This document shows positions 1 to 47,681 of a DNA stretch of 47,681 bases, piece by piece. Each line of letters begins with the position of its first letter. Positions within the stretch are counted from its first letter, which is position 1. The position numbers and the translations under genes are program-made. Under the pieces are notes generated by a model. It did not search any database. It had not been told where the DNA came from and saw only the letters and a program-made list of their open reading frames with translations. The stretch is from a virus, in the IMG/VR virus record IMGVR_UViG_3300000271_000001, positions 1-47,681 of that record; one strand, written 5' to 3'.

Positions 1-82
1 CGACGCCGGCAGTGGAAAAAGGGTGTCGTGGACGGCAATGTCACGATGCTTATATGGTTGGGCAAACAATACTGCGGGCAAA
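1..82. repeat. terminal direct repeat, copy 1 (identical to 47600..47681)
   Basis: 82/82 nt identity checked base by base. It implies a circular, circularly permuted or terminally redundant genome with a 47,599-bp unit. Confidence 0.95.
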
Positions 83-219
83 AAGATAAGATCGACACCG
101 GGAAAGACGATACCCCCACCCTTGACGATCGAACCGAAGAAGAAATCGAAGCAGAAATCCAAGCGCGTTTGAAGCGAAGGGAACGACGGAATGTCAGACG
201 ATCCCAAGGAACTGCTTAG
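1..219 (+). CDS. terS: small terminase subunit, 3' part (continuation of the ORF starting at 47387)
   Basis: Frame 1 is open from base 1 (RRRQWKKGVVDGNVTM...) to TAG 217-219. It is in frame with ATG 47387 through the 82-nt repeat, giving 143 aa when joined. The protein is small and basic with an HTH-like N-terminus and overlaps terL by 29 nt. Confidence 0.6.
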   Translation, partial: RRRQWKKGVVDGNVTMLIWLGKQYCGQKDKIDTGKDDTPTLDDRTEEEIEAEIQARLKRRERRNVRRSQGTA

Positions 220-1813
220 TGCGCTGCGCGCTGCAGACCTTAAAGCTGCGCGCGACGATTTCTTCGAATTCGTTCACGAAATAAAACCTGATTTCAGTGC
301 GAACTTTCACCATGAAATAATTTGCGACCGCCTGACACGCCTTGCGCATGAACAGGGACAGCGTCTGATCATTACAGTTCCCCCTCAATACGGGAAATCG
401 GAGCTGATCAGTCGTCTGTTCCCTGCCTGGCTGATGGGACAGACGAAGGGGAAAGCAAAAATCATAGCTGCGTCCTATGCAGCCGAGCTGTCGAACGGGT
501 TCAATCGGGAATGCCAGGCGGTTATGGCCTCGGGCACCTATCGCGCGATCTTTCCCGAAGTGAAAATTTCCCCCGAAGTCCGAGCGAAGCGCACCGAAAA
601 GGAAGTCCATACCAGCGAACGGGGCTACCTCTATACGACCGGTATCGGCGGCGCGACGACAGGAAAGAGCGCGAACCCTTTGTTCATCGTCGATGATCCG
701 ATCAAGGATATGCAGGATGCGATGAACCCCGAGTATAGGAAAAAAATGGTCGAATGGTTCAACGCCGTGGCCATGACTCGGTGCAGTCTGAACGCAAACA
801 TTATCGTTATGCACACACGCTGGCACCAGGACGACCTTGCGGGATATCTGATCGACCAGTCTGAAAACGTCGAAGGTGCCAGCAAATGGGAAGTAATGAA
901 TTTCCCTGCGCTCAGTGATCCCGACGATAAAGAACTGCGCATGCACCCGGACGATCCCCGGAAGGAAAAAGGTCTACCCCTCTGGGCAAACTGGAAAGGC
1001 GACGCGAAGTTCCTCGGACGCCTTAAGATCGACCTGGGTTCCGCGATCTTTAACGCGCTTTATCAGGGCAAGCCGAACAGCGACGGCGGGAATATGGTGA
1101 ACCCCTCATGGTTCAGGACCTACCACACCATGCCCGACCGCTTTGATCAGCTTATAATTTCCCTGGATGCGAACTTTAAAGAGTCGGAAAAATCCGATCC
1201 TGTTTCGATTCAGGTATGGGGACGCATCGGTATTGAAAAATATATCGTCGATCAATTGCTGGGACGCTGGGGGATAAATAAAACGATCGACATGCTGATC
1301 GAAATGATCATCAAATATCCGAGCGCCAGCGCAAAAGTTATCGAAGCGAAAGCGAACGGTGAAGCGATTATCGAAACGATTCAGCTTGAGGTTCCTGGCG
1401 TGATCCCGGTTTATCCGAAGGACAGCAAGGAAGTGCGCTTGCAGGCTGTCAGTCCGCAAATCGAAGCGGGGAATGTTTGGATCCCCGATGAAAAGATCGC
1501 GCGCTTTGACGTGGCCGGGTTCAAACGTGAGATCGGTCTGTTCCCGAAGGGTAAGAACGACGATCAGGTTGACGCCATGACTCAGGCACTGGAATATCTA
1601 AGCAAGGGCGAGAATCACTACTTGCGCAAACTATTGGGAAGGGAAAGCCGTGACGAACGTGGCCGCAAATACCCGCCAGGGGGGATCAGGGAAACCGGAA
1701 CCGAGGGCGGACAGCAAAATTCGAACAATGCTCAGTCGAATGGGGAAAGCGATTCACCGAGCCGACGGCTGGGTGAACAAGCTGACAAACTTAGGCGTCG
1801 CTGGGAAAGATAA
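191..1813 (+). CDS. terL: large terminase subunit
   Basis: 540 aa. Walker-A-like PPQYGKSE, Walker-B-like LFIVDDP, and C-terminal nuclease-type acidic motifs (ISLDANF, KNDDQVDAMTQAL). It sits between terS and the portal gene. Confidence 0.9.
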   Translation: MSDDPKELLSALRAADLKAARDDFFEFVHEIKPDFSANFHHEIICDRLTRLAHEQGQRLIITVPPQYGKSELISRLFPAWLMGQTKGKAKIIAASYAAELSNGFNRECQAVMASGTYRAIFPEVKISPEVRAKRTEKEVHTSERGYLYTTGIGGATTGKSANPLFIVDDPIKDMQDAMNPEYRKKMVEWFNAVAMTRCSLNANIIVMHTRWHQDDLAGYLIDQSENVEGASKWEVMNFPALSDPDDKELRMHPDDPRKEKGLPLWANWKGDAKFLGRLKIDLGSAIFNALYQGKPNSDGGNMVNPSWFRTYHTMPDRFDQLIISLDANFKESEKSDPVSIQVWGRIGIEKYIVDQLLGRWGINKTIDMLIEMIIKYPSASAKVIEAKANGEAIIETIQLEVPGVIPVYPKDSKEVRLQAVSPQIEAGNVWIPDEKIARFDVAGFKREIGLFPKGKNDDQVDAMTQALEYLSKGENHYLRKLLGRESRDERGRKYPPGGIRETGTEGGQQNSNNAQSNGESDSPSRRLGEQADKLRRRWER

Positions 1814-3245
1814 GAACGTAGCTTCCGAAATTGAATATGAACCGCTCCCGCAGCGCGACGCTGAAAGCATGTTTGCAGCTGATCCGATCGCAGCGAAGCA
1901 AGTGACCATGATCGCAGAGGACATGGTGCGGGAAGGGTTCGACATAAAGGTCGCGGACTGGTCCGAGGAACAGACGCAGGACTTTATGAAATACCTCGAC
2001 AATACTCTGAACTGGAAACAGCTCTTTATGCAGGCGCTGGTGAACGCGCGACTGCATGGCGGTTCAGCGCTGATGCCTGTCGTTAACGACGGTGCATCGT
2101 CGCTCGCGCTCCCTCTGAATACCGATTCGATAAACGGGTTCAAATACGTGACCGAATTCACGCGCTGGGAACTCAGCTATCAGGACATTCAAAGCGATCC
2201 CCTGAAACCAGGCTACGGTATGCCGTCCACCTATATGTTAACCCCCGACGGTGTCGGAACGGGGAACGTCGAAAACATGCAGGACACGTCGATCAGAAAC
2301 CGCAGGTCCCAGGCGACCGGTCGTCCGATCACTGTCAGCGCTGCGGAAGGTTCAGCCCCGCGCGTCGTGTCTGGTGTCACGATTCATGCGTCGCGTCTGA
2401 TTCGCTTCGACGGGGAAACACTTCCCCGCCAGCTGTTCATCGAAAACGGATACTGGCACGATTCGATATTGAACAAGCGCTGGAACTCGATTCGAAACTA
2501 TGGAGTCGGACAGGAAAGCGCCAGCGTTCTGATCACTGATTTCGCGCAGCCCGTCTTTAAGATCGAAAACCTGCACGAAATCATGTCCAGCGAGGACGGT
2601 GAAGCGCTCCTGAAATCGCGCATCGACCTTGTCGATTACTGTCGATCAGTTCTGCGCTCGGTGATCATAGGTAAAGAAGAGGAATTCGAACGCAAGGCGA
2701 CGCCAGTGACCGGCTTGCCCGAACTGCTTGACCGCCAGGAAAAGCGCATGGTCGCATCGTCCGAGTATCCCCATAACGTCCTATTGGGTGAAGCGCCAGG
2801 CGCGTCGCTCGGTGAAGCTGGCCAGGCGCAAATGCGCGTTTACTACGATCGCGTATCGAACTGCCAGGAAACGAAACTCAAGCCGCAGCTGGTCCAGTTC
2901 CTGAAACTGGTATTCGCTGACAAGTCAGGACCGACAAAGGGTGTGGAACCGAAGGACTGGTCGATCGAATTCAGGCCGCTTTATCAGGAACCGCAGTCGG
3001 TGATTCTGGCGAATCAAAAGATCCAGGCTGAAATCGACAATATGAATATCACGAATGGGATCGTGACAGCCGAGGAAGTCGCAGAGTCGCGCTATGGTTC
3101 GGGTGAATACAGCTTCGAAACGAAGCTGGTTTACGATCGCGCGCTTGAGGAGGGGGCCCCGCTCCCAGTCGATGAACCGACGACAGAACCTGATCCGAGT
3201 GAACCTGATCCGACCGGTGAAGGTGAAAGCGGGAACGCAGCATGA
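1650..3245 (+). CDS. portal protein (DUF1073/HI1409-type)
   Basis: About 500-530 aa directly after terL. N-terminal ADGWVNKLTNLG motif typical of this portal family, and an acidic/Pro-rich C-terminal tail. The start is uncertain: GTG 1650 has a purine-rich RBS, with alternatives at ATG 1728 and 1740. Confidence 0.75.
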   Translation: MTNVAANTRQGGSGKPEPRADSKIRTMLSRMGKAIHRADGWVNKLTNLGVAGKDKNVASEIEYEPLPQRDAESMFAADPIAAKQVTMIAEDMVREGFDIKVADWSEEQTQDFMKYLDNTLNWKQLFMQALVNARLHGGSALMPVVNDGASSLALPLNTDSINGFKYVTEFTRWELSYQDIQSDPLKPGYGMPSTYMLTPDGVGTGNVENMQDTSIRNRRSQATGRPITVSAAEGSAPRVVSGVTIHASRLIRFDGETLPRQLFIENGYWHDSILNKRWNSIRNYGVGQESASVLITDFAQPVFKIENLHEIMSSEDGEALLKSRIDLVDYCRSVLRSVIIGKEEEFERKATPVTGLPELLDRQEKRMVASSEYPHNVLLGEAPGASLGEAGQAQMRVYYDRVSNCQETKLKPQLVQFLKLVFADKSGPTKGVEPKDWSIEFRPLYQEPQSVILANQKIQAEIDNMNITNGIVTAEEVAESRYGSGEYSFETKLVYDRALEEGAPLPVDEPTTEPDPSEPDPTGEGESGNAA

Positions 3246-3248
3246 AAA

Positions 3249-3284
3249 AAAAATCCCCGGTCGCAATTGATCGGGGATTTTTCG
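3249..3284 (+). terminator. intrinsic terminator-like hairpin after the portal gene
   Basis: AAATCCCCG (3251-3259) pairs with CGGGGATTT (3272-3280) around a 12-nt loop. An A-tract precedes it and a T-tract follows it. Confidence 0.6.
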
Positions 3285-3355
3285 ATGAGGATTGTTCAGT
3301 AAGAGCAAAACAGGGAAATTTCTTTTTTGACCAGCGCACGTCCGAAAAGGAGTCG

Positions 3356-4351
3356 ATGCGTTCAATCATAACCCGCAATGATCGCCTGGGGAATAACATG
3401 GCAGTAAGTCCCAAACAGACACAGACGAAGTTTGCGAAGGTTCGGGGATATCCCAAACAGTCGGCCTATCGGTATCCCCGCATGGTTGAAAAGCAGTATG
3501 CGCTTTTCTGTCGGACGCTGATCGCATCGCTGGTCGCAGACCTGCAGACCGACCTGTTCCCAAACCTTGAATATTTGCGCGACTACTATCGTGCGACGCA
3601 GGACGACACTCCCCCGAGCACGTTCACGACGCTGGACGACGACCGCCGGCCGTTCAAGCGAACCATATACAGCCAGGCTTTTGACGACTTCGGGAACGAC
3701 CTGGACCGTCTGTTCCTGAATATCCTGGTGCGCTTCGGAAAGCGGGTGGACGACCAGAAACCCAAGGTGCGGGACTATGCCAGGAAAGTCGATAAGTCGA
3801 ATCAGGTCCAGACCGCGGCGAACGTGAAAAAGGTTCTGGGTGTGGACATTCTGGCGGGAAACCAGGAACTGACTCAGGCGGTCGAAACGTGGACTGGTGA
3901 AAACGTCCAGCTGATCACGAAAATGGGAACGGACGAACTGACGCGAATCAAGGGACAGGTGCTGGACGGGTTTCGATCAGGGCTCAGACCTGAGTCGATT
4001 CAAAAGGGAATACTCGACAACTTCCGCAGCGCATCGGATCGAAAGACGCTGCAAGCGACGGGGCTCAGTTCCCAGGCACGCGCGGACCTGCTTGCAGCTG
4101 ATCAGATCGGAAAGCTGAACGGACAGATAACCCGACAGCGCCAGCAAAAGCTGGGACTGGGGCGCTATCGCTGGCGAACTTCCCTTGACGAACGAGTGAG
4201 GGAAACGCACCGTCGCCTTGAAGGAAAGATTTTTTACTGGAACGAGGACGACGGACCGGTCGCACCGGAAGGGGCCCCGGGAATTCCGATTCGCTGTCGG
4301 TGCTACGCTGAACCTGTAATCGAGGACCTTTTAATAGATGAAACCGAGTGA
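3356..4351 (+). CDS. head morphogenesis protein (Mu F / SPP1 gp7 family)
   Basis: C-terminal RWRTSLDERVRETHRRLEGKIFYW...PIRCRCYAEPV motif. ATG 3356 is preceded by AAAGGAG (3345-3352). The longer track ORF from 3242 would include the terminator hairpin. Confidence 0.8.
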   Translation: MRSIITRNDRLGNNMAVSPKQTQTKFAKVRGYPKQSAYRYPRMVEKQYALFCRTLIASLVADLQTDLFPNLEYLRDYYRATQDDTPPSTFTTLDDDRRPFKRTIYSQAFDDFGNDLDRLFLNILVRFGKRVDDQKPKVRDYARKVDKSNQVQTAANVKKVLGVDILAGNQELTQAVETWTGENVQLITKMGTDELTRIKGQVLDGFRSGLRPESIQKGILDNFRSASDRKTLQATGLSSQARADLLAADQIGKLNGQITRQRQQKLGLGRYRWRTSLDERVRETHRRLEGKIFYWNEDDGPVAPEGAPGIPIRCRCYAEPVIEDLLIDETE

Positions 4352-4856
4352 AGAAAAGTTCGAATCAGTGAAACGCGGATTTTCCAAGGTCGCTGAAATG
4401 GCAATTTCCGAAGTGAAAAAGCGAGTCGAAAACGGTGAAGCTGATTTCAGTGATCTTAGGGACTGGCTTGTTATGTTTCTGATGGGAGCTGCGGAAGGGG
4501 GCAAGCAAGGGCTCAGTGAAACCGAGTCGCTGCGCGCCTTGGAAAACCCACCTGAATTTGTGCGTCGAAATCCAAACCTAAAAGATTGCCCGTTCTGCAG
4601 TGGACCAGCCTATATTTCCGACGTTAGAAATACAGCCGCAAAATTCATCGAACACCGTATCTGCGTTCAGTGCGAAAACTGCCTTGCGCGATCAAAGGTT
4701 TTCAGCTGGAAATTGGACAAGCTTCCCGAGCATGAAAAACAGCTGCCAGAATCCGTTAAATTTAATGCTATTTCCGCATGGAATAACAGAACGCTTGCTG
4801 AATCGGAAAAAACCCTATATGAAACTGATGCAAATTTCGCCGAAGCGGGACGTTAA
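4338..4856 (+). CDS. protein with C-terminal Lar-like (restriction alleviation family) zinc ribbon
   Basis: CPFCSG...CVQCENC...NAISAWNNR matches the CPFCG/CxxC/AWNxR pattern of the Lar family. The N-terminal ~80 aa are unassigned. Confidence 0.55.
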   Translation: MKPSEEKFESVKRGFSKVAEMAISEVKKRVENGEADFSDLRDWLVMFLMGAAEGGKQGLSETESLRALENPPEFVRRNPNLKDCPFCSGPAYISDVRNTAAKFIEHRICVQCENCLARSKVFSWKLDKLPEHEKQLPESVKFNAISAWNNRTLAESEKTLYETDANFAEAGR

Positions 4857-4919
4857 TTTTCTGCCATGAAACGAAAGCCCAAACCCGCCTTGGAAACTTG
4901 AAAGATATTTGCCTCGTTC

Positions 4920-4958
4920 AATCCCCGTCGAACTTTTTCAGAGCGATCGGGGATTTTT
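4920..4958 (+). terminator. intrinsic terminator
   Basis: AATCCCCG (4920-4927) pairs with CGGGGATT (4948-4955), followed by T5. It shares the arm sequence and the 15-mer GATCGGGGATTTTTC with the hairpin at 3249-3284. Confidence 0.6.
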
Positions 4959-4986
4959 CATTCCAGCCGAAAACCTCGAAAGGTGC

Positions 4987-5015
4987 TTGACCACTGGCGT
5001 CTGTCCCGCGAAAAT
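4987..5015 (+). promoter_or_regulatory. candidate sigma70-type promoter upstream of the scaffold/capsid genes
   Basis: TTGACC (4987-4992), 17-nt spacer, GAAAAT (5010-5015). Confidence 0.35.
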
Positions 5016-5081
5016 GCGATTGTATTAGTATTAAGTTTGTCGCTATGATTCGGGAAACCAAGCCCCACAGGAACCCCTCAA

Positions 5082-6386
5082 ATGAAAAGCTTTCGAACTG
5101 ATCGAATGATGCCAGGCCCCATGCGCCGACTGGACAACGGTTTCGCGCGCTTCGACATGACAGTCGCAAGGTCTGGAATTCTGATCTATAGGCTGGACGA
5201 TGGAACCGAGTGGAGGGAATATCGTCCTGAATCGGAATGCTTCGCAGCTGATTCACTCGAAACTCTTAAGGCCATACCAATCACGAACGATCACCCGCCT
5301 GAACTCCTGAACGCTCAGAACGCGAAACAGTACGCGGTCGGCTATACAGGCGAATCAGTTTCACGCGCTGACAATTTCATTGCATCGACCGGAACTCTGA
5401 TCGACGACAAAGCGATCAGCGACATGGAAGCGGGCAAGCAGGAAATCAGCGCCGGCTATGAACTCGACCTTGAATTCGCGCCAGGATATTTCGAGGGTGA
5501 ACGATACGACGCTATACAGCGTTCGATTCGCTATAATCACGTCGCACTGGTCACTAAAGGACGCGCCGGTCCTGGTGCTCGCGTTAAGATCGACTCAGCC
5601 GATCAACTGCGCGAATGCCGTTTCGATTCGTTCCTGAGTGCCGCAGATTTAAAACAACGGAAAGGAAATGAACGAATGGACAAGACAATCTCTTTAGGCG
5701 GTGTCGAGTACAAAGTCAGCGAAGCAGTTGAATCGGCTCTTTTGAAGCGGCTGCGCTCCGACGCTGAAACCATCGAAAACCTGCAAAAAGAGCTGGCTGC
5801 AGCGAAGTCGAACGAAACAAAAGCGACGGCTCGCGCTGATGCGCTGGACGCGGACCTGCGCACGGCTGCGGAAAAGCTGAAATCAGCTGAAAGTCAGCGA
5901 CTCGACTCTGCAGCCATTAACGCTGCAGTCCAGGCGCGTGTGAAGCTGATCAGCTCGGTCACGAAATTCCTTCCCCGCGCTGATGCGCAAGGCGCAGAGA
6001 TCGACTATACAGCGATCAGCGACCGCGACCTGAAAGTCCAGCTGATCAAAAAGTTCGATTCGAAGTTCGACGACAAAAACAAATCCGACGACTATATCGA
6101 CTCGCGTGTCGATCATATCCTTAACACTGCAAAAGCCGACGAAGGTGAAGCTGGCGGTGAGGAAATGGAGAACGAAGAAGAAGAAGAAGAAATGGACGGT
6201 TCGTCGAACAAGGATTTCAGCGGTTCGGTGAAGGAAGCGAACGACATTCAGCGTCGTCGTGCTCAGGCGCAGAACAAGCGCGAGGACAAGCGCAGCCCTG
6301 AACAGATCCGTGAGGAAAAACGTCGCGCTGATGCCGAAGCATGGACAAAGCCAATCGGGTTCAGCCGCGAAAACCTTCGCAAGTAA
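5082..6386 (+). CDS. DUF2213-type prohead protease/scaffold protein
   Basis: ISAGYELDLEFAPGYFEGERYDAIQRSIRYNHVALVTKGRAGP motif. The C-terminal half is coiled-coil and rich in Glu and Lys, and includes a (GAA)6 run at about 6174-6191. Confidence 0.75.
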   Translation: MKSFRTDRMMPGPMRRLDNGFARFDMTVARSGILIYRLDDGTEWREYRPESECFAADSLETLKAIPITNDHPPELLNAQNAKQYAVGYTGESVSRADNFIASTGTLIDDKAISDMEAGKQEISAGYELDLEFAPGYFEGERYDAIQRSIRYNHVALVTKGRAGPGARVKIDSADQLRECRFDSFLSAADLKQRKGNERMDKTISLGGVEYKVSEAVESALLKRLRSDAETIENLQKELAAAKSNETKATARADALDADLRTAAEKLKSAESQRLDSAAINAAVQARVKLISSVTKFLPRADAQGAEIDYTAISDRDLKVQLIKKFDSKFDDKNKSDDYIDSRVDHILNTAKADEGEAGGEEMENEEEEEEMDGSSNKDFSGSVKEANDIQRRRAQAQNKREDKRSPEQIREEKRRADAEAWTKPIGFSRENLRK

Positions 6387-6448
6387 ACCTGCACGCGCTG
6401 CAAGCAGGTCTGTTTTTATTTTAACCTTGGTTATGGAGTAAAGGTTTT

Positions 6449-6958
6449 ATGCAAACTTCGATCAGTATGAAAATGGACACGGCGCGGGCAGGCCAGGACG
6501 CCGAAGCTTCCACCCGCAGAGTGCGGACACTCGCAGCCGAGGGCGGCCGTATCCCCTTCGGTTATGGCATCGTGCCCGGAACGAACAAGGAAAAGCAGGG
6601 CAAGCTTCCCACCTCGAACGTGCAAAAGTTCGCCGGCGTCGCCATGCTCACACACGCGATCGAAAGCGCGTCGGGCACAGACATTCCTGGTTATCCTGAA
6701 AAGGAAGCGATGAACGTCATGGTCGAAGGTGCCGTGTGGGTGGTTCTGGAACCGTCCAGCACTGCAGCTGCAGACGATACCCTCTATATGGTCCCGAGTG
6801 GAGCGAACGCAGGTCGTTTCAGCAAAAATGCGAACGACGGCGGCGGAACTCCTGTCGCCTATATCACGACCGGTTTGAAGGTGCGCCGTGTGTTCACTGA
6901 AACCGATCCGACCTCGCGCATCCTTGCCGAAGCTGTTTTCACAGAAACAGCAAGTTAA
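6449..6958 (+). CDS. putative head decoration/cement protein
   Basis: 169 aa between the scaffold and major capsid genes. The sequence looks beta-rich (MNVMVEGAVWVVLEP...LYMVPSGANAGRF). The function is positional inference. Confidence 0.45.
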   Translation: MQTSISMKMDTARAGQDAEASTRRVRTLAAEGGRIPFGYGIVPGTNKEKQGKLPTSNVQKFAGVAMLTHAIESASGTDIPGYPEKEAMNVMVEGAVWVVLEPSSTAAADDTLYMVPSGANAGRFSKNANDGGGTPVAYITTGLKVRRVFTETDPTSRILAEAVFTETAS

Positions 6959-7052
6959 GGACTGACAGCTCCTTCCCGGTTCTGGTTCGAAAAGGATTTT
7001 CGCTTCCTATTTAAGAGATTGGTTTTAACAATACCTCGGGAGTTTTTCAGGT

Positions 7053-7985
7053 ATGAAAAAAAGATTCGCAAACCTTGACGCGAATGAGTCCGTGTTCTTC
7101 GCGCGTGAATTGGAATTCATCAAGTCGCGCACCTACGATAAGGTGTATCCGTTCCTCAAACAAAGGCAGGTGATCCCGGTTTCCTTCGAAGCGGATCCCG
7201 CAGCTGAAACGATCACCTATGAAAGCTACGACGGGATCGGTATGGCGAAAATCGTCCGCGACTACGCGAACGACTTTCCCAAGGTCCAGCTGCGCGGGAA
7301 GGAATTCACTGCGAAAGTGCGTTCCCTCGGTGACAGCTACGACTATTCTGTTCAGGAAATCCGTGCAGCGCAGCGCACTGGAAAGCCTCTGCAGCAACGG
7401 AAAGCGAACGTGGCGAAACAGGCAATCATGGAACTGGAACGTGATATCGCGTTTTACGGTTCTGATATTTATAACCTCACCGGCTGGCTGAACAATACCA
7501 ACATTCCCGACGTGGCTTTGACAAACGGGGACTGGCTGAACGTCCTGACGACCGCTGATAAGATCATTTCGGACATGAACCAGCTGTTTCAAAAGGTCGC
7601 AACGCAGTCGCTCGGTCGTGAGCAGGCAAACACAATGCTGATGCCGAACGAATATCTTTTGAAACTTCGTTCGACTCCCCGCAGCACGACCAGCGACACG
7701 ACGATCCTGGAATTTTTCATGATGAATAACCCCGAAATTGATTCGGTGGATTATCTGAATGAAATGAAAGCTTCGAACTCTGGCGGCGTTCTGTCAAAAG
7801 ACATTGCCATTGCTTACGACCGGAACCCGGAAAAATTCACGTTGGAAATTCCGCAGGAATTTGAGCAGTTCCCCCCGCAGCCTAAAGGCTTGACGTTCGA
7901 GGTTTACTGCCACGAGCGTATCGGTGGAGTTCTTCTCTATTATCCGCTGTCACAAGCGAAAACAGACGACATCGGAGCGCCGTAA
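7053..7985 (+). CDS. major capsid protein (DUF2184-type)
   Basis: 310 aa. The N-terminus LDANESVFFARELEFIKSRTYDKVYP is characteristic of the family. GGGAG RBS. Followed by a strong stem-loop. Confidence 0.8.
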   Translation: MKKRFANLDANESVFFARELEFIKSRTYDKVYPFLKQRQVIPVSFEADPAAETITYESYDGIGMAKIVRDYANDFPKVQLRGKEFTAKVRSLGDSYDYSVQEIRAAQRTGKPLQQRKANVAKQAIMELERDIAFYGSDIYNLTGWLNNTNIPDVALTNGDWLNVLTTADKIISDMNQLFQKVATQSLGREQANTMLMPNEYLLKLRSTPRSTTSDTTILEFFMMNNPEIDSVDYLNEMKASNSGGVLSKDIAIAYDRNPEKFTLEIPQEFEQFPPQPKGLTFEVYCHERIGGVLLYYPLSQAKTDDIGAP

Positions 7986-8031
7986 TTCGCTTCCGATCGC
8001 CATGAGTTAAATTTTCTGTGATTTGTCGTAG

Positions 8032-8068
8032 GAGGCTGAAAGTCGGTTTGAATACTGCTTTCAGCCTC
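8032..8068 (+). terminator. 11-bp perfect stem-loop after the capsid gene (attenuator or RNA stabiliser)
   Basis: GAGGCTGAAAG (8032-8042) pairs with CTTTCAGCCTC (8058-8068). The downstream T-run is weak (AGTTTC). Confidence 0.45.
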
Positions 8069-8105
8069 AGTTTCAAAACCCCTTTTCCTTAAAAGAGCAC
8101 CGACC

Positions 8106-8588
8106 ATGTCTGACAAAATTCTCGTCGATTACAAGCTTCAGAATATTTATAACGTGACCGTTCCCAGCACATCGAAGGACATTATTCTGATCCCAGGAAT
8201 AAATGAAATTGATCCCCAGGACTGGGCAGAAATTTCAAAAATACGGGGACTGAAAGCTGATCTGGACGACGGGATTCTGGAAGTTATGAACTTTCAGCGC
8301 GAAAAGCCCGACAGCACGCTGGACTTCGATTCTGGCGACAGCACGATAGCTCGCCTTTCCAAGGCAGAGGACGCGATTGCGGTGATTCGCAGAACAAACG
8401 ACGCTGAAACCTTACGCGATTGGATGAAAGGTGAACGCAGAAAACTCGTTCTGACCGAGCTGAAAAACCGCATCGACTATATCGAAAAGGAACTGCGCGC
8501 CAGGGAAATGGCGAAAACTGAAAAGGACATTCGCAAGGGCGACTCCGACGCGCCGGCACCTGCGCACACACCTAAAGGAATCAGCTAA
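8106..8588 (+). CDS. hypothetical head-module protein
   Basis: 160-aa ORF preceded by AAAAGAGCACC. The stop overlaps the next start (TAATG). Confidence 0.6.
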   Translation: MSDKILVDYKLQNIYNVTVPSTSKDIILIPGINEIDPQDWAEISKIRGLKADLDDGILEVMNFQREKPDSTLDFDSGDSTIARLSKAEDAIAVIRRTNDAETLRDWMKGERRKLVLTELKNRIDYIEKELRAREMAKTEKDIRKGDSDAPAPAHTPKGIS

Positions 8589-8938
8589 TGGCACTGGCCG
8601 ACAGAACAGCGCTGGAAATCTTTCGCACGATCGCAGCTGAGTTTCAGGACCAGGACGAATCGGTCGTTAACTCGTTTCTGGAAGTCGCTTCGCTTTGGGT
8701 GAACGCTGCGCGCTGGGGCGTGAAATACAATACCGGTCTGGCTTATATGGCTGCGCATCTTATGGCTACGGGTGAGCGCGGGAGCGCATCGGGATCCGTG
8801 ACCAGTGAGCGCGTCGGGAATGTGGCGGTGAACTATTCCGCTCCGACTTCCGACGACCTGATCGCCACGACGGGCTATGGTTCGACCTTCCTTGCGCTGC
8901 GCAGAACGCTGGCGCTTACCCCTTTTGTATCGGGATAA
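8588..8938 (+). CDS. head-tail connector protein (DUF4054-like)
   Basis: 116 aa with a WGVKYNTGLAYMAAHLMA pattern. Position is after the capsid gene. Confidence 0.55.
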   Translation: MALADRTALEIFRTIAAEFQDQDESVVNSFLEVASLWVNAARWGVKYNTGLAYMAAHLMATGERGSASGSVTSERVGNVAVNYSAPTSDDLIATTGYGSTFLALRRTLALTPFVSG

Positions 8939-8944
8939 AGAGCC

Positions 8945-9496
8945 ATGGACGAAGGATTGCTGGACGACGAATTCCTGGAGGAAATATTCAGCGACAAAGG
9001 TCGCCATATTTCCTTTAAGTCCACTGTGAAGCGGACACCCAAGTCGAAGTCGTTCAGACTGTTCGTCCAGCAGGCGTCGCGTCGTCCTCATGTCACTGTC
9101 GGGTTTCACCAGGACGCCGGCAGTGAACCAAACGGAAAGACGATTGCGGAAGTCGCCTTTTATAACGAATTCGGAACATACAATGCGGACGGAACCGTTC
9201 GCATCCCCGAACGATCTTTCATGCGTTCAGCCGTGGACGATAACCGCGACAAATACAATGCACTGATTGAAAAAATCGTGATCATGATTTACCGCGGCGA
9301 ATGGGACCTTATTCACGGCCTGGAAGTCCTGGGGCTGCGGGTGGAAACGGATATCAAAAAGCGGATCACCGACCTAAGAGATCCCCCAAACGCACCCAGC
9401 ACGATCAAAAAAAAGGGTTCATCGAACCCGCTTATCGACTCGGGAGCCATGAGGGCGGCCGTACGATACGTTGTGAATCAGGGGACTGGCAAATGA
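8945..9496 (+). CDS. HK97 gp10-like head-tail joining protein
   Basis: IAEVAFYNEFGT...IPERSFMRSAVDDN resembles the gp10 family core. Confidence 0.55.
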   Translation: MDEGLLDDEFLEEIFSDKGRHISFKSTVKRTPKSKSFRLFVQQASRRPHVTVGFHQDAGSEPNGKTIAEVAFYNEFGTYNADGTVRIPERSFMRSAVDDNRDKYNALIEKIVIMIYRGEWDLIHGLEVLGLRVETDIKKRITDLRDPPNAPSTIKKKGSSNPLIDSGAMRAAVRYVVNQGTGK

Positions 9497-9873
9497 GCAT
9501 AAACGGAATGCTGCGAAAGTTTCGTCGCAAGGGCTCAGGGAATGAAGTCCTGGAGCTGATTCGGTTTGGCAGTGGAAACTACGATCGGGACGGGATCTAT
9601 TCAGCACCTGTCCGGGAGCGTCGTCGAATATCAGCTTCGATTCAGCCGATCACCGAGCGCACGCCGAATGTCACTGATGAAATGCTGACAAGGCGTTCGA
9701 GTTATCTGGTCTGCTACTCCCCCGAAGAAATGTTTCCAAACGATGAACAGCGCGGACTGCGGGCTGATCAGCTGAAAGTCGGTTTACGCCTTTACACAGT
9801 GACTGGCGCTTACTGTTATCAGTATCTGTCGCTGCAGCATTGGCAGGTATTTCTGAAAGAGGAAAACGCCTAA
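9493..9873 (+). CDS. hypothetical neck/tail-completion protein
   Basis: ATG 9493 overlaps the upstream TGA (ATGA). 126 aa. The track ORF from 9301 overlaps the preceding gene. Confidence 0.55.
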   Translation: MSINGMLRKFRRKGSGNEVLELIRFGSGNYDRDGIYSAPVRERRRISASIQPITERTPNVTDEMLTRRSSYLVCYSPEEMFPNDEQRGLRADQLKVGLRLYTVTGAYCYQYLSLQHWQVFLKEENA

Positions 9874-10475
9874 TGTCCATACTCGACAGCTACGTAAAAA
9901 ACAGAATGGACGAAGTCAGGACCGCCTTGCGCGCCTGGCTTGTAAGCCTTGCTGGTGAAAATGTCCCGGTCGTCGATGAGGACCAGTATAGGCCGGTCCC
10001 CGACGGTCCTTTCGTGTCGCTGAAATTCCTTTCCGGGCTGCGTATGGTCGGAGCATGGGACATGACGATCCTGGCACGCGACGGGAACCTGTATCTGCAT
10101 GGACACCGTGAAGCGACGGTTTCGATCAAGGCGCGGGGAGTGAGCGCGAAGGACAGCTATTCACAGCTGGTTCGCGCCACTGACATGCTGTCTGCGGTTC
10201 AGTTTGACTATTCGAAGAAAAGCACGATCGCGCTTTTGCGCACGGTCGGGATCGTCGTAATTCGTGACAATGGAATTATCGACACGACGAAAGTCGAGGA
10301 CACCAGCTTTCCCCCACGCGCGGTTATGGACCTGGAAATCAGGTTCACTCTGAATGAAAAGCTTTCGCTTGCTGATCAGAACTATATCAATAGCGTCGGG
10401 ATCACCGGCTTTTTGCGGCGTGAACTGGGCGTCGAAGAACTTCCGATTTTGACGGTCGAACGACCTGAAGAATAA
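9873..10475 (+). CDS. hypothetical tail-completion protein
   Basis: TAATG overlap at 9871-9875. 200 aa. Immediately upstream of the sheath gene. Confidence 0.55.
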   Translation: MSILDSYVKNRMDEVRTALRAWLVSLAGENVPVVDEDQYRPVPDGPFVSLKFLSGLRMVGAWDMTILARDGNLYLHGHREATVSIKARGVSAKDSYSQLVRATDMLSAVQFDYSKKSTIALLRTVGIVVIRDNGIIDTTKVEDTSFPPRAVMDLEIRFTLNEKLSLADQNYINSVGITGFLRRELGVEELPILTVERPEE

Positions 10476-10505
10476 AAATCACTCTCTTTTTGGAGGCAAA
10501 AGCCA

Positions 10506-11555
10506 ATGGCCGGAACGATTAACGATATCATTAACATTAACATTACCCGCGAACGTGCTGTTCCCGCGACGATCGGTTTCGGCTGGGCTGCGTTTGTCGA
10601 TTCAGCTGCAGACCTCGGAGCTGATAAGATTCGCGAGTATGCGAACCTTGACGAAGTGCTTGAGGACACCGACCTGGGAGCGAACTCGGTCGCGTTTGCC
10701 CGCCTCTATTTCGGCCAGGCTATTCGTCCGACAAAGCTGTTCGTTATCTGGCGGGACGCTGATGCAACGCCTACCCCTGAAACATTCGTGCAAGCGATCA
10801 CGGCTGCGCGCCTTGTTAACGACGACTGGTATTGTCTGGCGATCGACAGCGCAGTGAAAGCTGATATCGAAGCTGTCGCAGCATATGTCGAACCGCTTTA
10901 CAAAGTGTTCCTCGCAAACAGCGCGGACGTGGCGGTTTACGATCCTGCATCGACGACCGATGTGGCCTATGAACTCAAAGGCGATAACTACGATCGCACA
11001 AGCCTTTTCTATCACCCGGACGCTGCGGCCGATTTTTCCGCTGGCGCTCCCCTCGGTCTTTTGATCCCCAAACAGCCTGGCTCGGTGCAGTGGGCCTATA
11101 AGACTTTCGCGGGAATTTCAGCTGCACCCATGACCAGCGCGCAGCGGAATGCTGTGCATGCGAAGAACGCGAACACCTATACCGACCGCGCAAACGTGTC
11201 GGTATATGAACAGGGCAAGGTCGCATCGGGCGAATGGATCGACGTGATTTTCGGAATTGATTGGATCAGATTCACCATGGAAAATCGCGTGTTCACCCAG
11301 TTCGTGAATAACGACAAAATCCCGTTCGACGACGACGGAATTCAGGTGATCGTTTCCGCAGTTCAGTCCGTTCTGGACGAAGCTGTTCGTCGTAAGATCC
11401 TGGCTGCGTCCCCCGCTCCACAAGTGACTTACCCGCTGGCGTCGGAAGTCAGTTCGCAGAATCGGGCTGATCGTTATTTGCCCGATATCAACTGGTCAGC
11501 GCGTCTGGCTGGTGCCATTATCAAAACGCAAATCAATGGCAAGGTGAGCGTCTAA
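10506..11555 (+). CDS. tail sheath protein (DUF3383-like)
   Basis: 349 aa directly upstream of a DUF3277-like tube gene. The order sheath, tube, chaperone, tape measure matches contractile tails. Confidence 0.6.
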   Translation: MAGTINDIININITRERAVPATIGFGWAAFVDSAADLGADKIREYANLDEVLEDTDLGANSVAFARLYFGQAIRPTKLFVIWRDADATPTPETFVQAITAARLVNDDWYCLAIDSAVKADIEAVAAYVEPLYKVFLANSADVAVYDPASTTDVAYELKGDNYDRTSLFYHPDAAADFSAGAPLGLLIPKQPGSVQWAYKTFAGISAAPMTSAQRNAVHAKNANTYTDRANVSVYEQGKVASGEWIDVIFGIDWIRFTMENRVFTQFVNNDKIPFDDDGIQVIVSAVQSVLDEAVRRKILAASPAPQVTYPLASEVSSQNRADRYLPDINWSARLAGAIIKTQINGKVSV

Positions 11556-11599
11556 ATTTTCAATCGGTAACTCTATTCACGAAAGCGAGGAAATAAGGA

Positions 11600-12037
11600 A
11601 TGGCAGTTGTAACGTATGATCCAAAGAAATTCGTGATCATTCTGGGCGCTCACATTGCGACGGGTTTCGCCGACGGGACTTTCATTCAGGTCGAACGGAA
11701 CTCGGACAGCTTTCAAAAGGTCGTCGGTGCCGGCGGGGACGTAGCGCGTGCGAAATCGAACGACCGCAGCGGTCGCGTGACTCTGACTCTGATGAACACC
11801 AGTCCGACGAACGACTATTTGTCAGCGCAGGCTTTGGCTGATGAACTCGACAATAGCGGGAAGTTCGTTTTCTCTGCGACAGAGATCGCAGGTACGACTG
11901 CGATCCAAGGTTCCGAAGCCTGGGTGGTCAAGCCTTCCGCGATTCAGCGCAGCAAAAACATCGACACGACAGTTTGGGCAATCGACATCGCTCAAATGAA
12001 CCTTGTCGTCGGCTCGTTGCCAGTTGACGCGACCTAA
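11600..12037 (+). CDS. tail tube protein (DUF3277-like)
   Basis: 145 aa. The pattern YDPKKFVIILGAHIATGFADGTFIQVERNSDSF...GRVTLTLMNTSPTNDYLS is typical of the family. Confidence 0.65.
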   Translation: MAVVTYDPKKFVIILGAHIATGFADGTFIQVERNSDSFQKVVGAGGDVARAKSNDRSGRVTLTLMNTSPTNDYLSAQALADELDNSGKFVFSATEIAGTTAIQGSEAWVVKPSAIQRSKNIDTTVWAIDIAQMNLVVGSLPVDAT

Positions 12038-12087
12038 ATTTTTCGAGCTGCACCGGTTATATGAATTTTTGAAAGGAAAAGAGCACC

Positions 12088-12594
12088 ATGAAACAACTGA
12101 AAACAACTGTGATCGACGGGCGCAAATATTCGTTTGCGGATTGGAACGTCGATAAAGCGACCGAAACCCTGGCCTGGATGGTCCAGACGATCGGAGGCGC
12201 TGTCAAGCCTGGTTTTGAATCGCTCAAAAACAAAGGGTTCCTTGCGGACGTTCTGGACACAGACGTTTCCAAGCTGGACGATTCTTTCGACTGGGACCTG
12301 GGAGTCGAAATTCTGGACGTGGTTATTCAAAAGCTTTTCAGCAAAATCGACTCAAAGGAATATTCGCGTCGTCTGCGGGAAATCCTGGACGACGGACAGG
12401 TTCTGGTCGATGGAAAGCCTTTGGTTTACGACGTTCATTTCCGTGGCGAACCCTTTTTGCTGCACAAGGTCGCGTTTGCATGCCTTAAGGCGCAATACTC
12501 CGATTTTTCACGCGGCGTCCAGTCGATTTCGGAAAGTTCTTCGGCATTGCAAGCGACGAAGAAAACGGCCCGCAGTTCCAGCCTGGACGCCTGA
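12088..12594 (+). CDS. tail assembly chaperone (G/E-like)
   Basis: 168 aa between the tube and tape measure genes. Preceded by AAAAGAGCACC. Confidence 0.6.
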   Translation: MKQLKTTVIDGRKYSFADWNVDKATETLAWMVQTIGGAVKPGFESLKNKGFLADVLDTDVSKLDDSFDWDLGVEILDVVIQKLFSKIDSKEYSRRLREILDDGQVLVDGKPLVYDVHFRGEPFLLHKVAFACLKAQYSDFSRGVQSISESSSALQATKKTARSSSLDA

Positions 12595-12737
12595 ACCTGA
12601 ACGTAATGAAATGGCGACCGGTCCTGGAAGGTGTGGCGACACTCGCAGAGATCGACCAGTTCTGGTCGCTTAAAGACTTGCTGGACTGTCACGAAGCGCT
12701 GGACCTGCGGAATGCAGCCCGCGCTTTTTATGCTGAA
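12489..12737 (+). CDS. -1-frame extension ORF of the tail assembly chaperone (GT / E+E'-like product)
   Basis: The -1 frame is open from 12489 to TGA 12735-12737 and overlaps the 0-frame ORF by 106 nt. A T5 run lies at 12504-12508 (GAT TTT TCA). The extension contains FWSLKDLLDCHEALDL. Position is classical. Confidence 0.4.
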
Positions 12738-12788
12738 CGGGCTGCAGAAAAAACCAGAGCTGCACTGAATCAGGGAAGGTGAAATTTC

Positions 12789-14510
12789 ATGCCGACGATC
12801 CGCGAGGTTTTAACCAAGTTCAGTTTCGAAATAGATGAAGGAAGCAAACAGCGGGTTCGTTCCTCTGTCGCTGCGCTCGGTAAGGGTTTCAAGGATGCGA
12901 TCGGTAATAACTGGTTCGGTCCTGAGTTTAAAAAGCAAATGAAGGAAATCGGGGACGCAACGGACGGGGTTAAGGAAAGCTTCGGAAACCTCACTGACGC
13001 GATGCGTCCGATCCTTTGGTATGTCGGTGCGCTCGGGGCTGCGTCCGCTGGTCTTTTCGCAGCTACCAAGGCAACGGCGAACTACTCGGATCAGGTTAAG
13101 GATACCGCTCAGGCGATCGGTGTCACGACCGACCAGCTGCAGTCCCTCGCATACGCTGCGCAGCTGTCAGGATCCGACTTCGAAACGATAACCATGTCGT
13201 TCCGACTCCTATCGAATCAAATTCAGGCCGCTGGCGCTGATCCCGAGCAAGGCGCTGCGAAGGTGTTCAAGCGCCTTGGGATTGCGGTCAAGGATGCAGC
13301 GGGACAGCTTCGGAACGCAGACGCGATCCTATACGACATTGCCGACCGACTCGCTCCCATGGCAGACGGTGTCGAAAAGACCGCGCTTGCGACCGACCTT
13401 TTCGGACGTGCGGGAACGAAGCTGATCCCGCTCCTGAATGAAGGTGCCGAGGGGATCAGGAAACTGCAGGACGAAGCTTTCAAGCTGGGGTTCGTCCTCG
13501 GGGACGATGCACTGAAAGCCGGGACCGAGTTTAACGACGAACTGGACCGCATGAAAATGGTCCTGACAGGGCTCAGGAACACGATCTTTTCCGAATTCAC
13601 TCCCGTCCTGACAGAACTGGTCACTGAATTTCGGAACTGGCTGGTCGAAAACCGGGAACTGGTCAAACTCAAAGCCACGGAGTTTTTCACCGGTCTGGCC
13701 AAAGCGATCGACCTGACAGTTCGCTTTGGGAAAAGTCTTTACGGCGTTATGGACCGCCTGATCTATATTTTCGGGGGAGTGGAAAGCGCGATCAAATTTG
13801 CTTCGGCTGCGTTCCTGCTTTTTGTCGGAGCGAACACGATCGCGAAACTTGGGGCTTTAACGAGTGCGGTTCTAAAGCTGTCCTCTGCGATCACCGGAAT
13901 AGCGGTCGGGGGCTGGGCTGCAAACGCAGCCTTGCTGGCTATACCGCTGGCGTTTGCTGCGATCGGTGCAGCGATATTTCTGATCATCGACGACATAGCG
14001 GGATACTTCGAAGGAAAGAAATCGGTCACGGGTTTTGTGATCGGAAAGCTGAAAGAATTCTGGAAGGGCTTTCAGGACGCGCATCCCGAGCTATCGAAGT
14101 TCCTCGAAAACGTCGCCAGCTGGCTCGGGATTATTCTGCAGTATCTGACTTGGATCATTCCCCTGTTCTGGCCATTGCGCGCGCTTGGTTGGATCGCTGA
14201 CAAAGCGCAGCGGTTCATGAGCGACGAAGCTGATTCACGGGAAGCGACGAAGGACTGGAAACCCCAGCTCCCAGGCCTGGCTGGTATATCGCGCGATGCG
14301 CTCGGTATGCCGCCGCTCAATCCCCGGACTGTTCCCGGAACACCTGACAGCCCTTATGCGAATGTCAAACAGGAAAACATTTTCAATATCGACGCGACCG
14401 GAATGAACCCCGAACAGCTGATGGAAACGATCAGACGGGAAGCGGGTTCCCTCATGGACGAACAGCTGCGAAGAACCGGCCAGTCCACAATTCCAACGCA
14501 AAAAAGGTAA
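12789..14510 (+). CDS. tail tape measure protein
   Basis: 573 aa. TMP core motif ANYSDQVKDTAQAIGVTTDQLQSLAYAAQLSGSDFE, followed by hydrophobic C-terminal segments. Confidence 0.85.
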   Translation: MPTIREVLTKFSFEIDEGSKQRVRSSVAALGKGFKDAIGNNWFGPEFKKQMKEIGDATDGVKESFGNLTDAMRPILWYVGALGAASAGLFAATKATANYSDQVKDTAQAIGVTTDQLQSLAYAAQLSGSDFETITMSFRLLSNQIQAAGADPEQGAAKVFKRLGIAVKDAAGQLRNADAILYDIADRLAPMADGVEKTALATDLFGRAGTKLIPLLNEGAEGIRKLQDEAFKLGFVLGDDALKAGTEFNDELDRMKMVLTGLRNTIFSEFTPVLTELVTEFRNWLVENRELVKLKATEFFTGLAKAIDLTVRFGKSLYGVMDRLIYIFGGVESAIKFASAAFLLFVGANTIAKLGALTSAVLKLSSAITGIAVGGWAANAALLAIPLAFAAIGAAIFLIIDDIAGYFEGKKSVTGFVIGKLKEFWKGFQDAHPELSKFLENVASWLGIILQYLTWIIPLFWPLRALGWIADKAQRFMSDEADSREATKDWKPQLPGLAGISRDALGMPPLNPRTVPGTPDSPYANVKQENIFNIDATGMNPEQLMETIRREAGSLMDEQLRRTGQSTIPTQKR

Positions 14511-14516
14511 GCGCAA

Positions 14517-15281
14517 ATGGGAATAGCGAATTTCATTTTCGGCAAGGAAAGCGCGCGAACCCAGCTTGGATCACTGGTGATCGACGCGACTCCAAGCATA
14601 GTCACGTCGCGGAATGCGACGGTCACGGAAGCACCAGTGGAAAACGGTGCGGACGTTTCGGATCATGCGCGTGTCGGTCCTTTGAGCCTTTCGCTGGAAT
14701 GCTTTATCAGCGAAAGTCCGACTGATGAAATGCAGTCTTTTCTGGCGTCGGTCGGAAACTCTGCGCTTTCGGGACTTGGTTCCCAGCTCGGGGCTGCGAC
14801 AAAAATCGGCGGCGCATCGCTGATCGGAACCGGTCTGGGAGCGGTCGTCGGATCGCGTGTCGGATCGAAGCTTGCTGCGGAGTGGTTTGCGGAAGGTGAA
14901 GCAAGGGATGAAAACTACCCTCGCCTTGCGTTTGAAACATTGCTTGATATTCAGGAAAGCTTCCAGCCCTTCACTGTGCAGACGTTCTTTTTCAAAAATC
15001 AGAAAGATTCGATATACAAAAACATGATCATAACCGGGATTACTCTGAATCAGGAAGCGCGCGACGGGAAGTCGATTCGCTTTCAGGTCCAGCTGCGCAA
15101 TATCCGAATCGCGGAGCTATTGCTGGCAGACGTTTCCGGGCAATACAAAAAGGGTGCGCATGCTGCGAACTCGGGGGAAAAGAAAACCGCGCGTGGACAG
15201 CAAGCGACGAAACAGGCTGATGCGAAAACAACGGATCGCGGAACGACTGCGCTGTCGCGCATTATCGGTGTGGGGGGCTGA
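14517..15281 (+). CDS. tail-tip/baseplate protein (distal-tail or DNA-circulation-like position)
   Basis: 254 aa right after the tape measure gene. N-terminal LVIDATPSIVTSRNATVTEAPVENGADVSDH pattern. Confidence 0.45.
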   Translation: MGIANFIFGKESARTQLGSLVIDATPSIVTSRNATVTEAPVENGADVSDHARVGPLSLSLECFISESPTDEMQSFLASVGNSALSGLGSQLGAATKIGGASLIGTGLGAVVGSRVGSKLAAEWFAEGEARDENYPRLAFETLLDIQESFQPFTVQTFFFKNQKDSIYKNMIITGITLNQEARDGKSIRFQVQLRNIRIAELLLADVSGQYKKGAHAANSGEKKTARGQQATKQADAKTTDRGTTALSRIIGVGG

Positions 15282-15286
15282 TCACC

Positions 15287-15631
15287 ATGGCAGTTCTGGA
15301 ACTCCCGGTCACGAATGAAACTTCGCACTATTCCTTTCAGGTCGAACTGGAAGGGACGGTTTTTTTCTTCGAATTCTATTACAACACCCGCAGCCAGCTT
15401 TGGATTTTCGACCTGCTTGACCAGTCCGAACTTCCGATCCTGTTCGGACAGCCGGTGATCGGTGGGCAATTGCTGGCAGACGGTTTCATGATCGAAGGTA
15501 TGCCCGCAGGGAAGTTCATCGCAATCGACACGACTGGCGCTGATCGCTCACCCGATCGCCAGACGCTCGGGAACGAAGTGAAATTCTGCTATATCGAATC
15601 GACGACTGTCGCAGAGGTATCGAATGGCTGA
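15287..15631 (+). CDS. hypothetical baseplate-module protein
   Basis: 114-aa ORF in tight operon spacing. Confidence 0.5.
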   Translation: MAVLELPVTNETSHYSFQVELEGTVFFFEFYYNTRSQLWIFDLLDQSELPILFGQPVIGGQLLADGFMIEGMPAGKFIAIDTTGADRSPDRQTLGNEVKFCYIESTTVAEVSNG

Positions 15632-16520
15632 TCTATTCAACCAGGCGCGCAACGCAGGTTTCCCGCAGCCTACCGCGCTCCCCGCTGGTGCGAAGCTTTT
15701 TTTCAGACGCTGCGAACTGCGCATCGTGAACCTTCGCACACGCCAGGAACTCACGATCAAGGATGCAAGGATCAAATTCAATATTGAAAAGCAGGACCAG
15801 GGCGAACCGAACAAGGGCACGATCGAAGTGTTCAACCTTGCCGAGCGCACCAGAAACCTTTTCACGGTTCCACCGGAAATCAAGGAAAACGAAACGATCC
15901 GTGGCCTCTATATTGAGCTGTCCGCAGGATACCGCGACCTGACTCGCGTGATTCACACTGGCGACGCCAGTTCGCAGTCCTATTTCAGTTCCCCCGATTG
16001 GATCACGAAACTGGAAACCCAGGACGGGGGAAGCGCGATCCGAAACAGCGTGTTCAGTCGCAGCTATCGCGCCGGCTTTCCGATGAACCAGGCGATCAGG
16101 GACGTGATCGACAGTTTCGGACTTGCCCGGGGCTATACGATCCCCTCTGTCACGACCGCCAGAATTCAGCAAGGGCTGGCGCTCGGGGGAAAGAGCGCGG
16201 ACACCATGAACCAGTTTGCGAAGGACTTCGGGTTCAAGTGGTCAGTGCAGAACAACACGATCAATACGTGGTTCCCCCGCGGCGTCGTCGGTCCCATTGT
16301 GAACCTGACACCGAACAGCGGTCTGATCGGTTCCCCGATAAAGACCGACAAAGGCGTGAACTTCGACTGCTTTCTGATCCCCCTCATTCAGCCAGGCGTG
16401 ACCGTCCGCATATCGGGCTGTCAGGGCTTTAACGGGGACGTGGTCGTTCAGCGTCAAAAAATTGTCGGCGACGTCGACGGTGGGGACTGGAAAATTCAGA
16501 ACGAGGGGATACAGCCATGA
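15624..16520 (+). CDS. baseplate hub-like protein (gpD / gp44 / XkdQ position)
   Basis: 298 aa immediately upstream of the spike gene. Start and stop overlap the neighbouring genes. Confidence 0.5.
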   Translation: MADLFNQARNAGFPQPTALPAGAKLFFRRCELRIVNLRTRQELTIKDARIKFNIEKQDQGEPNKGTIEVFNLAERTRNLFTVPPEIKENETIRGLYIELSAGYRDLTRVIHTGDASSQSYFSSPDWITKLETQDGGSAIRNSVFSRSYRAGFPMNQAIRDVIDSFGLARGYTIPSVTTARIQQGLALGGKSADTMNQFAKDFGFKWSVQNNTINTWFPRGVVGPIVNLTPNSGLIGSPIKTDKGVNFDCFLIPLIQPGVTVRISGCQGFNGDVVVQRQKIVGDVDGGDWKIQNEGIQP

Positions 16521-17257
16521 GTGGACCGCGTGGAGCGCAGCAAACCCCCACACTGTTCCAGGTGATCGCGGAAGCAATCGAAGCGAAGCTGCGGTCGGTT
16601 TTTACCATGCTTCCGGGGACCGTGGTTTCAGTCGATAAGACGACGGGACTGATCAGCGCTCAGCCCGATTTCAGTTCCCTGTATGCGGACGATCCGAACA
16701 CACCCATCCCGCTCCCTGAAATCCCCGGTATTCCCGTTTATGAGGTTCGGGCTGGTGCAGCCAGGATCAGCGTCCCGGTGAAAAAGGGCGACAAGGTCAC
16801 GCTGATATTTTCCTCGCGGGCACTGGACGACTGGAAGCGCTCGGGAGCGCGCGCAGTCCCCCCGAGTGGTCGAACCCACGCGCTGTCCGATGCAGTCGCG
16901 TTCCCGGGGCTGTATGCGCAGAATGAAGCGCTCCCCTTGACCGACGACCTTTTGATCGAATTCGGCGCTGCGAAAATCAAGCTGGTCCAGGATGAACTCA
17001 TCGAAATGAAAGTCACGAATGCCACGCTGGCGATGAACAAGCAGGGAAAGTTCAAAATCACGAATGGGACGACCGACGTTCTGGTGCAGCTATCCGAAGC
17101 GCTGGGACGCAATATCACTGCGATCGACGAATTCCTGCTTGCGACCTTCGCGACCGCTCTAGGACCGTCTGGAACGATCGTGAACCCCCTTCCCTTCCAG
17201 CAGCTGAAACAGCAAACGACGAAAGCGAAAAAACTGGTCGATCAGCTGATCCTGTGA
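16517..17257 (+). CDS. baseplate central spike (Gp138 N-terminal domain / gpV-like)
   Basis: LPGTVVSVD...PEIPGIPVY...VPVKKGDKVTLIFSSRALDDW...HALSDAVAFPGL matches the OB-fold spike domain pattern. Confidence 0.75.
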   Translation: MSGPRGAQQTPTLFQVIAEAIEAKLRSVFTMLPGTVVSVDKTTGLISAQPDFSSLYADDPNTPIPLPEIPGIPVYEVRAGAARISVPVKKGDKVTLIFSSRALDDWKRSGARAVPPSGRTHALSDAVAFPGLYAQNEALPLTDDLLIEFGAAKIKLVQDELIEMKVTNATLAMNKQGKFKITNGTTDVLVQLSEALGRNITAIDEFLLATFATALGPSGTIVNPLPFQQLKQQTTKAKKLVDQLIL

Positions 17258-17312
17258 CAAAGTGTGCAGAACGACAGACTATGATTCGACGATTCAAAAG
17301 GTCAAATTGACG

Positions 17313-17359
17313 AAGCCCCTGAAACGCTCAAAAACGCGGTTCTGGGGCTTTCATTTTTT
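17313..17359 (+). terminator. intrinsic terminator ending the first late operon
   Basis: A 38-nt hairpin, AAGCCCCTGAAACGC...GCGGTTCTGGGGCTT (13 of 15 positions paired), followed by TCATTTTTT. Confidence 0.7.
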
Positions 17360-17371
17360 CCAGGCGGGAGT

Positions 17372-17692
17372 TTATCGGAAACTGGTCCGATCGGTGATCC
17401 TGGCCCCGGTTTCGCAAACGACGATTCGGGAGGTTCGAAGGGTTCGATACTCGCAGCACCCGAACTCGACCAGTACGGCCGCGCATGCGTCGTGATCGTA
17501 GCTGGTCGGATTGTCGGACCGAAAGCACCGGGCGTCGAAGCTGCGACCTGATGCGAAGCGGTCCACACACACCGCAGCGGGGATCCGTTCGAAGGGAAGC
17601 GGTTCGTCGTCCTGGAATATGGTGCCCGCAGACAAAGCCAGGGAACCGCATAGGACCGAGCACCAGGCCAGAAAACCTAAACCCCTGTCCAT
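17372..17692 (-). CDS. candidate secreted Cys-rich small protein (moron-like)
   Basis: ATG 17692 lies 6-7 nt after GAGGGGGAA. 106 aa with a signal-peptide-like N-terminus (MDRGLGFLAWCSVLCGSLALSAG) and 8 Cys. Its own promoter candidate is upstream, and the gene ends next to the hairpin at 17313-17359. Confidence 0.35.
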   Translation of the reverse strand: MDRGLGFLAWCSVLCGSLALSAGTIFQDDEPLPFERIPAAVCVDRFASGRSFDARCFRSDNPTSYDHDACAAVLVEFGCCEYRTLRTSRIVVCETGARITDRTSFR

Positions 17693-17736
17693 ACCAGCTT
17701 CCCCCTCGCGTTTTTCGCGTTTCTGCAATTCTGTGC

Positions 17737-17766
17737 ATTATGTACGACACGCCATAAAATTCCCAA
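17737..17766 (-). promoter_or_regulatory. candidate sigma70-type promoter (minus strand)
   Basis: Read on the minus strand: TTGGGA (17766-17761), 18-nt spacer, CATAAT (17742-17737). Confidence 0.35.
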
Positions 17767-17868
17767 GCCGAATTTCGTGAACCAGCTGAACAGCAAGCGG
17801 TCTGAACAGAACCCAGGTCGGAAAATTGCAAAAGCAGAAATCCGGGCGCTTCGCGCGGGGGCTTGCCA

Positions 17869-17878
17869 CCCCCCCCCC
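17869..17878 (+). repeat. C10 homopolymer
   Basis: Counted directly. Confidence 0.95.
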
Positions 17879-17914
17879 ATAAAAATCCCGAACCACACAC
17901 GCGCTTGGCTTGGG

Positions 17915-17923
17915 CCCCCCCCC
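17915..17923 (+). repeat. C9 homopolymer
   Basis: Counted directly. It lies 36 nt downstream of the C10 tract. Confidence 0.95.
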
Positions 17924-18415
17924 ACCGCTCTAAAGATGCGCTGCGCTTTTTGAAATCCCCTTCCCTGGAAATCGCGCTAGCGCAAAAAGGCTCGGCTGTT
18001 TCGATCCTGGGGGAAAAACGAGGAACGGCGCGAAGCGGGTTCCGAAGTCCCCAGGAACGGAACAGTGAGCAGACAAGGTCGGAACGAGCGCATGCGGAGC
18101 ATGCCCGAAGTGCAGACCGCGGCAGTGCTGGGGATGGGTGAAAACCTCGGGAAGCTGAACAGCGAAGCGCTTTTTAAGAAACCCGGAACGCCAGAACTGA
18201 CATGATCACGAAAGGTCCCTTGTGAAAAACGCAAACCCTCAACCCCGTGCTGCGAAACGGTTCTATGAAACACGGGGAAACATTCGTGCGCTGAAAAACG
18301 TGATCATAAAACCCCCTTCTGTAAACTCAAAAACCCGCAAACCCTTGAGCCCCAAAGCTTACGCGCAAGGCGATATGTTGACGCCTGTTTATTGGACGAA
18401 AAAAATAATCGCTGA

Positions 18416-18446
18416 AACCCGCACTGGAAGCGGGTTCCAACTTTTT
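18416..18446 (+). terminator. weak terminator-like hairpin
   Basis: AACCCGC (18416-18422) pairs with GCGGGTT (18430-18436) around a 7-nt loop. T5 follows after a 5-nt gap. Confidence 0.3.
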
Positions 18447-18457
18447 AGGGAGCTTTT

Positions 18458-18577
18458 ATGATCACCATGGCGGGCTGTCCCGCGCATGCTGAATCGGCAG
18501 AATTGAAACAGGAGTTGAGAAGTTCACATTTTGCACAGAAAAACCAAGCGTCGCTGAAAAAAACGGGGAGGGGATAA
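18458..18577 (+). CDS. possible 39-aa ORF
   Basis: An AGGGAG RBS (18447-18452) lies 5 nt upstream of ATG 18458. Product is MITMAGCPAHAESAELKQELRSSHFAQKNQASLKKTGRG. No other support. Confidence 0.2.
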   Translation: MITMAGCPAHAESAELKQELRSSHFAQKNQASLKKTGRG

Positions 18578-18584
18578 AGCCCCG
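18557..18584 (-). terminator. minus-strand intrinsic terminator
   Basis: On the minus strand, CGGGG(11-nt loop)CCCCG is followed by T7 (plus-strand A7 at 18557-18563). Confidence 0.4.
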
Positions 18585-18891
18585 AGCGCACAGGCTGATT
18601 ACAAGACTCGCGCATTGATCAATTTCGCAATCGCAAGCGCGGAAAATTCCCAGGCGCGAAACAAGCTGTGCAGCGTTTCGGTCGAATGCGATCGACGCGA
18701 ATTTTGCGATTTCAGTCCGCGAATCTTAACAAAGGGATCAAAAATTCATCAAAAAAGCGATGCGTTTGGGTAATGAAAAAGCTGGCGGGTAGGTCACACT
18801 TGCCTTCGGCCACTTCGAGATACCGGCGGCCGGTAGATTATAAGAAGCGAAACCGTAAAAACATTGGGGCCCAAGGGTTTCAAAATCGAAA

Positions 18892-18931
18892 AGTCATCCT
18901 GGGAATGACTTGAGTCATCCTGGGAATGACT
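18892..18931. promoter_or_regulatory. tandem pair of identical 19-bp palindromic operator-like sites
   Basis: AGTCATCCTGGGAATGACT occurs at 18892-18910 and 18913-18931 (21-bp period). Each site is a 6-bp inverted repeat (AGTCAT/ATGACT) with a 7-bp spacer. Confidence 0.7.
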
Positions 18932-18939
18932 GCGCATAT

Positions 18940-18968
18940 TTGAACCGACGATTTATGGCGCTTTTTAT
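18940..18968 (+). promoter_or_regulatory. candidate rightward promoter of the accessory operon
   Basis: TTGAAC (18940-18945), 17-nt spacer, TTTTAT (18963-18968). It lies 9 nt right of operator copy 2. Confidence 0.35.
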
Positions 18969-19186
18969 GGGTGTTTTTTGACTTGAGAGGCCACAATGCT
19001 ATTGCAAGCCGGCATTGCGTTTGTTCAAACCGCGACAGCTGAACCACAGTATTTCCATGCGCGACAGGATGCACCGCCTAAAAAAAAGCCTGCCAGGAAC
19101 GCGAAGCAGAGTTATCAAACCTTGGGGAGTGTGCTAGTGGAAAGCCGCAGTCACTCGAACCTCGCAAAATCCATGATGGGCAAACG

Positions 19187-19804
19187 ATGCAAAAAAGAGT
19201 CCGCCAAACTTTGAAGCGATGGAATAAAACCGATCATATTCACTGGGCAGTCCGAGCGTATGCCAGCAACGACTTGCTGGGCTATCTGCGTAATTTCTTT
19301 ATGCTCATTAACAATTGGAACAATTCACCTGAAACAGAGGAAACTCTGCGCAGGACCATATTTGCGGACACAGGCGAGGAAAAATGGACGCTGGGAAGTA
19401 TATCGAACGGAATAAATTCGCTCGAAAAGAAATATGGTGAAATCGAGCGTGTAAACGCATATCAGGTAAGGTGGAACCCCGAAATCGTAAACATGGGGGG
19501 ATCACAGATCGTAAGATCAAGCTACGGTGGAACCTCTGTCAAATATAGCGTGCAGGAAACTGCGCTCATAGAAAAGCTTAAGGAAAAATACCAGAGTGAC
19601 TTCATATTCAAAACGAATCACGAAATTAAAGAGGCCATACAGCAACGGGAAGACGAACTTTTCGATCGACTCACAAGCTTAACGGAAATGCTCAAAGCTG
19701 CGCTTGCTCTACTCCCGCCAGCAGACCGGGAAAGACTTATCGCAGAGTACGATTACGACGAACCAGTTTTTGATTTTGATTATAGAACCACACTAAGGAC
19801 ATAA
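19187..19804 (+). CDS. hypothetical protein (orphan)
   Basis: 205-aa ORF in an AT-rich context. No motif recognised. The RBS is weak, so the start is uncertain. Confidence 0.5.
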   Translation: MQKRVRQTLKRWNKTDHIHWAVRAYASNDLLGYLRNFFMLINNWNNSPETEETLRRTIFADTGEEKWTLGSISNGINSLEKKYGEIERVNAYQVRWNPEIVNMGGSQIVRSSYGGTSVKYSVQETALIEKLKEKYQSDFIFKTNHEIKEAIQQREDELFDRLTSLTEMLKAALALLPPADRERLIAEYDYDEPVFDFDYRTTLRT

Positions 19805-19843
19805 TTTCCCAAACGGGAACCTTCAAAAAGGGAGTGAAATTTC

Positions 19844-20002
19844 ATGAAAAAGACGGAGAAGAAAATAGCTCGGAATAGAGAAGATGTTCTGGCCAGCCTG
19901 GACAAGATCACGAACTTTTTGAAAGACTTCACGAATGAGATCCGTGAACAAAAGACACAGATTGCTGTTAAGGGAAAGCCACGTTTGCATGTTGTGAAGT
20001 GA
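19844..20002 (+). CDS. small coiled-coil protein (52 aa)
   Basis: GGGAG RBS, then ATG 19844 and TGA 20000-20002, translated by hand. Preferred over the antisense track ORF at 19823..20011. Confidence 0.45.
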   Translation: MKKTEKKIARNREDVLASLDKITNFLKDFTNEIREQKTQIAVKGKPRLHVVK

Positions 20003-20009
20003 AAAGCGC

Positions 20010-20255
20010 ATGGACGAATTTAAGAACCAATTAAAAGCTGCGAGTCGTAGCAGCAGTACGGATCAACTTACTGAGGGAGTAAGGGAACTCAGGAAACAGG
20101 TCGAAGAACTGCATCAACTGTTTCACCAGTTTTCGCATGAATACGCGAAGTGGAAAAAACCACGCGCAGAGTCGATCGACCATACTCAAGAGCATGAAAA
20201 CCCTAGAACTCACCTGAGTCTGATAAAAGAAGAAAACCCGCCTCAGAAAAATTAA
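20010..20255 (+). CDS. hypothetical coiled-coil protein
   Basis: 81-aa ORF. Confidence 0.5.
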   Translation: MDEFKNQLKAASRSSSTDQLTEGVRELRKQVEELHQLFHQFSHEYAKWKKPRAESIDHTQEHENPRTHLSLIKEENPPQKN

Positions 20256-20282
20256 ATCAAGACTTTACCTGATCTTACCGAA

Positions 20283-20314
20283 AACCCCTGGCATACAAAC
20301 TTTTTCCAGGGGTT
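20283..20314 (+). promoter_or_regulatory. 9-bp perfect hairpin covering the RBS of the next gene
   Basis: AACCCCTGG (20283-20291) pairs with CCAGGGGTT (20306-20314). The 3' arm contains the AGGGG Shine-Dalgarno of ATG 20322. Confidence 0.5.
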
Positions 20315-20321
20315 GAAATTT

Positions 20322-21098
20322 ATGAAGTATTTCGTGCTGGGATCGGTATTTTTTGCCATGCAAGCCTGTGCGACCGTGCTCGACCATGGTCGGAACGAAT
20401 GTCAGGATCCCGAGGAATACTGGGGACAGAAATGGGTGGAAAATTATTCCAAGGATCTTTCCAGTCTGTCCTTAGAGGAATTGCGCAAAATGAACGATAC
20501 AATGGGGAACAAGCAGTCGGTCCTGGTGATCGAACGAATGAAGCGCTGCAGCAATCCCAAGGCGAAAGACATGAGCGAAAGACACCCGACCTTCCTTGTG
20601 AAACTTGACCAGGCTATTCAATCCAAGCAAACCCAGCTTGAACAGGTGCGCGCGGAAAACCTGAAACAGATCGAAGCGGACGAAGCTGCAGAAATGGAAG
20701 CGCAGGAAAGGGAAAAGCAAGCGGTCTGCGACAAGGTCGGTAAGGTGATAAAGAAAAAGGGACTGAAAACAGAATGCGGTTTGACCGTGAACGACATAAT
20801 CACCGGGCTATTGAGGAATTTTGCTTCGGTGAAGGACGTAAAAAACGCAGTCGGTGATATTGGAACCCGCGAATCAGCATGGACCGCTTTCCAGGCTTTC
20901 CCCGACAGGGCTTTGTTCATGAGCGACAGCGGTGTCGTCCTTTTAGTGAAGCGCCAGGGGATCCTGGAAAGCCAGAAACTTTCAGACCTGGGATGCTTCG
21001 TCGCAGAAATGAAGTGCTTCCTGGCGTTCGACGGTGTCACGACCTACCAGACGAACTTCGGATCCAAACAGGCTTTCGTGTTCCGGGTAGTCGAGTGA
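20322..21098 (+). CDS. secreted or lipoprotein-like protein
   Basis: N-terminus MKYFVLGSVFFAMQAC is a signal peptide with a Cys at an imperfect lipobox. There is a central coiled coil. Confidence 0.55.
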   Translation: MKYFVLGSVFFAMQACATVLDHGRNECQDPEEYWGQKWVENYSKDLSSLSLEELRKMNDTMGNKQSVLVIERMKRCSNPKAKDMSERHPTFLVKLDQAIQSKQTQLEQVRAENLKQIEADEAAEMEAQEREKQAVCDKVGKVIKKKGLKTECGLTVNDIITGLLRNFASVKDVKNAVGDIGTRESAWTAFQAFPDRALFMSDSGVVLLVKRQGILESQKLSDLGCFVAEMKCFLAFDGVTTYQTNFGSKQAFVFRVVE

Positions 21099-21123
21099 GC
21101 TGGTCCCGTCTGAATTTTCCCGC

Positions 21124-21152
21124 CTGATAATTTATCAGAAAACTGATATCAG
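21124..21152. promoter_or_regulatory. two adjacent palindromes sharing the half-site CTGATA
   Basis: CTGATAATTTATCAG (21124-21138) and CTGATATCAG (21143-21152). Confidence 0.5.
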
Positions 21153-21199
21153 AATTCCTGGAAGGGCAATCCCAGCCCTTTAGCGGGAGTTTATTCCTC

Positions 21200-21490
21200 A
21201 TGATCGAACTAAATCCAATCTCATTTGCAGCCGGGTATTGTTCCGGTGTCCTGATCACTGGGCTGATCGGCTACCGTTTGGTCTGGAAGCGGTATAGACG
21301 ACTGCGCGACCACGCTGCATACCAGGACATAAAGGTCACTCGAATCTATAGGGACGGTGTTCTGCAAACGCAGACGGTCGAACCCTTGAACCCCTTCGAC
21401 AAGGAAAAGGACGACGGGACGCTTCCGCTCCCTTTGGTTGAGGTTCCACCGGGGACGCGAATGAGCGAAATCCAGGAAAGGAAGCACTAA
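21200..21490 (+). CDS. small membrane protein
   Basis: 96 aa with an N-terminal TM segment (ISFAAGYCSGVLITGLIGYRLVW). GGGAG RBS. Confidence 0.55.
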   Translation: MIELNPISFAAGYCSGVLITGLIGYRLVWKRYRRLRDHAAYQDIKVTRIYRDGVLQTQTVEPLNPFDKEKDDGTLPLPLVEVPPGTRMSEIQERKH

Positions 21491-21684
21491 TGCTTCATTG
21501 TTTCTATTGCGGGGAGCGCGCATCGTTCCTCTGCGATTATCCCGACTGCGATCGTCCTATATGCGCTGGCCATACCAGGCGAATCGGTTTCGTCTGCTAT
21601 CGCGCGAGGAACAAGCGCTTGAGCGACACGGTCGATTGCTGCACAACTCACGACGACTGGAAAGGCGACTATGCAGACCGATGA
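21490..21684 (+). CDS. small Cys-rich (zinc-binding-like) protein
   Basis: 64 aa containing CFYCG...CDYPDCDRPIC...H...CC. TAATG overlap with the upstream gene. Confidence 0.5.
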   Translation: MLHCFYCGERASFLCDYPDCDRPICAGHTRRIGFVCYRARNKRLSDTVDCCTTHDDWKGDYADR

Positions 21685-21895
21685 CCAGGGACCGAAGGTT
21701 CCAAAGCACTATGGTTTTCTTACGCTGGCGACCAGCTGGCTGGCGAACGAAATCGGGAAAAAGATGAACACGCTGGCACGCGACGAAAACGAAGAACGGG
21801 AAGCGCTGATGCAGCTGGAACACGATGTCCTGATCGCGCTGCAAAAATATCAGCAATACTTCGATGAAAAAAAAGGCGACGACACCGATGGCTAA
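21671..21895 (+). CDS. hypothetical protein
   Basis: 74-aa ORF with operon overlap. Confidence 0.45.
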   Translation: MQTDDQGPKVPKHYGFLTLATSWLANEIGKKMNTLARDENEEREALMQLEHDVLIALQKYQQYFDEKKGDDTDG

Positions 21896-22055
21896 AATGC
21901 AAAAATTTCGGTTCCTTTACTGCACGGGCGACGGTGAAGTCGTGAAAGAGGAATTCGAATTCGAGGACGGGACCAGAATGGAAACAGTTCGTCTGGAATT
22001 CCTGGACTGGCTGCAGAAAAAGACCAGCGCGACTTTTTATCCCGTCAACCAATAG
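21888..22055 (+). CDS. hypothetical protein
   Basis: ATG 21888 overlaps the upstream stop by 8 nt. 55 aa. Confidence 0.4.
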   Translation: MAKMQKFRFLYCTGDGEVVKEEFEFEDGTRMETVRLEFLDWLQKKTSATFYPVNQ

Positions 22056-22071
22056 TCATTGGGGGAATCGA

Positions 22072-22335
22072 ATGAAAAAGAACGAATCGCAGAAAATGAT
22101 CACAATGCCTTACCAGGAATACCTGGACGACCTTGAAGCTGTACGAGCTGAAGTATATGAACAGCGCATAGCCCCGATCAGGGAGCTGATCGAAGTCGGG
22201 GTCAGCTTGCATAAGACGATCGACAGGATGCCACACGTTTTCTGGAAGTTCGAAGGGACCAAGGAAAAGCTTATGGAACAACTCTGCGAAATTCTCGATA
22301 TGCCCACCGTGGACGAAATGCGCAAGGGTTTATAA
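22072..22335 (+). CDS. hypothetical protein
   Basis: 87-aa ORF. Confidence 0.5.
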   Translation: MKKNESQKMITMPYQEYLDDLEAVRAEVYEQRIAPIRELIEVGVSLHKTIDRMPHVFWKFEGTKEKLMEQLCEILDMPTVDEMRKGL

Positions 22336-22352
22336 AGGGGGAAACAGGTGTT

Positions 22353-22676
22353 ATGCAGCGAATTCAATTTCTGAACCCATGGGGGACGATCGCCTTTTCC
22401 GACATGCAAATGCGCAAGCTGATCGGGTTCGGTGCTCCGATCATGAACGGTTCGGAATTCATCGGGTGGAACGTGAGCGCAAACCCCTGCCAGCTCGACT
22501 TTTCAGTGTGGCTTTCCTTCGTCCCCGACGTTTACCGCGATCAGTGCATGGACATTTGCAGACGTGTCGCTCAGGAATTTCACTATCGAATGATCAAGGA
22601 TCAAACCCATGAGGAAATCATAGTCGCAGTGCAGCGGCGAATCTGGCGCGAAGTCGAACCCGTCGCTGTCGAATAG
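22353..22676 (+). CDS. hypothetical protein
   Basis: 107-aa ORF. Confidence 0.5.
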   Translation: MQRIQFLNPWGTIAFSDMQMRKLIGFGAPIMNGSEFIGWNVSANPCQLDFSVWLSFVPDVYRDQCMDICRRVAQEFHYRMIKDQTHEEIIVAVQRRIWREVEPVAVE

Positions 22677-22743
22677 ATTTCTGGTTATGATGATTAGTAA
22701 GTTTCACCCCGGTAAACGCACTGAATATAAAGGAGCGCACGAC

Positions 22744-22962
22744 ATGAGCGACAAGCCTAAAACCTACGATCCGAAAAAAGCGCGCGTGGTGATCGGGGGG
22801 GAGGAAGTCGAACCCTTTGAAGGAACGATTATGGGGACATGGAAAACCGATCAGCAAACCGACCATGGAAAAATTCATGCAGAAACTATAGAAAGGAAAT
22901 GCGAGTGCGGAAAGGCTGAGTGCGAACACTGTTCGACTCCAGGATCATACCGGAAAGGATAA
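22744..22962 (+). CDS. small Cys-containing protein
   Basis: AAAGGAG RBS before ATG 22744. 72 aa with a C-terminal CECGKAECEHC motif. Confidence 0.45.
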   Translation: MSDKPKTYDPKKARVVIGGEEVEPFEGTIMGTWKTDQQTDHGKIHAETIERKCECGKAECEHCSTPGSYRKG

Positions 22963-22965
22963 GAG

Positions 22966-23385
22966 ATGTATTTTAACGCGACCAGAACCGATCGGGTTCC
23001 GGGTGTGATATACCCGACAAACCGCTGTTTCGACGATGCAGTTGAAATTGCGATGAAACTGGTCGCACGGTTTCCAGTTCATGGCATGCTCAGTCGAATC
23101 AGAATCGTCCACGGTTTGCTTACCATGCCTATGGAAAGCGAGGTTTTCGCGCATGCCTGGGTTCTGCTTGATCGTGACAAGGTGATTCAGCGCGGGATTA
23201 AGGACGACATGGTAATCGAATACGCCTTGACCGTCGATGAATTCAGGGACCTTTACAAACCCGCTCACTGTATCCAATATAGCCTGAAAGAAATCAGGGG
23301 ACTGATTCAGCGGAATAAGAACTGCGGTCCTTTTAACCGAAGGTTCTGGAACCATGTGAACTGGAACGGGGGAAAGCCTGAGTGA
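22966..23385 (+). CDS. hypothetical protein with a Cys...His arrangement (possible papain-like fold)
   Basis: 139 aa with NRCFDDAVE, then FAHAWVLLD and further His/Asn residues. The fold idea is speculative. Confidence 0.4.
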   Translation: MYFNATRTDRVPGVIYPTNRCFDDAVEIAMKLVARFPVHGMLSRIRIVHGLLTMPMESEVFAHAWVLLDRDKVIQRGIKDDMVIEYALTVDEFRDLYKPAHCIQYSLKEIRGLIQRNKNCGPFNRRFWNHVNWNGGKPE

Positions 23386-23648
23386 AACAAAAGCTAGTTC
23401 GGTATGCAGCTGCATTTTTATTTTTCAACGCATTGCTTGCAGGTGTCGGGATTTTTCTGAACCTGACCAGCACTGGCGACAGCGAACGCAATATGCTGCC
23501 GCTTGATAAGACGTTCTGTGTCGAAATCTGCCTTAAGGAACTGCAGGAACGCGCTGTCTTTCCTGACTTTCACGAAGCTGTCAAACGCTGCGATTTTATG
23601 TTTGGGGGAACCGATACGTGCGAGCTGTCGAGTCAGCGGGTGAAGTAA
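23382..23648 (+). CDS. small membrane or secreted protein
   Basis: GTGA overlap start. N-terminal hydrophobic segment AAAFLFFNALLAGVGIFLNL. Confidence 0.45.
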   Translation: MKQKLVRYAAAFLFFNALLAGVGIFLNLTSTGDSERNMLPLDKTFCVEICLKELQERAVFPDFHEAVKRCDFMFGGTDTCELSSQRVK

Positions 23649-23933
23649 AAAAAGTGTTCCATGTGAAACTATTTTTGACTTTCGTCAATCTGATTTTGCT
23701 TCCAGCTGCAATTCTGCTTGGGGCTTTGAAAGGTTTCGGGGTGATAAGCGCGAACCTTGTCGAGCTATGGACAGGTCGTGTGGGCAAGTGATCGGACAAA
23801 GCTTTTTGCTGACACTCGGAGTCGTCCCCTTGATCACTTCCCGCCATGGCTGCGGAATTCCTCGAACCCCCACACGACCTGCAATTCCATGATAAGCTGT
23901 CCACGTTGCGATATCCAATAGCAGAGGTATGAA

Positions 23934-24239
23934 ATGAAAGAATGGCTCTTAGGTCTTATCGTGCGTTTCATCGTCGAACAGATCCGCAACGGTGGAATTG
24001 AATCGCTTGCGGAAAAGCTGCAGGCGATTGTAATCCCCACTGTTCGCAAGTATAAAGACGAAATTTTTGATCGTCTGAAAGCCGAAGCTGCAGCGGACGG
24101 TGATCCGAACGGATTGAACGATTCAGTCGTCGAAGCACTGGACCTTTTTTTCGACGCGCTGATCCCGAACTGTTCACAATGCCTGGCCAGTGTGTCAAAA
24201 TCAGAAAATCAGCAAAGCGAAAATCTGGCGGTGAGCTAG
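23934..24239 (+). CDS. hypothetical protein
   Basis: 101-aa ORF with an AGAGG RBS. It is the last gene before two terminators. Confidence 0.5.
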   Translation: MKEWLLGLIVRFIVEQIRNGGIESLAEKLQAIVIPTVRKYKDEIFDRLKAEAAADGDPNGLNDSVVEALDLFFDALIPNCSQCLASVSKSENQQSENLAVS

Positions 24240-24256
24240 AGGGAAAAGCAAGGGGG

Positions 24257-24290
24257 ACCGGGACGCGCACACGTTTCCGGTTTTTTTCTT
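24257..24290 (+). terminator. intrinsic terminator
   Basis: ACCGGGA (24257-24263) pairs with TTCCGGT (24275-24281), followed by T7CTTTT. Confidence 0.65.
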
Positions 24291-24393
24291 TTGCCCGCTG
24301 CGTCTGACTTCCAGCCTGGCGACATGATAAGATCGTGCTATGCCATAACGGGCGACGCGCTCAGAATTTCGAGGACAGTCAGTCGTAAGCGGG

Positions 24394-24425
24394 GCCCCGG
24401 GATCTTTCCCAGGGGCTCTTTTTTT
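24394..24425 (+). terminator. intrinsic terminator (second of a tandem pair)
   Basis: GCCCCGGGA pairs with TCCC(A)GGGGC around a TCTT loop, followed by TCTTTTTTT. Confidence 0.65.
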
Positions 24426-24700
24426 ATGCACCGATCACCTTCCATGGCGCAATTAAACCGAGCTACGTTTTATTTGATAACTTCGATTTTCATTCCATGT
24501 CACATTGACTAAAAGATTGCGAAACGACCTTTATGCAATTTGATCGAATCATTCAGTCGGCACCGATCACGCCTCGCCGCGGACGAGCTCTAACGAGGCG
24601 AGGCATCGAGGCGAAAATCTCGAGCGCGCGCGGCGAACTCACTCTCGAAGTTTCCAAACGAATCGGGCAAGCTTGACGAAAATTCGGGGGAGCGCAAACC

Positions 24701-25237
24701 ATGGTCCTGGCAAACGCTGCAGCCTGGCAAACTGCCTGGGCTACTGTTCCAAACGTCGCTGACAATAGCTGGAAAGCAAACCTTGCGAACAAGGTCGATA
24801 GCCTGGTCACGAATCTATTGACGACGAACGGTTTGTTCAAGGCACCAGCGACGCCGGCGCTGACTTTCACTTTTGCAAAATCGACATTTCAAAGCGCGCT
24901 CACCGATAACAAACCCGCGACACTGGCGAATGCTTTCGAATCTGCTATCCTCGCATCGACCTATGTCGTTCCCATAAACTCTTTCATCGGCACCGACACA
25001 CCTGCGACAAAGTTCAGCGTCGTCGCATCCTGCGTCGTCGATCCCGCGAGTGTCGCACTGGCGAAAGCGAAGTTCCTCGAAATCTTAGGCCTCACACCTG
25101 TTTCAGCTGCGAATCAGTCCCAGTTTCCGGTAAAACTGAGGGAAGCTTTTTTATTACTGACAGTGACGACGACGGGAACCAATTCAGTAGCGCCGACACC
25201 GTCGCCTTTAACCGATGCAGGGAGGGCTTTACAGTGA
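24701..25237 (+). CDS. hypothetical baseplate-module protein
   Basis: 178 aa with a GGGGGAG RBS. It is the first gene of the second late operon. Confidence 0.5.
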   Translation: MVLANAAAWQTAWATVPNVADNSWKANLANKVDSLVTNLLTTNGLFKAPATPALTFTFAKSTFQSALTDNKPATLANAFESAILASTYVVPINSFIGTDTPATKFSVVASCVVDPASVALAKAKFLEILGLTPVSAANQSQFPVKLREAFLLLTVTTTGTNSVAPTPSPLTDAGRALQ

Positions 25238-25626
25238 ATTTCCTACTGGACGACACCGGGGATCTAGCGTTCGAAAATAACAACTGGGTTATGGCAGACG
25301 GAGTCGATGAAATAAAGCAAATTTGCAAATGCAATTTGCAGTCGGTCGCTGGCGAATGGTTTCTGGACACAACTCAGGGGCTCCCGTACTTCGAAGAAAT
25401 CTTCGAAAAACAGTCCGACGTTCAGCGTGTGAATTCCATATTCATAAACGAGCTGAAAAAAGTGCCTGGAATTATCTCGATAATTCGCTTCGAAACTACC
25501 CTTGATTCTGTCACGCGCGAATTGACAGTAAGCTTTGAAGCGCGGACCGCTTCGGGTATCCTGACTTTTAACGACCAGCTGGTTCCAACGGGTGACGTAT
25601 CTGAAAATCAGATTTCGGGAGCATAA
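25234..25626 (+). CDS. baseplate wedge protein (W/gp25/XkdS-like)
   Basis: 130 aa. The pattern GVDEIKQICKCNLQSVAGEWFLDTTQGLPYFEEIF is typical of the small baseplate protein preceding J. Confidence 0.6.
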   Translation: MNFLLDDTGDLAFENNNWVMADGVDEIKQICKCNLQSVAGEWFLDTTQGLPYFEEIFEKQSDVQRVNSIFINELKKVPGIISIIRFETTLDSVTRELTVSFEARTASGILTFNDQLVPTGDVSENQISGA

Positions 25627-25632
25627 AAAAAG

Positions 25633-27498
25633 ATGCCTACGTATGGACTTACTGAACAAGGCTTGAAAATCAAGCGACTCGCGGACGTGAAAGATGAACT
25701 CGAAAACGACTTTAGGGGGACCTATGGAGCTGGTGTCGATGTCGATGCGCGCAGGCCGATCGGGCAATTTATCGGGATTTTCTCGGAACGCGAATCGTTA
25801 TTCTGGGAACTCCTGCAGCAAATTTATTTGCAGCGTTATCCCGATTACGCGGAAGGGGTTCAATTCGACGAAGTCGCAAAATTTGCGAACCTTACCCGCC
25901 TCGGTGCGACCTATAGCAAGGTCGCTGTCCGAGCGTTCGGAACACTGGCGACGATCATTCCAGCGGGATCATTCATTTCAGTCGAAGGAAACGCCGAAGC
26001 ACGATTCGCAACGGACGCCGAAATTACGATTGGCGCTGGCCAGAACTCAAAGCAGCGAATTTCTTTCGCAAGCCTTCCAAGTTCAGGCGCGTTTACCCTT
26101 GTATATGATGGGACTGCGACGGGAAGCATAGCGGGAGCGACCGTCGATCCAGCCGCAATCAAGTCTGCGCTGGAAGCTTTGGCAGATATCGACGAAGTCA
26201 CGGTCACGGATTCGACACTGGACGCAGGATCAGCACTGGCGTTCGATATCGAATTCATTGGTGACAATGCAGAGTCAGCGCAGCCCCTGCTTGAAATCGG
26301 AGCGAACACCCTCGCAGCGCAAACCAAGTATCGCGTGACCACGGTCGCGGACGTGGCCAGTTCCCTGAATAACAAATATTTCATATTTGCCTATGGGAAT
26401 AACCTGACAGCTGGCGTCTGGTTTAACGTCGGGGGAGCGGGTGTCGTGCCCGCTGGTGCGCTCGCTCAGGACACCCAGATCGCAGTCGCTATATCGGTGA
26501 ACGCGACAGCTGGTGCCGTGGCGACCGCGCTGCAAGCTGCATTGGCTGCACAGACGCTGATCGTCGATACAGCTGCGGTCGAAAATACGAATGAAGTCGC
26601 GTTCAGCATAGTCGAGGAAATCGACGTTTCGGATATTCAGGCTGCGAACACCGGGTTCACGGTGGAAGTCGATCAAGTCGGTGAGGACGTGGGGAACCTT
26701 GTTCCCGCGATCACCGAGGAACAGGAAGGGCTGTCCCCCTATGGGGACGGGACTGCGACAGCCGTCGAAGCGGGGGAAGTTCAAGCGCCAGCGGGATCCC
26801 TGACAGTGATCGAAACAACGGTTTCGGGCTGGGACAGCGTGACCAATACCCTGGACGCTGAAGTCGGCCGCGAAATAGAAACGACCGCAGAATTCAAACT
26901 GCGTCGGAAAGAGGAAATCGGTTCGACCGGTCGCGCGACGAAAAATGCGATCAAGGCTGCATTGCTGCAAGTCGAGGACGTGGAAGACGCAGTGGTCTAT
27001 TCGAATCGGACGCTGGTCACGGACGGGGACGGGGTTCCTGGGAAATCGGTCCGGGCGGTCGTGCTCGGGGGATCGAACCAGGACATAGGGGAAACGCTGT
27101 TCGACTCGGTCGCAGCGGGGATCGGCTTTTTCGGATCCCAGACGGTGAACGTGATCGACGACGACGGGTTCACCCAGCCCGTGGCTTTCGACCTTGCATC
27201 CGAAATCGACATTTATGTCGAAGTGGACCTGCTTGTCACGACCGCGTTTCCCCAGAACGGTGTCGCACTGGTGCGCGCAGCAATCCTGGGATATGGCGAA
27301 TCGCTCACCATGGGCGACAGCGTGATCGTGTTCCCGTATCTGGTCGGCTCTTTCGGAGCTGTCGCAGGGATAACCGGTGTCACGATCCGCATAGGCACCG
27401 CAGCGAACCCCACGCTGGACGACAATATCTCTATCGCAGCTGATGAAATCGCACGGTTCGATTCTGGTCGCATCGAAATCAATACGACGATCGTGTAA
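25633..27498 (+). CDS. baseplate J-like protein with a large central insertion
   Basis: 621 aa. The N-terminus (YGLTEQGLKIKRLADVKDELENDFRGTYG) and the C-terminal part are J-like. The middle ~250 aa are rich in Ala, Thr, Val and Gly. Confidence 0.7.
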   Translation: MPTYGLTEQGLKIKRLADVKDELENDFRGTYGAGVDVDARRPIGQFIGIFSERESLFWELLQQIYLQRYPDYAEGVQFDEVAKFANLTRLGATYSKVAVRAFGTLATIIPAGSFISVEGNAEARFATDAEITIGAGQNSKQRISFASLPSSGAFTLVYDGTATGSIAGATVDPAAIKSALEALADIDEVTVTDSTLDAGSALAFDIEFIGDNAESAQPLLEIGANTLAAQTKYRVTTVADVASSLNNKYFIFAYGNNLTAGVWFNVGGAGVVPAGALAQDTQIAVAISVNATAGAVATALQAALAAQTLIVDTAAVENTNEVAFSIVEEIDVSDIQAANTGFTVEVDQVGEDVGNLVPAITEEQEGLSPYGDGTATAVEAGEVQAPAGSLTVIETTVSGWDSVTNTLDAEVGREIETTAEFKLRRKEEIGSTGRATKNAIKAALLQVEDVEDAVVYSNRTLVTDGDGVPGKSVRAVVLGGSNQDIGETLFDSVAAGIGFFGSQTVNVIDDDGFTQPVAFDLASEIDIYVEVDLLVTTAFPQNGVALVRAAILGYGESLTMGDSVIVFPYLVGSFGAVAGITGVTIRIGTAANPTLDDNISIAADEIARFDSGRIEINTTIV

Positions 27499-27513
27499 AA
27501 AACGGGGGATTTC

Positions 27514-28125
27514 ATGGCTGAGGAAATCATACAGATATTGACGCATGAGGACGACGCGGTCGCGCGCCTTGCGGGGCAATACAAAGGCAAGCCACGGATC
27601 GAAGCACTGGTAAGGTCGATCGCAAGGCAAATTCAGGACCTGGAAAACGCAGCGTTCAGCGTCCTGGTGAACGACACGCTGGAACTTGCCGAAGGGGATG
27701 CGCTTGACCTGATCGGATCGCTTGTCGAACAGCCGCGGCAAGGGTTTGCCGACGACTTTTATCGCATCCTGATCAAAGTCAAGATCGCGGAAAACTTTTC
27801 CGAGGGACAGCCCCGCGCGATCATTCAGGCGTTCAGACTGATCATGGTCGCGAACGTCGTTCATTATCAAAATTTGGGACTGGGCTGCGTCGGGCTGTTC
27901 GGGGACGGGACATTCCCGCCAGTTAACGCCGGGTTTGTTTATGATCAGCTTGAGCGCATCCTTGCGGACGGTGTGTCGATCACATATATCAGCACACCCG
28001 CGCCAGGCGTCGATGCAGCGGATACTTTTTGCTTCGCTGGGGGACCTATCGGAGTCGGGAAAGGCTTTTCCGATATAGCGGAAACAGTCGGGGGAAAGTG
28101 GGCTGGACTGGTCGAACGAACCTAA
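27514..28125 (+). CDS. baseplate/tail protein (P2 gpI / DUF2612-like)
   Basis: LELAEGDALDLIGSLVEQPRQGFADDFYRILIKVKIAENFSEG pattern. Follows the J-like gene. Confidence 0.6.
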   Translation: MAEEIIQILTHEDDAVARLAGQYKGKPRIEALVRSIARQIQDLENAAFSVLVNDTLELAEGDALDLIGSLVEQPRQGFADDFYRILIKVKIAENFSEGQPRAIIQAFRLIMVANVVHYQNLGLGCVGLFGDGTFPPVNAGFVYDQLERILADGVSITYISTPAPGVDAADTFCFAGGPIGVGKGFSDIAETVGGKWAGLVERT

Positions 28126-28148
28126 AACCATATTGGAGTTAAAAGCGA

Positions 28149-28799
28149 ATGGCAGTCACTATTTTAAACGACAGACCTTCGACGTTTTCGGAGTGGGGCG
28201 AGGGGAACCCGGCACCGGGAACCAATATCGTCGAACCGCCTAGTGAAGTTCAAACAGCGACATGGCAAGCGGGAGGTTTCCCGCCAGCGCCTTATATGAA
28301 CTGGCTGCACTATATCAGCCAGAAATGGGAAAAGAACCTGGACGAACGCGCTCCCAGAATTCCCATGATGAAATGGTTCGTCGGTGCGCAGTCGGGCTGT
28401 CACTTCGCGACTATTCAGGATGCGCTTGCATCGTCGGACGTTCTGAACGGTGATTTCATTTACGTGTCCCCTTCGAACGCGAATGCGTTTTTGACAGCTG
28501 CGATCACTATTTCGAAATCGGTCCGCCTTTACTTCGAACCAGGCTTTCGATTTTTCAAGTCCGACGCTGCAGCGACTCGCGCGCTGATTCTGAATGCAGG
28601 GGATATTGAAATTCATGGCGCTGAATTCAGTTCGGGCTGGTCCACGGCTGGAAATATAGCGATCCTTTTAAACTCCACTGCGCGCCGCTGTCGGATCATG
28701 GGTTGCAAGTTCGATTCGTCGATCGACGCCTTTATCGACGACTCTGCGGTTCCATCGACCTACGTCCCGGTGATCGCAAATAACATAGTGGAGTATTAA
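28149..28799 (+). CDS. tail fibre/spike protein
   Basis: The N-terminal IVEPPSEVQTATWQAGGFPPAPYMNWLHY pattern is common in fibre N-termini. The C-terminal part looks beta-helix-like. Confidence 0.55.
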   Translation: MAVTILNDRPSTFSEWGEGNPAPGTNIVEPPSEVQTATWQAGGFPPAPYMNWLHYISQKWEKNLDERAPRIPMMKWFVGAQSGCHFATIQDALASSDVLNGDFIYVSPSNANAFLTAAITISKSVRLYFEPGFRFFKSDAAATRALILNAGDIEIHGAEFSSGWSTAGNIAILLNSTARRCRIMGCKFDSSIDAFIDDSAVPSTYVPVIANNIVEY

Positions 28800-28803
28800 A
28801 AGC

Positions 28804-29304
28804 ATGGCATCGCTGATCGAACGCATTGTCGCGCACGTCCTCAAAATAGGACCGAAAGCAAACACGAATGATCTAGGGCTGATTTTTGATAATGGAAACG
28901 GATCACCGCCTGGTTTCAAGGTCGAAGCATCAACGAATATCCTTAAGTTTTCATCGGGGGGAAACCCTTACCAGGCGTTCCCTTCGGATCCGGTCGTCGA
29001 AACGGTCACGGGCACGAAAGCCATGGGAGCGGGGGATAACAAAAAGATTTTGTTATGCGACTGCACGTCGGCCTTGGTTATTATCGACGTTCCCGATCCT
29101 GCGGTCGTCGGCTCGGGCTATAGCTTCGTGGCTGTCGATAAGAAAATGAACGCAAGCTTGACGAACTATATTCGGCTGCAGCGAAACGGATCCGAAAAGA
29201 TCGGTGAAGTCGCTGCAGACTTTTATTTGTATGAAGCTGGCGGGTTCGTCGAAGTGGTCACAGACGGAACAGACTGGTTTATTTTGCGCAGGGGGAATTG
29301 CTGA
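28804..29304 (+). CDS. hypothetical fibre-module protein
   Basis: 166-aa ORF. The stop overlaps the next start (TGATG). Confidence 0.5.
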   Translation: MASLIERIVAHVLKIGPKANTNDLGLIFDNGNGSPPGFKVEASTNILKFSSGGNPYQAFPSDPVVETVTGTKAMGAGDNKKILLCDCTSALVIIDVPDPAVVGSGYSFVAVDKKMNASLTNYIRLQRNGSEKIGEVAADFYLYEAGGFVEVVTDGTDWFILRRGNC

Positions 29305-30641
29305 TGGGACGCAGAGTTTTCACGACAGACGGGACATTCGTCGCGCCAGCTGGCGTTTTCAAGGTTCGCGTGCGCGGAGTAAGAAAACCGCCGGTTATGG
29401 AAGGGAACGGGACAGCTGCGTTTTATATTGATCAGGATAACGACCTATGGGCTGTCGGTCCTGGTTCGCAGGGACAGCTGGGGGACTTTTCGACCACTGC
29501 GAAAAGTTCACCGGTAAAGACCAGCGGAAGTTTGAAGTTCATTTCAGTTTCCAATGGCGGGGGACTTTCCTATCCGAAAACGGTCGGGATCACTCGCAAC
29601 GGTCTGGCCTATAGCTGGGGAACGAACACCGAAGGGGGTTTAGGCCAGAATAGTACGACGGTCGCTGTATCGGTTCCAGGTATGGTCGTGGGGGGATTGA
29701 AATTCAAAAAGGTCGCGGTTTCCATGAACACCAGCGCTTATGGAATTGCTTGCGACGGGAAAATGTATGCCTGGGGTGGGAACACTTATGGACAGCTGGG
29801 CGATAACTCGGTCACGAATCGCAGTTCGCCTGTGCTGGTGCTCGGTGGGCTGACTTGGATCGACGTGGCTGCAGGTGATCAGTCGGTAATCGCTATTTCG
29901 TCTGCGGGTGAGGTTTATTCATGGGGACGAAACGACGAAGGGCAGCTAGGTATAGCGACGAACGGTCCTGGTTCAGGAAAGTCCAGCCCTGTAAAGGTTT
30001 CCGTGCTGACAGGATCTTTCGTCAAAGCTGTGCAAATGGGTTTCACATATGCAGCACTGAAATCAGACGGCAAGGTCTGGGCCTGGGGAGCGAACTATGC
30101 AGGTGAAATCGGGGACGGGACCAGCGGTTTCGGAAACGACAAATTCACACCTGTTCAGACTTCGCAAGCTTCGCTGATTTTCAGTGAGCTATATGCGACC
30201 TACGATGAAACCCTCGGAGGCGCAGCTGTTATCGCAAAAGCGACGAACGGAAACTATTACGGCTGGGGTGCGAACAGCTTCGGACAGTTCGGAATTAACG
30301 ATCGAACCTCGCGTTCCAGTCCAGTGCAGGTCCTGACGGGCTATGATTTCCTGCGACTGAATTCGTTTGGCAATGGCTGGTGGGCTCAAACGAAAAACCT
30401 TGCGACCTATGCCTGGGGCGGGAACGGGAACGGTCGTTTAGGGGACGGGACGACCGCAGCGAAATCGACACCCGTTCTGCTTTCGCATCCGATTTATCAA
30501 GCTGATCCAACGGAATTCGTGAGCGTGCTGGACGTGACACCTGGAACGTCTTACAGCGTGACCATAAATAACGTGATCGGCGCGTCGTTCGGATCGACTG
30601 TCGTCGGACCTATTGTCGATTCGGTCGTCGTCGAATACTGA
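29304..30641 (+). CDS. RCC1-repeat beta-propeller protein (putative receptor-binding or fibre component)
   Basis: Seven repeats of the (Y/W)xWGxNxxGQLG type: LWAVGPGSQGQLGD, AYSWGTNTEGGLGQ, MYAWGGNTYGQLGD, VYSWGRNDEGQLGI, VWAWGANYAGEIGD, YYGWGANSFGQFGI, TYAWGGNGNGRLGD. Confidence 0.8.
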   Translation: MGRRVFTTDGTFVAPAGVFKVRVRGVRKPPVMEGNGTAAFYIDQDNDLWAVGPGSQGQLGDFSTTAKSSPVKTSGSLKFISVSNGGGLSYPKTVGITRNGLAYSWGTNTEGGLGQNSTTVAVSVPGMVVGGLKFKKVAVSMNTSAYGIACDGKMYAWGGNTYGQLGDNSVTNRSSPVLVLGGLTWIDVAAGDQSVIAISSAGEVYSWGRNDEGQLGIATNGPGSGKSSPVKVSVLTGSFVKAVQMGFTYAALKSDGKVWAWGANYAGEIGDGTSGFGNDKFTPVQTSQASLIFSELYATYDETLGGAAVIAKATNGNYYGWGANSFGQFGINDRTSRSSPVQVLTGYDFLRLNSFGNGWWAQTKNLATYAWGGNGNGRLGDGTTAAKSTPVLLSHPIYQADPTEFVSVLDVTPGTSYSVTINNVIGASFGSTVVGPIVDSVVVEY

Positions 30642-30669
30642 TTTGAACTCAAACTATAAAGAGCACCGC

Positions 30670-31716
30670 ATGAAACAACTTTCGAAAGAGGCTTTTAAAG
30701 ATCGAACTGATCGGGTTCCCGACTGGCTCAAAAATCCTGAAATCCCGGTTATGCAGCTGCCAGCGTTTCATATACCCGGCTTTCGTGCGCAGCGTGCGCG
30801 CGAAGCCGGCCTTGCAAACAAATGGCTGATCTATACCTGGGGCGGTCTGGGGGATGCAGTCTGCGCGACGCCAGTGATTCAGTTCATTCTGAATCGAATG
30901 CCTGAAATCGACCTTTTCGTCAAAAGCGAATGGCCAGAACTTTTCCGCGACGCAAGGCTGAAAGCGGTTTTCGGTCCCGACGACAAACCGAACGATAAGG
31001 AATTTTATGTCAGCCAGACAGTTCACCCACCGGACTATTTGCAATGGCAGTTCTTCAATCACATGATCACGCATAGCGTCGATTTCATTTCCCAGTCGAT
31101 CCTTCGCATGCAGCTGCCTGTGAAAGATCGCGCGATCGTGCTACCTGATTATCCCTTACCGCCTGGCCTTGACACTGCGGTCGATTGGGAACGTGCGATC
31201 ATTGTCCACGCTGGAAAGCACTGGCCTAGTAAAACCTTCCCGCAGGACTGGTGGCAGGACGTGATCGACCGCCTTGCGCAGCGCTTTCAGGTCGTCCTGA
31301 TCGGTCGAAATTTAGGACATGATCAGGGATACGTCCCGATAACCCCGACCAGCAACGCAGTCGATCTAAGGGACGCGCTCACCCTTCCAGGTCTGATCGC
31401 GGTTCTGAAACGCTGCAAGCGGGTTCTGACAAACGATAGCGCTCCCCTTCACATAGCGGCCGCTGGCAATGCGCGGATCTATTTCCTGGCGACTGTGAAG
31501 CATGAGGACTACCTCTATCACTGGCGCAAGGGTGTGTTCGGTGCGGGTATGGTTCACCTGAACCGCGACAATATGTATAACGAAGGGGGTTTCAATTTCT
31601 GCACTGGCCAGGACTTGATTCTGGAAAGCTGCACGCGCGAGCGCATGCTGGAAATGATCGGACACCCGCTGAATACCGTGCAGTCGATCTTTCAGCTGGA
31701 AGGGGCTCTTTCATGA
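30670..31716 (+). CDS. GT9-like (heptosyltransferase-family) glycosyltransferase, paralogue 1
   Basis: WGGLGDAVCATPVIQFILNRMPEIDLFV and VLTNDSAPLHIAAA motifs. ATG 30670 is preceded by AAAGAGCACC. Confidence 0.65.
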   Translation: MKQLSKEAFKDRTDRVPDWLKNPEIPVMQLPAFHIPGFRAQRAREAGLANKWLIYTWGGLGDAVCATPVIQFILNRMPEIDLFVKSEWPELFRDARLKAVFGPDDKPNDKEFYVSQTVHPPDYLQWQFFNHMITHSVDFISQSILRMQLPVKDRAIVLPDYPLPPGLDTAVDWERAIIVHAGKHWPSKTFPQDWWQDVIDRLAQRFQVVLIGRNLGHDQGYVPITPTSNAVDLRDALTLPGLIAVLKRCKRVLTNDSAPLHIAAAGNARIYFLATVKHEDYLYHWRKGVFGAGMVHLNRDNMYNEGGFNFCTGQDLILESCTRERMLEMIGHPLNTVQSIFQLEGALS

Positions 31717-32738
31717 ACGAGCCAGTGAACCTGCGCGGAATAGATCTTTTGAACGACGTGGTCCAGCTCCCTGTTCATTTGCTCCCGAGCTATAGGAATA
31801 AAGAGGCCATGGAAAGGGGAAAGACAAACCGTTGGCTGTTCGGCGCTTATGGCGGGCTCGGGGACGTGGTCTGCAGCGAACCGACCGTTCGCTATATGCA
31901 GCAAAAATTTCCCAGTGCAGACCTGACAGTTCTTACCGAATACCCGGAAGTCTTTTCACACCTGAATGTCAGGACAGCGGACTTTTATTCAGAGATCGAC
32001 CTGCGCGAGTATCGCTTTTTCGAAAACGGTCTGAAAGACGGTCTTTTATGGGAATTCGTTCAGCCAGGCGCGATCCCCGCAGTTGACCTGATTTCCATTG
32101 CTGCGCTGCAGCGTCCCCTTCCCCCCCGCGATAAAATGATCGTCCTATCGAAAGCGAAAAGCGATCACCCGTTCTTCGCTGACTTCGCTCGGAACACCGC
32201 GCGCTTTATCGTCGTGCATCCTGGCAGGTCGTGGCCTAGCCGAACTTTCCCAATATCATTTTGGGAACAATTCATAGTTAAGATTTCTGAAAAATGGACG
32301 CCAGTCGTAATCGGACGGGACGCGAAGGATGGGGCGAACGGTGTCCTGGACGTTTCAGTTCCCCCGAACGCGATCGACCTGCGGAACGATCCCGACTTTC
32401 AGCTGAAAGACCTGATCAGCTTTCTTTCACACGCTGACAAGGTGTTCACGAACGACAGCGCACCGCTGCATATTGCTGCGAGCGACGGGGCTCGGATCGG
32501 GTTTATCAGTTCAGCCAGACCAGGCTGGCATCTTATGCACTATCGCGCGGGTGTCCAGGGCTGGAACCAATGGGATTTTGCAAAAACCTGTTTGCTGGAC
32601 GAAATGGACTGGAACCCTCTGAACCCCTGCGCGCTCAACTATGATCAGGTTCCCGACGAACAGTTCTGGTCGCGTGTGCTCCCCGATCCTGAACTGCTTT
32701 CCGAACGCCTCTTTCAGCTATGGAGTTATGAATCATGA
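31713..32738 (+). CDS. GT9-like glycosyltransferase, paralogue 2
   Basis: YGGLGDVVCSEPTVRYMQQKFPSADLTV and VFTNDSAPLHIAAS motifs. Colinear similarity to 30670..31716. Confidence 0.65.
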   Translation: MNEPVNLRGIDLLNDVVQLPVHLLPSYRNKEAMERGKTNRWLFGAYGGLGDVVCSEPTVRYMQQKFPSADLTVLTEYPEVFSHLNVRTADFYSEIDLREYRFFENGLKDGLLWEFVQPGAIPAVDLISIAALQRPLPPRDKMIVLSKAKSDHPFFADFARNTARFIVVHPGRSWPSRTFPISFWEQFIVKISEKWTPVVIGRDAKDGANGVLDVSVPPNAIDLRNDPDFQLKDLISFLSHADKVFTNDSAPLHIAASDGARIGFISSARPGWHLMHYRAGVQGWNQWDFAKTCLLDEMDWNPLNPCALNYDQVPDEQFWSRVLPDPELLSERLFQLWSYES

Positions 32739-33334
32739 ACCCTGAAATCAAGGAATTCAGAAAACTGCCTGAATTCGAGTTTCTAAAAAAACGCGCCGAA
32801 AGTTTCGCGATTGCGGTCGATCACCTATTAAGCCTCAAGCGATCCGCATCGGTTATCGAAACGGGCTGCATGCGTTCATGGGCTGGGGAATTTTGCTGGG
32901 AAGGGGACGGGCGATCGACTGCAATATGGGACTGGTGCCGAAAGCAGGCTGATGTTTCCTTGACGATCGTGTCGATTGACATAGATCCAAGCGCGGTCCA
33001 GCGCGTAAAAACTGAGTGTCCCGAAGTGATCGGGATAAATCGGAACAGCCTTGAATTTTTCCAGACAGCCGAAGCGCGACAGCTCGCGCAGGACTGCATG
33101 CTTTTGTATCTCGACTCTTTCGACTGGACACCGGAACTTAATCAAGCGAGCGCGTTTCACCACATGGCTGAACTCGCACTGGTATATGGCCTGCTCCCGA
33201 AAGGCTGTATGATCATGGTTGACGACTGTCACGAAGAATATGAGGGCAAGCATTGGGTGGTTTCTGAATTCATGAAAACGATCGGTTTGCGTCCGCTTTA
33301 TGAGGGATACCAGACTATATGGAAAAAATACTGA
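32735..33334 (+). CDS. class I SAM-dependent methyltransferase-like protein
   Basis: VIETGC (motif I-like), IVSIDID and LLYLDSFDW...MIMVDD pattern. Confidence 0.45.
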   Translation: MNPEIKEFRKLPEFEFLKKRAESFAIAVDHLLSLKRSASVIETGCMRSWAGEFCWEGDGRSTAIWDWCRKQADVSLTIVSIDIDPSAVQRVKTECPEVIGINRNSLEFFQTAEARQLAQDCMLLYLDSFDWTPELNQASAFHHMAELALVYGLLPKGCMIMVDDCHEEYEGKHWVVSEFMKTIGLRPLYEGYQTIWKKY

Positions 33335-33837
33335 ACAGCGAAAACCGCGAACTTTACGTTCGCAGGTTCCTCACACCAGCCACGGTTCCGACCGACGATC
33401 CGATCCTTGCTGCGATCTTTCGCGTCGAATCGCAATATGATCCTTTTGCGATGCGTTTCGAACCTGAATATCAGTGGGTTTATAACGCAGCCTTTTTTGC
33501 AAGGCAGTGCGGGATCACTCTGCAGACAGAAATCACGCTGCAGAAATTCAGTTATGGCCTGGGGCAAATAATGGGGGGAACCGCTCGCTGGCTCGGATAC
33601 AGGGGACCGCTCCCTGGTTTGCTTGACGTGGAAACGAACGTCCACTGGTGCAGTGTTTACTGGAATTCGCTGGTGCAGAAATATAACGGGGACACCTGGA
33701 AAGCAGTGAGCGCATACAATGCAGGCAACGCTGCAGGATGCGACACTGGAAAATGCAGAAACCAGGACTACGTCGATAAAGTGAAAGCCGAAGCTGGGAT
33801 CGTCGCAAAAAACTCGCGCTGGAAGTCCAGCGTTTAA
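33319..33837 (+). CDS. lytic transglycosylase (SLT domain)
   Basis: [12 protein letters not shown] (catalytic Glu-Ser context) and [17 protein letters not shown]. Confidence 0.75.
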
Positions 33838-33856
33838 CCTTTGGGAGTTTCATCGC

Positions 33857-34858
33857 ATGGGTTTGGTTCAATTTCCGGTTCCTGGTCCGCAAGGTCCGCA
33901 AGGGGAAACAGGTCCGCAGGGAATTCAAGGTCCCCAAGGGGAAACTGGACCGCAGGGGATCCAAGGCGCGACAGGTCCGCAGGGGCCCCAAGGTGAAGTC
34001 GGTCCGCAAGGTCCAGCTGGACAGGGCGTTCCCGCAGGTGGAACGACTGGACAGGTTCTGAAAAAAAACTCTGACACCGACTACGATGCAGACTGGTCTG
34101 ATGAATCAGGAGGCGGAGGCGGAGGCGGAGTCGATCCAAGGACTGAATTTGTACTGATGGACAAGTTTACGCCCTCGCAGCAAGCCTCCATTGTCTATTC
34201 TGAGGTTTTCGGAACCGCTTCGGGGAACACCGGTTCCAGTAGTCGCCAGTTCGGTTGGTTGCATGGTAACTATTGCGTCTATTTGCAAGTCGTATCAACT
34301 GCAACTATTACTAGCAATCAGGCTTTCGACAGTAATACTCAGACTGTGACGGGTGTTGCCGGAACTTCGCAAGCTGCGCCACCGTCTGGAACAGTAGTTG
34401 AAATTGAAGTCAGATTCAAACATTTGGCTGACAATCTTCCAAACAACAATCAGCAAACTTGGTTTTTTGGGTTTGTGAATACCATCTCCAATATTCACAA
34501 TACGATCGTAGGCGTTCCCTGTTATGGGTTTCAGATAAACGGAAATGCTACTGGAATAACGCTCGGTCGATATATGGTCCGAATAAAAAAAGCAGCCGAT
34601 AGTGCCAATACCTGGATTGACTGCGGGGCCGTCAGTGCAGGATGGCATAAAGCAAGGATGCGAATAACGACTATTTCACAGGATAACTACACTTTCGAAT
34701 TTTATTTCGATGACGTTCTGATTCACACCGAAACAAATTGCACCTGGAGTAGTGTCACTTCCAGATTAAATTGTGGTGTGACAGGCGGCGCGGGTTACGT
34801 AAGCGGAACCTACGGCGTACTTTATGATTATCACTATTTGAAATACATACCTGTTTAG
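33857..34858 (+). CDS. collagen-like tail fibre protein
   Basis: About 16 uninterrupted G-X-Y triplets ([15 protein letters not shown]...), then a G6 hinge and a ~230-aa globular C-terminus. Confidence 0.75.
33884..34030 (+). repeat. 9-nt periodic collagen-coding tandem repeat
   Basis: GGTCCGCAA-type units read directly. Confidence 0.8.
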
Positions 34859-34874
34859 GTGGAGTGAAAAACTA

Positions 34875-35249
34875 ATGCCTATTATCGTCGCTGTCGGTGA
34901 TCCAATTCCATTGTTTGTCGCAGTTGAGGACGAAGCCACAGACTACGTAGTCAAGGCTCAGATCTTTCGTCGAAACTCTTACGCTGTATTGCATGCGGAC
35001 GTGTCCATGCCTTATATAGCTGCAAGTCCAGGGCACTATGCGAACAACCTGATAACCATGCCAGCGGGAGCGAATTTCGTCGATGTTATATATGAAATTT
35101 ATGATAACGACGGTGTTACTCTGATCACAAAATCCGAAGAACTTTTCCAGCCCTTGCTTTTAAGTCCCGTCAATTTCATCGGACAGCCAGTCGTCGGAAC
35201 TGTCGTGTCCGAAAGCGCGTTAACCGGAACAATAGCGTCCTGCACATGA
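34875..35249 (+). CDS. hypothetical fibre-module protein
   Basis: 124-aa ORF. Confidence 0.5.
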   Translation: MPIIVAVGDPIPLFVAVEDEATDYVVKAQIFRRNSYAVLHADVSMPYIAASPGHYANNLITMPAGANFVDVIYEIYDNDGVTLITKSEELFQPLLLSPVNFIGQPVVGTVVSESALTGTIASCT

Positions 35250-35262
35250 AAGGGGATCAGGT

Positions 35263-35613
35263 ATGAACTGCAGTTCAAATATAGTTGAAATCATTCGTGG
35301 CTCGGATCACGTTATTCGCGCTGAACTCAGAAACCGCGAGGGAACACCTTTCGACCTGACAGGATCGACAGCGATCGAAGCGGGTTTCACGAAAGCGGAC
35401 GGGACGAACGGATCGGTCAAGCTGGACGACGGGGATATCGAAGTCGCGGAACCCGATGAACTCGGAACGCTGGTGATCACCTTGCCGGCCACGTTCACCG
35501 ACGATCTAAAGATCGGTCCCCGCCAGTCGTTCGAAGTCAAAGTCACGAAAGGCGGGAAGGTTTACAAAGTTCGCTTCCCCGAATTGCTGGACGTGATCGC
35601 ATCGAAAACCTAA
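35263..35613 (+). CDS. hypothetical fibre-module protein (Ig-like?)
   Basis: 116-aa ORF with a beta-rich sequence. Confidence 0.5.
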   Translation: MNCSSNIVEIIRGSDHVIRAELRNREGTPFDLTGSTAIEAGFTKADGTNGSVKLDDGDIEVAEPDELGTLVITLPATFTDDLKIGPRQSFEVKVTKGGKVYKVRFPELLDVIASKT

Positions 35614-35656
35614 GATCAAAGGAATTCGATTTCATAGGGACTCACCTTTTTCCATG

Positions 35657-35688
35657 GCTCGGGATGCGCATGCGTTCCGGGCTATTTT
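35657..35688 (+). terminator. possible terminator after the second late operon
   Basis: GCTCGGGA...TTCCGGGC hairpin (with G-U pairs) enclosing a CGCATGCG palindrome, followed by TATTTT. Confidence 0.35.
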
Positions 35689-35703
35689 CCTGGGGGAACG
35701 ACC

Positions 35704-35961
35704 ATGCCCATGATCAAGCTTGATTTCCAGGTAGTAAACCAGAATGGGCTTTGGATGGTCGTTATGAGGTCGGAAACTTTTTCCGCGCTCAAACGCAGGG
35801 AAAGTGAACTGATGCAGGACTTCGGGGATGCAGTGAAACTGCTCAGGGATTGGATCGAAACGGAAGCACGAAACATTTTATGGGAAACCGCTCGGGAGGA
35901 TTTAGGTAATGGCAAAAAGAAAGCCGCGGCCAGCGCAGGTGATCGTAACAATCGACTCTGA
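35704..35961 (+). CDS. hypothetical protein
   Basis: 85-aa ORF that overlaps the ParB-like gene by 53 nt. Confidence 0.4.
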   Translation: MPMIKLDFQVVNQNGLWMVVMRSETFSALKRRESELMQDFGDAVKLLRDWIETEARNILWETAREDLGNGKKKAAASAGDRNNRL

Positions 35962-36589
35962 CGTGATCATGGTCCCGCTCAGTAAAATAAAGCCATATGA
36001 GAAGAACAATAAGAAACATAAAGGTCCCGATATTGAAAAACTCGCGGACCATATTTTAGAGGTAGGCTGGGATCAGCCGATCGTTCTGGACGAAAATCAT
36101 GTGATCCTGAAAGGCCACAAGCGCTATGCTGCAGCGCGTTCACTGAATATGATCGACGCGCCTTGCATCCTGAAACCAGGGCTCACTGAATCGCAGAAAA
36201 AGAAAATCAGGATCGCTGATAACCGTCTGAACGAATCGGAATGGGATATTGAAAACCTGAAAGCCGAGCTGGACGAACTGCATGAACTGGACGACGAATT
36301 CGACGACGAAGAACTAGGGTTCGACGACGGTGAAATCGACTCGCTGTTCGGGGACGACGACGACGAAGAACGATCCGACGCGCTCGCAGAGGACGATCCC
36401 CCGCCAGCTGAAATCCCGATGAAAAAGGAAACCAGGACGATAGAGTCGAATCGAGTCACGACGATCGAAACCCACACACCGCAGCCTGGGGAACAGAAAC
36501 CGGGATCCAAGGAATTCACCGCTGGCGACTTTGAAAAGTTCGATCATGTCTGTCCACGTTGCGGGTTTGAATTCGATGATAAAAAATGA
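35909..36589 (+). CDS. ParB/Srx-like nuclease-domain protein
   Basis: IKPYEKNNKKH...WDQPIVLDENHVILKGHKRYAAARSL motif, an acidic linker and a C-terminal CPRCG. GGAGGA RBS. Confidence 0.75.
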   Translation: MAKRKPRPAQVIVTIDSDVIMVPLSKIKPYEKNNKKHKGPDIEKLADHILEVGWDQPIVLDENHVILKGHKRYAAARSLNMIDAPCILKPGLTESQKKKIRIADNRLNESEWDIENLKAELDELHELDDEFDDEELGFDDGEIDSLFGDDDDEERSDALAEDDPPPAEIPMKKETRTIESNRVTTIETHTPQPGEQKPGSKEFTAGDFEKFDHVCPRCGFEFDDKK

Positions 36590-37667
36590 GCGTCGCTATA
36601 TTGCGGACGAACTCACCAGCGTCCCCTGGACACTCGCGCAGCTGCGAAAGAGTGAAATCGGCCTGAAACCCAACGGGCTGAAAGTCTTTTCATGCTTCGC
36701 ATGTGGCGGGGGTTCGTCCATGGGTTATCGACTGGCGGGATATACCTGCCTTGGGGGAGTCGAAATAGATCCCAAAATCGCTGCGATGTATCTCAGAAAC
36801 CTGAACCCTCAATTTTTCTTCACAATGCCAGTCCAGGATTTTAACCGCATCAAGCCACACCAGCTCCCGCGCGAACTTTTCGAACTCGATATTCTGGACG
36901 GTTCCCCGCCATGCAGTTCATTCAGCATGGCTGGCGATCGGGAAAAGCGCTGGCAGGTGAAAAAGAAATTCAAGGAAGGGCAAGCGGAACAGGTTCTGGA
37001 CGACCTTTTCTTTCACTTCATTCAGACCGCGCGCAAGCTGAACCCGCGCGTCGTCGTCGCGGAAAACGTGAAAGGGCTGATCAGCGGGACCGCCAGGGGA
37101 TACGTGAAAGAAATTTTCAAGCGCTTTGATGCGATCGGCTACGACTGCCAGCTGTTCCTATTGAACGCAGCGCGCATGGGTGTCCCCCAGCGCAGGGAAC
37201 GGACTTTCTTCGTCGCGCGTCGCAGGGATCAGGATTTCCCCGAACTGATCCTGAACTTTCGTGAAAAGGAAATCAGCGCCTATGAAGCGACCGAAGGACA
37301 GCTTGACGGTTATCTCTGCGGAAAAGCAAACCTGCGACGAACAAAAAAAGGTCTGCGTCCTTTATGGGACACCCGAACTATGCCCGCTCCGACAGCGACA
37401 GCCAGTGGACTTTATTTCCGGGAGCGTGAAAGCGAGGACTGGAAAACGACGGGATCGCTGGCCAATATCAGGCTGCAGTCTTTCCCGGACGACTACGACA
37501 GCCTTGGGGTCCGACCGGTTTTCGTGACCGGTATGTCGGTTCCCCCGCTTATGCTGCAGCGCCTGGCGCATGAAATCTATTTGCAGTGGTTTGGAAGGAA
37601 GGAAGTCACGCAAGGCGCTTTATTTCAAACACAACATTCTGATCAAGCTTCGCTGCAAACTCCATAA
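36576..37667 (+). CDS. DNA (cytosine-5)-methyltransferase
   Basis: FSCFACGGGSSMGY (motif I), GSPPCSSFSMAG (motif IV), ENVKGL (motif VI), QRRERTF (motif VIII) and GMSVPP (motif X). Confidence 0.9.
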   Translation: MIKNERRYIADELTSVPWTLAQLRKSEIGLKPNGLKVFSCFACGGGSSMGYRLAGYTCLGGVEIDPKIAAMYLRNLNPQFFFTMPVQDFNRIKPHQLPRELFELDILDGSPPCSSFSMAGDREKRWQVKKKFKEGQAEQVLDDLFFHFIQTARKLNPRVVVAENVKGLISGTARGYVKEIFKRFDAIGYDCQLFLLNAARMGVPQRRERTFFVARRRDQDFPELILNFREKEISAYEATEGQLDGYLCGKANLRRTKKGLRPLWDTRTMPAPTATASGLYFRERESEDWKTTGSLANIRLQSFPDDYDSLGVRPVFVTGMSVPPLMLQRLAHEIYLQWFGRKEVTQGALFQTQHSDQASLQTP

Positions 37668-37917
37668 GCGAGTCGATCGTTATACCTTGGATCTTTCCGT
37701 TCATAACATTGCTTACGCGCGACTGGGGAATATCAAGTATTTTCGACACCTGATGCTGAGTCAGGTCGCGCTGTTTTATGTTATCGACGATATAGAGCCA
37801 AAGTTCCTGCTTGAAGCGCAGACGTGCGCTTTCGTCTGGGCTGAACCCCAGGTCCTCAAAGACATTGTCGCCTTTGGTATATTCGACCTTTTCTTCGTTT
37901 TCGATTTTCTTTTTCAT
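37606..37917 (-). CDS. higA: XRE-family HTH antitoxin (HigA-like)
   Basis: NVFEDLGF...LTQHQVSKILDIPQSRVSNVMNGKIQGITIDSL pattern. Directly downstream of the toxin gene. Confidence 0.75.
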   Translation of the reverse strand: MKKKIENEEKVEYTKGDNVFEDLGFSPDESARLRFKQELWLYIVDNIKQRDLTQHQVSKILDIPQSRVSNVMNGKIQGITIDSLMEFAAKLDQNVVFEIKRLA

Positions 37918-37933
37918 GGTCCGTTCCCTTTCG

Positions 37934-38266
37934 TTATTTCAGAACCTGTTCCATGGTCTTATAGCGAACCTGTCCTTTTTCGATTTCAGCTTTCGGGGTT
38001 TTCTGGGACTTTTTGACGAATGAGTGAAGCACGATAACCTTGTCCCCACGGTTCACGACATAAAAACAGCGACCGACGTTTCGACCTTCACCGTCGCGAA
38101 CCCGAATTTCCAGAACCCCCTTCCCCACTGTTATCATGGGTTTGAAGTCCCTAGGTTCCAGACCTTTTTGAAGCAATCGAAGGTCGAAACCGATTTCGCG
38201 CTTCACGTCCTCGGGAAGGTCCCGAAGTTCTTTCAGTGCGTTTCCAATCCAAAGCAGGTCCTTCAC
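37934..38266 (-). CDS. higB: RelE/ParE-superfamily toxin (Gp49/HigB-like)
   Basis: 110 aa with GVLEIRV...RCFYVV...VIVLHSFVKKSQKTPKAEIE pattern. The order toxin first, antitoxin second is typical of hig loci. Confidence 0.75.
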   Translation of the reverse strand: MKDLLWIGNALKELRDLPEDVKREIGFDLRLLQKGLEPRDFKPMITVGKGVLEIRVRDGEGRNVGRCFYVVNRGDKVIVLHSFVKKSQKTPKAEIEKGQVRYKTMEQVLK

Positions 38267-38431
38267 TCGTTTCCCCCGTCCCTTACTATATACCTTTTCG
38301 GTAAAAAGCGATTCATAATTTATATATATTTTAAAAATATTGTAAGTGGTTATTTTGGCTGGCGAATCCAGACCGCGTCCAGCCTGAATTTCGTCCTGGT
38401 AGGTAAGAATTGCGCAATCCCGGTTAACCCC

Positions 38432-38749
38432 CTACCCGTCCCGCCTGGTCGCCAGGAATGATGCGAACTCGGATAGCAGTAATAACCCCTGGTCCACGTC
38501 CGCTTGCTGAATCAGCTTTTCGAAAAATTCGGTTTTCAAAAGGTGTCGTCTGAATTCCTCGCAAACTGAAATCAGTGCTCCCTGGTCTGGCAATACTCCA
38601 CCGATGAACCAGGACTGGGGATCGTATAGCCCTTCGTTCGACAGTCGATGCGCAAGCTGATGCGATGCGTCCGAAGCTGATTTCCCCTGAACCAGTTCCA
38701 TGTCCGACTGATCATGCGCGTTCCGGTATTCATAGGTCCTGATATTCAT
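38432..38749 (-). CDS. hypothetical protein
   Basis: 105-aa ORF that overlaps the upstream gene (ATGA). Confidence 0.5.
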   Translation of the reverse strand: MNIRTYEYRNAHDQSDMELVQGKSASDASHQLAHRLSNEGLYDPQSWFIGGVLPDQGALISVCEEFRRHLLKTEFFEKLIQQADVDQGLLLLSEFASFLATRRDG

Positions 38750-39279
38750 GCTTTCACCTTGTCCTTTCCTGGCGCGTAATAGACACCTTCCCGATCGGAT
38801 TTCAGTTCACCCTTTTTCCAGAGTCGCCAGAGTATGTCCTGCGTCGGACGTTTATCAAGTCCGACCTTTTCCGCGACCGCTGCAATCGTGAAAGAGTGTC
38901 CCTTGTATGTATTCATCCAGGCGCGCACCTTCCCGACGTTCGTTTTTTGACGCCTGGCGAACTCGACAGGATCGACCGAAGGTCCCTTCGCTGGCTCAGG
39001 CTGGGCTTTAGGCGCTGGCTGCAATTCCTGCAGCTGGCGTTCCAGTTTCACGGTTTCGATCACCCGTCCCATGGACTGTTCCAGGCTGTCGTCCTTAATG
39101 ATCGTCACCGTGGTTTGCTCACCGTTAAACATGCGATCGGTGAAGGTATAGCTGCATGTGCGCATGTCGGGATGCGCTTTCAGTAGTTCGACGATCGTGT
39201 GAACGACTTTCGTGTGGTGTGGTTTGACTTCCGTCGTGTGGTTCGCCAGACTGTTCTTCACCTGAATCATGAATTTCAT
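38746..39279 (-). CDS. putative winged-helix DNA-binding protein
   Basis: The C-terminus FTIAAVAEKVGLDKRPTQDILWRLWKKGELKSDREGVYY looks wHTH-like. Confidence 0.45.
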   Translation of the reverse strand: MKFMIQVKNSLANHTTEVKPHHTKVVHTIVELLKAHPDMRTCSYTFTDRMFNGEQTTVTIIKDDSLEQSMGRVIETVKLERQLQELQPAPKAQPEPAKGPSVDPVEFARRQKTNVGKVRAWMNTYKGHSFTIAAVAEKVGLDKRPTQDILWRLWKKGELKSDREGVYYAPGKDKVKA

Positions 39280-39333
39280 TGTTTGCTTTCCTTAAGTTCA
39301 AGGGAACCCCTCTGCGGGGGTTCCTCGGTTTGT

Positions 39334-39654
39334 TCATCGTTTGCTTGCGAAGTATTGTTCGACCGATTCTTCGATCAGGTCCCCGAGCACGTCCGAATAA
39401 ACGTCGTCCCCTATTTCCTTGATAAGCGCGCCAGTCCTGGGGTTTGTCAGCTTCACCCGGTAAGTGTCCCGACCGTTCAGTTCCACGGTCACAATGCAGC
39501 GGAACTTGCCGAACAGAGAAGCTTGGAACTGCAGTCCACCCAGGCGATTTTCTGTTTCATTCAGTGCCATCATTTTCTGGCATCCGATAGACCACAGAAT
39601 TTGCTTACCTATTTGCGCTTGGATCGTTTTCGCTATTTCCAGGCTGACACTCAT
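39334..39654 (-). CDS. hypothetical protein (first gene of the leftward operon)
   Basis: 106-aa ORF with an AAAGGA RBS. Confidence 0.55.
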   Translation of the reverse strand: MSVSLEIAKTIQAQIGKQILWSIGCQKMMALNETENRLGGLQFQASLFGKFRCIVTVELNGRDTYRVKLTNPRTGALIKEIGDDVYSDVLGDLIEESVEQYFASKR

Positions 39655-39740
39655 GGCAATTCCTTTCAGGACAAGGGTTCTGCGGGTTCCCCCGCGCTGC
39701 TTACAATATCCTTATCGGTAAGTCAGGCGAAAACTTGAGC

Positions 39741-39816
39741 GGAAAAGTACCGGGAAGGGAAAAAAAAGTACCTGTCAAGGTCCTGGACAGGGAAAAAAAA
39801 GTACCGTCCAGGACCT
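39741..39816. promoter_or_regulatory. divergent control region with direct and inverted repeats
   Basis: GGGAAAAAAAAGTACC at 39757-39772 and 39790-39805, with a shorter copy GGAAAAGTACC at 39741-39751. An 11-bp inverted repeat, AGGTCCTGGAC (39778-39788) and GTCCAGGACCT (39806-39816). Confidence 0.7.
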
Positions 39817-39873
39817 AAAGTTTCCCGTCAAAATACCGATAGGGGTATTGAACAGTGCATGAGGGGATCAAGC

Positions 39874-40197
39874 ATGAAAGACAATACCCGGAACCAGACC
39901 AAGGAACTTTTCGATCGCGCAGCCTATGGCCTGGGCTATACGAACTGGACACTGGAATTCGCTCCCCTCTGCCTGAAGAACAAGTCCACCGGGGAACTCT
40001 ATATGCTCCCCCGCAAGGCGACGTTCCAGACCGCGCTTGCGAAAATGATCGACCTGGAAACCGTTCACACGGTCGAGGACCTGCGGAACTCTTACGAGCT
40101 GTTCTGCGGTTCCTGCAATACGGAACAGCGCTTTACTGAAACGCACGATCAAAGCGCTGCAATTTGTAATGAGTGCGGAAACGAAAGGACGATCTAG
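39874..40197 (+). CDS. zinc-ribbon protein (first rightward early gene)
   Basis: GAGGGGA RBS before ATG 39874. C-terminal CGSC...CNEC. Confidence 0.55.
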   Translation: MKDNTRNQTKELFDRAAYGLGYTNWTLEFAPLCLKNKSTGELYMLPRKATFQTALAKMIDLETVHTVEDLRNSYELFCGSCNTEQRFTETHDQSAAICNECGNERTI

Positions 40198-40199
40198 GG

Positions 40200-40373
40200 A
40201 TGGTAGTCAAAAAACAGACGCTCATAAAAACTTACATAGCGGACACGATCGCAGCGACACTGGAAAAGGAAGCGGAAAGGAAGGGTTTGACGTTCCTTGA
40301 ATATATTCGAGTCGTCCTGGGGGAACACGCTCTGCAGCTGAAAGAAAAGCAGCAAGTGAAGAAATCGAGCTAG
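40200..40373 (+). CDS. ribbon-helix-helix-like small regulator
   Basis: 57 aa. KTYIADTIAATLEKEAERKGLTFLEYIRVVL has an RHH (Arc/CopG) pattern. Confidence 0.45.
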   Translation: MVVKKQTLIKTYIADTIAATLEKEAERKGLTFLEYIRVVLGEHALQLKEKQQVKKSS

Positions 40374-40437
40374 GTTATACTAACCCTTGATCGCTAGGGG
40401 GTTCATCCATCCCCCTCATGGCGATTCCTATTGTTAT

Positions 40438-40477
40438 ATCGGTTCCGGTGCATTGCGCACTGGGACCGATTTTTTTT
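40438..40477 (+). terminator. strong intrinsic terminator
   Basis: 14-bp stem (40438-40451 with 40457-40470, two G-U pairs), 5-nt loop, followed by T8. Confidence 0.8.
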
Positions 40478-40489
40478 CACTGAACGCAG

Positions 40490-40530
40490 AAATCCCCCGC
40501 TTGCCAAGTGCAAAAGGAAGCGGGGGATTT
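40490..40530. repeat. 13-bp perfect inverted repeat (hairpin) without a T-tract
   Basis: AAATCCCCCGCTT (40490-40502) pairs with AAGCGGGGGATTT (40518-40530) around a 15-nt loop. Confidence 0.85.
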
Positions 40531-41003
40531 AAGGGTAAACACTGGTCAACGCGAACCCTGACCTTTACCTTTGAACCTCGGTTCCCCCATGGCCTGGAGG
40601 AAACTCAGAATTTACCAGGAACTCTTTCCACAATTCATCTATGCGTAGCAGCTGATCGGCAGTGTTAAGCTTTCGACGAAAAACACATGGAAGTCAGTTC
40701 AGCCAATACTGGCAAAAATCCTATTCGCGTGGTTCTAGCAAATAAAAAAAGCTGGGGTTCATGGCTCCTGAAACCTTTATTCGAAGCGAAAAACGGACGC
40801 ATTAGAACCGCTCCGAACTGGCGAAGAACCCCCCTCACCGAGCGCGACAGTAGCGGCTGTTTGATTCGCATGCAAGTTAAAAATTGATCGCGCTTGACCT
40901 ACATATATACGCATCCGTATTTTCTTCAAACCCTTGATAATGGGGCTTTTCGTGGCTTTATGGGTGTGCTAATGAATTACACACGGTTTAACTAATTGGA
41001 GTA

Positions 41004-41198
41004 ATGCTTGTGTCAAAAAAACGTGAACCAATGGAACGAAAAAATTTCTGGATACCCGTTCGGCTGACACTGAAACTCAAGCAAATAGCGGAAAAAGACG
41101 GTCTAAGCGAAGCCGACGTAGTTCGGAAATGTCTGGAAAGAAATCTTAGGTTGCGCACTGGTCCTAAACGCAAACATAAACTGGAAATCGCTGTATGA
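41004..41198 (+). CDS. ribbon-helix-helix-like small regulator
   Basis: KNFWIPVRLTLKLKQIAEKDGLSEADVVRKCLE pattern. The start may be GTG 41010, which has better spacing to GGAG at 40997. Confidence 0.45.
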   Translation: MLVSKKREPMERKNFWIPVRLTLKLKQIAEKDGLSEADVVRKCLERNLRLRTGPKRKHKLEIAV

Positions 41199-41770
41199 TC
41201 GAAACTCAAACTTCACTAATACCGACGAAAGCAAGTCCGCTCAGGCTTATTCTTAAAGCGATCACCGAACACGACGACGAACTGGGGGACTTCGATCCCG
41301 ACACGATCGACCAGTTCATGCTGGACAGTCGTGAAAAGATCGACAATTACAAAGCGCTGATCGACAGGCTGGAAGTTCTGGCGCTTGAAAGCGAAAACCG
41401 TGCAAAAGCCTGGGCGAAACGCGCGAAGGGCTATAGATCCAAAGCAGAGTCGATCGAACGCAAGCTTATATATGCGCTGCAGTCGAACGACTTCACCATG
41501 TTTACAGGGAACGAATGGCAGGTTCGCGTCAAGTATTCGGAAAGGACCGAACCGAAGTTCAAACAGCCAGCTGATCACCATGCGATTCACGCGCATAAAT
41601 TTATCCGAACCAAGTATGAATGGGACCTGAACGCGCTGAAAGCTGCGCTGCGTCCCCTACCCGACCGACACGACGACGAAATGAAAGCGGACCATGAACT
41701 GGCTTGCGAACTCGCGTCGATCGTGAAAAGTCCGAACGTCGAATTCATCCCAGCGAAGGAAATCGAATAA
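41195..41770 (+). CDS. Gp157-like protein (siphovirus Gp157 family)
   Basis: 191 aa with a central coiled coil (KIDNYKALIDRLEVLALESENRAKAWAKRAKGYRSKAESIERKLIYAL). Immediately upstream of a recombinase-like gene. Confidence 0.45.
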   Translation: MIETQTSLIPTKASPLRLILKAITEHDDELGDFDPDTIDQFMLDSREKIDNYKALIDRLEVLALESENRAKAWAKRAKGYRSKAESIERKLIYALQSNDFTMFTGNEWQVRVKYSERTEPKFKQPADHHAIHAHKFIRTKYEWDLNALKAALRPLPDRHDDEMKADHELACELASIVKSPNVEFIPAKEIE

Positions 41771-42780
41771 TGTTTAACACGAATGAAGTCCAGGTTATCG
41801 AATCGACACCAGGCCAGCTGCAGAACCCGCAGCAAAATATGATCGGGGAAGCGATTGCGCGCGCTGCTGCTGCGCAGATACAGGCCAGGATCGTTCAGTC
41901 GTTCCAGCGTCCGCGCGACATGATGCAGTGCTATACCGGTGCAATGAAGGAAATCGAACGACCTTCGCTTGCAGCAATGGCGACCTATGCGTTCCCTCGC
42001 GGGGGACAGACGGTCACTGGTCCTTCGATCAAGGTGATCACCATGATCGCCAGACACTTTCGGAACCTTGACTTTGACTGGGCTGAACTGCAGCGCTTCG
42101 AAGGTTATTCCCTCTGCCAGGCCTGGTGCATCGACCTGGAAGCGAACAACGGACACAAGCGGACGTTCACCGTCAACCATACCCGCGACACCAGACAGGG
42201 ACCGAAGAAACTCACAGACGAACGCGATATCGCGGAAAAGATCGCAAACATTGCCACGCGAAACATGCGCTCCTGCATGGAAAAAATGATCCCCGACGAC
42301 ATCGTCGCAGACGTGGTGGAAAAAGCGAAACAGGTGATCGCGAAAGGGGACGGGAAACAGCCCTGGGAAATTCGTCTGCGGAATATGCTGGTCGCGTTCG
42401 ACAAGCTGGGTGTCACGAAAGAAATGATCGAAAAGCGCCTTAAGCATGCTTACGATCAGGTTGATCAGGATGAATTCGCTGAACTGTATGGAATATACAA
42501 TTCGCTGAAAGACAAACAGGCATCGCGCGAGGATTTCTTTCCCGACTTTATCAGTGAGGACGCGACGAACGTGACCGAGCTGAACGCGAAGGGAGCGAAG
42601 GAAAGCGAGGAAAAGAAGCGCGCAGATTGGCTTGCGAAAATCGACAAAGCGATCGACATGAAAATCCAGGCTGGAATGGACATGATCGCAATAGAGGACC
42701 GAATCAAAATGGGACGCGATTCAATCAAAAACCTTCCTATGAATCAGCTGAAAGCGGTACTGGAAGTGCTTTTAAAATAG
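41770..42780 (+). CDS. putative single-strand annealing/recombination protein
   Basis: 336 aa with a TAATG overlap. YAFPRGGQTVTGPSIKVITMIARHF core. The assignment is weak and rests on context with the Gp157-like gene. Confidence 0.35.
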   Translation: MFNTNEVQVIESTPGQLQNPQQNMIGEAIARAAAAQIQARIVQSFQRPRDMMQCYTGAMKEIERPSLAAMATYAFPRGGQTVTGPSIKVITMIARHFRNLDFDWAELQRFEGYSLCQAWCIDLEANNGHKRTFTVNHTRDTRQGPKKLTDERDIAEKIANIATRNMRSCMEKMIPDDIVADVVEKAKQVIAKGDGKQPWEIRLRNMLVAFDKLGVTKEMIEKRLKHAYDQVDQDEFAELYGIYNSLKDKQASREDFFPDFISEDATNVTELNAKGAKESEEKKRADWLAKIDKAIDMKIQAGMDMIAIEDRIKMGRDSIKNLPMNQLKAVLEVLLK

Positions 42781-42847
42781 ACATTGCTTCATAGGTCGCT
42801 GGCCTTTATGGTGCCTGGAAATATCACCCAGGAACGAAAGGCCAGCT

Positions 42848-43048
42848 ATGAAGTGTCCCGAGTGCGCGAAGGAATTGACGATAAGTCACGCGAATGCGAT
42901 ATACGACGCGCACCTGATCTACACACTGATGCAGCCCTATGGCATTGCGCCAGTGACAAGCAGGGACCTTTTGTGTGAAAAGTGTTTCGATCAAAAACTA
43001 GATGAAAAGCTGCGGACCTTGCAGCTGAGTTTTAAACCTTTTGAATAG
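42848..43048 (+). CDS. small zinc-ribbon protein
   Basis: MKCPEC...CEKC, 66 aa. Confidence 0.5.
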   Translation: MKCPECAKELTISHANAIYDAHLIYTLMQPYGIAPVTSRDLLCEKCFDQKLDEKLRTLQLSFKPFE

Positions 43049-43061
43049 TTGAGGGACCGGT

Positions 43062-43406
43062 ATGAAGTTCGAATTTCATTATCTATGGTATGGCGCGGTC
43101 GTCTTAGGGTTTGTCGGTCTGTTCCAAGGCTGGACCTGGGTGGACGCATGGTTCCCCATGTTTGCGCTTGCCATGGCTCAGCTGTCCCGAATTCGCTCGG
43201 GAAAGCCTGAAACCCTTCTGGACCGGTCCTTTAAGTCCTCGCGTGTCGAACGTCTGGCGATCGGATCAGTGTTTGTCGTCGTGCTCGGGATCACTGGCTG
43301 GTTCGTTTACCTGAAATATGTATGGGGACCTGCAAACGAGCGCGCTGGGGTTCAGGAATACCTTGACGCACGCGCGAAGAAACTCGAATCGGAGCGCAGC
43401 AAATGA
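43062..43406 (+). CDS. membrane protein
   Basis: 114 aa with three hydrophobic segments. Confidence 0.55.
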   Translation: MKFEFHYLWYGAVVLGFVGLFQGWTWVDAWFPMFALAMAQLSRIRSGKPETLLDRSFKSSRVERLAIGSVFVVVLGITGWFVYLKYVWGPANERAGVQEYLDARAKKLESERSK

Positions 43407-44269
43407 AACGACTGGTCGCTGTCGTTTGCTTGCTCCCGTCCGTGCTGTATGGTCGTGAACCATACAAACCTGACTTAGGGCTGGACGGTCCCCTATCGGT
43501 CTGGCCATTGGCTGAACCCTCGAAAGCGCTCCCCTCGGGCTTGCTTCCCAAGCGCCTGGAATGGACCGTCGCTGCATCGGGGGACATAGCAGTCGCTGCA
43601 AGGCAGGTGTGTCAGGGCGACACTTTTATTCGATGCGAGTCGGTGAACCCCCAGCCAGTGACAGGAGCGACCGACTGGGGGTTCCGTATGTATAGGAAGG
43701 ATACTGGCGCTTACCTCGGGACGATCGACAGGAACGTGGTCGAGGAAGTTCAGGTGGACTATTCCAGGGCTCGGGACGTTGCTGAACAGCATAATCCCGA
43801 ATCAATGTGGATCGCGCGCAAGGAAACCGAAAAGGCGCAGCTGGAATATATCGCAGCTGCATGCAGCGGGGGAGCGGTTTACTGCACCGCCATGGCGTCG
43901 AAGCTTCAAAAGTTCAAGGAACTGTTCACCGCTGCATGCTCCGTTTGGTCGGGTGTCTGCATAACCAAGGTGAACGAAATGAAGGGCGACATTCAAAAGC
44001 GCATCGACTACGTCAAACAGCAATGCGCTCTAAACGACCAGGCTTGCTTCGATGCCGTGACCAATGGCGGGGAAAGCCAGGAACGCGCGCAGCGTGCGAT
44101 CGAAAAGAACACCCAAGGCGGTTCCGGTATGCGTCCCCCGCATACCCCTTCGACCGCTGGACGACCGCCGTTCATGCCCGGAAGCGGGGACGCTGATCCC
44201 ATGGCCTGGTATGATAAAAGCTGTCAGCACTGCAAGCTTTACGACGGGAAATCCGCAGAGGACTACTGA
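43403..44269 (+). CDS. secreted Cys-rich protein
   Basis: Signal-peptide-like MKRLVAVVCLLPSVLYG. 288 aa with many Cys. Confidence 0.55.
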   Translation: MKRLVAVVCLLPSVLYGREPYKPDLGLDGPLSVWPLAEPSKALPSGLLPKRLEWTVAASGDIAVAARQVCQGDTFIRCESVNPQPVTGATDWGFRMYRKDTGAYLGTIDRNVVEEVQVDYSRARDVAEQHNPESMWIARKETEKAQLEYIAAACSGGAVYCTAMASKLQKFKELFTAACSVWSGVCITKVNEMKGDIQKRIDYVKQQCALNDQACFDAVTNGGESQERAQRAIEKNTQGGSGMRPPHTPSTAGRPPFMPGSGDADPMAWYDKSCQHCKLYDGKSAEDY

Positions 44270-44277
44270 AAGAAAAA

Positions 44278-44310
44278 CGACCGGGGAAACTTTTTAGGTT
44301 TCCCTGGTCG
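44278..44310. terminator. bidirectional hairpin between convergent genes
   Basis: CGACCGGGGAAAC (44278-44290) pairs with GTTTCCCTGGTCG (44298-44310, one G-U pair) around a TTTTTA loop. Confidence 0.55.
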
Positions 44311-44361
44311 CTCAGAACTAGATGATTTAAACCTTCCAAACTATCGTTCGGAATGCTCCCA

Positions 44362-44628
44362 TTAAAACCAGACCACGTTCTTTAAAGCAAACGGAACCTT
44401 TTTCCCCTTAAAGATATGATGAACTTCCAGAACCCTCGGATCGGAAATTTTTTCCTGGAACTTGTTCTTGTTCGTGTCCATAACCCAGCCATCCCTTTCC
44501 ATGTCCCCCTGCTTATAGCGAATCAAGGCGACGAAAGTCGTCGGGTTTTCCTTTTCAACTTTGTCAGCTTTTGCCTTGGGGGTTTCCCCTTCACCGTTCT
44601 GGCCATGAATTTCCAGGTCGTTTTCCAT
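44362..44628 (-). CDS. hypothetical protein (lone inverted gene)
   Basis: 88-aa ORF convergent with 43403..44269. Confidence 0.5.
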   Translation of the reverse strand: MENDLEIHGQNGEGETPKAKADKVEKENPTTFVALIRYKQGDMERDGWVMDTNKNKFQEKISDPRVLEVHHIFKGKKVPFALKNVVWF

Positions 44629-44703
44629 GCTATTCCTCGGGCTGAAATGTTATCTAATCCCAGCATGGTATAAAAACCGCTAGGGAATTTTAAGAGGAAA
44701 ACA

Positions 44704-45321
44704 ATGGACCGAACCGAACTCGAAAAACTCAAGTCCAGTTGGGCGCAAAAAATGGACTTCAATCTGCTAGCTGTTCCAGGGACAGAGGCCTATGCGCAGG
44801 AGCTGAGTCAGTTTGAGCGCGAAGCACGCTACGCTGCATGGGAAGCGGAATACCTAAGGGAGCGGGATATTGTGATCGCTGATCACCAGGCGCAGAACCT
44901 GATATTCGACACGACCGAGGTTTCAGCGACAAGCCTTAAACGAGTCAAAGTGCCAGGCGGCTGGCTCTATATTCATTCAGTAATGGCGAAGGGACTTCCG
45001 GGGAAGGATACCAAGCTGAACCCGAATTCCCCGGTCGCGGTCCAGTCCGCGATGCAGTTCGTCCCCGATACCGACGATCGCAAACTTTCAGGGGCTCAAT
45101 ACCTGGACCACGTTTTATCGACTTTTTTCAGTGGGGATTTTTCGAAGCTGAAAGAGTATATACATTCGTCCCCCAATCTTTCAGCGTTCAAAGCGCGATT
45201 CAGTTTTGCAGGGACCGACGCAGACGAAGTCGATCAGCATGTCGAAGCGCTGGAACAGGTCTGGAAAAACTACTGGGGATTTAGATATGCAATACGGTCG
45301 AAAAATTCAGGCAAGGCTTGA
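44704..45321 (+). CDS. hypothetical protein
   Basis: 205-aa ORF with an AAGAGGAA RBS. Confidence 0.6.
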   Translation: MDRTELEKLKSSWAQKMDFNLLAVPGTEAYAQELSQFEREARYAAWEAEYLRERDIVIADHQAQNLIFDTTEVSATSLKRVKVPGGWLYIHSVMAKGLPGKDTKLNPNSPVAVQSAMQFVPDTDDRKLSGAQYLDHVLSTFFSGDFSKLKEYIHSSPNLSAFKARFSFAGTDADEVDQHVEALEQVWKNYWGFRYAIRSKNSGKA

Positions 45322-45336
45322 AAGGCTTGAAACCCG

Positions 45337-45639
45337 ATGGAAAACGCACCGCAGATTGTCAGGCAAAATATCGGTATTTTTCTTGTCGAAATTGCAGAAC
45401 AGTTTTACGTCGTCGAACACTGTCCCGAAAAGTGTGAAACAAGGTCGGCGTATCGTGCTGACCACGCGAACCCACGTTCCAAGATCCCGAAGGTCGCACC
45501 AGGCTGGACACGTAGCGCAGTCGTCGCGGTGGCGAAAGGACGCAAACGGAAAACAGCCGAAGCATACTTCCATGAGGTTATCAGGGAGCGCAATCGCGCG
45601 TCGTTCATTTCGCTGATGAAAAGTCAGGCTTACCACTGA
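45337..45639 (+). CDS. hypothetical protein
   Basis: 100-aa ORF. Preferred over the Arg/Ser-rich overlapping frame at 45206..45616. Confidence 0.45.
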   Translation: MENAPQIVRQNIGIFLVEIAEQFYVVEHCPEKCETRSAYRADHANPRSKIPKVAPGWTRSAVVAVAKGRKRKTAEAYFHEVIRERNRASFISLMKSQAYH

Positions 45640-45640
45640 T

Positions 45641-45726
45641 GAAAATGGAAGTCCTGGTCGGGGAACCTGCGAGGCTGAAAAGAGCACCCTAAACAGCGCG
45701 CGCAGACCGACCAGGACTGAAAATGG
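45641..45726. repeat. 12-bp inverted repeat flanked by an 8-bp direct repeat
   Basis: AGTCCTGGTCGG (45650-45661) and CCGACCAGGACT (45707-45718), flanked by GAAAATGG at 45641-45648 and 45719-45726. Confidence 0.8.
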
Positions 45727-46020
45727 GTTCATGCAAGTCCGCTTGAGCGGGACCGCAAGGCCCTATTGTATCACGCATGTCCCTCTGCTAGCATGAACTC
45801 GTTCAGGTTTCCCGCACGTTCAGTATCGGACACCTCACACGACGAAACGAAAAATCAAATGCGCATGCTTTCCAAACTTTCAAACATAATTTCCCGTCGA
45901 ACACCTTCCATGATTCATTCCTTGAATTCCTCTATTCATGCTGCTTTGGTGTGTCTGAGTGAATTGGTCGATCCGAATTCAGATATGGTTTTTCATTGAA
46001 TTAAACCGGAGCAAAAAACG

Positions 46021-46188
46021 ATGCAACTTTCGCAGTCTGACAAAGACACTGTCGAACACATTTATTCTGTGTTCAAGGAATTCGATTCGAAAGACAAGGT
46101 GAACAGCGAAACTGCGCTGGCGCTCACTCGCATATTCTTTCAGCTCCCAGACGACGAAGAACCCGCAGAGGACGAACCCGATCAATAG
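46021..46188 (+). CDS. small acidic protein (55 aa)
   Basis: GGAG RBS (about 46009), then ATG 46021 and TAG 46186-46188, translated by hand. Confidence 0.4.
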   Translation: MQLSQSDKDTVEHIYSVFKEFDSKDKVNSETALALTRIFFQLPDDEEPAEDEPDQ

Positions 46189-46265
46189 CCCCACTGGCGC
46201 TGCATCGGGGGACGGGCTATGATCTAAAAAGGCGTGGCCCGCAAACTGAATAAGGATGCAAGCGC

Positions 46266-46409
46266 GTGGATAAGATTCCCGAAGGACGCCTGAAGCGCGT
46301 CGTTATTATCACAATCGCCATCGCGGCAATGGCCAATCCCATAGCTGAAATCCTCATTCAAACGCTGCGCGTCGCTGCAAAGGCGCTGGAAATTTTTGCG
46401 TCCCGGTGA
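46266..46409 (+). CDS. possible small hydrophobic protein (47 aa)
   Basis: GTG 46266 follows AAGGA. The product contains a RVVIITIAIAAMANPIAEILI segment. It is an alternative to the antisense track ORF at 46224..46457. Confidence 0.25.
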   Translation: MDKIPEGRLKRVVIITIAIAAMANPIAEILIQTLRVAAKALEIFASR

Positions 46410-46504
46410 TACTGTTTTTTCACTTAGCCAATGAAACGTATTCAGCCTATCCCGCAAGGGATCGGCTCACAATATATCGAACGCTTTTTTAAGGGGTTTA
46501 GATC

Positions 46505-46717
46505 GTGAGTGATGCGCTGTATCTGAATATGTTTTCGACCTTGCAGAACACTTCCTATGAACGCAAACGCAAAAAACGTCGCTGGCTCATGGAAAAAACC
46601 GTCAAGGCATTGTGCTACGCAGGCGTGATTATCGGAACTGCAGCCTATTCCCCGCAGCCCTTTGAGTCGATGGGACTGGCTGCGCTGGTATGCCTTGTGG
46701 CTGAGTGTTTCCGGTGA
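46505..46717 (+). CDS. small membrane protein
   Basis: GTG start after AAGGGG. A basic stretch is followed by hydrophobic segments. Confidence 0.45.
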   Translation: MSDALYLNMFSTLQNTSYERKRKKRRWLMEKTVKALCYAGVIIGTAAYSPQPFESMGLAALVCLVAECFR

Positions 46718-46998
46718 AGAAAACCGACAGCGCTTCGACCTATGCTCTATTGAACAAACTCGCACTGATGCAAACTGATCTATTCAACTCGCTGCGCGTT
46801 CCTGTCGCAAGCGGACACCAGACGCTTGTTCATAAAGCACTGGAAATCAGATCGCAGGCTGCGGTTAAATTGGCCGAAGCTGCAGCGCTGATCGCTGCGA
46901 CGCATGAAATGATTATCAAGGTGGAGGAACTAAGCGAATATGAATCAGGACCAGAACCAGCAAAAGATCCCGAAGGGGTTCCGCAAGGCGACGCCTGA
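46705..46998 (+). CDS. hypothetical protein
   Basis: 97-aa ORF with operon overlap. Confidence 0.45.
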   Translation: MFPVKKTDSASTYALLNKLALMQTDLFNSLRVPVASGHQTLVHKALEIRSQAAVKLAEAAALIAATHEMIIKVEELSEYESGPEPAKDPEGVPQGDA

Positions 46999-47356
46999 AG
47001 AAATAAAAAGAATGATGCCGCAGATTGAAAAGCAAGTCGAAGAACACGACGCGCAATTGCTGAAGGGTTTGGCTGTTATGGTCACACCCAGAAAACTTGG
47101 TATGGACCCGATGCGGAAACCATACCTGGACATTGGTATGGAAATCACCTGTCCGAATTCACACTGTCAGGCGCATATCGCTTACGTCGTCAAAAAATTG
47201 CGCTTCGATGAACGGATCACCAGCGCTCACTTTCAGGGCGATTCGATTCGCCGCGGCGCTCCCATGAAATGCGTTAAGTGCGGAATGCCCTGGTGTCTGC
47301 CAGAGGATAACTATCGAATTCACACCCGTCTGGGCTGGTTTCCACCTACGGTCTAG
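46940..47356 (+). CDS. hypothetical Cys/His-containing protein
   Basis: 138 aa with a GGAGGA RBS and CPNSHC...CVKCGMPWC motifs. Confidence 0.55.
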   Translation: MNQDQNQQKIPKGFRKATPEEIKRMMPQIEKQVEEHDAQLLKGLAVMVTPRKLGMDPMRKPYLDIGMEITCPNSHCQAHIAYVVKKLRFDERITSAHFQGDSIRRGAPMKCVKCGMPWCLPEDNYRIHTRLGWFPPTV

Positions 47357-47386
47357 GGCATATTCAAGCCATGGGGAGGTTTTCGC

Positions 47387-47681
47387 ATGGCAAAACGTGG
47401 ACCGAAAATCAAGGGACCAACGGACGAAAAGGAATTCAAGCGACTCGAATCGCTCCTTAAGATGCAGTGTACGCTTGAGGAATGCGCGATGTTTTTCGAG
47501 TGCGACCAAAAGACGCTGGAAAAGCGCGTGGTCGAACACTACGGGATCAAATTTTCCGAGCTTTCCGCTAAAAAGAGGGAATACGGAAAAATTTCCATCC
47601 GACGCCGGCAGTGGAAAAAGGGTGTCGTGGACGGCAATGTCACGATGCTTATATGGTTGGGCAAACAATACTGCGGGCAAA
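47387..47681 (+). CDS. terS: small terminase subunit, 5' part (continues at base 83 after the repeat)
   Basis: GGGGAGG RBS 7 nt before ATG 47387. HTH-like TLEECAMFFECDQKTLEKRVVEHYG. There is no stop before the window end. Confidence 0.6.
   Translation, partial: MAKRGPKIKGPTDEKEFKRLESLLKMQCTLEECAMFFECDQKTLEKRVVEHYGIKFSELSAKKREYGKISIRRRQWKKGVVDGNVTMLIWLGKQYCGQ
47600..47681. repeat. terminal direct repeat, copy 2
   Basis: Identical to 1..82. Confidence 0.95.

What the first reader, a model, noticed from the sequence alone, without database searches (positions are those of the whole stretch)
17258..24700. A 7.4-kb insulated accessory island splits the baseplate genes between spike and wedge
In Mu/P2/PBSX-type contractile-tail modules the spike gene (here 16517-17257) is normally followed directly by the W/gp25-like, J-like and I-like genes (here from 25234, after one orphan at 24701). 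In this genome 7.4 kb sits between them. The insert is bounded by an intrinsic terminator on the left (17313-17359) and two tandem terminators on the right (24257-24290 and 24394-24425), and it has its own operator/promoter region (18892-18968). It contains a 1.9-kb ORF-poor stretch plus about 16 small ORFs, none of which looks structural. Part of it is much more AT-rich than the backbone: my hand counts of single 60-nt lines gave 21/60 G+C at 19561-19620 versus 37/60 at 10561-10620. An autonomous cassette inside a virion-assembly operon is unusual, and such a site is a natural place for defence, anti-defence or exclusion cargo.
Basis: partly seen in the sequence, partly recalled or inferred. 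Interest (0 to 1): 0.75.

Follow-up and report, generated by a model that had tools for sequence, protein, structure and literature searches.

The report
Prophage attachment site splits baseplate genes
The 7.4-kb insert between the tail-spike and baseplate genes is real, and it holds the site where this virus joins its bacterial host's chromosome, together with a swappable control region and small orphan genes; no integration enzyme could be found anywhere in the viral genome, so the virus may borrow a host one.

Summary
7.4 kb (17258-24700) lies between the spike and the next baseplate genes. In two distant lineages (L005/L006, L007) spike, p178 and wedge are adjacent. The terminators, tandem palindromes, low-G+C stretch and small ORFs are all present. 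p178 is a conserved module gene, not an orphan.

The island contains the phage attachment site. attP is at 18372-18398 (identity core 18384-18396). I recovered attL, attR and empty attB sites. The host is an Oligoflexus species. The window is a complete circular genome of about 47.6 kb, so in the lysogen hub and spike lie at one prophage end and p178/wedge/J near the other.

Left of attP is 1.1 kb of constrained non-coding DNA that is not a globally structured RNA. Right of attP are a terminator, an operator-plus-regulator cassette with two unrelated alleles, and about 14 orphan genes under purifying selection.

No integrase was detected. attB is a 27-bp, single-copy, low-G+C site with an 11-6-11 layout, nearly invariant across six Oligoflexus lineages. 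attP copies one arm plus the centre. A second phage (L047) carries the same core elsewhere in its genome. Integration by a host Xer-like recombinase is my leading inference (about 0.45), but it is unproven: attB does not match classical dif, and its position relative to the terminus could not be tested.

The parts
16517..17257 (+). Baseplate spike gene (left flank of the island)
   Evidence: Pfam PF18352 (Gp138-type N domain), E 9e-21. Homologues in L005-L007 are followed directly by p178.
17312..17359 (+). Intrinsic terminator after the spike gene
   Evidence: Hairpin of -21.4 kcal/mol (z -2.9) followed by a U-run. Invariant in five relatives.
17360..18371 (.). Conserved non-coding DNA abutting attP on its left (the right end of the prophage)
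   Evidence: No codon periodicity and stops in all frames. Candidate ORFs have pN/pS 1.1-2.2 and broken frames. No Rfam or tRNA hit. No Pfam hit on translated pieces. Divergence is 0.114 and 0.071 per site against synonymous rates of 0.18-0.31 in the neighbouring genes. Mean folding z-score is only -0.3 to -0.6.
17988..18074 (+). Long conserved hairpin inside the non-coding stretch
   Evidence: -46.1 kcal/mol, z -6.4. Compensatory changes at three pairs among five sequences (alignment columns 735-816).
18372..18398 (.). attP: GATATGTTGA | CGCCTG | TTTATTGGACG. The core shared with attB is 18384-18396 (CCTGTTTATTGGA).
   Evidence: The phage arms swap at this point in attL (L004/L042) and attR (L001/L011). 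Empty attB sites are present in L014, L015, L016 and L043-L046.
18411..18441 (-). Hairpin terminator just right of attP, strong on the minus strand and weaker on the plus strand
   Evidence: Minus strand -21.0 kcal/mol, z -5.1; plus strand -12.4. The stem is kept with a different sequence in L012, L013 and L010.
18892..18931 (.). Tandem palindromic operator-like repeats (AGTCATCCTGGGAATGACT, two copies)
   Evidence: They are replaced by a different tandem palindrome (ACAACTCCTGAAAAGTTGT, two copies) in L004 and L010.
18745..20245 (+). Swappable regulatory cassette: operators plus i72, i205, i52 and i81
   Evidence: Homology between the window and L004 stops at 18744 and resumes at 20245. The type A and type B first genes are unrelated. 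i205 has pN/pS 0.03.
20322..21098 (+). i261, a protein with an N-terminal signal or lipoprotein-like peptide
   Evidence: Translation read directly. pN/pS about 0.2. No family match.
21200..24239 (+). Eleven small orphan genes (i96, i64, i74, i63, i87, i107, i91, i139, i88, i57, i101); several have hydrophobic N-termini or Cys-rich motifs
   Evidence: pN/pS 0.0-0.5, mostly below 0.3. No family match for the nine ORFs scanned; i57 and i63 were scanned against Pfam only, and i87 had a single weak Pfam hit at E 0.09. No PDB match for i139. No phage match for i64 or i139. i63 and i87 are absent from L004.
24248..24294 (+). First right-hand intrinsic terminator
   Evidence: -19.8 kcal/mol, z -2.9. 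100% identical with its flanks in four phages.
24391..24426 (+). Second right-hand intrinsic terminator
   Evidence: -22.3 kcal/mol, z -2.7. The hairpin is kept through sequence changes.
24701..25237 (+). p178, a conserved baseplate-module gene (right flank of the island), not an orphan
   Evidence: Homologues of 39-52% identity lie directly after the spike in L005, L006 and L007. pN/pS 0.0-0.22.

Best explanation
The island is the integration and regulatory module of a temperate, E217/XM1/Pam3-like myophage of Oligoflexus. In this lineage it sits between the spike gene and p178.

Shown:
- The circular 47.6-kb genome recombines with the host chromosome at attP (18372-18398), at a 27-bp intergenic host site about 150-250 nt upstream of the cca gene.
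- In the lysogen the tail and baseplate genes are therefore physically separated. Head, tail, hub, spike and 1.1 kb of non-coding DNA form the right end of the prophage. The operator cassette, the small genes and p178/wedge/J start from the left end.
- The island is bounded by terminators. It carries an operator-plus-regulator cassette that exists as two unrelated alleles, followed by orphan genes under purifying selection.

Inferred:
- The cassette acts as an immunity-like or autoregulated control unit.
- The small genes, several of them membrane or secreted proteins, are lysogeny-expressed or early accessory genes.
- Because no integrase, recombinase or transposase can be found in the complete genome, strand exchange is probably catalysed by a host tyrosine recombinase of the Xer type acting on a dif-like host site that attP half-mimics, as in IMEX elements. 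I put this last step at about 0.45.
- The crossover maps to CCTG|T, at the border between the 6-bp centre and the conserved right arm.
- The role of the constrained 1.1-kb non-coding arm is unexplained.
For: Integration.
- attP, attL and attR align with arm swapping at a common core.
- Host DNA lies on both sides of the prophage: cca and more than 5 kb beyond it on the left, and Big_5/LamG, OmpA, HEAT and other chromosomal genes on the right in a 127.8-kb contig.
- The empty attB equals host-left plus core plus host-right in L014, L016, L015 and L043-L046.
- The host is Oligoflexus.
- The genome is complete and circular, with an 82-bp terminal repeat, and the lysogen's prophage has the same length.

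Insertion. Spike and p178 are adjacent in L005/L006 and in L007.

Regulatory cassette. Two operator types travel with two unrelated first genes.

Real genes. pN/pS is mostly below 0.3.

No integrase.
- Pfam, PHROG and NCBIfam scans of the called genes found none.
- A Pfam scan of every stop-free segment of 95 aa or more, on both strands, at 1-6.5 kb, 17-24.9 kb and 35.6-47.7 kb, plus translated pieces of the non-coding arm, also found none.
- The only large unknown protein, p358, models at pLDDT 92. It has no recombinase fold and resembles ERF/Rad52-type annealing proteins.

dif-like target.
- The 27-mer GATCAAAATA|CACCTG|TATATTGGATG is nearly invariant in six lineages whose cca proteins are 60-82% identical, while the flanking DNA drifts.
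- It is single-copy per locus, 33% G+C, and has dyad arms around a 6-bp centre. That is the architecture of dif (PMC5357621), and these are the criteria used to recognise the atypical Legionella dif from the element LME-1 (PMC9765430).
- attP keeps the right arm (9/11) and the centre (5/6) but not the left arm (4/10), as in TLC-phi and the gonococcal island (PMC5357621).
- attL retains 25 of 27 positions of the host site.
- A second, different phage (L047) has the exact 13-bp core plus the same right arm in its early-gene intergenic region, with no integrase family hit in 21 kb.
Against: - attB does not match classical XerCD dif. The Bdellovibrio dif is TCTTCTGATAAGTTATATTATGTAACGG (PMC2731167), and the conserved XerD arm TTATGTTAAAT is absent from attB.
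- Proximity to the replication terminus could not be shown. GC skew within 10 kb on either side is flat and noisy. The apparent mid-contig position in O. tunisiensis means little, because that sequence is a scaffold of 19 contigs with an arbitrary start (PMC5154148).
- No Xer-type gene lies within about 8 kb of attB, and no XafT-like activator was found.
- Inverted arms around a short centre are common to all tyrosine-recombinase sites, so the architecture alone does not separate dif from an ordinary attB.
- Failing to find an integrase with profile searches does not prove that none exists. Many phage proteins here are orphans.
- Integration of L047 was not observed; only its sequence motif was.
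- Nothing is known about expression of the island genes.
Confidence: 0.7

Rival explanations
1. Integration is catalysed by an unrecognised phage-encoded recombinase of a new family, one of the orphan proteins. In that case the island is an ordinary attP module whose integrase cannot be seen by sequence or lies far from attP.
For: - Many proteins in this genome have no family match.
- Temperate tailed phages normally encode their own integrase (established knowledge).
- The attB architecture fits any tyrosine-recombinase site.
- attB does not match classical dif.
Against: - No protein of 170 aa or more remains that is unexplained, conserved and near attP. The genes next to attP are either structural (spike) or part of a cassette that is replaced by unrelated genes in relatives integrated at the same site.
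- p358, the only large unknown, has an annealing-protein-like fold.
- The Pfam sweep of all stop-free segments was negative.
- L047 shares the att core, yet only the Gam and annealing-protein genes near its site are shared with the window; its neighbouring 448-aa gene has no counterpart.
Confidence: 0.3
2. The island is essentially a defence, anti-defence or exclusion cargo island. On this view attP lies in it only because non-essential regions tend to collect there.
For: - It has its own operators and terminators and a stretch of lower G+C.
- The cargo varies among close relatives.
- Several proteins have signal-like or hydrophobic N-termini, as many exclusion proteins do (read directly from the translations).
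Against: - No island ORF matches any family. PADLOC was not run.
- The most conserved features of the island are the att site, the non-coding arm and the terminators, not a particular cargo gene.
- This reading is compatible with the best explanation rather than opposed to it.
Confidence: 0.15
3. The 1.1-1.7-kb ORF-free stretch encodes a large structured non-coding RNA, comparable to GOLLD or ROOL, or an RNA that takes part in recombination. On this view it is the functional heart of the island.
For: - It is constrained relative to synonymous sites.
- One long hairpin has z -6.4 and compensatory changes.
- It abuts attP, and no integrase was found.
Against: - No Rfam family matches, even at E up to 5.
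- The mean folding z-score over 160-nt windows is -0.3 (plus strand) and -0.6 (minus strand), so only local hairpins stand out.
- The consensus fold of five sequences has a positive (unfavourable) covariation term, with as many broken pairs as compensated ones.
- The recurring motif GAAGCGGGTTCC is not conserved in relatives.
Confidence: 0.1
4. The island borders are assembly joins, so the contig is chimeric.
For: Two IMG/VR contigs of relatives break close to the island.
Against: - The same continuous island occurs in five or more independent assemblies from different projects.
- The contig breaks are explained by the prophage-host junction and by strain variation.
- The attL, attR, attB and attP sequences are mutually consistent.
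Confidence: 0.01

Closest known systems
IMEXs (integrative mobile elements exploiting Xer): CTX-phi, VGJ-phi and TLC-phi, the gonococcal genetic island, and dif-type double-jelly-roll and microvirus prophages
   Same: - No element-encoded integrase.
- attP copies one arm and the centre of a conserved host site of about 28 bp with an 11-6-11 layout.
- One junction (attL) keeps a nearly intact host site.
- A variable regulator gene lies next to attP, much as rstR does in CTX-type phages (PMC5357621, PMC12715192).
   Different: - This is a 47.6-kb contractile-tailed phage. None of the papers I found mentions a tailed-phage IMEX.
- The host site does not match classical dif.
- No XafT-like activator was found.
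- Neither a terminus location nor dependence on Xer has been shown.
LME-1 and the XerL/dif system of Legionella (PMC9765430)
   Same: The att site of an integrase-less, phage-like element is a conserved, intergenic, low-G+C host sequence of about 30 bp, with dyad arms that match no known Xer-binding motif. In that case the site turned out to be an atypical dif served by a single recombinase.
   Different: In Legionella the site was shown by whole-genome GC skew to lie at the terminus, and XerL was shown genetically to be necessary and sufficient. Neither is available here. Also, the Oligoflexus site always neighbours cca, whereas the Legionella site has variable neighbours.
Classical attP/int modules of temperate tailed phages (lambda, P2, L5), with adjacent non-essential 'moron' genes
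   Same: - The prophage map is a circular permutation of the vegetative map, cut at attP.
- A short core is common to attP and attB.
- Terminator-bounded, low-G+C accessory genes lie next to att.
   Different: - There is no integrase or excisionase next to attP, or anywhere else in the genome.
- attP lies inside the baseplate gene set, so integration separates hub and spike from wedge and J.
- 1.1 kb of constrained non-coding DNA forms one arm.
Heteroimmune immunity-region alleles of lambdoid and P2-like phages
   Same: Operators and the adjacent regulator gene are exchanged together as a cassette between otherwise 87-96% identical genomes.
   Different: No repressor-type fold or HTH has been demonstrated for i72, i205 or the type B 221-aa protein. 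A separate divergent switch region exists at about 39.7 kb, so this cassette may control only the island operon.

Membership tests
Site-specific integrating prophage (attP/attB system) | attP, attB, attL and attR share a common core, with reciprocal exchange of the arms | tested here: met
   The core is CCTGT(T/A)TATTGGA. The empty attB equals host-left plus core plus host-right.
Site-specific integrating prophage (attP/attB system) | An element-encoded integrase (tyrosine or serine recombinase), usually next to attP | tested here: not met
   No recombinase family was found in any called gene, or in any stop-free segment of 95 aa or more in the regions swept. p358 does not have a recombinase fold.
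IMEX (integrative mobile element exploiting Xer) | The element lacks its own integrase | tested here: met
   As in the row above, within the limits of profile and fold searches.
IMEX (integrative mobile element exploiting Xer) | attP mimics the host site: one binding arm and the central region are conserved and the other arm is divergent | tested here: met
   Right arm 9/11, centre 5/6, left arm 4/10. L047's candidate attP shows the same pattern.
IMEX (integrative mobile element exploiting Xer) | The target is the chromosomal dif: a single-copy, conserved site of about 28 bp with two dyad arms and a 6-8-bp centre | tested here: met
   The 27-mer is nearly invariant in six Oligoflexus lineages, occurs once per locus, is intergenic and has 33% G+C. 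These features are necessary for dif but not sufficient to prove it.
IMEX (integrative mobile element exploiting Xer) | The target matches the known XerC/XerD-binding consensus | tested here: not met
   There is no match to the XerD arm TTATGTTAAAT or to the Bdellovibrio dif (PMC2731167). The arms look more like the single-recombinase sites difH and difSL (PMC5357621).
IMEX (integrative mobile element exploiting Xer) | The target lies at the replication terminus (GC-skew inflection) | tested here: inconclusive
   GC skew within 10 kb on either side is flat. Whole chromosomes could not be read. The O. tunisiensis scaffold has an arbitrary start.
IMEX (integrative mobile element exploiting Xer) | Recombination depends on host Xer recombinases | not testable with these tools
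   This needs genetics or in vitro recombination assays.
Moron or accessory (defence/exclusion) island | Its own promoter or operator and terminator, atypical composition, and cargo that varies between close relatives | tested here: met
Moron or accessory (defence/exclusion) island | Cargo recognisable as a defence, anti-defence or exclusion family | tested here: not met
   No Pfam, PHROG or NCBIfam match. No PDB match for i205 or i139 and no phage match for i64 or i139.
Large structured non-coding RNA (GOLLD, ROOL and similar) | A match to a curated RNA family, or strong thermodynamic and covariation support for a global fold | tested here: not met
   Rfam searches were negative. The mean z-score is about -0.3 to -0.6. 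The covariation term of the consensus fold is unfavourable. Only one long hairpin is supported.

The most novel reading that the evidence does not exclude
This is the first contractile-tailed phage that behaves as an IMEX. It carries no integrase and integrates and excises through a host Xer-type recombinase, at an unconventional dif site of Oligoflexia that has not been described. Its half-site mimic sits inside the baseplate gene cluster, beside a 1.1-kb constrained non-coding arm. A related phage (L047) exploits the same host site from a different position in its genome. As happened with LME-1 in Legionella, the phage's att site would then reveal the chromosome-dimer-resolution system of a poorly known bacterial class.
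Probability: 0.35. Interest if true: 0.8.

Novelty: new variant of a known kind. Interest (0 to 1): 0.62.

Why it matters
If a 47-kb tailed phage can lysogenise without its own integrase, by mimicking half of a conserved host recombination site, three things follow.

1. Host-recombinase hijacking would extend from small filamentous, micro- and jelly-roll viruses to Caudoviricetes.
2. Prophage finders and lifestyle predictors that rely on integrase genes would be missing temperate tailed phages.
3. The 27-bp site would be a concrete candidate for the still-unknown dif of Oligoflexia.

Two points are useful even if that inference fails. An attachment site that cuts the baseplate gene set in two is an unusual prophage layout, and the constrained 1.1-kb non-coding arm has no explanation. 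The result also shows that 'accessory islands' inside virion operons should be checked for att sites before they are read as defence cargo.

Tried and rejected
1. Hidden gene in the ORF-free stretch (stop-codon recoding, frameshifted gene or decayed integrase). Rejected: stops of all three types in all frames, no codon periodicity, indels against relatives that break the frame, pN/pS of 1.1-2.2, and no Pfam hit on translated pieces.

2. Giant structured RNA, or any known RNA family, tRNA or tmRNA at the att site. Rejected.

3. Arm-type binding sites (GAAGCGGGTTCC). Enrichment is marginal, the copies lie inside hairpin stems, and they are not conserved in relatives.

4. GCATGC palindromes. Three or four copies against 0.4 expected, too few to interpret.

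5. Mu-like transposition, prompted by the Gam-like gene. Rejected: the same host site and a shared core are found in independent lysogens, and empty sites exist.

6. An integrase spanning the window ends. Rejected: the 82-bp terminal repeat shows the contig is circular, and only the small terminase gene crosses the junction.

7. p358 as a new recombinase. Rejected: its fold is ERF/Rad52-like.

8. A recombinase gene next to attB in the host. None within about 8 kb.

9. An XafT-like Xer activator among the small ORFs. None found.

10. Terminus location from GC skew or from the position in the O. tunisiensis contig. Inconclusive, and the position clue is discounted.

11. Other elements at the same site in IMG/VR. 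Only chance 17-mer matches apart from the known lysogen.

13. i64 as an Ogr/Delta-like late activator. There was only a weak Pfam hit somewhere in the sweep (E 0.009), and i64 has no phage homologue, so this is unresolved.

Full report
**What the window is.** The window is a complete, circularly assembled phage genome. Its two ends share an 82-bp direct repeat, and only the small-terminase gene crosses the junction. Pfam and PHROG place it among the E217/XM1/Pam3-like contractile-tailed phages. The tail genes run in this order:
- tape measure, 12789-14510
- Dit-like protein, 14517-15281
- Pam3-gp18-type plug, 15287-15631
- E217-gp41-type hub, 15624-16520
- spike with a Gp138-type N domain, 16517-17257
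- then, after the island, p178 (24701-25237), sheath initiator/wedge (25234-25626), a J-like protein (25633-27498) and a DUF2612 baseplate protein

No deposited phage is close at the DNA level.

**Checking the observation.** The insertion is real.
- In two independent distant lineages, L005/L006 (40-52% identity) and L007 (36-41%), the order is hub, spike, p178 homologue, wedge, J, with no insert. p178 is therefore part of the module, not an orphan.
- The island is present and continuous in at least five independent assemblies, so it is not a chimera.
- All three terminators fold as stable hairpins followed by U-runs. The right-hand pair is strongly conserved.
- The element at 18892-18931 is two exact copies of a 19-nt palindrome.
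- G+C falls to 0.44-0.45 at 19.0-20.5 kb.
- 17258-18995 is non-coding. It lacks codon periodicity, has stops of every type in every frame, and the small ORFs that gene callers placed there have pN/pS of 1.1-2.2 with frames broken in relatives.
- The downstream small ORFs are real genes, with pN/pS mostly 0.02-0.3.

**What it is: the attachment site.** One relative of the spike gene lies on a 127.8-kb contig (L011). There, the spike and the non-coding stretch are followed by large chromosomal genes (Big_5/LamG, OmpA, HEAT repeats). Another contig of the same phage (L004/L042) starts with a bacterial cca gene and more than 5 kb of further host genes, and then runs into the island from window position 18381 onwards.

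Aligning the junctions gives the classical pattern:
- attP = phage-left + CCTGTTTATTGGA + phage-right
- attR = phage-left + core + host
- attL = host + core + phage-right

Unoccupied sites with host-left + core + host-right are present in Oligoflexus MAGs, in O. tunisiensis and in four metagenomic Oligoflexus contigs. The phage is therefore temperate, its host is an Oligoflexus species, and its attP is at 18372-18398. In the lysogen, hub and spike sit at the right end of the prophage, and p178, wedge and J sit about 6 kb from the left end.

**Anatomy around attP.**
- Left of attP lies 1.0 kb of non-coding DNA that evolves at roughly a third to a half of the synonymous rate of the neighbouring genes in the two most diverged comparisons (L001, L013). 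It is not a globally structured RNA: the mean folding z-score is -0.3 to -0.6 and the covariation term of the consensus fold is unfavourable. One long hairpin, 17988-18074, is very stable (z -6.4) and shows compensatory changes. Nothing matches in Rfam.
- Right of attP is a hairpin that is a strong terminator on the minus strand (z -5.1), followed by 0.45 kb of spacer and then the tandem palindromes.
- From 18745 to 20245 the window and the lysogen differ completely. Type A phages (window, L012, L013) have AGTCATCCTGGGAATGACT twice, with i72 and i205. Type B phages (L004, L010) have ACAACTCCTGAAAAGTTGT twice, with an unrelated 221-aa protein. That it works this way is inference.
- The remaining genes, i261 to i101, are orphans. 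None matches a family in Pfam, PHROGs or NCBIfam, and those checked have no PDB or phage match. Several have signal-like or hydrophobic N-termini.

**The missing integrase.**
- No tyrosine or serine recombinase, DDE, DEDD or HUH enzyme was found in any called gene.
- None was found in a Pfam sweep of every stop-free segment of 95 aa or more, on both strands, in the regions not otherwise covered. That sweep included translated pieces of the non-coding arm, so the arm is not a decayed integrase gene.
- The genome is complete, and the lysogen's prophage has the same length, so nothing is missing.
- The one large unknown protein, p358, belongs to a very large family. It models at pLDDT 92, matches no recombinase fold in the PDB, and weakly resembles ERF/Rad52-type annealing proteins. 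That fits its position beside a Gam-like gene.
- No recombinase gene lies within about 8 kb of attB in the host.

**How integration most likely works (inference).** The host site is GATCAAAATA|CACCTG|TATATTGGATG. It is 27 bp long, 33% G+C, intergenic and single-copy per locus. It is nearly invariant in six Oligoflexus lineages whose cca proteins are only 60-82% identical, while the surrounding DNA drifts. The host therefore conserves it for its own reasons.

Two imperfectly symmetrical arms of about 10-11 bp around a 6-bp centre is the layout of chromosome-dimer-resolution (dif) sites (PMC5357621). The same set of properties was used to recognise the atypical Legionella dif from the att site of the integrase-less element LME-1 (PMC9765430).

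attP (GATATGTTGA|CGCCTG|TTTATTGGACG) keeps the right arm (9/11) and the centre (5/6) but not the left arm (4/10). This is the asymmetry described for TLC-phi and the gonococcal island (PMC5357621). The polymorphic second base of the centre travels with the left arms in both attL and attR, which places the effective crossover within CCTG|T, at the border of the conserved arm. attL retains 25 of 27 positions of the host site.

A different phage of the L005 clade, L047, carries the exact 13-bp core and the same right arm (TCCCTG|TATATTGGACG). It sits in the intergenic region of the early-gene switch, not in the tail cluster, and no integrase family hit occurs within 21 kb. An exact 13-mer is expected about 0.002 times in the DNA searched.

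Together these observations favour a host Xer-type recombinase acting on a dif-like site, that is, IMEX behaviour. The IMEXs in the papers I found are filamentous phages, satellites, genomic islands, microviruses and double-jelly-roll phages (PMC5357621, PMC12715192, PMC3091885); none of these papers mentions a tailed phage.

**Why this is not proven.**
- The site does not match classical XerCD dif; the Bdellovibrio dif is of the classical type (PMC2731167).
- Local GC skew is uninformative.
- The mid-contig position of the site in O. tunisiensis means little, because that sequence is a 19-contig scaffold (PMC5154148).
- Inverted arms are common to all tyrosine-recombinase sites.
- A new family of phage-encoded recombinase cannot be excluded.
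- Integration of L047 was not observed.

I put the host-recombinase step at about 0.45, an unrecognised phage enzyme at about 0.3, and the remainder on other routes, such as a recombinase supplied in trans by another element.

**Verdict.** It misses the main point, which is that the island is where the prophage opens and closes. It is best described as an attP-centred integration and regulatory module inserted into the baseplate gene set of a temperate Oligoflexus myophage, with no detectable integrase and an unexplained, constrained 1.1-kb non-coding arm. This is a new variant of known kinds (attP modules, IMEXs). The integrase-less, dif-like reading is the part worth testing experimentally.

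Noticed in passing
L047:8793-8809 (minus strand), in the 840-nt intergenic region L047:8539-9380: A different phage (SSAP 61% identical, in the clade of the island-less L005) carries the exact host core CCTGTATATTGGA with the same right arm as the window's attP. The site lies between divergent early genes, and no integrase family hit occurs in the 21 kb held. This suggests that a second phage uses the same host site from a different position in its genome.
   Followed up: partly
window 1-82 and 47600-47681: An 82-bp terminal direct repeat shows that the contig is a circular assembly of about 47.6 kb. The small-terminase gene spans the junction.
   Followed up: yes
window 37609-38431 (minus strand): A HigB-like toxin (Gp49/DUF891, E 2e-24). 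The Pfam sweep also gave HTH_37/Xre-type hits on an unidentified segment, probably the adjacent antitoxin. The pair lies beside the divergent switch region at about 39.7 kb.
   Followed up: partly
window 29298-32738: An RCC1-repeat protein (447 aa) followed by two family-9 glycosyltransferase (heptosyltransferase-like) genes, all inside the tail-fibre region. This is unusual cargo for a tail module and might modify host LPS.
   Followed up: no
window 4338-4856: A Lar-like restriction-alleviation domain (TIGR03655 at E 1e-6, which is below its curated cut-off; Pfam Lar_restr_allev at E 1e-6) in a gene embedded among the head-morphogenesis genes.
   Followed up: no
whole window: GATC occurs 434 times (9.1 per kb), about 2.3 times the 1/256 expectation. 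The phage encodes a C5 cytosine methyltransferase (36531-37667) next to a ParB-like nuclease-domain protein (35909-36589).
   Followed up: no
window 17379-17402 versus 17231-17254: A degenerate copy (75% identity) of the last 24 nt of the spike gene lies 148 nt downstream of it, just after the terminator. It may be a scar of the event that placed the island there.
   Followed up: no
window 18378-18406: Promoter-like hexamers straddle the att core: TTGACG on the left arm and AAAAAT on the right arm, with a 17-nt spacer (9/12 match to consensus). Integration would split them. The match is weak and was not evaluated further.
   Followed up: no
window 33857-34858: A 333-aa protein with collagen triple-helix repeats, downstream of an SLT-domain transglycosylase (33319-33837). 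It is probably a fibre.
   Followed up: no
window 21490-21684 (i64) and 22687-22962 (i91): Two small Cys-rich island proteins that could be zinc fingers. The Pfam sweep gave a weak Ogr/Delta zinc-finger hit (E 0.009) on an unidentified segment, so an island-encoded late-gene activator cannot be excluded.
   Followed up: partly

What the first reader, a model, noticed from the sequence alone, without database searches (positions are those of the whole stretch)
17360..19186. A 1.8-kb ORF-poor, GC-rich, hairpin-dense region: candidate large ncRNA(s) or control hub
This stretch has backbone-like GC (38/60 at 17461-17520), where random ORFs should be long. Even so, every track ORF here overlaps others in different frames and translates to Arg/Ser/Pro-rich sequence that does not look like protein. 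The region does contain many stable local structures: CCCCGTG...CACGGGG (18242-18277), AACCCGC...GCGGGTT (18416-18436), GCGGG...CCCGC (about 18470-18483), TACCGG...CCGGTA (about 18821-18835) and the palindrome GCGCTAGCGC (17972-17981). It also holds two long C tracts and an exact 12-mer, GAAGCGGGTTCC, at 18032 and 18427, with shorter variants at 17555 and 17596. GGAACG occurs four times between 18022 and 18190. The region sits between a + strand terminator and the island promoter, so it is not simple read-through. It could encode one or more structured RNAs, or it could be a decayed gene.
Basis: seen in the sequence. Interest (0 to 1): 0.75.

Follow-up and report, generated by a model that had tools for sequence, protein, structure and literature searches.

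The report
Phage attachment site, not giant RNA
The "empty" 1.9-kb stretch is where this temperate phage of Oligoflexus bacteria recombines with the host chromosome, flanked by a small hidden gene, terminators and regulatory sites; it is not a large RNA gene, and the odd part is that the complete phage genome has no recognisable integrase.

Summary
The listed motifs are all present, but the region is not generally hairpin-dense and not fully ORF-free. It is a composite prophage-junction region.

- **attP:** the 13-bp core CCTGTTTATTGGA (18384-18396) is the crossover site. Close relatives are integrated exactly there in Oligoflexus chromosomes, upstream of the CCA-adding-enzyme gene. Three Oligoflexus genomes carry the matching empty site.
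- **Left of the core:** the late-operon terminator; a missed minus-strand gene (17372-17692, small secreted Cys-rich protein, clear purifying selection); two length-variable poly-C tracts; and a strongly constrained ~300-bp non-coding block holding one 81-nt hairpin with compensatory changes.
- **Right of the core:** a covarying terminator, an arm that patchily mimics the host flank, and a swappable operator/promoter cassette.
- **Negative results:** no Rfam hit, no protein remnant, and no fold excess outside three local elements. A large ncRNA and a decayed gene are both unsupported.
- **Surprise:** the circular 47.6-kb genome has no Pfam- or PHROG-detectable integrase, transposase or reverse transcriptase. 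The attP module sits in an 8-kb insertion inside the baseplate operon.

The recombinase, and the function of the conserved hairpin block, remain unknown.

The parts
17312..17359 (+). Intrinsic terminator ending the tail/baseplate (spike) transcription unit. It is a GC-rich hairpin (GAAGCCCC...GGGGCTT) followed by TCATTTTTT.
   Evidence: The fold of 17300-17360 gives -23.8 kcal/mol and z -4.1, with 0 of 200 shuffles as stable. It is nearly invariant in five lineages.
17372..17692 (-). It is a candidate moron (lysogenic-conversion gene) at the prophage's right end.
   Evidence: Synonymous:non-synonymous counts are 23:13 and 10:5 in its frame, against 1:35 to 5:31 in most other frames (the mirror + frame, which carries stop codons, also shows 20:17 and 7:8). 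With five lineages there are 31 synonymous-only against 18 non-synonymous codon columns and no stops. A 9-nt in-frame indel is present, and a 10-nt indel lies just upstream of the ATG. An SD-like GAGGGGGAAG sits about 6 nt before the ATG. There is one homologue cluster at 89% identity and no family hit.
17737..17766 (-). Sigma-70-like promoter (TTGGGA-18-CATAAT) for the small minus-strand gene.
   Evidence: Found by the consensus scan. Both hexamers are conserved in all lineages. This is a consensus match only; function is inferred.
17869..17923 (.). Two poly-C tracts (C10 at 17869-17878 and C9 at 17915-17923), each preceded by GGCTTG. Tract lengths differ between relatives.
   Evidence: (D11). 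Lengths are 10/9/8 and 9/8/7 across lineages. No promoter match has a suitable spacer (own inspection). Function is unknown.
17930..18220 (.). Strongly constrained non-coding block. It holds the hairpin and a nearly invariant 70-nt stretch (about 18076-18146).
   Evidence: Divergence from L001 is 1.2-6.7%, against 27% at four-fold degenerate sites of flanking genes. No frame shows a synonymous excess. There is no Rfam or Pfam hit and no similarity to host loci.
17990..18070 (.). An 81-nt, 30-bp hairpin with small bulges. It is the only long structure in the region that is supported by evolution. The strand is unresolved.
   Evidence: The + strand gives -46.1 kcal/mol and z -6.2; the - strand gives -37.9 and z -3.35. 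With three sequences, 100% of cells are paired, three pairs changed on both sides, and slid controls give 28-48% paired with none changed on both sides. With five lineages, 3 of 150 cells are broken.
18299..18317 (-). Left copy of a 17-19-nt motif (GGGGGTTTTATGATCAC), inverted relative to the right copy. It is a candidate binding site for a recombinase or accessory protein.
   Evidence: Inverted repeat I4, 17 nt and 88% complementary, centred at 18382. ATGATCAC occurs 9 times in the window against 1.57 expected, three of them within 18202-18465. It is 19 nt at 95% identity to the host flank of the lysogen. It is invariant in relatives.
18384..18396 (.). attP core CCTGTTTATTGGA, the crossover site with the Oligoflexus chromosome. 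Similarity to attB extends over about 32 bp (18367-18399).
   Evidence: Homology of integrated relatives to the window stops at 18396 on one junction (L001) and starts at 18381 on the other (L011, L029). The core is present at both junctions. The reconstructed empty site aligns across the junction with O. tunisiensis and an Oligoflexus MAG. The lysogen lies on a 127.8-kb host contig. The site is uninterrupted in the window, L003, L030, L031 and L034.
18397..18560 (+). Right (P') arm. It is nearly invariant among phages and is a collinear, patchy mimic of the host sequence to the right of attB.
   Evidence: See alignment A4. Three blocks are shared in the same order: the core, GGGRGNTWWWAWGATCA (+50 in phage, +42 in host) and ACAGAAAARC (+138 / +159). 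Arm-against-flank local scores of 32-34 compare with a shuffle maximum of 28-30.
18411..18445 (+). Intrinsic terminator just right of the core (hairpin then AACTTTTT). It likely insulates the prophage end. An A7 run on its other side allows weak minus-strand action.
   Evidence: Terminator scan hits on both strands. The stem sequence differs between lineages while pairing is kept, with two pairs changed on both sides.
18222..18461 (+). A 79-codon open frame that spans the core. It is probably not a gene.
   Evidence: It is open in all six sequences, but only 2 codon columns are synonymous-only against 36 non-synonymous. Its conserved blocks coincide with the DNA motif, the core and the terminator, whose compensatory changes alter the peptide.
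18458..18577 (+). A 39-46-codon ORF with SD AGGGAG. Its coding status is unresolved.
   Evidence: A gene finder called it in L029. The first 18 codons are invariant at the DNA level, so they carry no information. Elsewhere the count is 2 synonymous-only to 8 non-synonymous, and C-termini differ.
18761..19186 (+). Variable regulatory cassette upstream of the island. It has two tandem copies of the palindrome AGTCATCCTGGGAATGACT (18892-18931) just upstream of a weak promoter-like TTGAAC-17-TTTTAT.
   Evidence: (D8); fold z -2.9. Relatives L003, L011 and L031 diverge from the window at about 18760. L011 carries a different tandem palindrome (ACAACTCCTGAAAAGTTGT twice) and a different first island gene (221 aa in L003 and L011, 228 aa in L031, against 205 aa). 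The promoter is from own inspection.

Best explanation
The stretch 17258-19186 is the phage's attachment-site (attP) region together with the two ends the prophage has once integrated. It is not a large RNA gene.

**Shown.**
- The window is a circularly assembled, complete genome of about 47.6 kb from a temperate, contractile-tailed phage of Oligoflexus.
- Recombination with the host occurs within the 13-bp core CCTGTTTATTGGA (18384-18396).
- The host site lies in the intergenic region upstream of the CCA-adding-enzyme gene.

**Inferred mechanism.**
- The reaction is conservative site-specific recombination of the tyrosine-recombinase type.
- The core is embedded in about 32 bp of attP/attB similarity with imperfect dyad symmetry.
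- It is bracketed by an inverted 17-nt motif that also occurs in the host site. This motif is the likely binding site for the recombinase or an accessory protein.
- The right arm mimics the host's right flank, so attL would restore the host's intergenic element in front of the cca gene.
- Terminators at 17312-17359 and 18411-18445 insulate the junction.

**Content on each side.**
- Left of the core, which becomes the attR end of the prophage: a self-contained minus-strand gene for a small secreted Cys-rich protein (moron-like). There is also a constrained ~300-bp non-coding block with one conserved 81-nt hairpin. That block may be a small RNA, a processing or termination hairpin, or a cis-acting DNA element; this is not resolved.
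- Right of the core, which becomes the attL end: a swappable operator/promoter cassette that drives the accessory island.

**Unknown.** The enzyme is not identified. No integrase, resolvase, transposase or reverse transcriptase is detectable anywhere in the genome. It is either host- or helper-encoded, or belongs to an unrecognised family.
For: **Junctions.**
- L001 matches the window up to 18396 and then continues with unrelated DNA.
- L011 and L029 match from 18381 onward, preceded by a PolyA_pol/CCA-enzyme gene.
- The 13-bp core is present at both junctions.

**Host and empty site.**
- That enzyme is 75-77% identical to Oligoflexus proteins.
- The reconstructed empty site aligns without a break across the junction in O. 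tunisiensis and an Oligoflexus MAG. The far flank is collinear in O. tunisiensis, and the att element itself is also conserved in a second Oligoflexus MAG.
- L029 lies on a 127.8-kb contig with 8 kb of cellular genes beside attL.
- Five phage-form sequences have the site uninterrupted.
- The window has an 82-nt terminal overlap, so it is a circular assembly.

**attP architecture:**

**Small gene:**

**Constraint on non-coding parts:**

**Hairpin and terminator covariation:**

**No RNA family or tRNA:**

**No protein remnant:**

**No recombinase:**

**Insertion in the baseplate operon.** In distant relative L008 the spike and gp25-like genes abut, whereas in the window they are 7,976 nt apart.
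Against: - No integrase or excisionase lies next to attP or anywhere else. The usual partner of such a site is therefore missing, and the recombination chemistry is inferred only from site anatomy.
- The constrained block at 17930-18220 lies 165-450 bp from the core. That is farther than typical arm-type sites, so the attP role does not explain it.
- Its hairpin has three unpaired cells in two lineages.
- The motif assigned as a binding site is supported only by repetition, symmetry and conservation.
- The "moron" label rests on position, strand and a consensus promoter, not on expression data.
- A 271-codon stop-free frame on the minus strand (17331-18173) is longer than in 99.8% of shuffles. 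It shows no synonymous excess, is broken in L001 and matches no family.
Confidence: 0.82

Rival explanations
1. The region encodes one or more large structured non-coding RNAs of the GOLLD/ROOL/OLE type, or a new class.
For: About 1 kb of non-coding sequence is conserved well below the neutral rate. One 81-nt hairpin and one terminator show compensatory changes.
Against: - There is no Rfam hit at gathering score in the window, and only E above 1 in the region.
- Fold z-scores run between -1.6 and +1.3 for 14 of 17 folded stretches, and -1.7/-0.8 for 681 nt.
- Consensus folds on both strands show covariation only in the hairpin, with several broken pairs elsewhere.
- The stretch is split by a protein gene, by the crossover site, and by terminators.
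Confidence: 0.05
2. A small RNA of about 100-500 nt that includes the 17990-18070 hairpin is made from the constrained block. One candidate is a minus-strand RNA of about 320 nt, running from the TTGAGT-16-TATGAT promoter at 18330-18303 and ending at the hairpin plus U5. The other is a plus-strand RNA that crosses attP and ends at the 18411-18445 terminator. This adds to the attP explanation and does not exclude it.
For: - Constraint of 1-7% divergence.
- Hairpin covariation.
- The minus-strand promoter-like site has an invariant -10.
- A U5 run follows the hairpin on the minus strand in all lineages but L003.
- Three G-U pairs and lower free energy favour the plus strand.
Against: - Strand evidence conflicts.
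- The -35 element is not conserved, and the U run is lost in L003.
- No covariation outside the hairpin.
- No Rfam family.
Confidence: 0.3
3. The stretch is a decayed or frameshifted gene, for example the missing integrase broken at the homopolymer C tracts.
For: - It sits exactly where an integrase would be expected, next to attP.
- The minus strand has a 271-codon stop-free frame (17331-18173), reached in only 0.2% of shuffles.
- C-tract lengths differ between assemblies.
Against: - Six-frame translations give no Pfam match at E up to 1.
- That frame shows 2-5 synonymous-only against 33-46 non-synonymous codon columns over 17375-17990 (9 against 23 over 17990-18221) and is interrupted in L001, L030 and L031.
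- No frame between or beyond the C tracts shows a coding signature.
- The sequence is more conserved than neutral, which a dead gene would not be.
Confidence: 0.05
4. The unrelated DNA in L001 and L011 is a mobile element or cargo inserted into the phage, not the host chromosome. On this reading 18384-18396 is a target-site duplication rather than attP.
For: Locally, an insertion into a circular phage and a prophage in a chromosome look the same. Both IMG/VR contigs end within 2 kb of the junction.
Against: - The two flanks are contiguous and syntenic in Oligoflexus genomes that lack the phage.
- One lysogen contig is 127.8 kb, with 8 kb of cellular genes shown beside the junction.
- Contig length equals one phage genome plus the flank.
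Confidence: 0.02
5. The constrained block with hairpin and C tracts is a replication origin or another cis-acting DNA element unrelated to integration.
For: - It is conserved non-coding DNA with a long inverted repeat that folds on both strands.
- No replication initiator or origin has been identified elsewhere.
- The neighbouring first island gene varies as a cassette.
Against: - There are no iterons or AT-rich unwinding element in 17930-18220.
- A second ORF-poor stretch at about 40380-41000, next to the early genes, is an equally good origin candidate.
- G-U pairs in the hairpin suggest RNA rather than DNA.
Confidence: 0.1

Closest known systems
attP/attB site-specific integration of temperate tailed phages (lambda-type, tyrosine integrase)
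   Same: - A short identical core is shared by phage and host, and the prophage is flanked by the core.
- Related hosts carry an empty attB.
- The sequence around the crossover region has imperfect dyad symmetry.
- Repeated motifs lie in both arms, and the region is a non-coding attP of several hundred bp.
- Accessory (moron-type) genes sit at the prophage ends.
   Different: - No int or xis gene lies next to the site or anywhere in the genome.
- The module sits inside the baseplate operon, not at the end of a lysogeny operon.
- The conserved non-coding DNA extends about 690 bp to the left of the core.
Integrative mobile elements exploiting Xer (IMEX: CTXphi, VGJphi, TLCphi; also described for microviruses and double-jelly-roll phages; papers found)
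   Same: - The element integrates site-specifically without encoding its own recombinase.
- The target is a short chromosomal sequence conserved across host species.
- The phage site carries sequence resembling the host site.
   Different: - The Oligoflexus attB lacks the conserved XerD-arm motif TTATGT. It does not resemble the Bdellovibrio dif TCTTCTGATAAGTTATATTATGTAACGG (PMC2731167).
- This is a 47.6-kb tailed dsDNA phage.
- Location at the replication terminus could not be tested.
Phages that integrate into a functional host element and carry a replacement copy (tRNA/tmRNA-targeting phages such as P4, P22, HP1; own knowledge)
   Same: One attP arm (18397-18560) is collinear with the host sequence displaced by integration. 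One junction would therefore restore a host-like element.
   Different: - The target is an intergenic element upstream of cca, not a tRNA. There is no tRNA or Rfam hit in the host loci.
- Similarity is patchy (three blocks) rather than near-identical.
Lambda sib retroregulation hairpin (RNase III site beyond attP; own knowledge)
   Same: A long, nearly perfect hairpin lies a few hundred bp from attP. Integration would separate it from genes on the other side.
   Different: - There is no int gene to regulate.
- No gene is transcribed towards the hairpin across attP.
- The strand and any RNase III cleavage are untested. This is a resemblance only.
Large phage- or prophage-associated ncRNAs (GOLLD, ROOL) and retron msr/msd
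   Same: A conserved non-coding stretch in a phage genome that contains stable hairpins.
   Different: - No covariance-model match.
- No global structure signal.
- No reverse transcriptase in the genome.

Membership tests
Phage attachment site (attP) for site-specific integration | Sequence identity between the phage site and the host site at the crossover (common core). | tested here: met
   The 13-bp CCTGTTTATTGGA is present in the phage. Host attB reads CCTGTATATTGGA or CCTGTATTTTGGA in three Oligoflexus genomes. By own count, 22 of 32 positions match around it.
Phage attachment site (attP) for site-specific integration | The integrated form is flanked by the core, with phage DNA permuted at that point (attL and attR). 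| tested here: met
   L001 homology ends at 18396. L011 and L029 homology starts at 18381. The core is at both junctions.
Phage attachment site (attP) for site-specific integration | An unoccupied attB with contiguous flanks exists in related hosts. | tested here: met
   The reconstructed site aligns across the junction with L014 (O. tunisiensis) and L013, and the att element is also conserved in L015. The far flank is collinear in L014.
Phage attachment site (attP) for site-specific integration | A cognate phage-encoded integrase (tyrosine or serine recombinase), usually adjacent. | tested here: not met
   - Pfam was run on all large ORFs.
- Pfam was also run on 149 stop-to-stop segments of 77 aa or more on both strands, and on six-frame translations of the region.
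- PHROGs was run on 46 unknown ORFs.
- No integrase, resolvase, transposase or excisionase family was found.
Phage attachment site (attP) for site-specific integration | Arm-type or accessory protein-binding repeats flanking the core. | tested here: inconclusive
   An inverted 17-nt motif lies at 18300-18316 and 18449-18465. ATGATCAC is enriched, with 9 copies against 1.57 expected. The motif is shared with the host site. Binding was not tested.
IMEX (Xer/dif-exploiting integrative element) | No self-encoded recombinase. | tested here: met
   The result applies within the sensitivity of Pfam and PHROGs profiles.
IMEX (Xer/dif-exploiting integrative element) | attB is the chromosomal dif site (28 bp: XerC arm, 6-bp centre, XerD arm with TTATGT). 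| tested here: not met
   Oligoflexus attB (…AATACACCTGTATATTGGATGG…) has no TTATGT arm. It does not align with proteobacterial or Bdellovibrio dif (own inspection).
IMEX (Xer/dif-exploiting integrative element) | attB lies at the replication terminus. | not testable with these tools
   Only 13 kb of the O. tunisiensis scaffold is held. GC skew there is uninformative. The scaffold's start is arbitrary because it is a SOAPdenovo assembly.
Large structured ncRNA (Rfam families such as GOLLD, ROOL, raiA, OLE, tmRNA, group I/II introns) | A match to the family covariance model. | tested here: not met
   There were 0 matches at gathering score in the whole window. In 17100-19400 only five matches appeared, all with E of 1.7 or more. 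No tRNA or tmRNA was found.
Large structured ncRNA (new class) | Thermodynamic and evolutionary signal of extended structure. | tested here: not met
   z is -1.7 and -0.8 for 681 nt. Most folded stretches give z of 0 or above. Covariation is confined to one 81-nt hairpin and one terminator.
Retron (msr/msd plus reverse transcriptase) | An adjacent reverse-transcriptase gene. | tested here: not met
   No RT family was found in any ORF or segment.
IS110/IS1111-type bridge-RNA recombination | A DEDD/RuvC-like recombinase gene next to a non-coding RNA with two internal guide loops. | tested here: not met
   No DEDD_Tnp_IS110 or Transposase_20 hit. The hairpin is a near-continuous 30-bp stem without large internal loops.
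Moron / lysogenic-conversion gene | A self-contained gene (own promoter and terminator) near a prophage end, oriented independently of neighbouring operons and absent from related phages. | tested here: inconclusive
   - Gene 17372-17692 is on the opposite strand to all neighbours.
- It has a conserved promoter-like site and shares the bidirectional hairpin at 17312-17351.
- It is absent from distant relatives L008 and L012.
- Expression was not tested.

The most novel reading that the evidence does not exclude
A contractile-tailed temperate phage integrates at a specific, conserved chromosomal sequence without encoding any recognisable recombinase. Two routes are open. It could borrow a host or helper recombinase that normally acts on the conserved cca-upstream element, which shares the 17-nt motif and the core with attP. 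That would be an IMEX-like strategy at a non-dif site, not described for tailed phages in the papers found here. Or it could carry a recombinase of an unrecognised family among its small unknown ORFs. The strongly constrained ~300-bp non-coding block with the covarying hairpin next to attP could be part of that machinery or its control.
Probability: 0.35. Interest if true: 0.8.

Novelty: new variant of a known kind. Interest (0 to 1): 0.5.

Why it matters
**For annotation.** Integration sites and small opposite-strand genes explain many "empty" regions in phage genomes. They can be pinned down to the base by comparing free and integrated relatives.

**For biology.**
- This is, in the material found here, the first documented temperate phage and att site for Oligoflexus (class Oligoflexia).
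- The attP module sits in an unusual place, inside an 8-kb insertion in the baseplate operon.
- It has an unusual deficit: no integrase in a complete genome, yet both free and integrated forms are found among relatives about 90% identical.
- If the phage really uses a host enzyme or a new recombinase family, that would widen the known routes to lysogeny for tailed phages. It could also yield a new site-specific recombination tool.

**Open item.** The constrained hairpin block is a compact, testable candidate for a prophage-end regulatory RNA or cis element.

Tried and rejected
1. **Rfam.** Gathering mode on the whole window and permissive mode on the region found nothing real. The Moco-II match (E 1.7) is chance.
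2. **Similarity searches.**
   - GenBank phages with sensitive blastn: no match.
   - Metagenome contigs with the spike profile and with a conserved 26-mer: nothing.
   - Genome contigs with the 26-mer: nothing.
   - Two conserved non-coding patterns against IMG/VR returned only the two contigs already known.
3. **Decayed gene.** Six-frame Pfam was empty. The long minus-strand open frame 17331-18173 has no coding signature.
4. **ORF79 across attP and ORF39.** Both were considered as real genes because of ATGA start/stop overlap, an SD sequence, and being open in all lineages. The substitution pattern does not support ORF79 and is uninformative for ORF39.
5. **dif/Xer target.**
   - attB lies at 49% of the O. 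tunisiensis scaffold, which looked suggestive.
   - The scaffold start is arbitrary.
   - attB lacks dif motifs.
   - GC skew over 13 kb is uninformative.
6. **Bridge-RNA, retron or group II intron mechanisms.** No matching enzyme or RNA model was found.
7. **Poly-C tracts as promoter spacers.** Spacer lengths do not fit sigma-70 promoters (own inspection).
8. **GGAACG and the 12-mer as repeated binding sites.** They are not conserved among relatives.
9. **Promoter TTGACG-17-AAAAAT spanning the core.** Its -35 is not conserved in relatives.
10. **Known RNA or tRNA at host attB.** None found.
11. **Structure prediction of candidate recombinases.** Not run. The unknown non-structural ORFs of 170 aa or more that I read (205 and 177 aa) show no HxxR motif of tyrosine recombinases, and the 178- and 288-aa ORFs look like a structural and a secreted protein (own reading).

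Full report
**1. What the window is**

The window is a tailed-phage genome. It encodes a terminase, portal, Mu-F-like head protein, major capsid, sheath, tube and tape measure. It also encodes a Dit-like protein, a baseplate hub (15624-16520) and a central spike (16517-17257, Pfam PF18352). An 82-nt terminal direct repeat shows that the sequence is a circular assembly of about 47.6 kb.

The baseplate genes resume only at 25234 (gp25-like "sheath initiator") and 25633 (wedge). In a distant relative (L008), the spike homologue (30% identity, E 5e-23) abuts the gp25-like homologue (35% identity, E 2e-21). L012 has the same compact arrangement by gene sizes. The 7,976 nt from 17258 to 25233 are therefore an insertion into the baseplate operon. 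The finding covers the first 1.9 kb of that insertion. A lower-GC island of small + strand ORFs without family hits follows.

**2. Checking the observation**

Two of the generalisations fail.

*The region is not ORF-free.* The minus-strand ORF 17372-17692 (106 aa) carries a clear coding signature.
- Synonymous to non-synonymous differences are 23:13 and 10:5 against two relatives, while most other frames give 1:35 to 5:31. The mirror + frame also looks synonymous-rich but carries stop codons.
- With five lineages there are 31 synonymous-only against 18 non-synonymous codon columns, and no stops.
- A 9-nt in-frame indel lies inside the ORF, and a 10-nt indel lies immediately upstream of the ATG.
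- The product has a signal-peptide-like N-terminus and six cysteines in an 83-aa mature part.
- It has no family match and one homologue cluster.
- A promoter-like TTGGGA-18-CATAAT (17766-17737) is conserved.

*The region is not hairpin-dense beyond chance.* Of 17 stretches folded across the region (overlapping 150-nt tiles plus three short stretches placed on candidate hairpins), only three beat dinucleotide shuffles:
- the terminator at 17300-17360 (z -4.1);
- the hairpin in 17985-18076 (z -6.2);
- the tandem palindromes in 18850-18999 (z -2.9).

The rest give z between -1.6 and +1.3. The 681-nt core stretch gives z -1.7 on + and -0.8 on -.

The exact 12-mer repeat is about what chance allows, by my own estimate. 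It is not preserved in relative L003. Three of the four GGAACG copies vary among relatives.

**3. Relatives and the decisive result**

The lineage is rare. The spike protein has one homologue cluster among 5.8 billion proteins. Even so, the searches recovered several relatives:
- two IMG/VR contigs (L001; L002 and L011 are the two ends of the other);
- ENA and Logan contigs L003, L030, L031/L032 and L034;
- a 127.8-kb JGI contig, L029.

Homology of L001 to the window runs through the non-coding region and stops at 18396. Unrelated DNA follows. Homology of L011 and L029 starts at 18381. It is preceded by a gene for a CCA-adding enzyme / poly(A) polymerase (Pfam PF01743, PF12627). The 13-mer CCTGTTTATTGGA is present at both junctions.

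The flanking enzyme is 75-77% identical to those of Oligoflexus tunisiensis and an Oligoflexus MAG. When the two flanks are joined, they align without interruption across the junction with those two genomes. The far flank is collinear in O. tunisiensis, and the att element itself is also conserved in a second Oligoflexus MAG, L015. L029 shows 8 kb of ordinary cellular genes next to the junction.

So 18384-18396 is the attP core, and the host is Oligoflexus. Some relatives are integrated prophages. The window, L003, L030, L031 and L034 carry the uninterrupted phage form.

**4. Anatomy of the site**

Similarity between attP and attB extends over about 32 bp: AGGCGAT…AC(R)CCTGT(W)TATTGGA(Y)G, with 22 of 32 positions matching by my own count. 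The sequence has imperfect dyad symmetry around TGTWTAT. That is the layout expected for a tyrosine-recombinase core; this is inference.

A 17-nt motif (GGGGGTTTTATGATCAC) occurs inverted at 18300-18316 and direct at 18449-18465. The pair is centred on 18382. Its ATGATCAC core is enriched in the window (9 copies against 1.57 expected), with three copies within 264 bp around the core. The same motif lies 42 nt to the right of the host core, and a degenerate inverted copy abuts the host core on the left.

The right arm (18397-18560) is almost invariant among phages. It shares three blocks with the host's right flank, in the same order and at similar spacing. I infer that attL would rebuild a host-like element in front of the cca gene.

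Immediately right of the core is a hairpin followed by AACTTTTT (18411-18445). Its stem sequence differs between lineages while pairing is kept. I read it as an insulating terminator.

Beyond about 18760, several relatives (L003, L011, L031) carry a different sequence, and the first island gene differs in length among relatives: 205 aa in the window, 221 in L003 and L011, 228, 229 and 275 in others. Where I read the sequence (L011), a different tandem palindrome replaces the window's pair. This looks like a swappable operator-regulator cassette.

**5. The rest of the non-coding DNA**

Four-fold degenerate sites of two flanking genes differ by 27% between the window and L001. Codon positions 1 and 2 differ by 2.8%. 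Against that yardstick:
- the hairpin differs by 1.2%;
- 18072-18220 differs by 5.4%;
- 17930-17989 differs by 6.7%;
- the poly-C region differs by 10%;
- 18221-18383 differs by 18%;
- 18561-18760 is near neutral (28% against L003).

A block of about 300 bp (17930-18220) is therefore under strong constraint. It shows no coding signature in any frame, no Pfam remnant, no Rfam match and no similarity to host DNA.

Within it, the 81-nt hairpin (17990-18070) keeps 30 pairs.
- With three sequences, all cells pair and three pairs changed on both sides. Slid controls give 28-48% pairing and no double changes.
- With five lineages, three of 150 cells are unpaired.
- The strand is unresolved. The plus strand is more stable and has three G-U pairs. 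The minus strand has a U5 run after the hairpin in all lineages but L003, and an upstream promoter-like site with an invariant -10.
- No covariation is seen elsewhere on either strand.

Two small + strand frames deserve mention.
- ORF79 (18222-18461) spans the core and is open in all six sequences. It has only 2 synonymous-only against 36 non-synonymous codon columns. Its conserved blocks coincide with the DNA motif, the core and the terminator. It is probably not a gene.
- ORF39 (18458-18577) has a good SD sequence and was called by a gene finder in L029. It carries too little variation to judge.

**6. The missing enzyme**

No integrase, resolvase, transposase, excisionase or reverse transcriptase was found by any of these searches:
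- Pfam or PHROGs on all large ORFs;
- a pooled Pfam scan of 149 stop-to-stop segments of 77 aa or more on both strands;
- a pooled PHROG scan of 46 unknown ORFs, where the top 25 of 31 matched families were shown;
- six-frame translations of the region itself.

The lysogen contig equals one phage length plus the flank. Nothing is therefore missing from the window.

The host site is not a canonical dif. It lacks the TTATGT arm and does not resemble the Bdellovibrio dif listed in PMC2731167. Its position at 49% of the O. tunisiensis scaffold means nothing, because that scaffold's start is arbitrary. The papers found describe Xer-exploiting integration for filamentous, microvirus-like and double-jelly-roll phages.

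**7. Verdict**

It is a phage attachment-site region containing:
- a hidden moron-like gene;
- two terminators;
- candidate recombinase-binding repeats;
- a host-mimicking arm;
- a variable operator cassette.

One constrained hairpin-bearing block remains of unknown role. The kind of element is well known. The variant is unusual in two ways. First, attP lies inside the baseplate operon. Second, a complete genome with both free and integrated relatives has no recognisable recombinase.

Confidence that 18384-18396 is the attP core is about 0.9. Confidence in the overall reading is about 0.8. The recombination chemistry and the role of 17930-18220 are inferred, not shown.

Noticed in passing
window 1-82 and 47600-47681: An 82-nt terminal direct repeat. 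The window is a circular assembly of a complete genome of about 47.6 kb. The small-terminase-like ORF (from about 47357) runs across the junction.
   Followed up: partly
window 17258-25233: The whole 8-kb segment (moron, attP, operator cassette, and an island of about 14 small + strand ORFs with no family hits) is inserted between the spike and gp25-like baseplate genes. These two genes abut in distant relative L008, and L012 has the same compact arrangement by gene sizes. This is an unusual place for a lysogeny or accessory module.
   Followed up: partly
window 18761-20244; L011 1915-3488; L030 8585-9412; L031 9104-9790: The first island gene comes in several lengths among relatives about 90% identical: 205, 221, 275 and 228-229 aa. 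Window and L011, the two I compared, share no detectable DNA similarity over this cassette, and each has its own pair of tandem palindromes. This looks like exchange of regulator-operator (immunity-type) cassettes.
   Followed up: partly
window 40380-41000: A second ORF-poor stretch of about 0.6 kb lies between the small early + strand genes. Only short, overlapping ORFs occur there. It is a candidate origin or regulatory region.
   Followed up: no
window 37606-38266 (- strand): A Gp49-like (HigB/RelE-type) gene plus an HTH_37/XRE gene form a toxin-antitoxin-like or repressor pair. They sit at the end of a minus-strand block (37606-39654) that faces the + strand early genes. This is the likely lysogeny-control region, and it has no integrase at its end.
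   Followed up: no
window 30613-32738: Two adjacent glycosyltransferase family 9 (heptosyltransferase-like) genes sit inside the tail-fibre module. Next to them are an RCC1-repeat protein (29298-30641) and a collagen-like fibre (33857-34858).
   Followed up: no
window 35909-37667: A ParB-like nuclease or partition protein (strong PHROG hits, weak Pfam ParB_N) is followed by a C5 cytosine methyltransferase. A Mu Gam-like PHROG hit (E 2e-6) occurs in one of the unknown ORFs.
   Followed up: no
L013 ~1470-1530, L014 ~5800-5860, L015 ~180-240 (host loci): The empty attB is part of an intergenic element of about 55 bp upstream of the cca gene. It is almost identical in three Oligoflexus species although the surrounding spacer has diverged. 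A second conserved block (GGGGGTWWWAWGATCA) lies about 45 nt away. Its host function is unknown, and it gives no Rfam or tRNA hit.
   Followed up: partly
window 17331-18173 (- strand): A 281-codon stop-free frame overlaps the small gene in another frame. It is longer than in 99.8% of mononucleotide shuffles. It has no coding signature and no family match, and it is broken in relatives.
   Followed up: yes
window 17869-17878 and 17915-17923: Homopolymer C tracts vary in length between independent assemblies (10/9/8 and 9/8/7). This could be slippage in vivo or assembly and sequencing noise. Each tract is preceded by GGCTTG.
   Followed up: partly
Pfam output for window 16517-17257 and precomputed tables: The name of Pfam family PF18352 is printed as 'xxxxx_N' (masked) in tool outputs. 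I treated it as the phage central-spike N-terminal domain on the basis of its description line.
   Followed up: no

What the first reader, a model, noticed from the sequence alone, without database searches (positions are those of the whole stretch)
30670..33334. Two paralogous GT9-like glycosyltransferases plus a methyltransferase embedded between fibre genes
Both ORFs carry the GT9 heptosyltransferase hallmarks (GGLGD...P near the N-terminus and TNDSAPLHIAA near the C-terminus) and are clearly duplicates. They are followed by a SAM-MTase-like ORF, and all are co-oriented and overlapping within the fibre operon, between the RCC1 protein and the SLT and collagen-like fibre genes. GT9-related enzymes either build the LPS inner core or, in the autotransporter heptosyltransferase branch (Aah/TibC type), O-heptosylate proteins. 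There are two hypotheses. The phage may glycosylate and methylate its own fibre proteins (virion glycosylation is documented for some mycobacteriophages). Alternatively, it may remodel host LPS core as superinfection exclusion. Either would be an unusual late-gene function.
Basis: partly seen in the sequence, partly recalled or inferred. Interest (0 to 1): 0.7.

Follow-up and report, generated by a model that had tools for sequence, protein, structure and literature searches.

The report
Phage fibre-linked heptosyltransferase-like glycosylation cassette
An uncultivated contractile-tailed phage carries two duplicated heptosyltransferase-like enzymes and a sugar-type methyltransferase directly after its propeller-shaped tail-fibre gene; this pairing recurs across many uncultured phages and most likely decorates the fibre protein with a methylated sugar chain, though that is not yet proven.

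Summary
GT-A (30670-31716) and GT-B (31713-32738) are paralogues, 35% identical (E 6e-53). Both pass Pfam GT9. GT-A models as a GT-B fold whose only strong structural matches are GT9-type enzymes: Veillonella GT9, TibC, WaaF and WaaC. ORF-C (32735-33334) is a divergent class I SAM methyltransferase, closest in fold to sugar and catechol O-methyltransferases.

The enzymes belong to a phage-specific GT9 clade. It has 287 clusters at 50% identity, is absent from 50,697 cultured-phage records, and has four full-length hits among 185,579 species genomes. In 36 of 46 evaluable GT clusters (70% identity) the gene lies next to an RCC1 propeller fibre gene of one particular subtype. Relatives are fused to GT8, GT2, GT25 and methyltransferase domains, so the module builds a capped oligosaccharide.

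The catalytic Asp and the heptose/phosphate-contacting Lys, Asp and His of WaaC are conserved. The strongly basic acceptor domain of LPS heptosyltransferases is missing: pI is about 6 versus about 9, close to TibC at 6.9.

Best reading (about 0.5): cytoplasmic glycosylation of the fibre protein. LPS remodelling is less likely (about 0.2). The enzymes are not members of the TibC/Aah family. I rate this a new variant of a known kind.

The parts
28149..28799 (+). 216-aa tail-fibre-module protein lying directly after the baseplate wedge gene. Context only, not part of the enzyme cassette.
   Evidence: Weak PHROG tail-fibre match (phrog_2126, E 0.005). Homologues occupy the same position in L004, L005 and L011.
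28804..29304 (+). 166-aa conserved partner gene that precedes the RCC1 gene in many related phages. Probably a fibre adaptor or shaft; function unknown.
   Evidence: No Pfam or PHROG hit. Homologues lie immediately upstream of the RCC1 gene in at least 18 loci.
29298..30641 (+). 447-aa seven-bladed RCC1 beta-propeller protein. The propeller sits between an N-terminal 'PAGV' strand segment and a C-terminal 'VTPG..Y...EY' segment. It is the presumed receptor-binding fibre protein and the predicted acceptor of the glycosylation cassette.
   Evidence: Pfam RCC1 (1.3e-48, 7 stretches) and WD40_RLD (6.9e-53). A gene of this kind is adjacent to the GT in 36 of 46 evaluable GT clusters. The N- and C-terminal motifs occur in 73% and 90% of GT-linked RCC1 proteins versus 6% and 2% of RCC1 proteins from loci without a GT.
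30670..31716 (+). GT-A: 348-aa GT9-like GT-B glycosyltransferase of a phage-specific clade. Predicted inverting enzyme with an ADP-heptose-type donor site.
   Evidence: Pfam PF01075, 45 bits. AF2 pLDDT 92.6. Top Foldseek PDB hits are 3tov, TibC, WaaF and WaaC. Invariant D62, K/R183, D256 and H261 correspond to WaaC D13, K192, D261 and H266. pI 6.9, N-half net charge -3.
31713..32738 (+). GT-B: 341-aa tandem paralogue of GT-A that keeps every invariant family residue. It has unique H184S and K188R changes in the KHWPSK donor loop, so it may have a diverged specificity.
   Evidence: 35% identity to GT-A, E 6e-53. Pfam PF01075, 26.9 bits. Sister clade of GT-A. Column check. pI 5.3.
32735..33334 (+). 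ORF-C: 199-aa divergent class I SAM-dependent methyltransferase (Methyltransf_24-like). Predicted metal-dependent sugar O-methyltransferase that caps the glycan.
   Evidence: No Pfam hit for the protein itself, but 14 of 26 homologues hit Methyltransf_24 and 2 hit RMNT_CmcI. AF2 pLDDT 94.4. Best fold match is the mannose 3-O-methyltransferase MeT1 (6g7d), followed by COMT and MycE/MycF. A homologue lies inside the glycan gene cluster of cyanophage P-TIM68. An ORF-C-type gene follows the GT in 13 of 48 clusters.
33319..33837 (+). 172-aa SLT-domain lytic transglycosylase, overlapping ORF-C by 16 nt. Context only: a tail lysin or endolysin.
   Evidence: Pfam SLT 6.6e-14 and PHROG lytic tail protein. 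Conserved at this position in L004, L005, L008 and L011.
33857..34858 (+). 333-aa collagen-like (G-X-Y) tail-fibre protein. Context only, and an alternative possible acceptor.
   Evidence: Pfam Collagen 5.8e-07 and many PHROG tail-fibre families. Found in only about 7 related loci, so it is not what the GT tracks with.

Best explanation
The three genes form a cytoplasmic glycan-assembly cassette that modifies a virion protein, most probably the RCC1-propeller tail-fibre protein encoded immediately upstream.

Shown:
- GT-A and GT-B are GT-B-fold enzymes of a phage-specific GT9 clade.
- They retain the catalytic Asp (D62, matching WaaC D13).
- They retain the residues that in WaaC contact the pyrophosphate and heptose (K/R183, D256, H261, matching K192, D261, H266).
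- ORF-C has the fold of metal-dependent sugar and catechol O-methyltransferases.
- The GT is genetically coupled to one subtype of RCC1 fibre gene across deeply diverged phages.
- In relatives the GT9 domain is fused to further GT domains (GT8, GT2, GT25) and to methyltransferase domains.

Inferred:
- During late gene expression GT-A transfers a heptose from host ADP-heptose onto a Ser/Thr (or other) side chain of the newly made fibre protein.
- The diverged paralogue GT-B adds a second sugar, either extending the first or at another site.
- ORF-C O-methylates the terminal sugar.
- The glycan then alters fibre stability or protease resistance, or how the fibre engages the host surface.
For: 1. 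Enzyme identity.
- Pfam GT9 for both proteins.
- The family profile hits WaaF at 6.5e-9.
- AF2 pLDDT is 92.6, and all top Foldseek PDB hits are GT9-type.

2. Catalytic competence.
- D62, D256 and H261 are invariant and position 183 is K or R in 45 diverse members, GT-B included.
- These positions map to WaaC by hhalign. Their roles are taken from the HepI literature.

3. Phage specificity.
- 287 clusters at 50% identity with E<=1e-30.
- 157 relatives in IMG/VR.
- Only 4 full-length relatives in 185,579 species genomes.
- None in cultured phages or PHROGs.

4. Coupling to the fibre gene.
- An RCC1 gene is adjacent in 36 of 46 evaluable 70%-identity clusters and in 13 of 17 50%-identity clusters.
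- The median intergenic gap is 33 nt.
- The linked RCC1 proteins form a distinct architectural subtype.

5. Assembly-line logic.
- Fused architectures found: GT8-GT9, MT24-GT8-GT9, GT8-GT9-MT24, GT8-GT9-FkbM, GT2-GT8-GT9 and GT25-GT8-GT9.
- An ORF-C-type gene directly follows the GT in 13 of 48 clusters, typically overlapping by 4 nt.

6. The acceptor is unlikely to be lipid A-Kdo.
- The phage clade has median pI 6.1 and N-half net charge -1.
- 119 chromosomal GT9 have pI 9.3 and N-half charge +9. WaaC has pI 9.0 and +10.
- The fused GT8 parts are also acidic.
- The protein O-heptosyltransferase TibC has pI 6.86 and net charge -1, and its gene also overlaps its substrate gene.

7. Late co-expression.
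- No + strand promoter-like site occurs from 24.5 to 38.5 kb.
- The genes overlap.
- GC content does not differ from the neighbours.

8. Precedent.
- Phage-encoded virion glycosylation is known in mycobacteriophages (Freeman 2023, as cited in PMC11256854).
- Chlorovirus A064R is a GT + GT + methyltransferase enzyme that decorates its capsid protein.
Against: - There is no direct evidence of any glycan on any protein.
- Adjacency is equally expected if the enzyme modifies the receptor that the neighbouring fibre recognises.
- RCC1 fibre genes often occur without the GT: 35 of 57 evaluable loci, plus 15 cultured-phage records.
- 10 of 46 GT clusters are not next to an RCC1 gene; they sit by the terminase or in early regions.
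- GT9, GT8 and GT25 are the classical LPS/LOS core families. The donor half is most similar to WaaF, not TibC.
- The charge argument is indirect.
- The host is unknown, so availability of ADP-heptose is assumed.
- The acceptor residue cannot be predicted.
Confidence: 0.5

Rival explanations
1. Host envelope remodelling. The enzymes add heptose/hexose and a methyl group to nascent LPS/LOS core, or to another lipid-linked glycan. This would mask the receptor recognised by the neighbouring RCC1 fibre, giving superinfection exclusion or preventing progeny from sticking to debris. The enzyme genes would travel with the fibre gene because the two specificities are matched.
For: - GT9, GT8 and GT25 are the families that build LPS/LOS cores (Pfam descriptions).
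- The best sequence matches are WaaF and heptosyltransferases I-III.
- The heptose-contacting residues are WaaC-like.
- Linkage of receptor-modifying genes to tailspike genes is known from temperate phages such as P22 gtrABC (my own knowledge).
- The Bdellovibrio-associated relative looks like a prophage with a serine recombinase.
Against: - The clade lacks the strongly basic acceptor domain seen in every LPS-type GT9 examined: N-half charge -1 versus +9/+10, pI 6.1 versus 9.3. The fused GT8 domains are acidic too.
- All NCBIfam heptosyltransferase equivalog scores are far below cut-off (27 versus 185 bits).
- The N-terminal halves share no detectable sequence similarity with LPS enzymes.
- The genes have no promoter of their own and are translationally coupled inside a late structural operon. 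This is poor timing for changing surface LPS.
- No integrase was found among the window ORFs scanned.
- The clade is essentially absent from bacterial chromosomes.
Confidence: 0.2
2. The cassette glycosylates a different soluble acceptor: another virion protein (the collagen-like fibre, 28149-28799, capsid or tube) or a host protein. The RCC1 adjacency would then reflect only the common position of accessory genes at the end of the fibre module.
For: - 10 of 46 GT clusters are not adjacent to RCC1 genes. Some lie beside the terminase or before other fibre genes.
- In mycobacteriophages the modified proteins are capsid and tail tube, and the GT genes are not adjacent to them (my own knowledge).
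- The acidic, soluble character of the enzymes fits any protein acceptor.
Against: - Adjacency to a specific RCC1 architectural subtype holds across GT identity as low as about 33% and across different phage backbones.
- The collagen-like gene is present in only about 7 loci.
Confidence: 0.15
3. The GT9-like proteins are non-catalytic: a fibre assembly chaperone or a structural virion component derived from an enzyme fold.
For: The gene directly after a tail-fibre gene is often a fibre chaperone (my own knowledge). The N-terminal roughly 50 residues are a family-specific extension of unknown role.
Against: - The catalytic Asp and donor-binding residues are invariant in 45 diverse members.
- The domain is repeatedly fused to other glycosyltransferase and methyltransferase domains.
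- RCC1 fibres frequently exist without it.
Confidence: 0.04
4. The enzymes glycosylate phage DNA (hypermodified bases), as the T4 glucosyltransferases do.
For: T4 alpha- and beta-glucosyltransferases are GT-B enzymes (my own knowledge). A few relatives lie in early or recombination regions or next to ParB-like genes. The window encodes a ParB_N protein and a C5 DNA methylase downstream.
Against: - No hydroxymethylase or other base-modification gene was found among the window ORFs scanned.
- The proteins are acidic.
- The donor site is heptosyltransferase-like.
- The dominant genomic context is the fibre module.
Confidence: 0.02

Closest known systems
TibC/Aah bacterial autotransporter heptosyltransferases (BAHT family; PDB 4rap/4rb4)
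   Same: - GT-B-derived heptosyltransferase fold, giving the best TM-scores to the GT-A model (0.57-0.60).
- Catalytic Asp in a G-x-L-G-D loop: TibC GTLGD110, phage GGLGD62.
- Only four N-lobe strands of 3 or more residues in the GT-A model. TibC is described as having a reduced four-stranded N-lobe sheet.
- Near-neutral soluble protein (pI 6.86 versus 6.1-6.9).
- The gene abuts its protein substrate gene.
   Different: - No N-terminal beta-barrel and no four-cysteine iron finger. The beta-hairpin thumb was not assessed.
- Negligible sequence similarity (12 bits).
- The donor loop is NDSxPLH, as in WaaF, rather than TibC's GLPSGLSW.
- The proposed substrate is a beta-propeller, not a beta-helix autotransporter.
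- The context is a phage, not a virulence locus.
LPS inner-core heptosyltransferases WaaC/WaaF (CAZy GT9; PDB 2gt1/2h1h, 1psw)
   Same: Pfam PF01075, GT-B fold, a conserved KHWP loop and a (N/V)D(S/T)xxxH loop that in WaaC bind pyrophosphate and heptose, and an N-terminal catalytic Asp.
   Different: - Only the C-terminal donor half is recognisably similar.
- Equivalog models score far below cut-off.
- The basic acceptor surface for Kdo2-lipid A is missing.
- The clade is encoded almost exclusively by phages, next to fibre genes.
Mycobacteriophage virion glycosylation (Che8 and relatives; Freeman et al. 2023, Cell Host Microbe 31:1216)
   Same: Phage-encoded cytoplasmic glycosyltransferases that decorate the phage's own structural proteins (for the citation; details from my own knowledge).
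   Different: - The hosts there are Gram-positive-type actinobacteria, and I recall no GT9-type enzymes being involved (the paper could not be read).
- There the targets are capsid and tail tube, and the GT genes lie far from the structural genes.
- Here a GT9 clade is welded to a fibre gene in phages of apparently Gram-negative hosts, and glycosylation is not yet demonstrated.
Chlorovirus PBCV-1 A064R (two glycosyltransferase domains plus a methyltransferase domain)
   Same: The same functional composition, two sugar transfers followed by O-methylation of the terminal sugar, acting on a virion protein glycan. The activities are made by soluble virus-encoded enzymes. Phage relatives fuse them into one polypeptide, as A064R does.
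   Different: The enzyme families are unrelated (GT-A-like rhamnosyltransferases versus GT9/GT8). A064R belongs to a eukaryotic giant virus, acts on an N-glycan of the capsid protein, and is experimentally proven.
Lysogenic-conversion O-antigen/LPS modification genes linked to tailspike genes (e.g. P22 gtrABC)
   Same: Glycan-modifying genes that sit beside the receptor-binding protein gene (my own knowledge).
   Different: Those systems use membrane proteins, are expressed from the prophage, and act in the periplasm on undecaprenyl-linked sugars. Here the enzymes are soluble, acidic, have no promoter of their own, and lie inside a late operon.

Membership tests
CAZy GT9 / Pfam PF01075 (heptosyltransferase-type GT-B) | Sequence match to the family model above the curated threshold | tested here: met
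   GT-A scores 45 bits and GT-B 26.9 bits against a gathering score of 22. The match covers the C-terminal donor half only.
CAZy GT9 / Pfam PF01075 (heptosyltransferase-type GT-B) | Two-lobed GT-B fold most similar to solved GT9 structures | tested here: met
   AF2 pLDDT 92.6. All Foldseek hits with E<1e-6 are 3tov, TibC, WaaF or WaaC. Only GT-A was modelled.
CAZy GT9 / Pfam PF01075 (heptosyltransferase-type GT-B) | Catalytic base Asp after strand beta-1 (WaaC Asp13) and donor-contacting Lys192, Asp261 and His266 | tested here: met
   D62, D256 and H261 are invariant and position 183 is K or R in 45 members, including GT-B. hhalign maps K183, D256 and H261 to WaaC K192, D261 and H266. D62 is assigned by position in the strand-to-helix loop and by alignment to 3tov.
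LPS heptosyltransferase I/II/III (WaaC/WaaF/WaaQ equivalogs) | NCBIfam equivalog score above cut-off | tested here: not met
   Best score is 27.1 bits against a cut-off of 185.3 (TIGR02193). All others are lower.
LPS heptosyltransferase I/II/III (WaaC/WaaF/WaaQ equivalogs) | Basic N-terminal acceptor domain that binds anionic Kdo2-lipid A | tested here: not met
   N-half net charge is -3 for GT-A, -2 for GT-B and -1 for the clade median. It is +9 in 119 chromosomal GT9 and +10 in WaaC. The basic acceptor residues of HepI are described.
LPS heptosyltransferase I/II/III (WaaC/WaaF/WaaQ equivalogs) | Uses ADP-L-glycero-D-manno-heptose as donor | not testable with these tools
   Only inferred, from conservation of the heptose-contacting residues.
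BAHT family (TibC/Aah protein O-heptosyltransferases) | N-terminal flattened beta-barrel (TibC residues 1-97) | tested here: not met
   Residues 1-50 of the GT-A model are short helices and coil, and the Rossmann-like lobe starts at residue 51.
BAHT family (TibC/Aah protein O-heptosyltransferases) | Iron finger of four conserved cysteines (TibC C339, C342, C358, C370) | tested here: not met
   GT-A has Cys at 65, 249, 311 and 321; GT-B has Cys at 54, 293 and 306. Only C65 is conserved in the family.
BAHT family (TibC/Aah protein O-heptosyltransferases) | Significant sequence similarity to TibC/Aah | tested here: not met
   The family profile against TibC gives 12 bits, E 0.47 in the PDB search. 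No BAHT model appears in the NCBIfam scan.
BAHT family (TibC/Aah protein O-heptosyltransferases) | Enzyme gene adjacent to, and co-transcribed with, its protein substrate gene | tested here: inconclusive
   tibC overlaps tibA by 8 nt. The phage GT lies a median of 33 nt from an RCC1 gene. That the RCC1 protein is the substrate is unproven.
Class I SAM-dependent O-methyltransferases (Methyltransf_24 / CmcI / COMT-like) | Rossmann-like methyltransferase fold | tested here: met
   AF2 pLDDT 94.4. 169 PDB matches with E<=0.001, and all 50 listed are SAM-dependent enzymes, nearly all methyltransferases. The best is MeT1 6g7d (E 7e-7, TM 0.63), with COMT, MycE and MycF also high.
Class I SAM-dependent O-methyltransferases (Methyltransf_24 / CmcI / COMT-like) | Match to a curated methyltransferase family model | tested here: inconclusive
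   The window protein has no Pfam hit. 14 of 26 homologues hit Methyltransf_24 and 2 hit RMNT_CmcI. The PDB profile search is weak (E 0.088).
Class I SAM-dependent O-methyltransferases (Methyltransf_24 / CmcI / COMT-like) | SAM-binding motif I and acidic metal-binding residues | tested here: inconclusive
   Invariant E42-T43-G44, D82 (near-invariant), D127, D130, D163 and D164 lie where motif I, the ribose-binding acid and the COMT-type metal ligands would be expected. No residue-level superposition was available.
Phage virion glycosylation systems | Glycan demonstrated on a virion protein | not testable with these tools
   Requires mass spectrometry or glycoprotein staining.
Lysogenic-conversion surface-glycan modification | Temperate phage with independently expressed (moron-like) modification genes | tested here: not met
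   No + strand promoter-like site in or before the block, overlapping genes, and no GC anomaly. No integrase was found among the window ORFs scanned, though not every small ORF was scanned. A distant relative does sit in a prophage-like element.

The most novel reading that the evidence does not exclude
The RCC1 propeller fibre is a 'glyco-adhesin'. It would carry a phage-built, methyl-capped, LPS-core-like heptose/hexose oligosaccharide, and that glycan, not only the protein surface, would determine host engagement or camouflage. Phages would then retune this property by swapping or fusing glycosyltransferase modules (GT9 duplication; GT8, GT2 and GT25 fusions; different methyltransferases) instead of mutating the receptor-binding protein. 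This would be a new axis of host-range evolution in phages of Gram-negative bacteria.
Probability: 0.12. Interest if true: 0.85.

Novelty: new variant of a known kind. Interest (0 to 1): 0.62.

Why it matters
Phage-encoded virion glycosylation has so far been demonstrated only in mycobacteriophages. Protein heptosylation is known only for bacterial autotransporter adhesins. Here a sizeable clade of heptosyltransferase-like enzymes (287 clusters at 50% identity) is found almost entirely in uncultured phages and is tied to one type of receptor-binding fibre.

If these enzymes glycosylate the fibre, three things follow:
- Virion glycosylation would extend to phages of Gram-negative hosts and to the host-recognition organelle itself.
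- There would be a second, independent lineage of protein heptosyltransferases.
- Host range, stability or immune visibility could be tuned by exchangeable sugar-building modules.

The hypothesis is directly testable with three or four cloned genes in E. coli, which already makes ADP-heptose. If the enzymes instead remodel LPS, they would be the first phage heptosyltransferases used for receptor masking. Either outcome also corrects the automatic annotation 'ADP-heptose:LPS heptosyltransferase' now attached to these proteins.

Tried and rejected
- **Nucleotide search of cultured phages.** It found only collagen-repeat matches to mycobacteriophages, which say nothing about relatedness.
- **Protein search of cultured phages.** GT-A has no homologue in 50,697 records, so no cultured model phage exists.
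- **RCC1 profile scan.** The 14-sequence alignment was too variable and the scan failed. A 5-sequence alignment worked.
- **Prasinovirus 'RCC1 + glycosyltransferase' paper.** It looked like a parallel, but its 'RCC1...' strings are Roscoff Culture Collection strain numbers. Discarded.
- **ORF-C versus fused methyltransferase domains.** hhalign of the ORF-C profile against the fused Methyltransf_24 domains of P0243 and P0258 was not significant. I claim the same broad family and an analogous association, not orthology.
- **First charge estimate for the GT8 extensions.** It picked up ORF-calling artefacts (out-of-frame upstream extensions) and gave a misleading pI of 9.7. Redone with proper domain borders, the pI is 6.1.
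- **Freeman 2023 paper.** It is not held in the library, so it is cited second-hand.
- **Negative scans.** Rfam, tRNA and repeat scans and PADLOC found nothing relevant.
- **127.8-kb contig carrying a 90%-identical GT.** I hoped it would reveal a host. Only a 54.6-kb phage contig was returned, and the long contigs may be concatemer assemblies.
- **Acceptor residue.** It could not be predicted. S/T content and [ST][ST]P motif counts do not differ between GT-linked and GT-free RCC1 proteins.

Full report
**What is in the window.** The 47.7-kb window is an E217/PhiTE/Pam3-like contractile-tailed phage and is probably a complete genome.
- The structural genes run in the usual order: large terminase (191-1813), portal, MuF-like protein, major capsid protein, sheath (10506-11555), tube, tape measure and baseplate genes.
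- After the sheath-initiator, a 621-aa baseplate protein and a wedge protein comes a co-directional block: 28149-28799 (weak tail-fibre match), 28804-29304, a seven-repeat RCC1 propeller protein (29298-30641), GT-A (30670-31716), GT-B (31713-32738), ORF-C (32735-33334), an SLT lytic transglycosylase (33319-33837) and a collagen-like fibre protein (33857-34858).
- The junctions are a 28-nt gap, two 4-nt overlaps, a 16-nt overlap and a 19-nt gap.
- There is no + strand sigma-70-like promoter between 24.5 and 38.5 kb, and GC content is flat across the block.
One correction: '28149-30641' is three ORFs, not one.

**The two glycosyltransferases.**
- GT-A and GT-B are 35% identical over about 290 residues (E 6e-53). 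Both pass the Pfam GT9 threshold, although only their C-terminal halves match the model.
- A profile of 45 family members hits WaaF (6.5e-9) and the Veillonella GT9 structure 3tov, but TibC only at E 0.47.
- The AlphaFold model of GT-A is confident (pLDDT 92.6). Its significant Foldseek matches in the PDB are exclusively GT9-type enzymes: 3tov, TibC (best TM-scores, 0.57-0.60), WaaF and WaaC.
- The family has invariant G58-G59-x-G61-D62, H180, G182, W185 and N255-D256-S257-x-P259-x-H261. GT-B keeps all of them.
- hhalign maps K183, D256 and H261 to WaaC K192, D261 and H266. I verified that my WaaC sequence equals PDB 2gt1_A.
- In HepI those residues contact the pyrophosphate and the heptose, and Asp13 is the catalytic base. 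D62 occupies the equivalent strand-to-helix loop.
- I conclude that both proteins are catalytically competent inverting GT-B enzymes with an ADP-heptose-like donor site. The donor identity is an inference.
- GT-B alone carries H184S and K188R in the KHWPSK loop, which suggests a changed specificity after duplication.
- A rough NJ tree puts the GT-A and GT-B lineages as sisters, shared with the related phages L004 and L005.

**The third gene.**
- ORF-C has no Pfam hit itself, but 14 of its 26 homologues match Methyltransf_24 and two match the rhamnosyl O-methyltransferase/CmcI family.
- Its model (pLDDT 94.4) is a class I SAM methyltransferase. The best match is MeT1, the mycobacterial mannose 3-O-methyltransferase, followed by COMT and the macrolide sugar O-methyltransferases MycE and MycF.
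- Invariant acidic residues (D127, D130, D163, D164) sit where COMT-type metal ligands would be expected. This is an inference.
- The only cultured-phage homologues are in cyanophages. In P-TIM68 the homologue lies inside a cluster of glycosyltransferases and sugar-nucleotide enzymes.

**A phage-specific clade tied to one kind of fibre gene.**
- The GT-A family has 152 hits in the indexed protein search, many on 40-60-kb contigs, and 157 relatives in IMG/VR.
- A profile search of 1.84 billion representatives finds 287 clusters at E<=1e-30, well separated from ordinary GT9.
- Only four full-length relatives occur among 185,579 species genomes, all in MAGs. There is none in 50,697 cultured-phage records and no PHROG family.
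- Calling ORFs in the fetched loci showed an RCC1-repeat gene immediately upstream on the same strand in 67 of 80 evaluable loci.
- After dereplication at 70% GT identity there are 48 clusters, 46 of them evaluable. RCC1 is upstream in 32, downstream in 4 and absent in 10. At 50% identity, 13 of 17 clusters show the adjacency. The median gap is 33 nt.
- The reverse does not hold. Of 57 evaluable IMG/VR loci chosen by RCC1 similarity, only 22 have the GT. RCC1 proteins of cultured cyanophages and Clostridioides phages have no such partner.
- The GT-linked RCC1 proteins are a distinct subtype. Their propeller is inserted between an N-terminal P-[AGS]-G-[VI] segment (73%) and a C-terminal V-x-P-G-x-x-Y segment (90%), and they often end in E-[YW]. 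These features occur in 6% and 2% of 53 RCC1 proteins from GT-free loci.
- The exceptions, where the GT is not next to RCC1, fall mostly into two subclades, one beside the terminase and one in early regions, plus a few singletons.

**Fusions show what the module does.**
- Many relatives are about 530-aa GT8-GT9 fusions.
- Other members are Methyltransf_24-GT8-GT9, GT8-GT9-Methyltransf_24, GT8-GT9-FkbM methyltransferase, GT2-GT8-GT9 and GT25-GT8-GT9.
- An ORF-C-type gene follows the GT in 13 of 48 clusters, usually overlapping it by 4 nt.
- The recurring composition is a GT9 step plus, in many lineages, further sugar transfers and a methyl cap. This is what the window encodes as three separate genes.
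- It makes a non-catalytic (chaperone) role very unlikely. It parallels chlorovirus A064R, a GT-GT-methyltransferase enzyme that finishes the capsid glycan.

**Which acceptor?** This step is inferred, not shown.
- Adjacency to the fibre gene fits two models: the fibre is the substrate (as tibC abuts tibA), or the fibre's receptor is the substrate (as with tailspike-linked seroconversion genes).
- Three observations tilt towards a soluble protein acceptor.
  - LPS heptosyltransferases bind anionic Kdo2-lipid A through a basic N-terminal domain. The 119 chromosomal GT9 I extracted have median pI 9.3 and N-half net charge +9, and WaaC has 9.0 and +10. The 81 distinct phage-clade proteins have median pI 6.1 and N-half charge -1 (GT-A 6.9 and -3; GT-B 5.3 and -2). 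The fused GT8 parts are acidic too. TibC, the one GT9-like enzyme known to act on a protein, has pI 6.86 and net charge -1.
  - The genes are translationally coupled inside a late structural operon with no promoter of their own. That timing suits modification of virion proteins and suits surface LPS poorly.
  - The N-lobe of the GT-A model has only four strands of 3 or more residues, like the reduced N-lobe described for TibC. This probably explains the higher TM-scores to TibC.
- Against the protein model: GT9, GT8 and GT25 are the classical LPS/LOS core families, the donor half is closest to WaaF, and nothing here demonstrates a glycan on any protein.
- My estimates are about 0.5 for fibre (virion) protein glycosylation, 0.2 for envelope glycolipid remodelling, 0.15 for another soluble acceptor, and a few per cent each for a non-catalytic role or DNA glycosylation. 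No base-hydroxymethylation genes were found among the window ORFs scanned.

**Family membership.**
- The proteins are GT9-like by model score, fold and catalytic residues.
- They are not LPS heptosyltransferase equivalogs (27 versus 185 bits) and lack the basic acceptor domain.
- They are not BAHT (TibC/Aah) members: no N-terminal beta-barrel, no four-cysteine iron finger, and no significant sequence similarity.
- They may work like TibC, but they are a separate lineage.
- Foldseek against viral models shows that other, very distant (13-20% identity) GT9-like proteins exist in uncultured Caudovirales. These are annotated 'RfaF', 'Aah/TibC' or 'GT9' and none is characterised.
- Literature searches found no description of a heptosyltransferase-like enzyme coupled to an RCC1 fibre.

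**Verdict.** The finding is real and the annotation-level claims are right. The new evidence turns a single-genome curiosity into a conserved, phage-specific fibre-linked glycosylation module. The mechanism (protein heptosylation, extension and O-methylation of the RCC1 fibre) is the best-supported reading but remains untested. I rate it a new variant of a known kind, with interest 0.62.

Noticed in passing
window 17258-24700: About 7.4 kb of small ORFs without family matches, with lower GC (0.45-0.50), sits inside the tail module between the baseplate-hub genes and the gene preceding the sheath-initiator. It includes roughly 1.9 kb (17.26-19.19 kb) with almost no called genes. A similar run of small genes precedes the sheath-initiator in the related phages L004 and L247. 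No Rfam hit, tRNA or notable repeat was found.
   Followed up: partly
window 29298-30641; alignment A3: The RCC1 propeller is inserted between a short N-terminal 'tFt.PAGV..V.V' segment and a C-terminal 'VTPG.sY.I....FG......vvEY' segment. Together these probably form a small split beta-domain. This architecture marks the RCC1 proteins that have a GT partner and is almost absent from those that do not.
   Followed up: partly
loci L191, L198, L223/L224, L230-L236 (IMG/VR contigs): Some viral contigs carry tandem arrays of five to seven RCC1 paralogues of about 450 aa with no GT nearby. This looks like large-scale diversification of a propeller-type receptor-binding protein.
   Followed up: no
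window 31713-32738 (GT-B residues aligned to GT-A 184 and 188): GT-B is the only one of 45 aligned family members with Ser instead of His and Arg instead of Lys in the KHWPSK donor loop. This hints at a different sugar donor after the duplication.
   Followed up: partly
window 35909-38266: A ParB_N-domain protein (35909-36589) overlaps a C5 cytosine DNA methyltransferase (about 36546-37667). On the opposite strand there is an HTH protein (37606-37917) and a Gp49/HigB-like toxin homologue (37934-38266), which looks like a toxin-antitoxin pair. The arrangement is conserved in the close relative L247; L004 keeps the ParB_N-methylase pair.
   Followed up: no
L001-L003, L085; protein BFD67477.1: A 37%-identical GT with an RCC1 gene 9 nt upstream lies in a prophage-like element that has a serine recombinase. 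It is found in Bdellovibrio sp. HAGR004 and in Pseudobdellovibrionaceae MAGs. It appears to be the only carrier linked to a named organism and could serve as an experimental system.
   Followed up: partly
L168 (Prochlorococcus phage P-TIM68, 159.6-170.2 kb): A cultured cyanomyovirus carries a roughly 10-kb glycan gene cluster: two glycosyltransferases, an ORF-C-like methyltransferase (gp186), a FabG-like reductase, a carbohydrate kinase and a nucleotide-sugar epimerase. All hypothetical proteins in it are uncharacterised.
   Followed up: no
cluster of GT-A: contigs of 54.6 kb and 127.8 kb: Near-identical copies of this roughly 47.6-kb phage occur on contigs longer than the genome. They may be concatemer assemblies of a circularly permuted genome or an integrated copy. 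The 127.8-kb contig could not be retrieved.
   Followed up: partly
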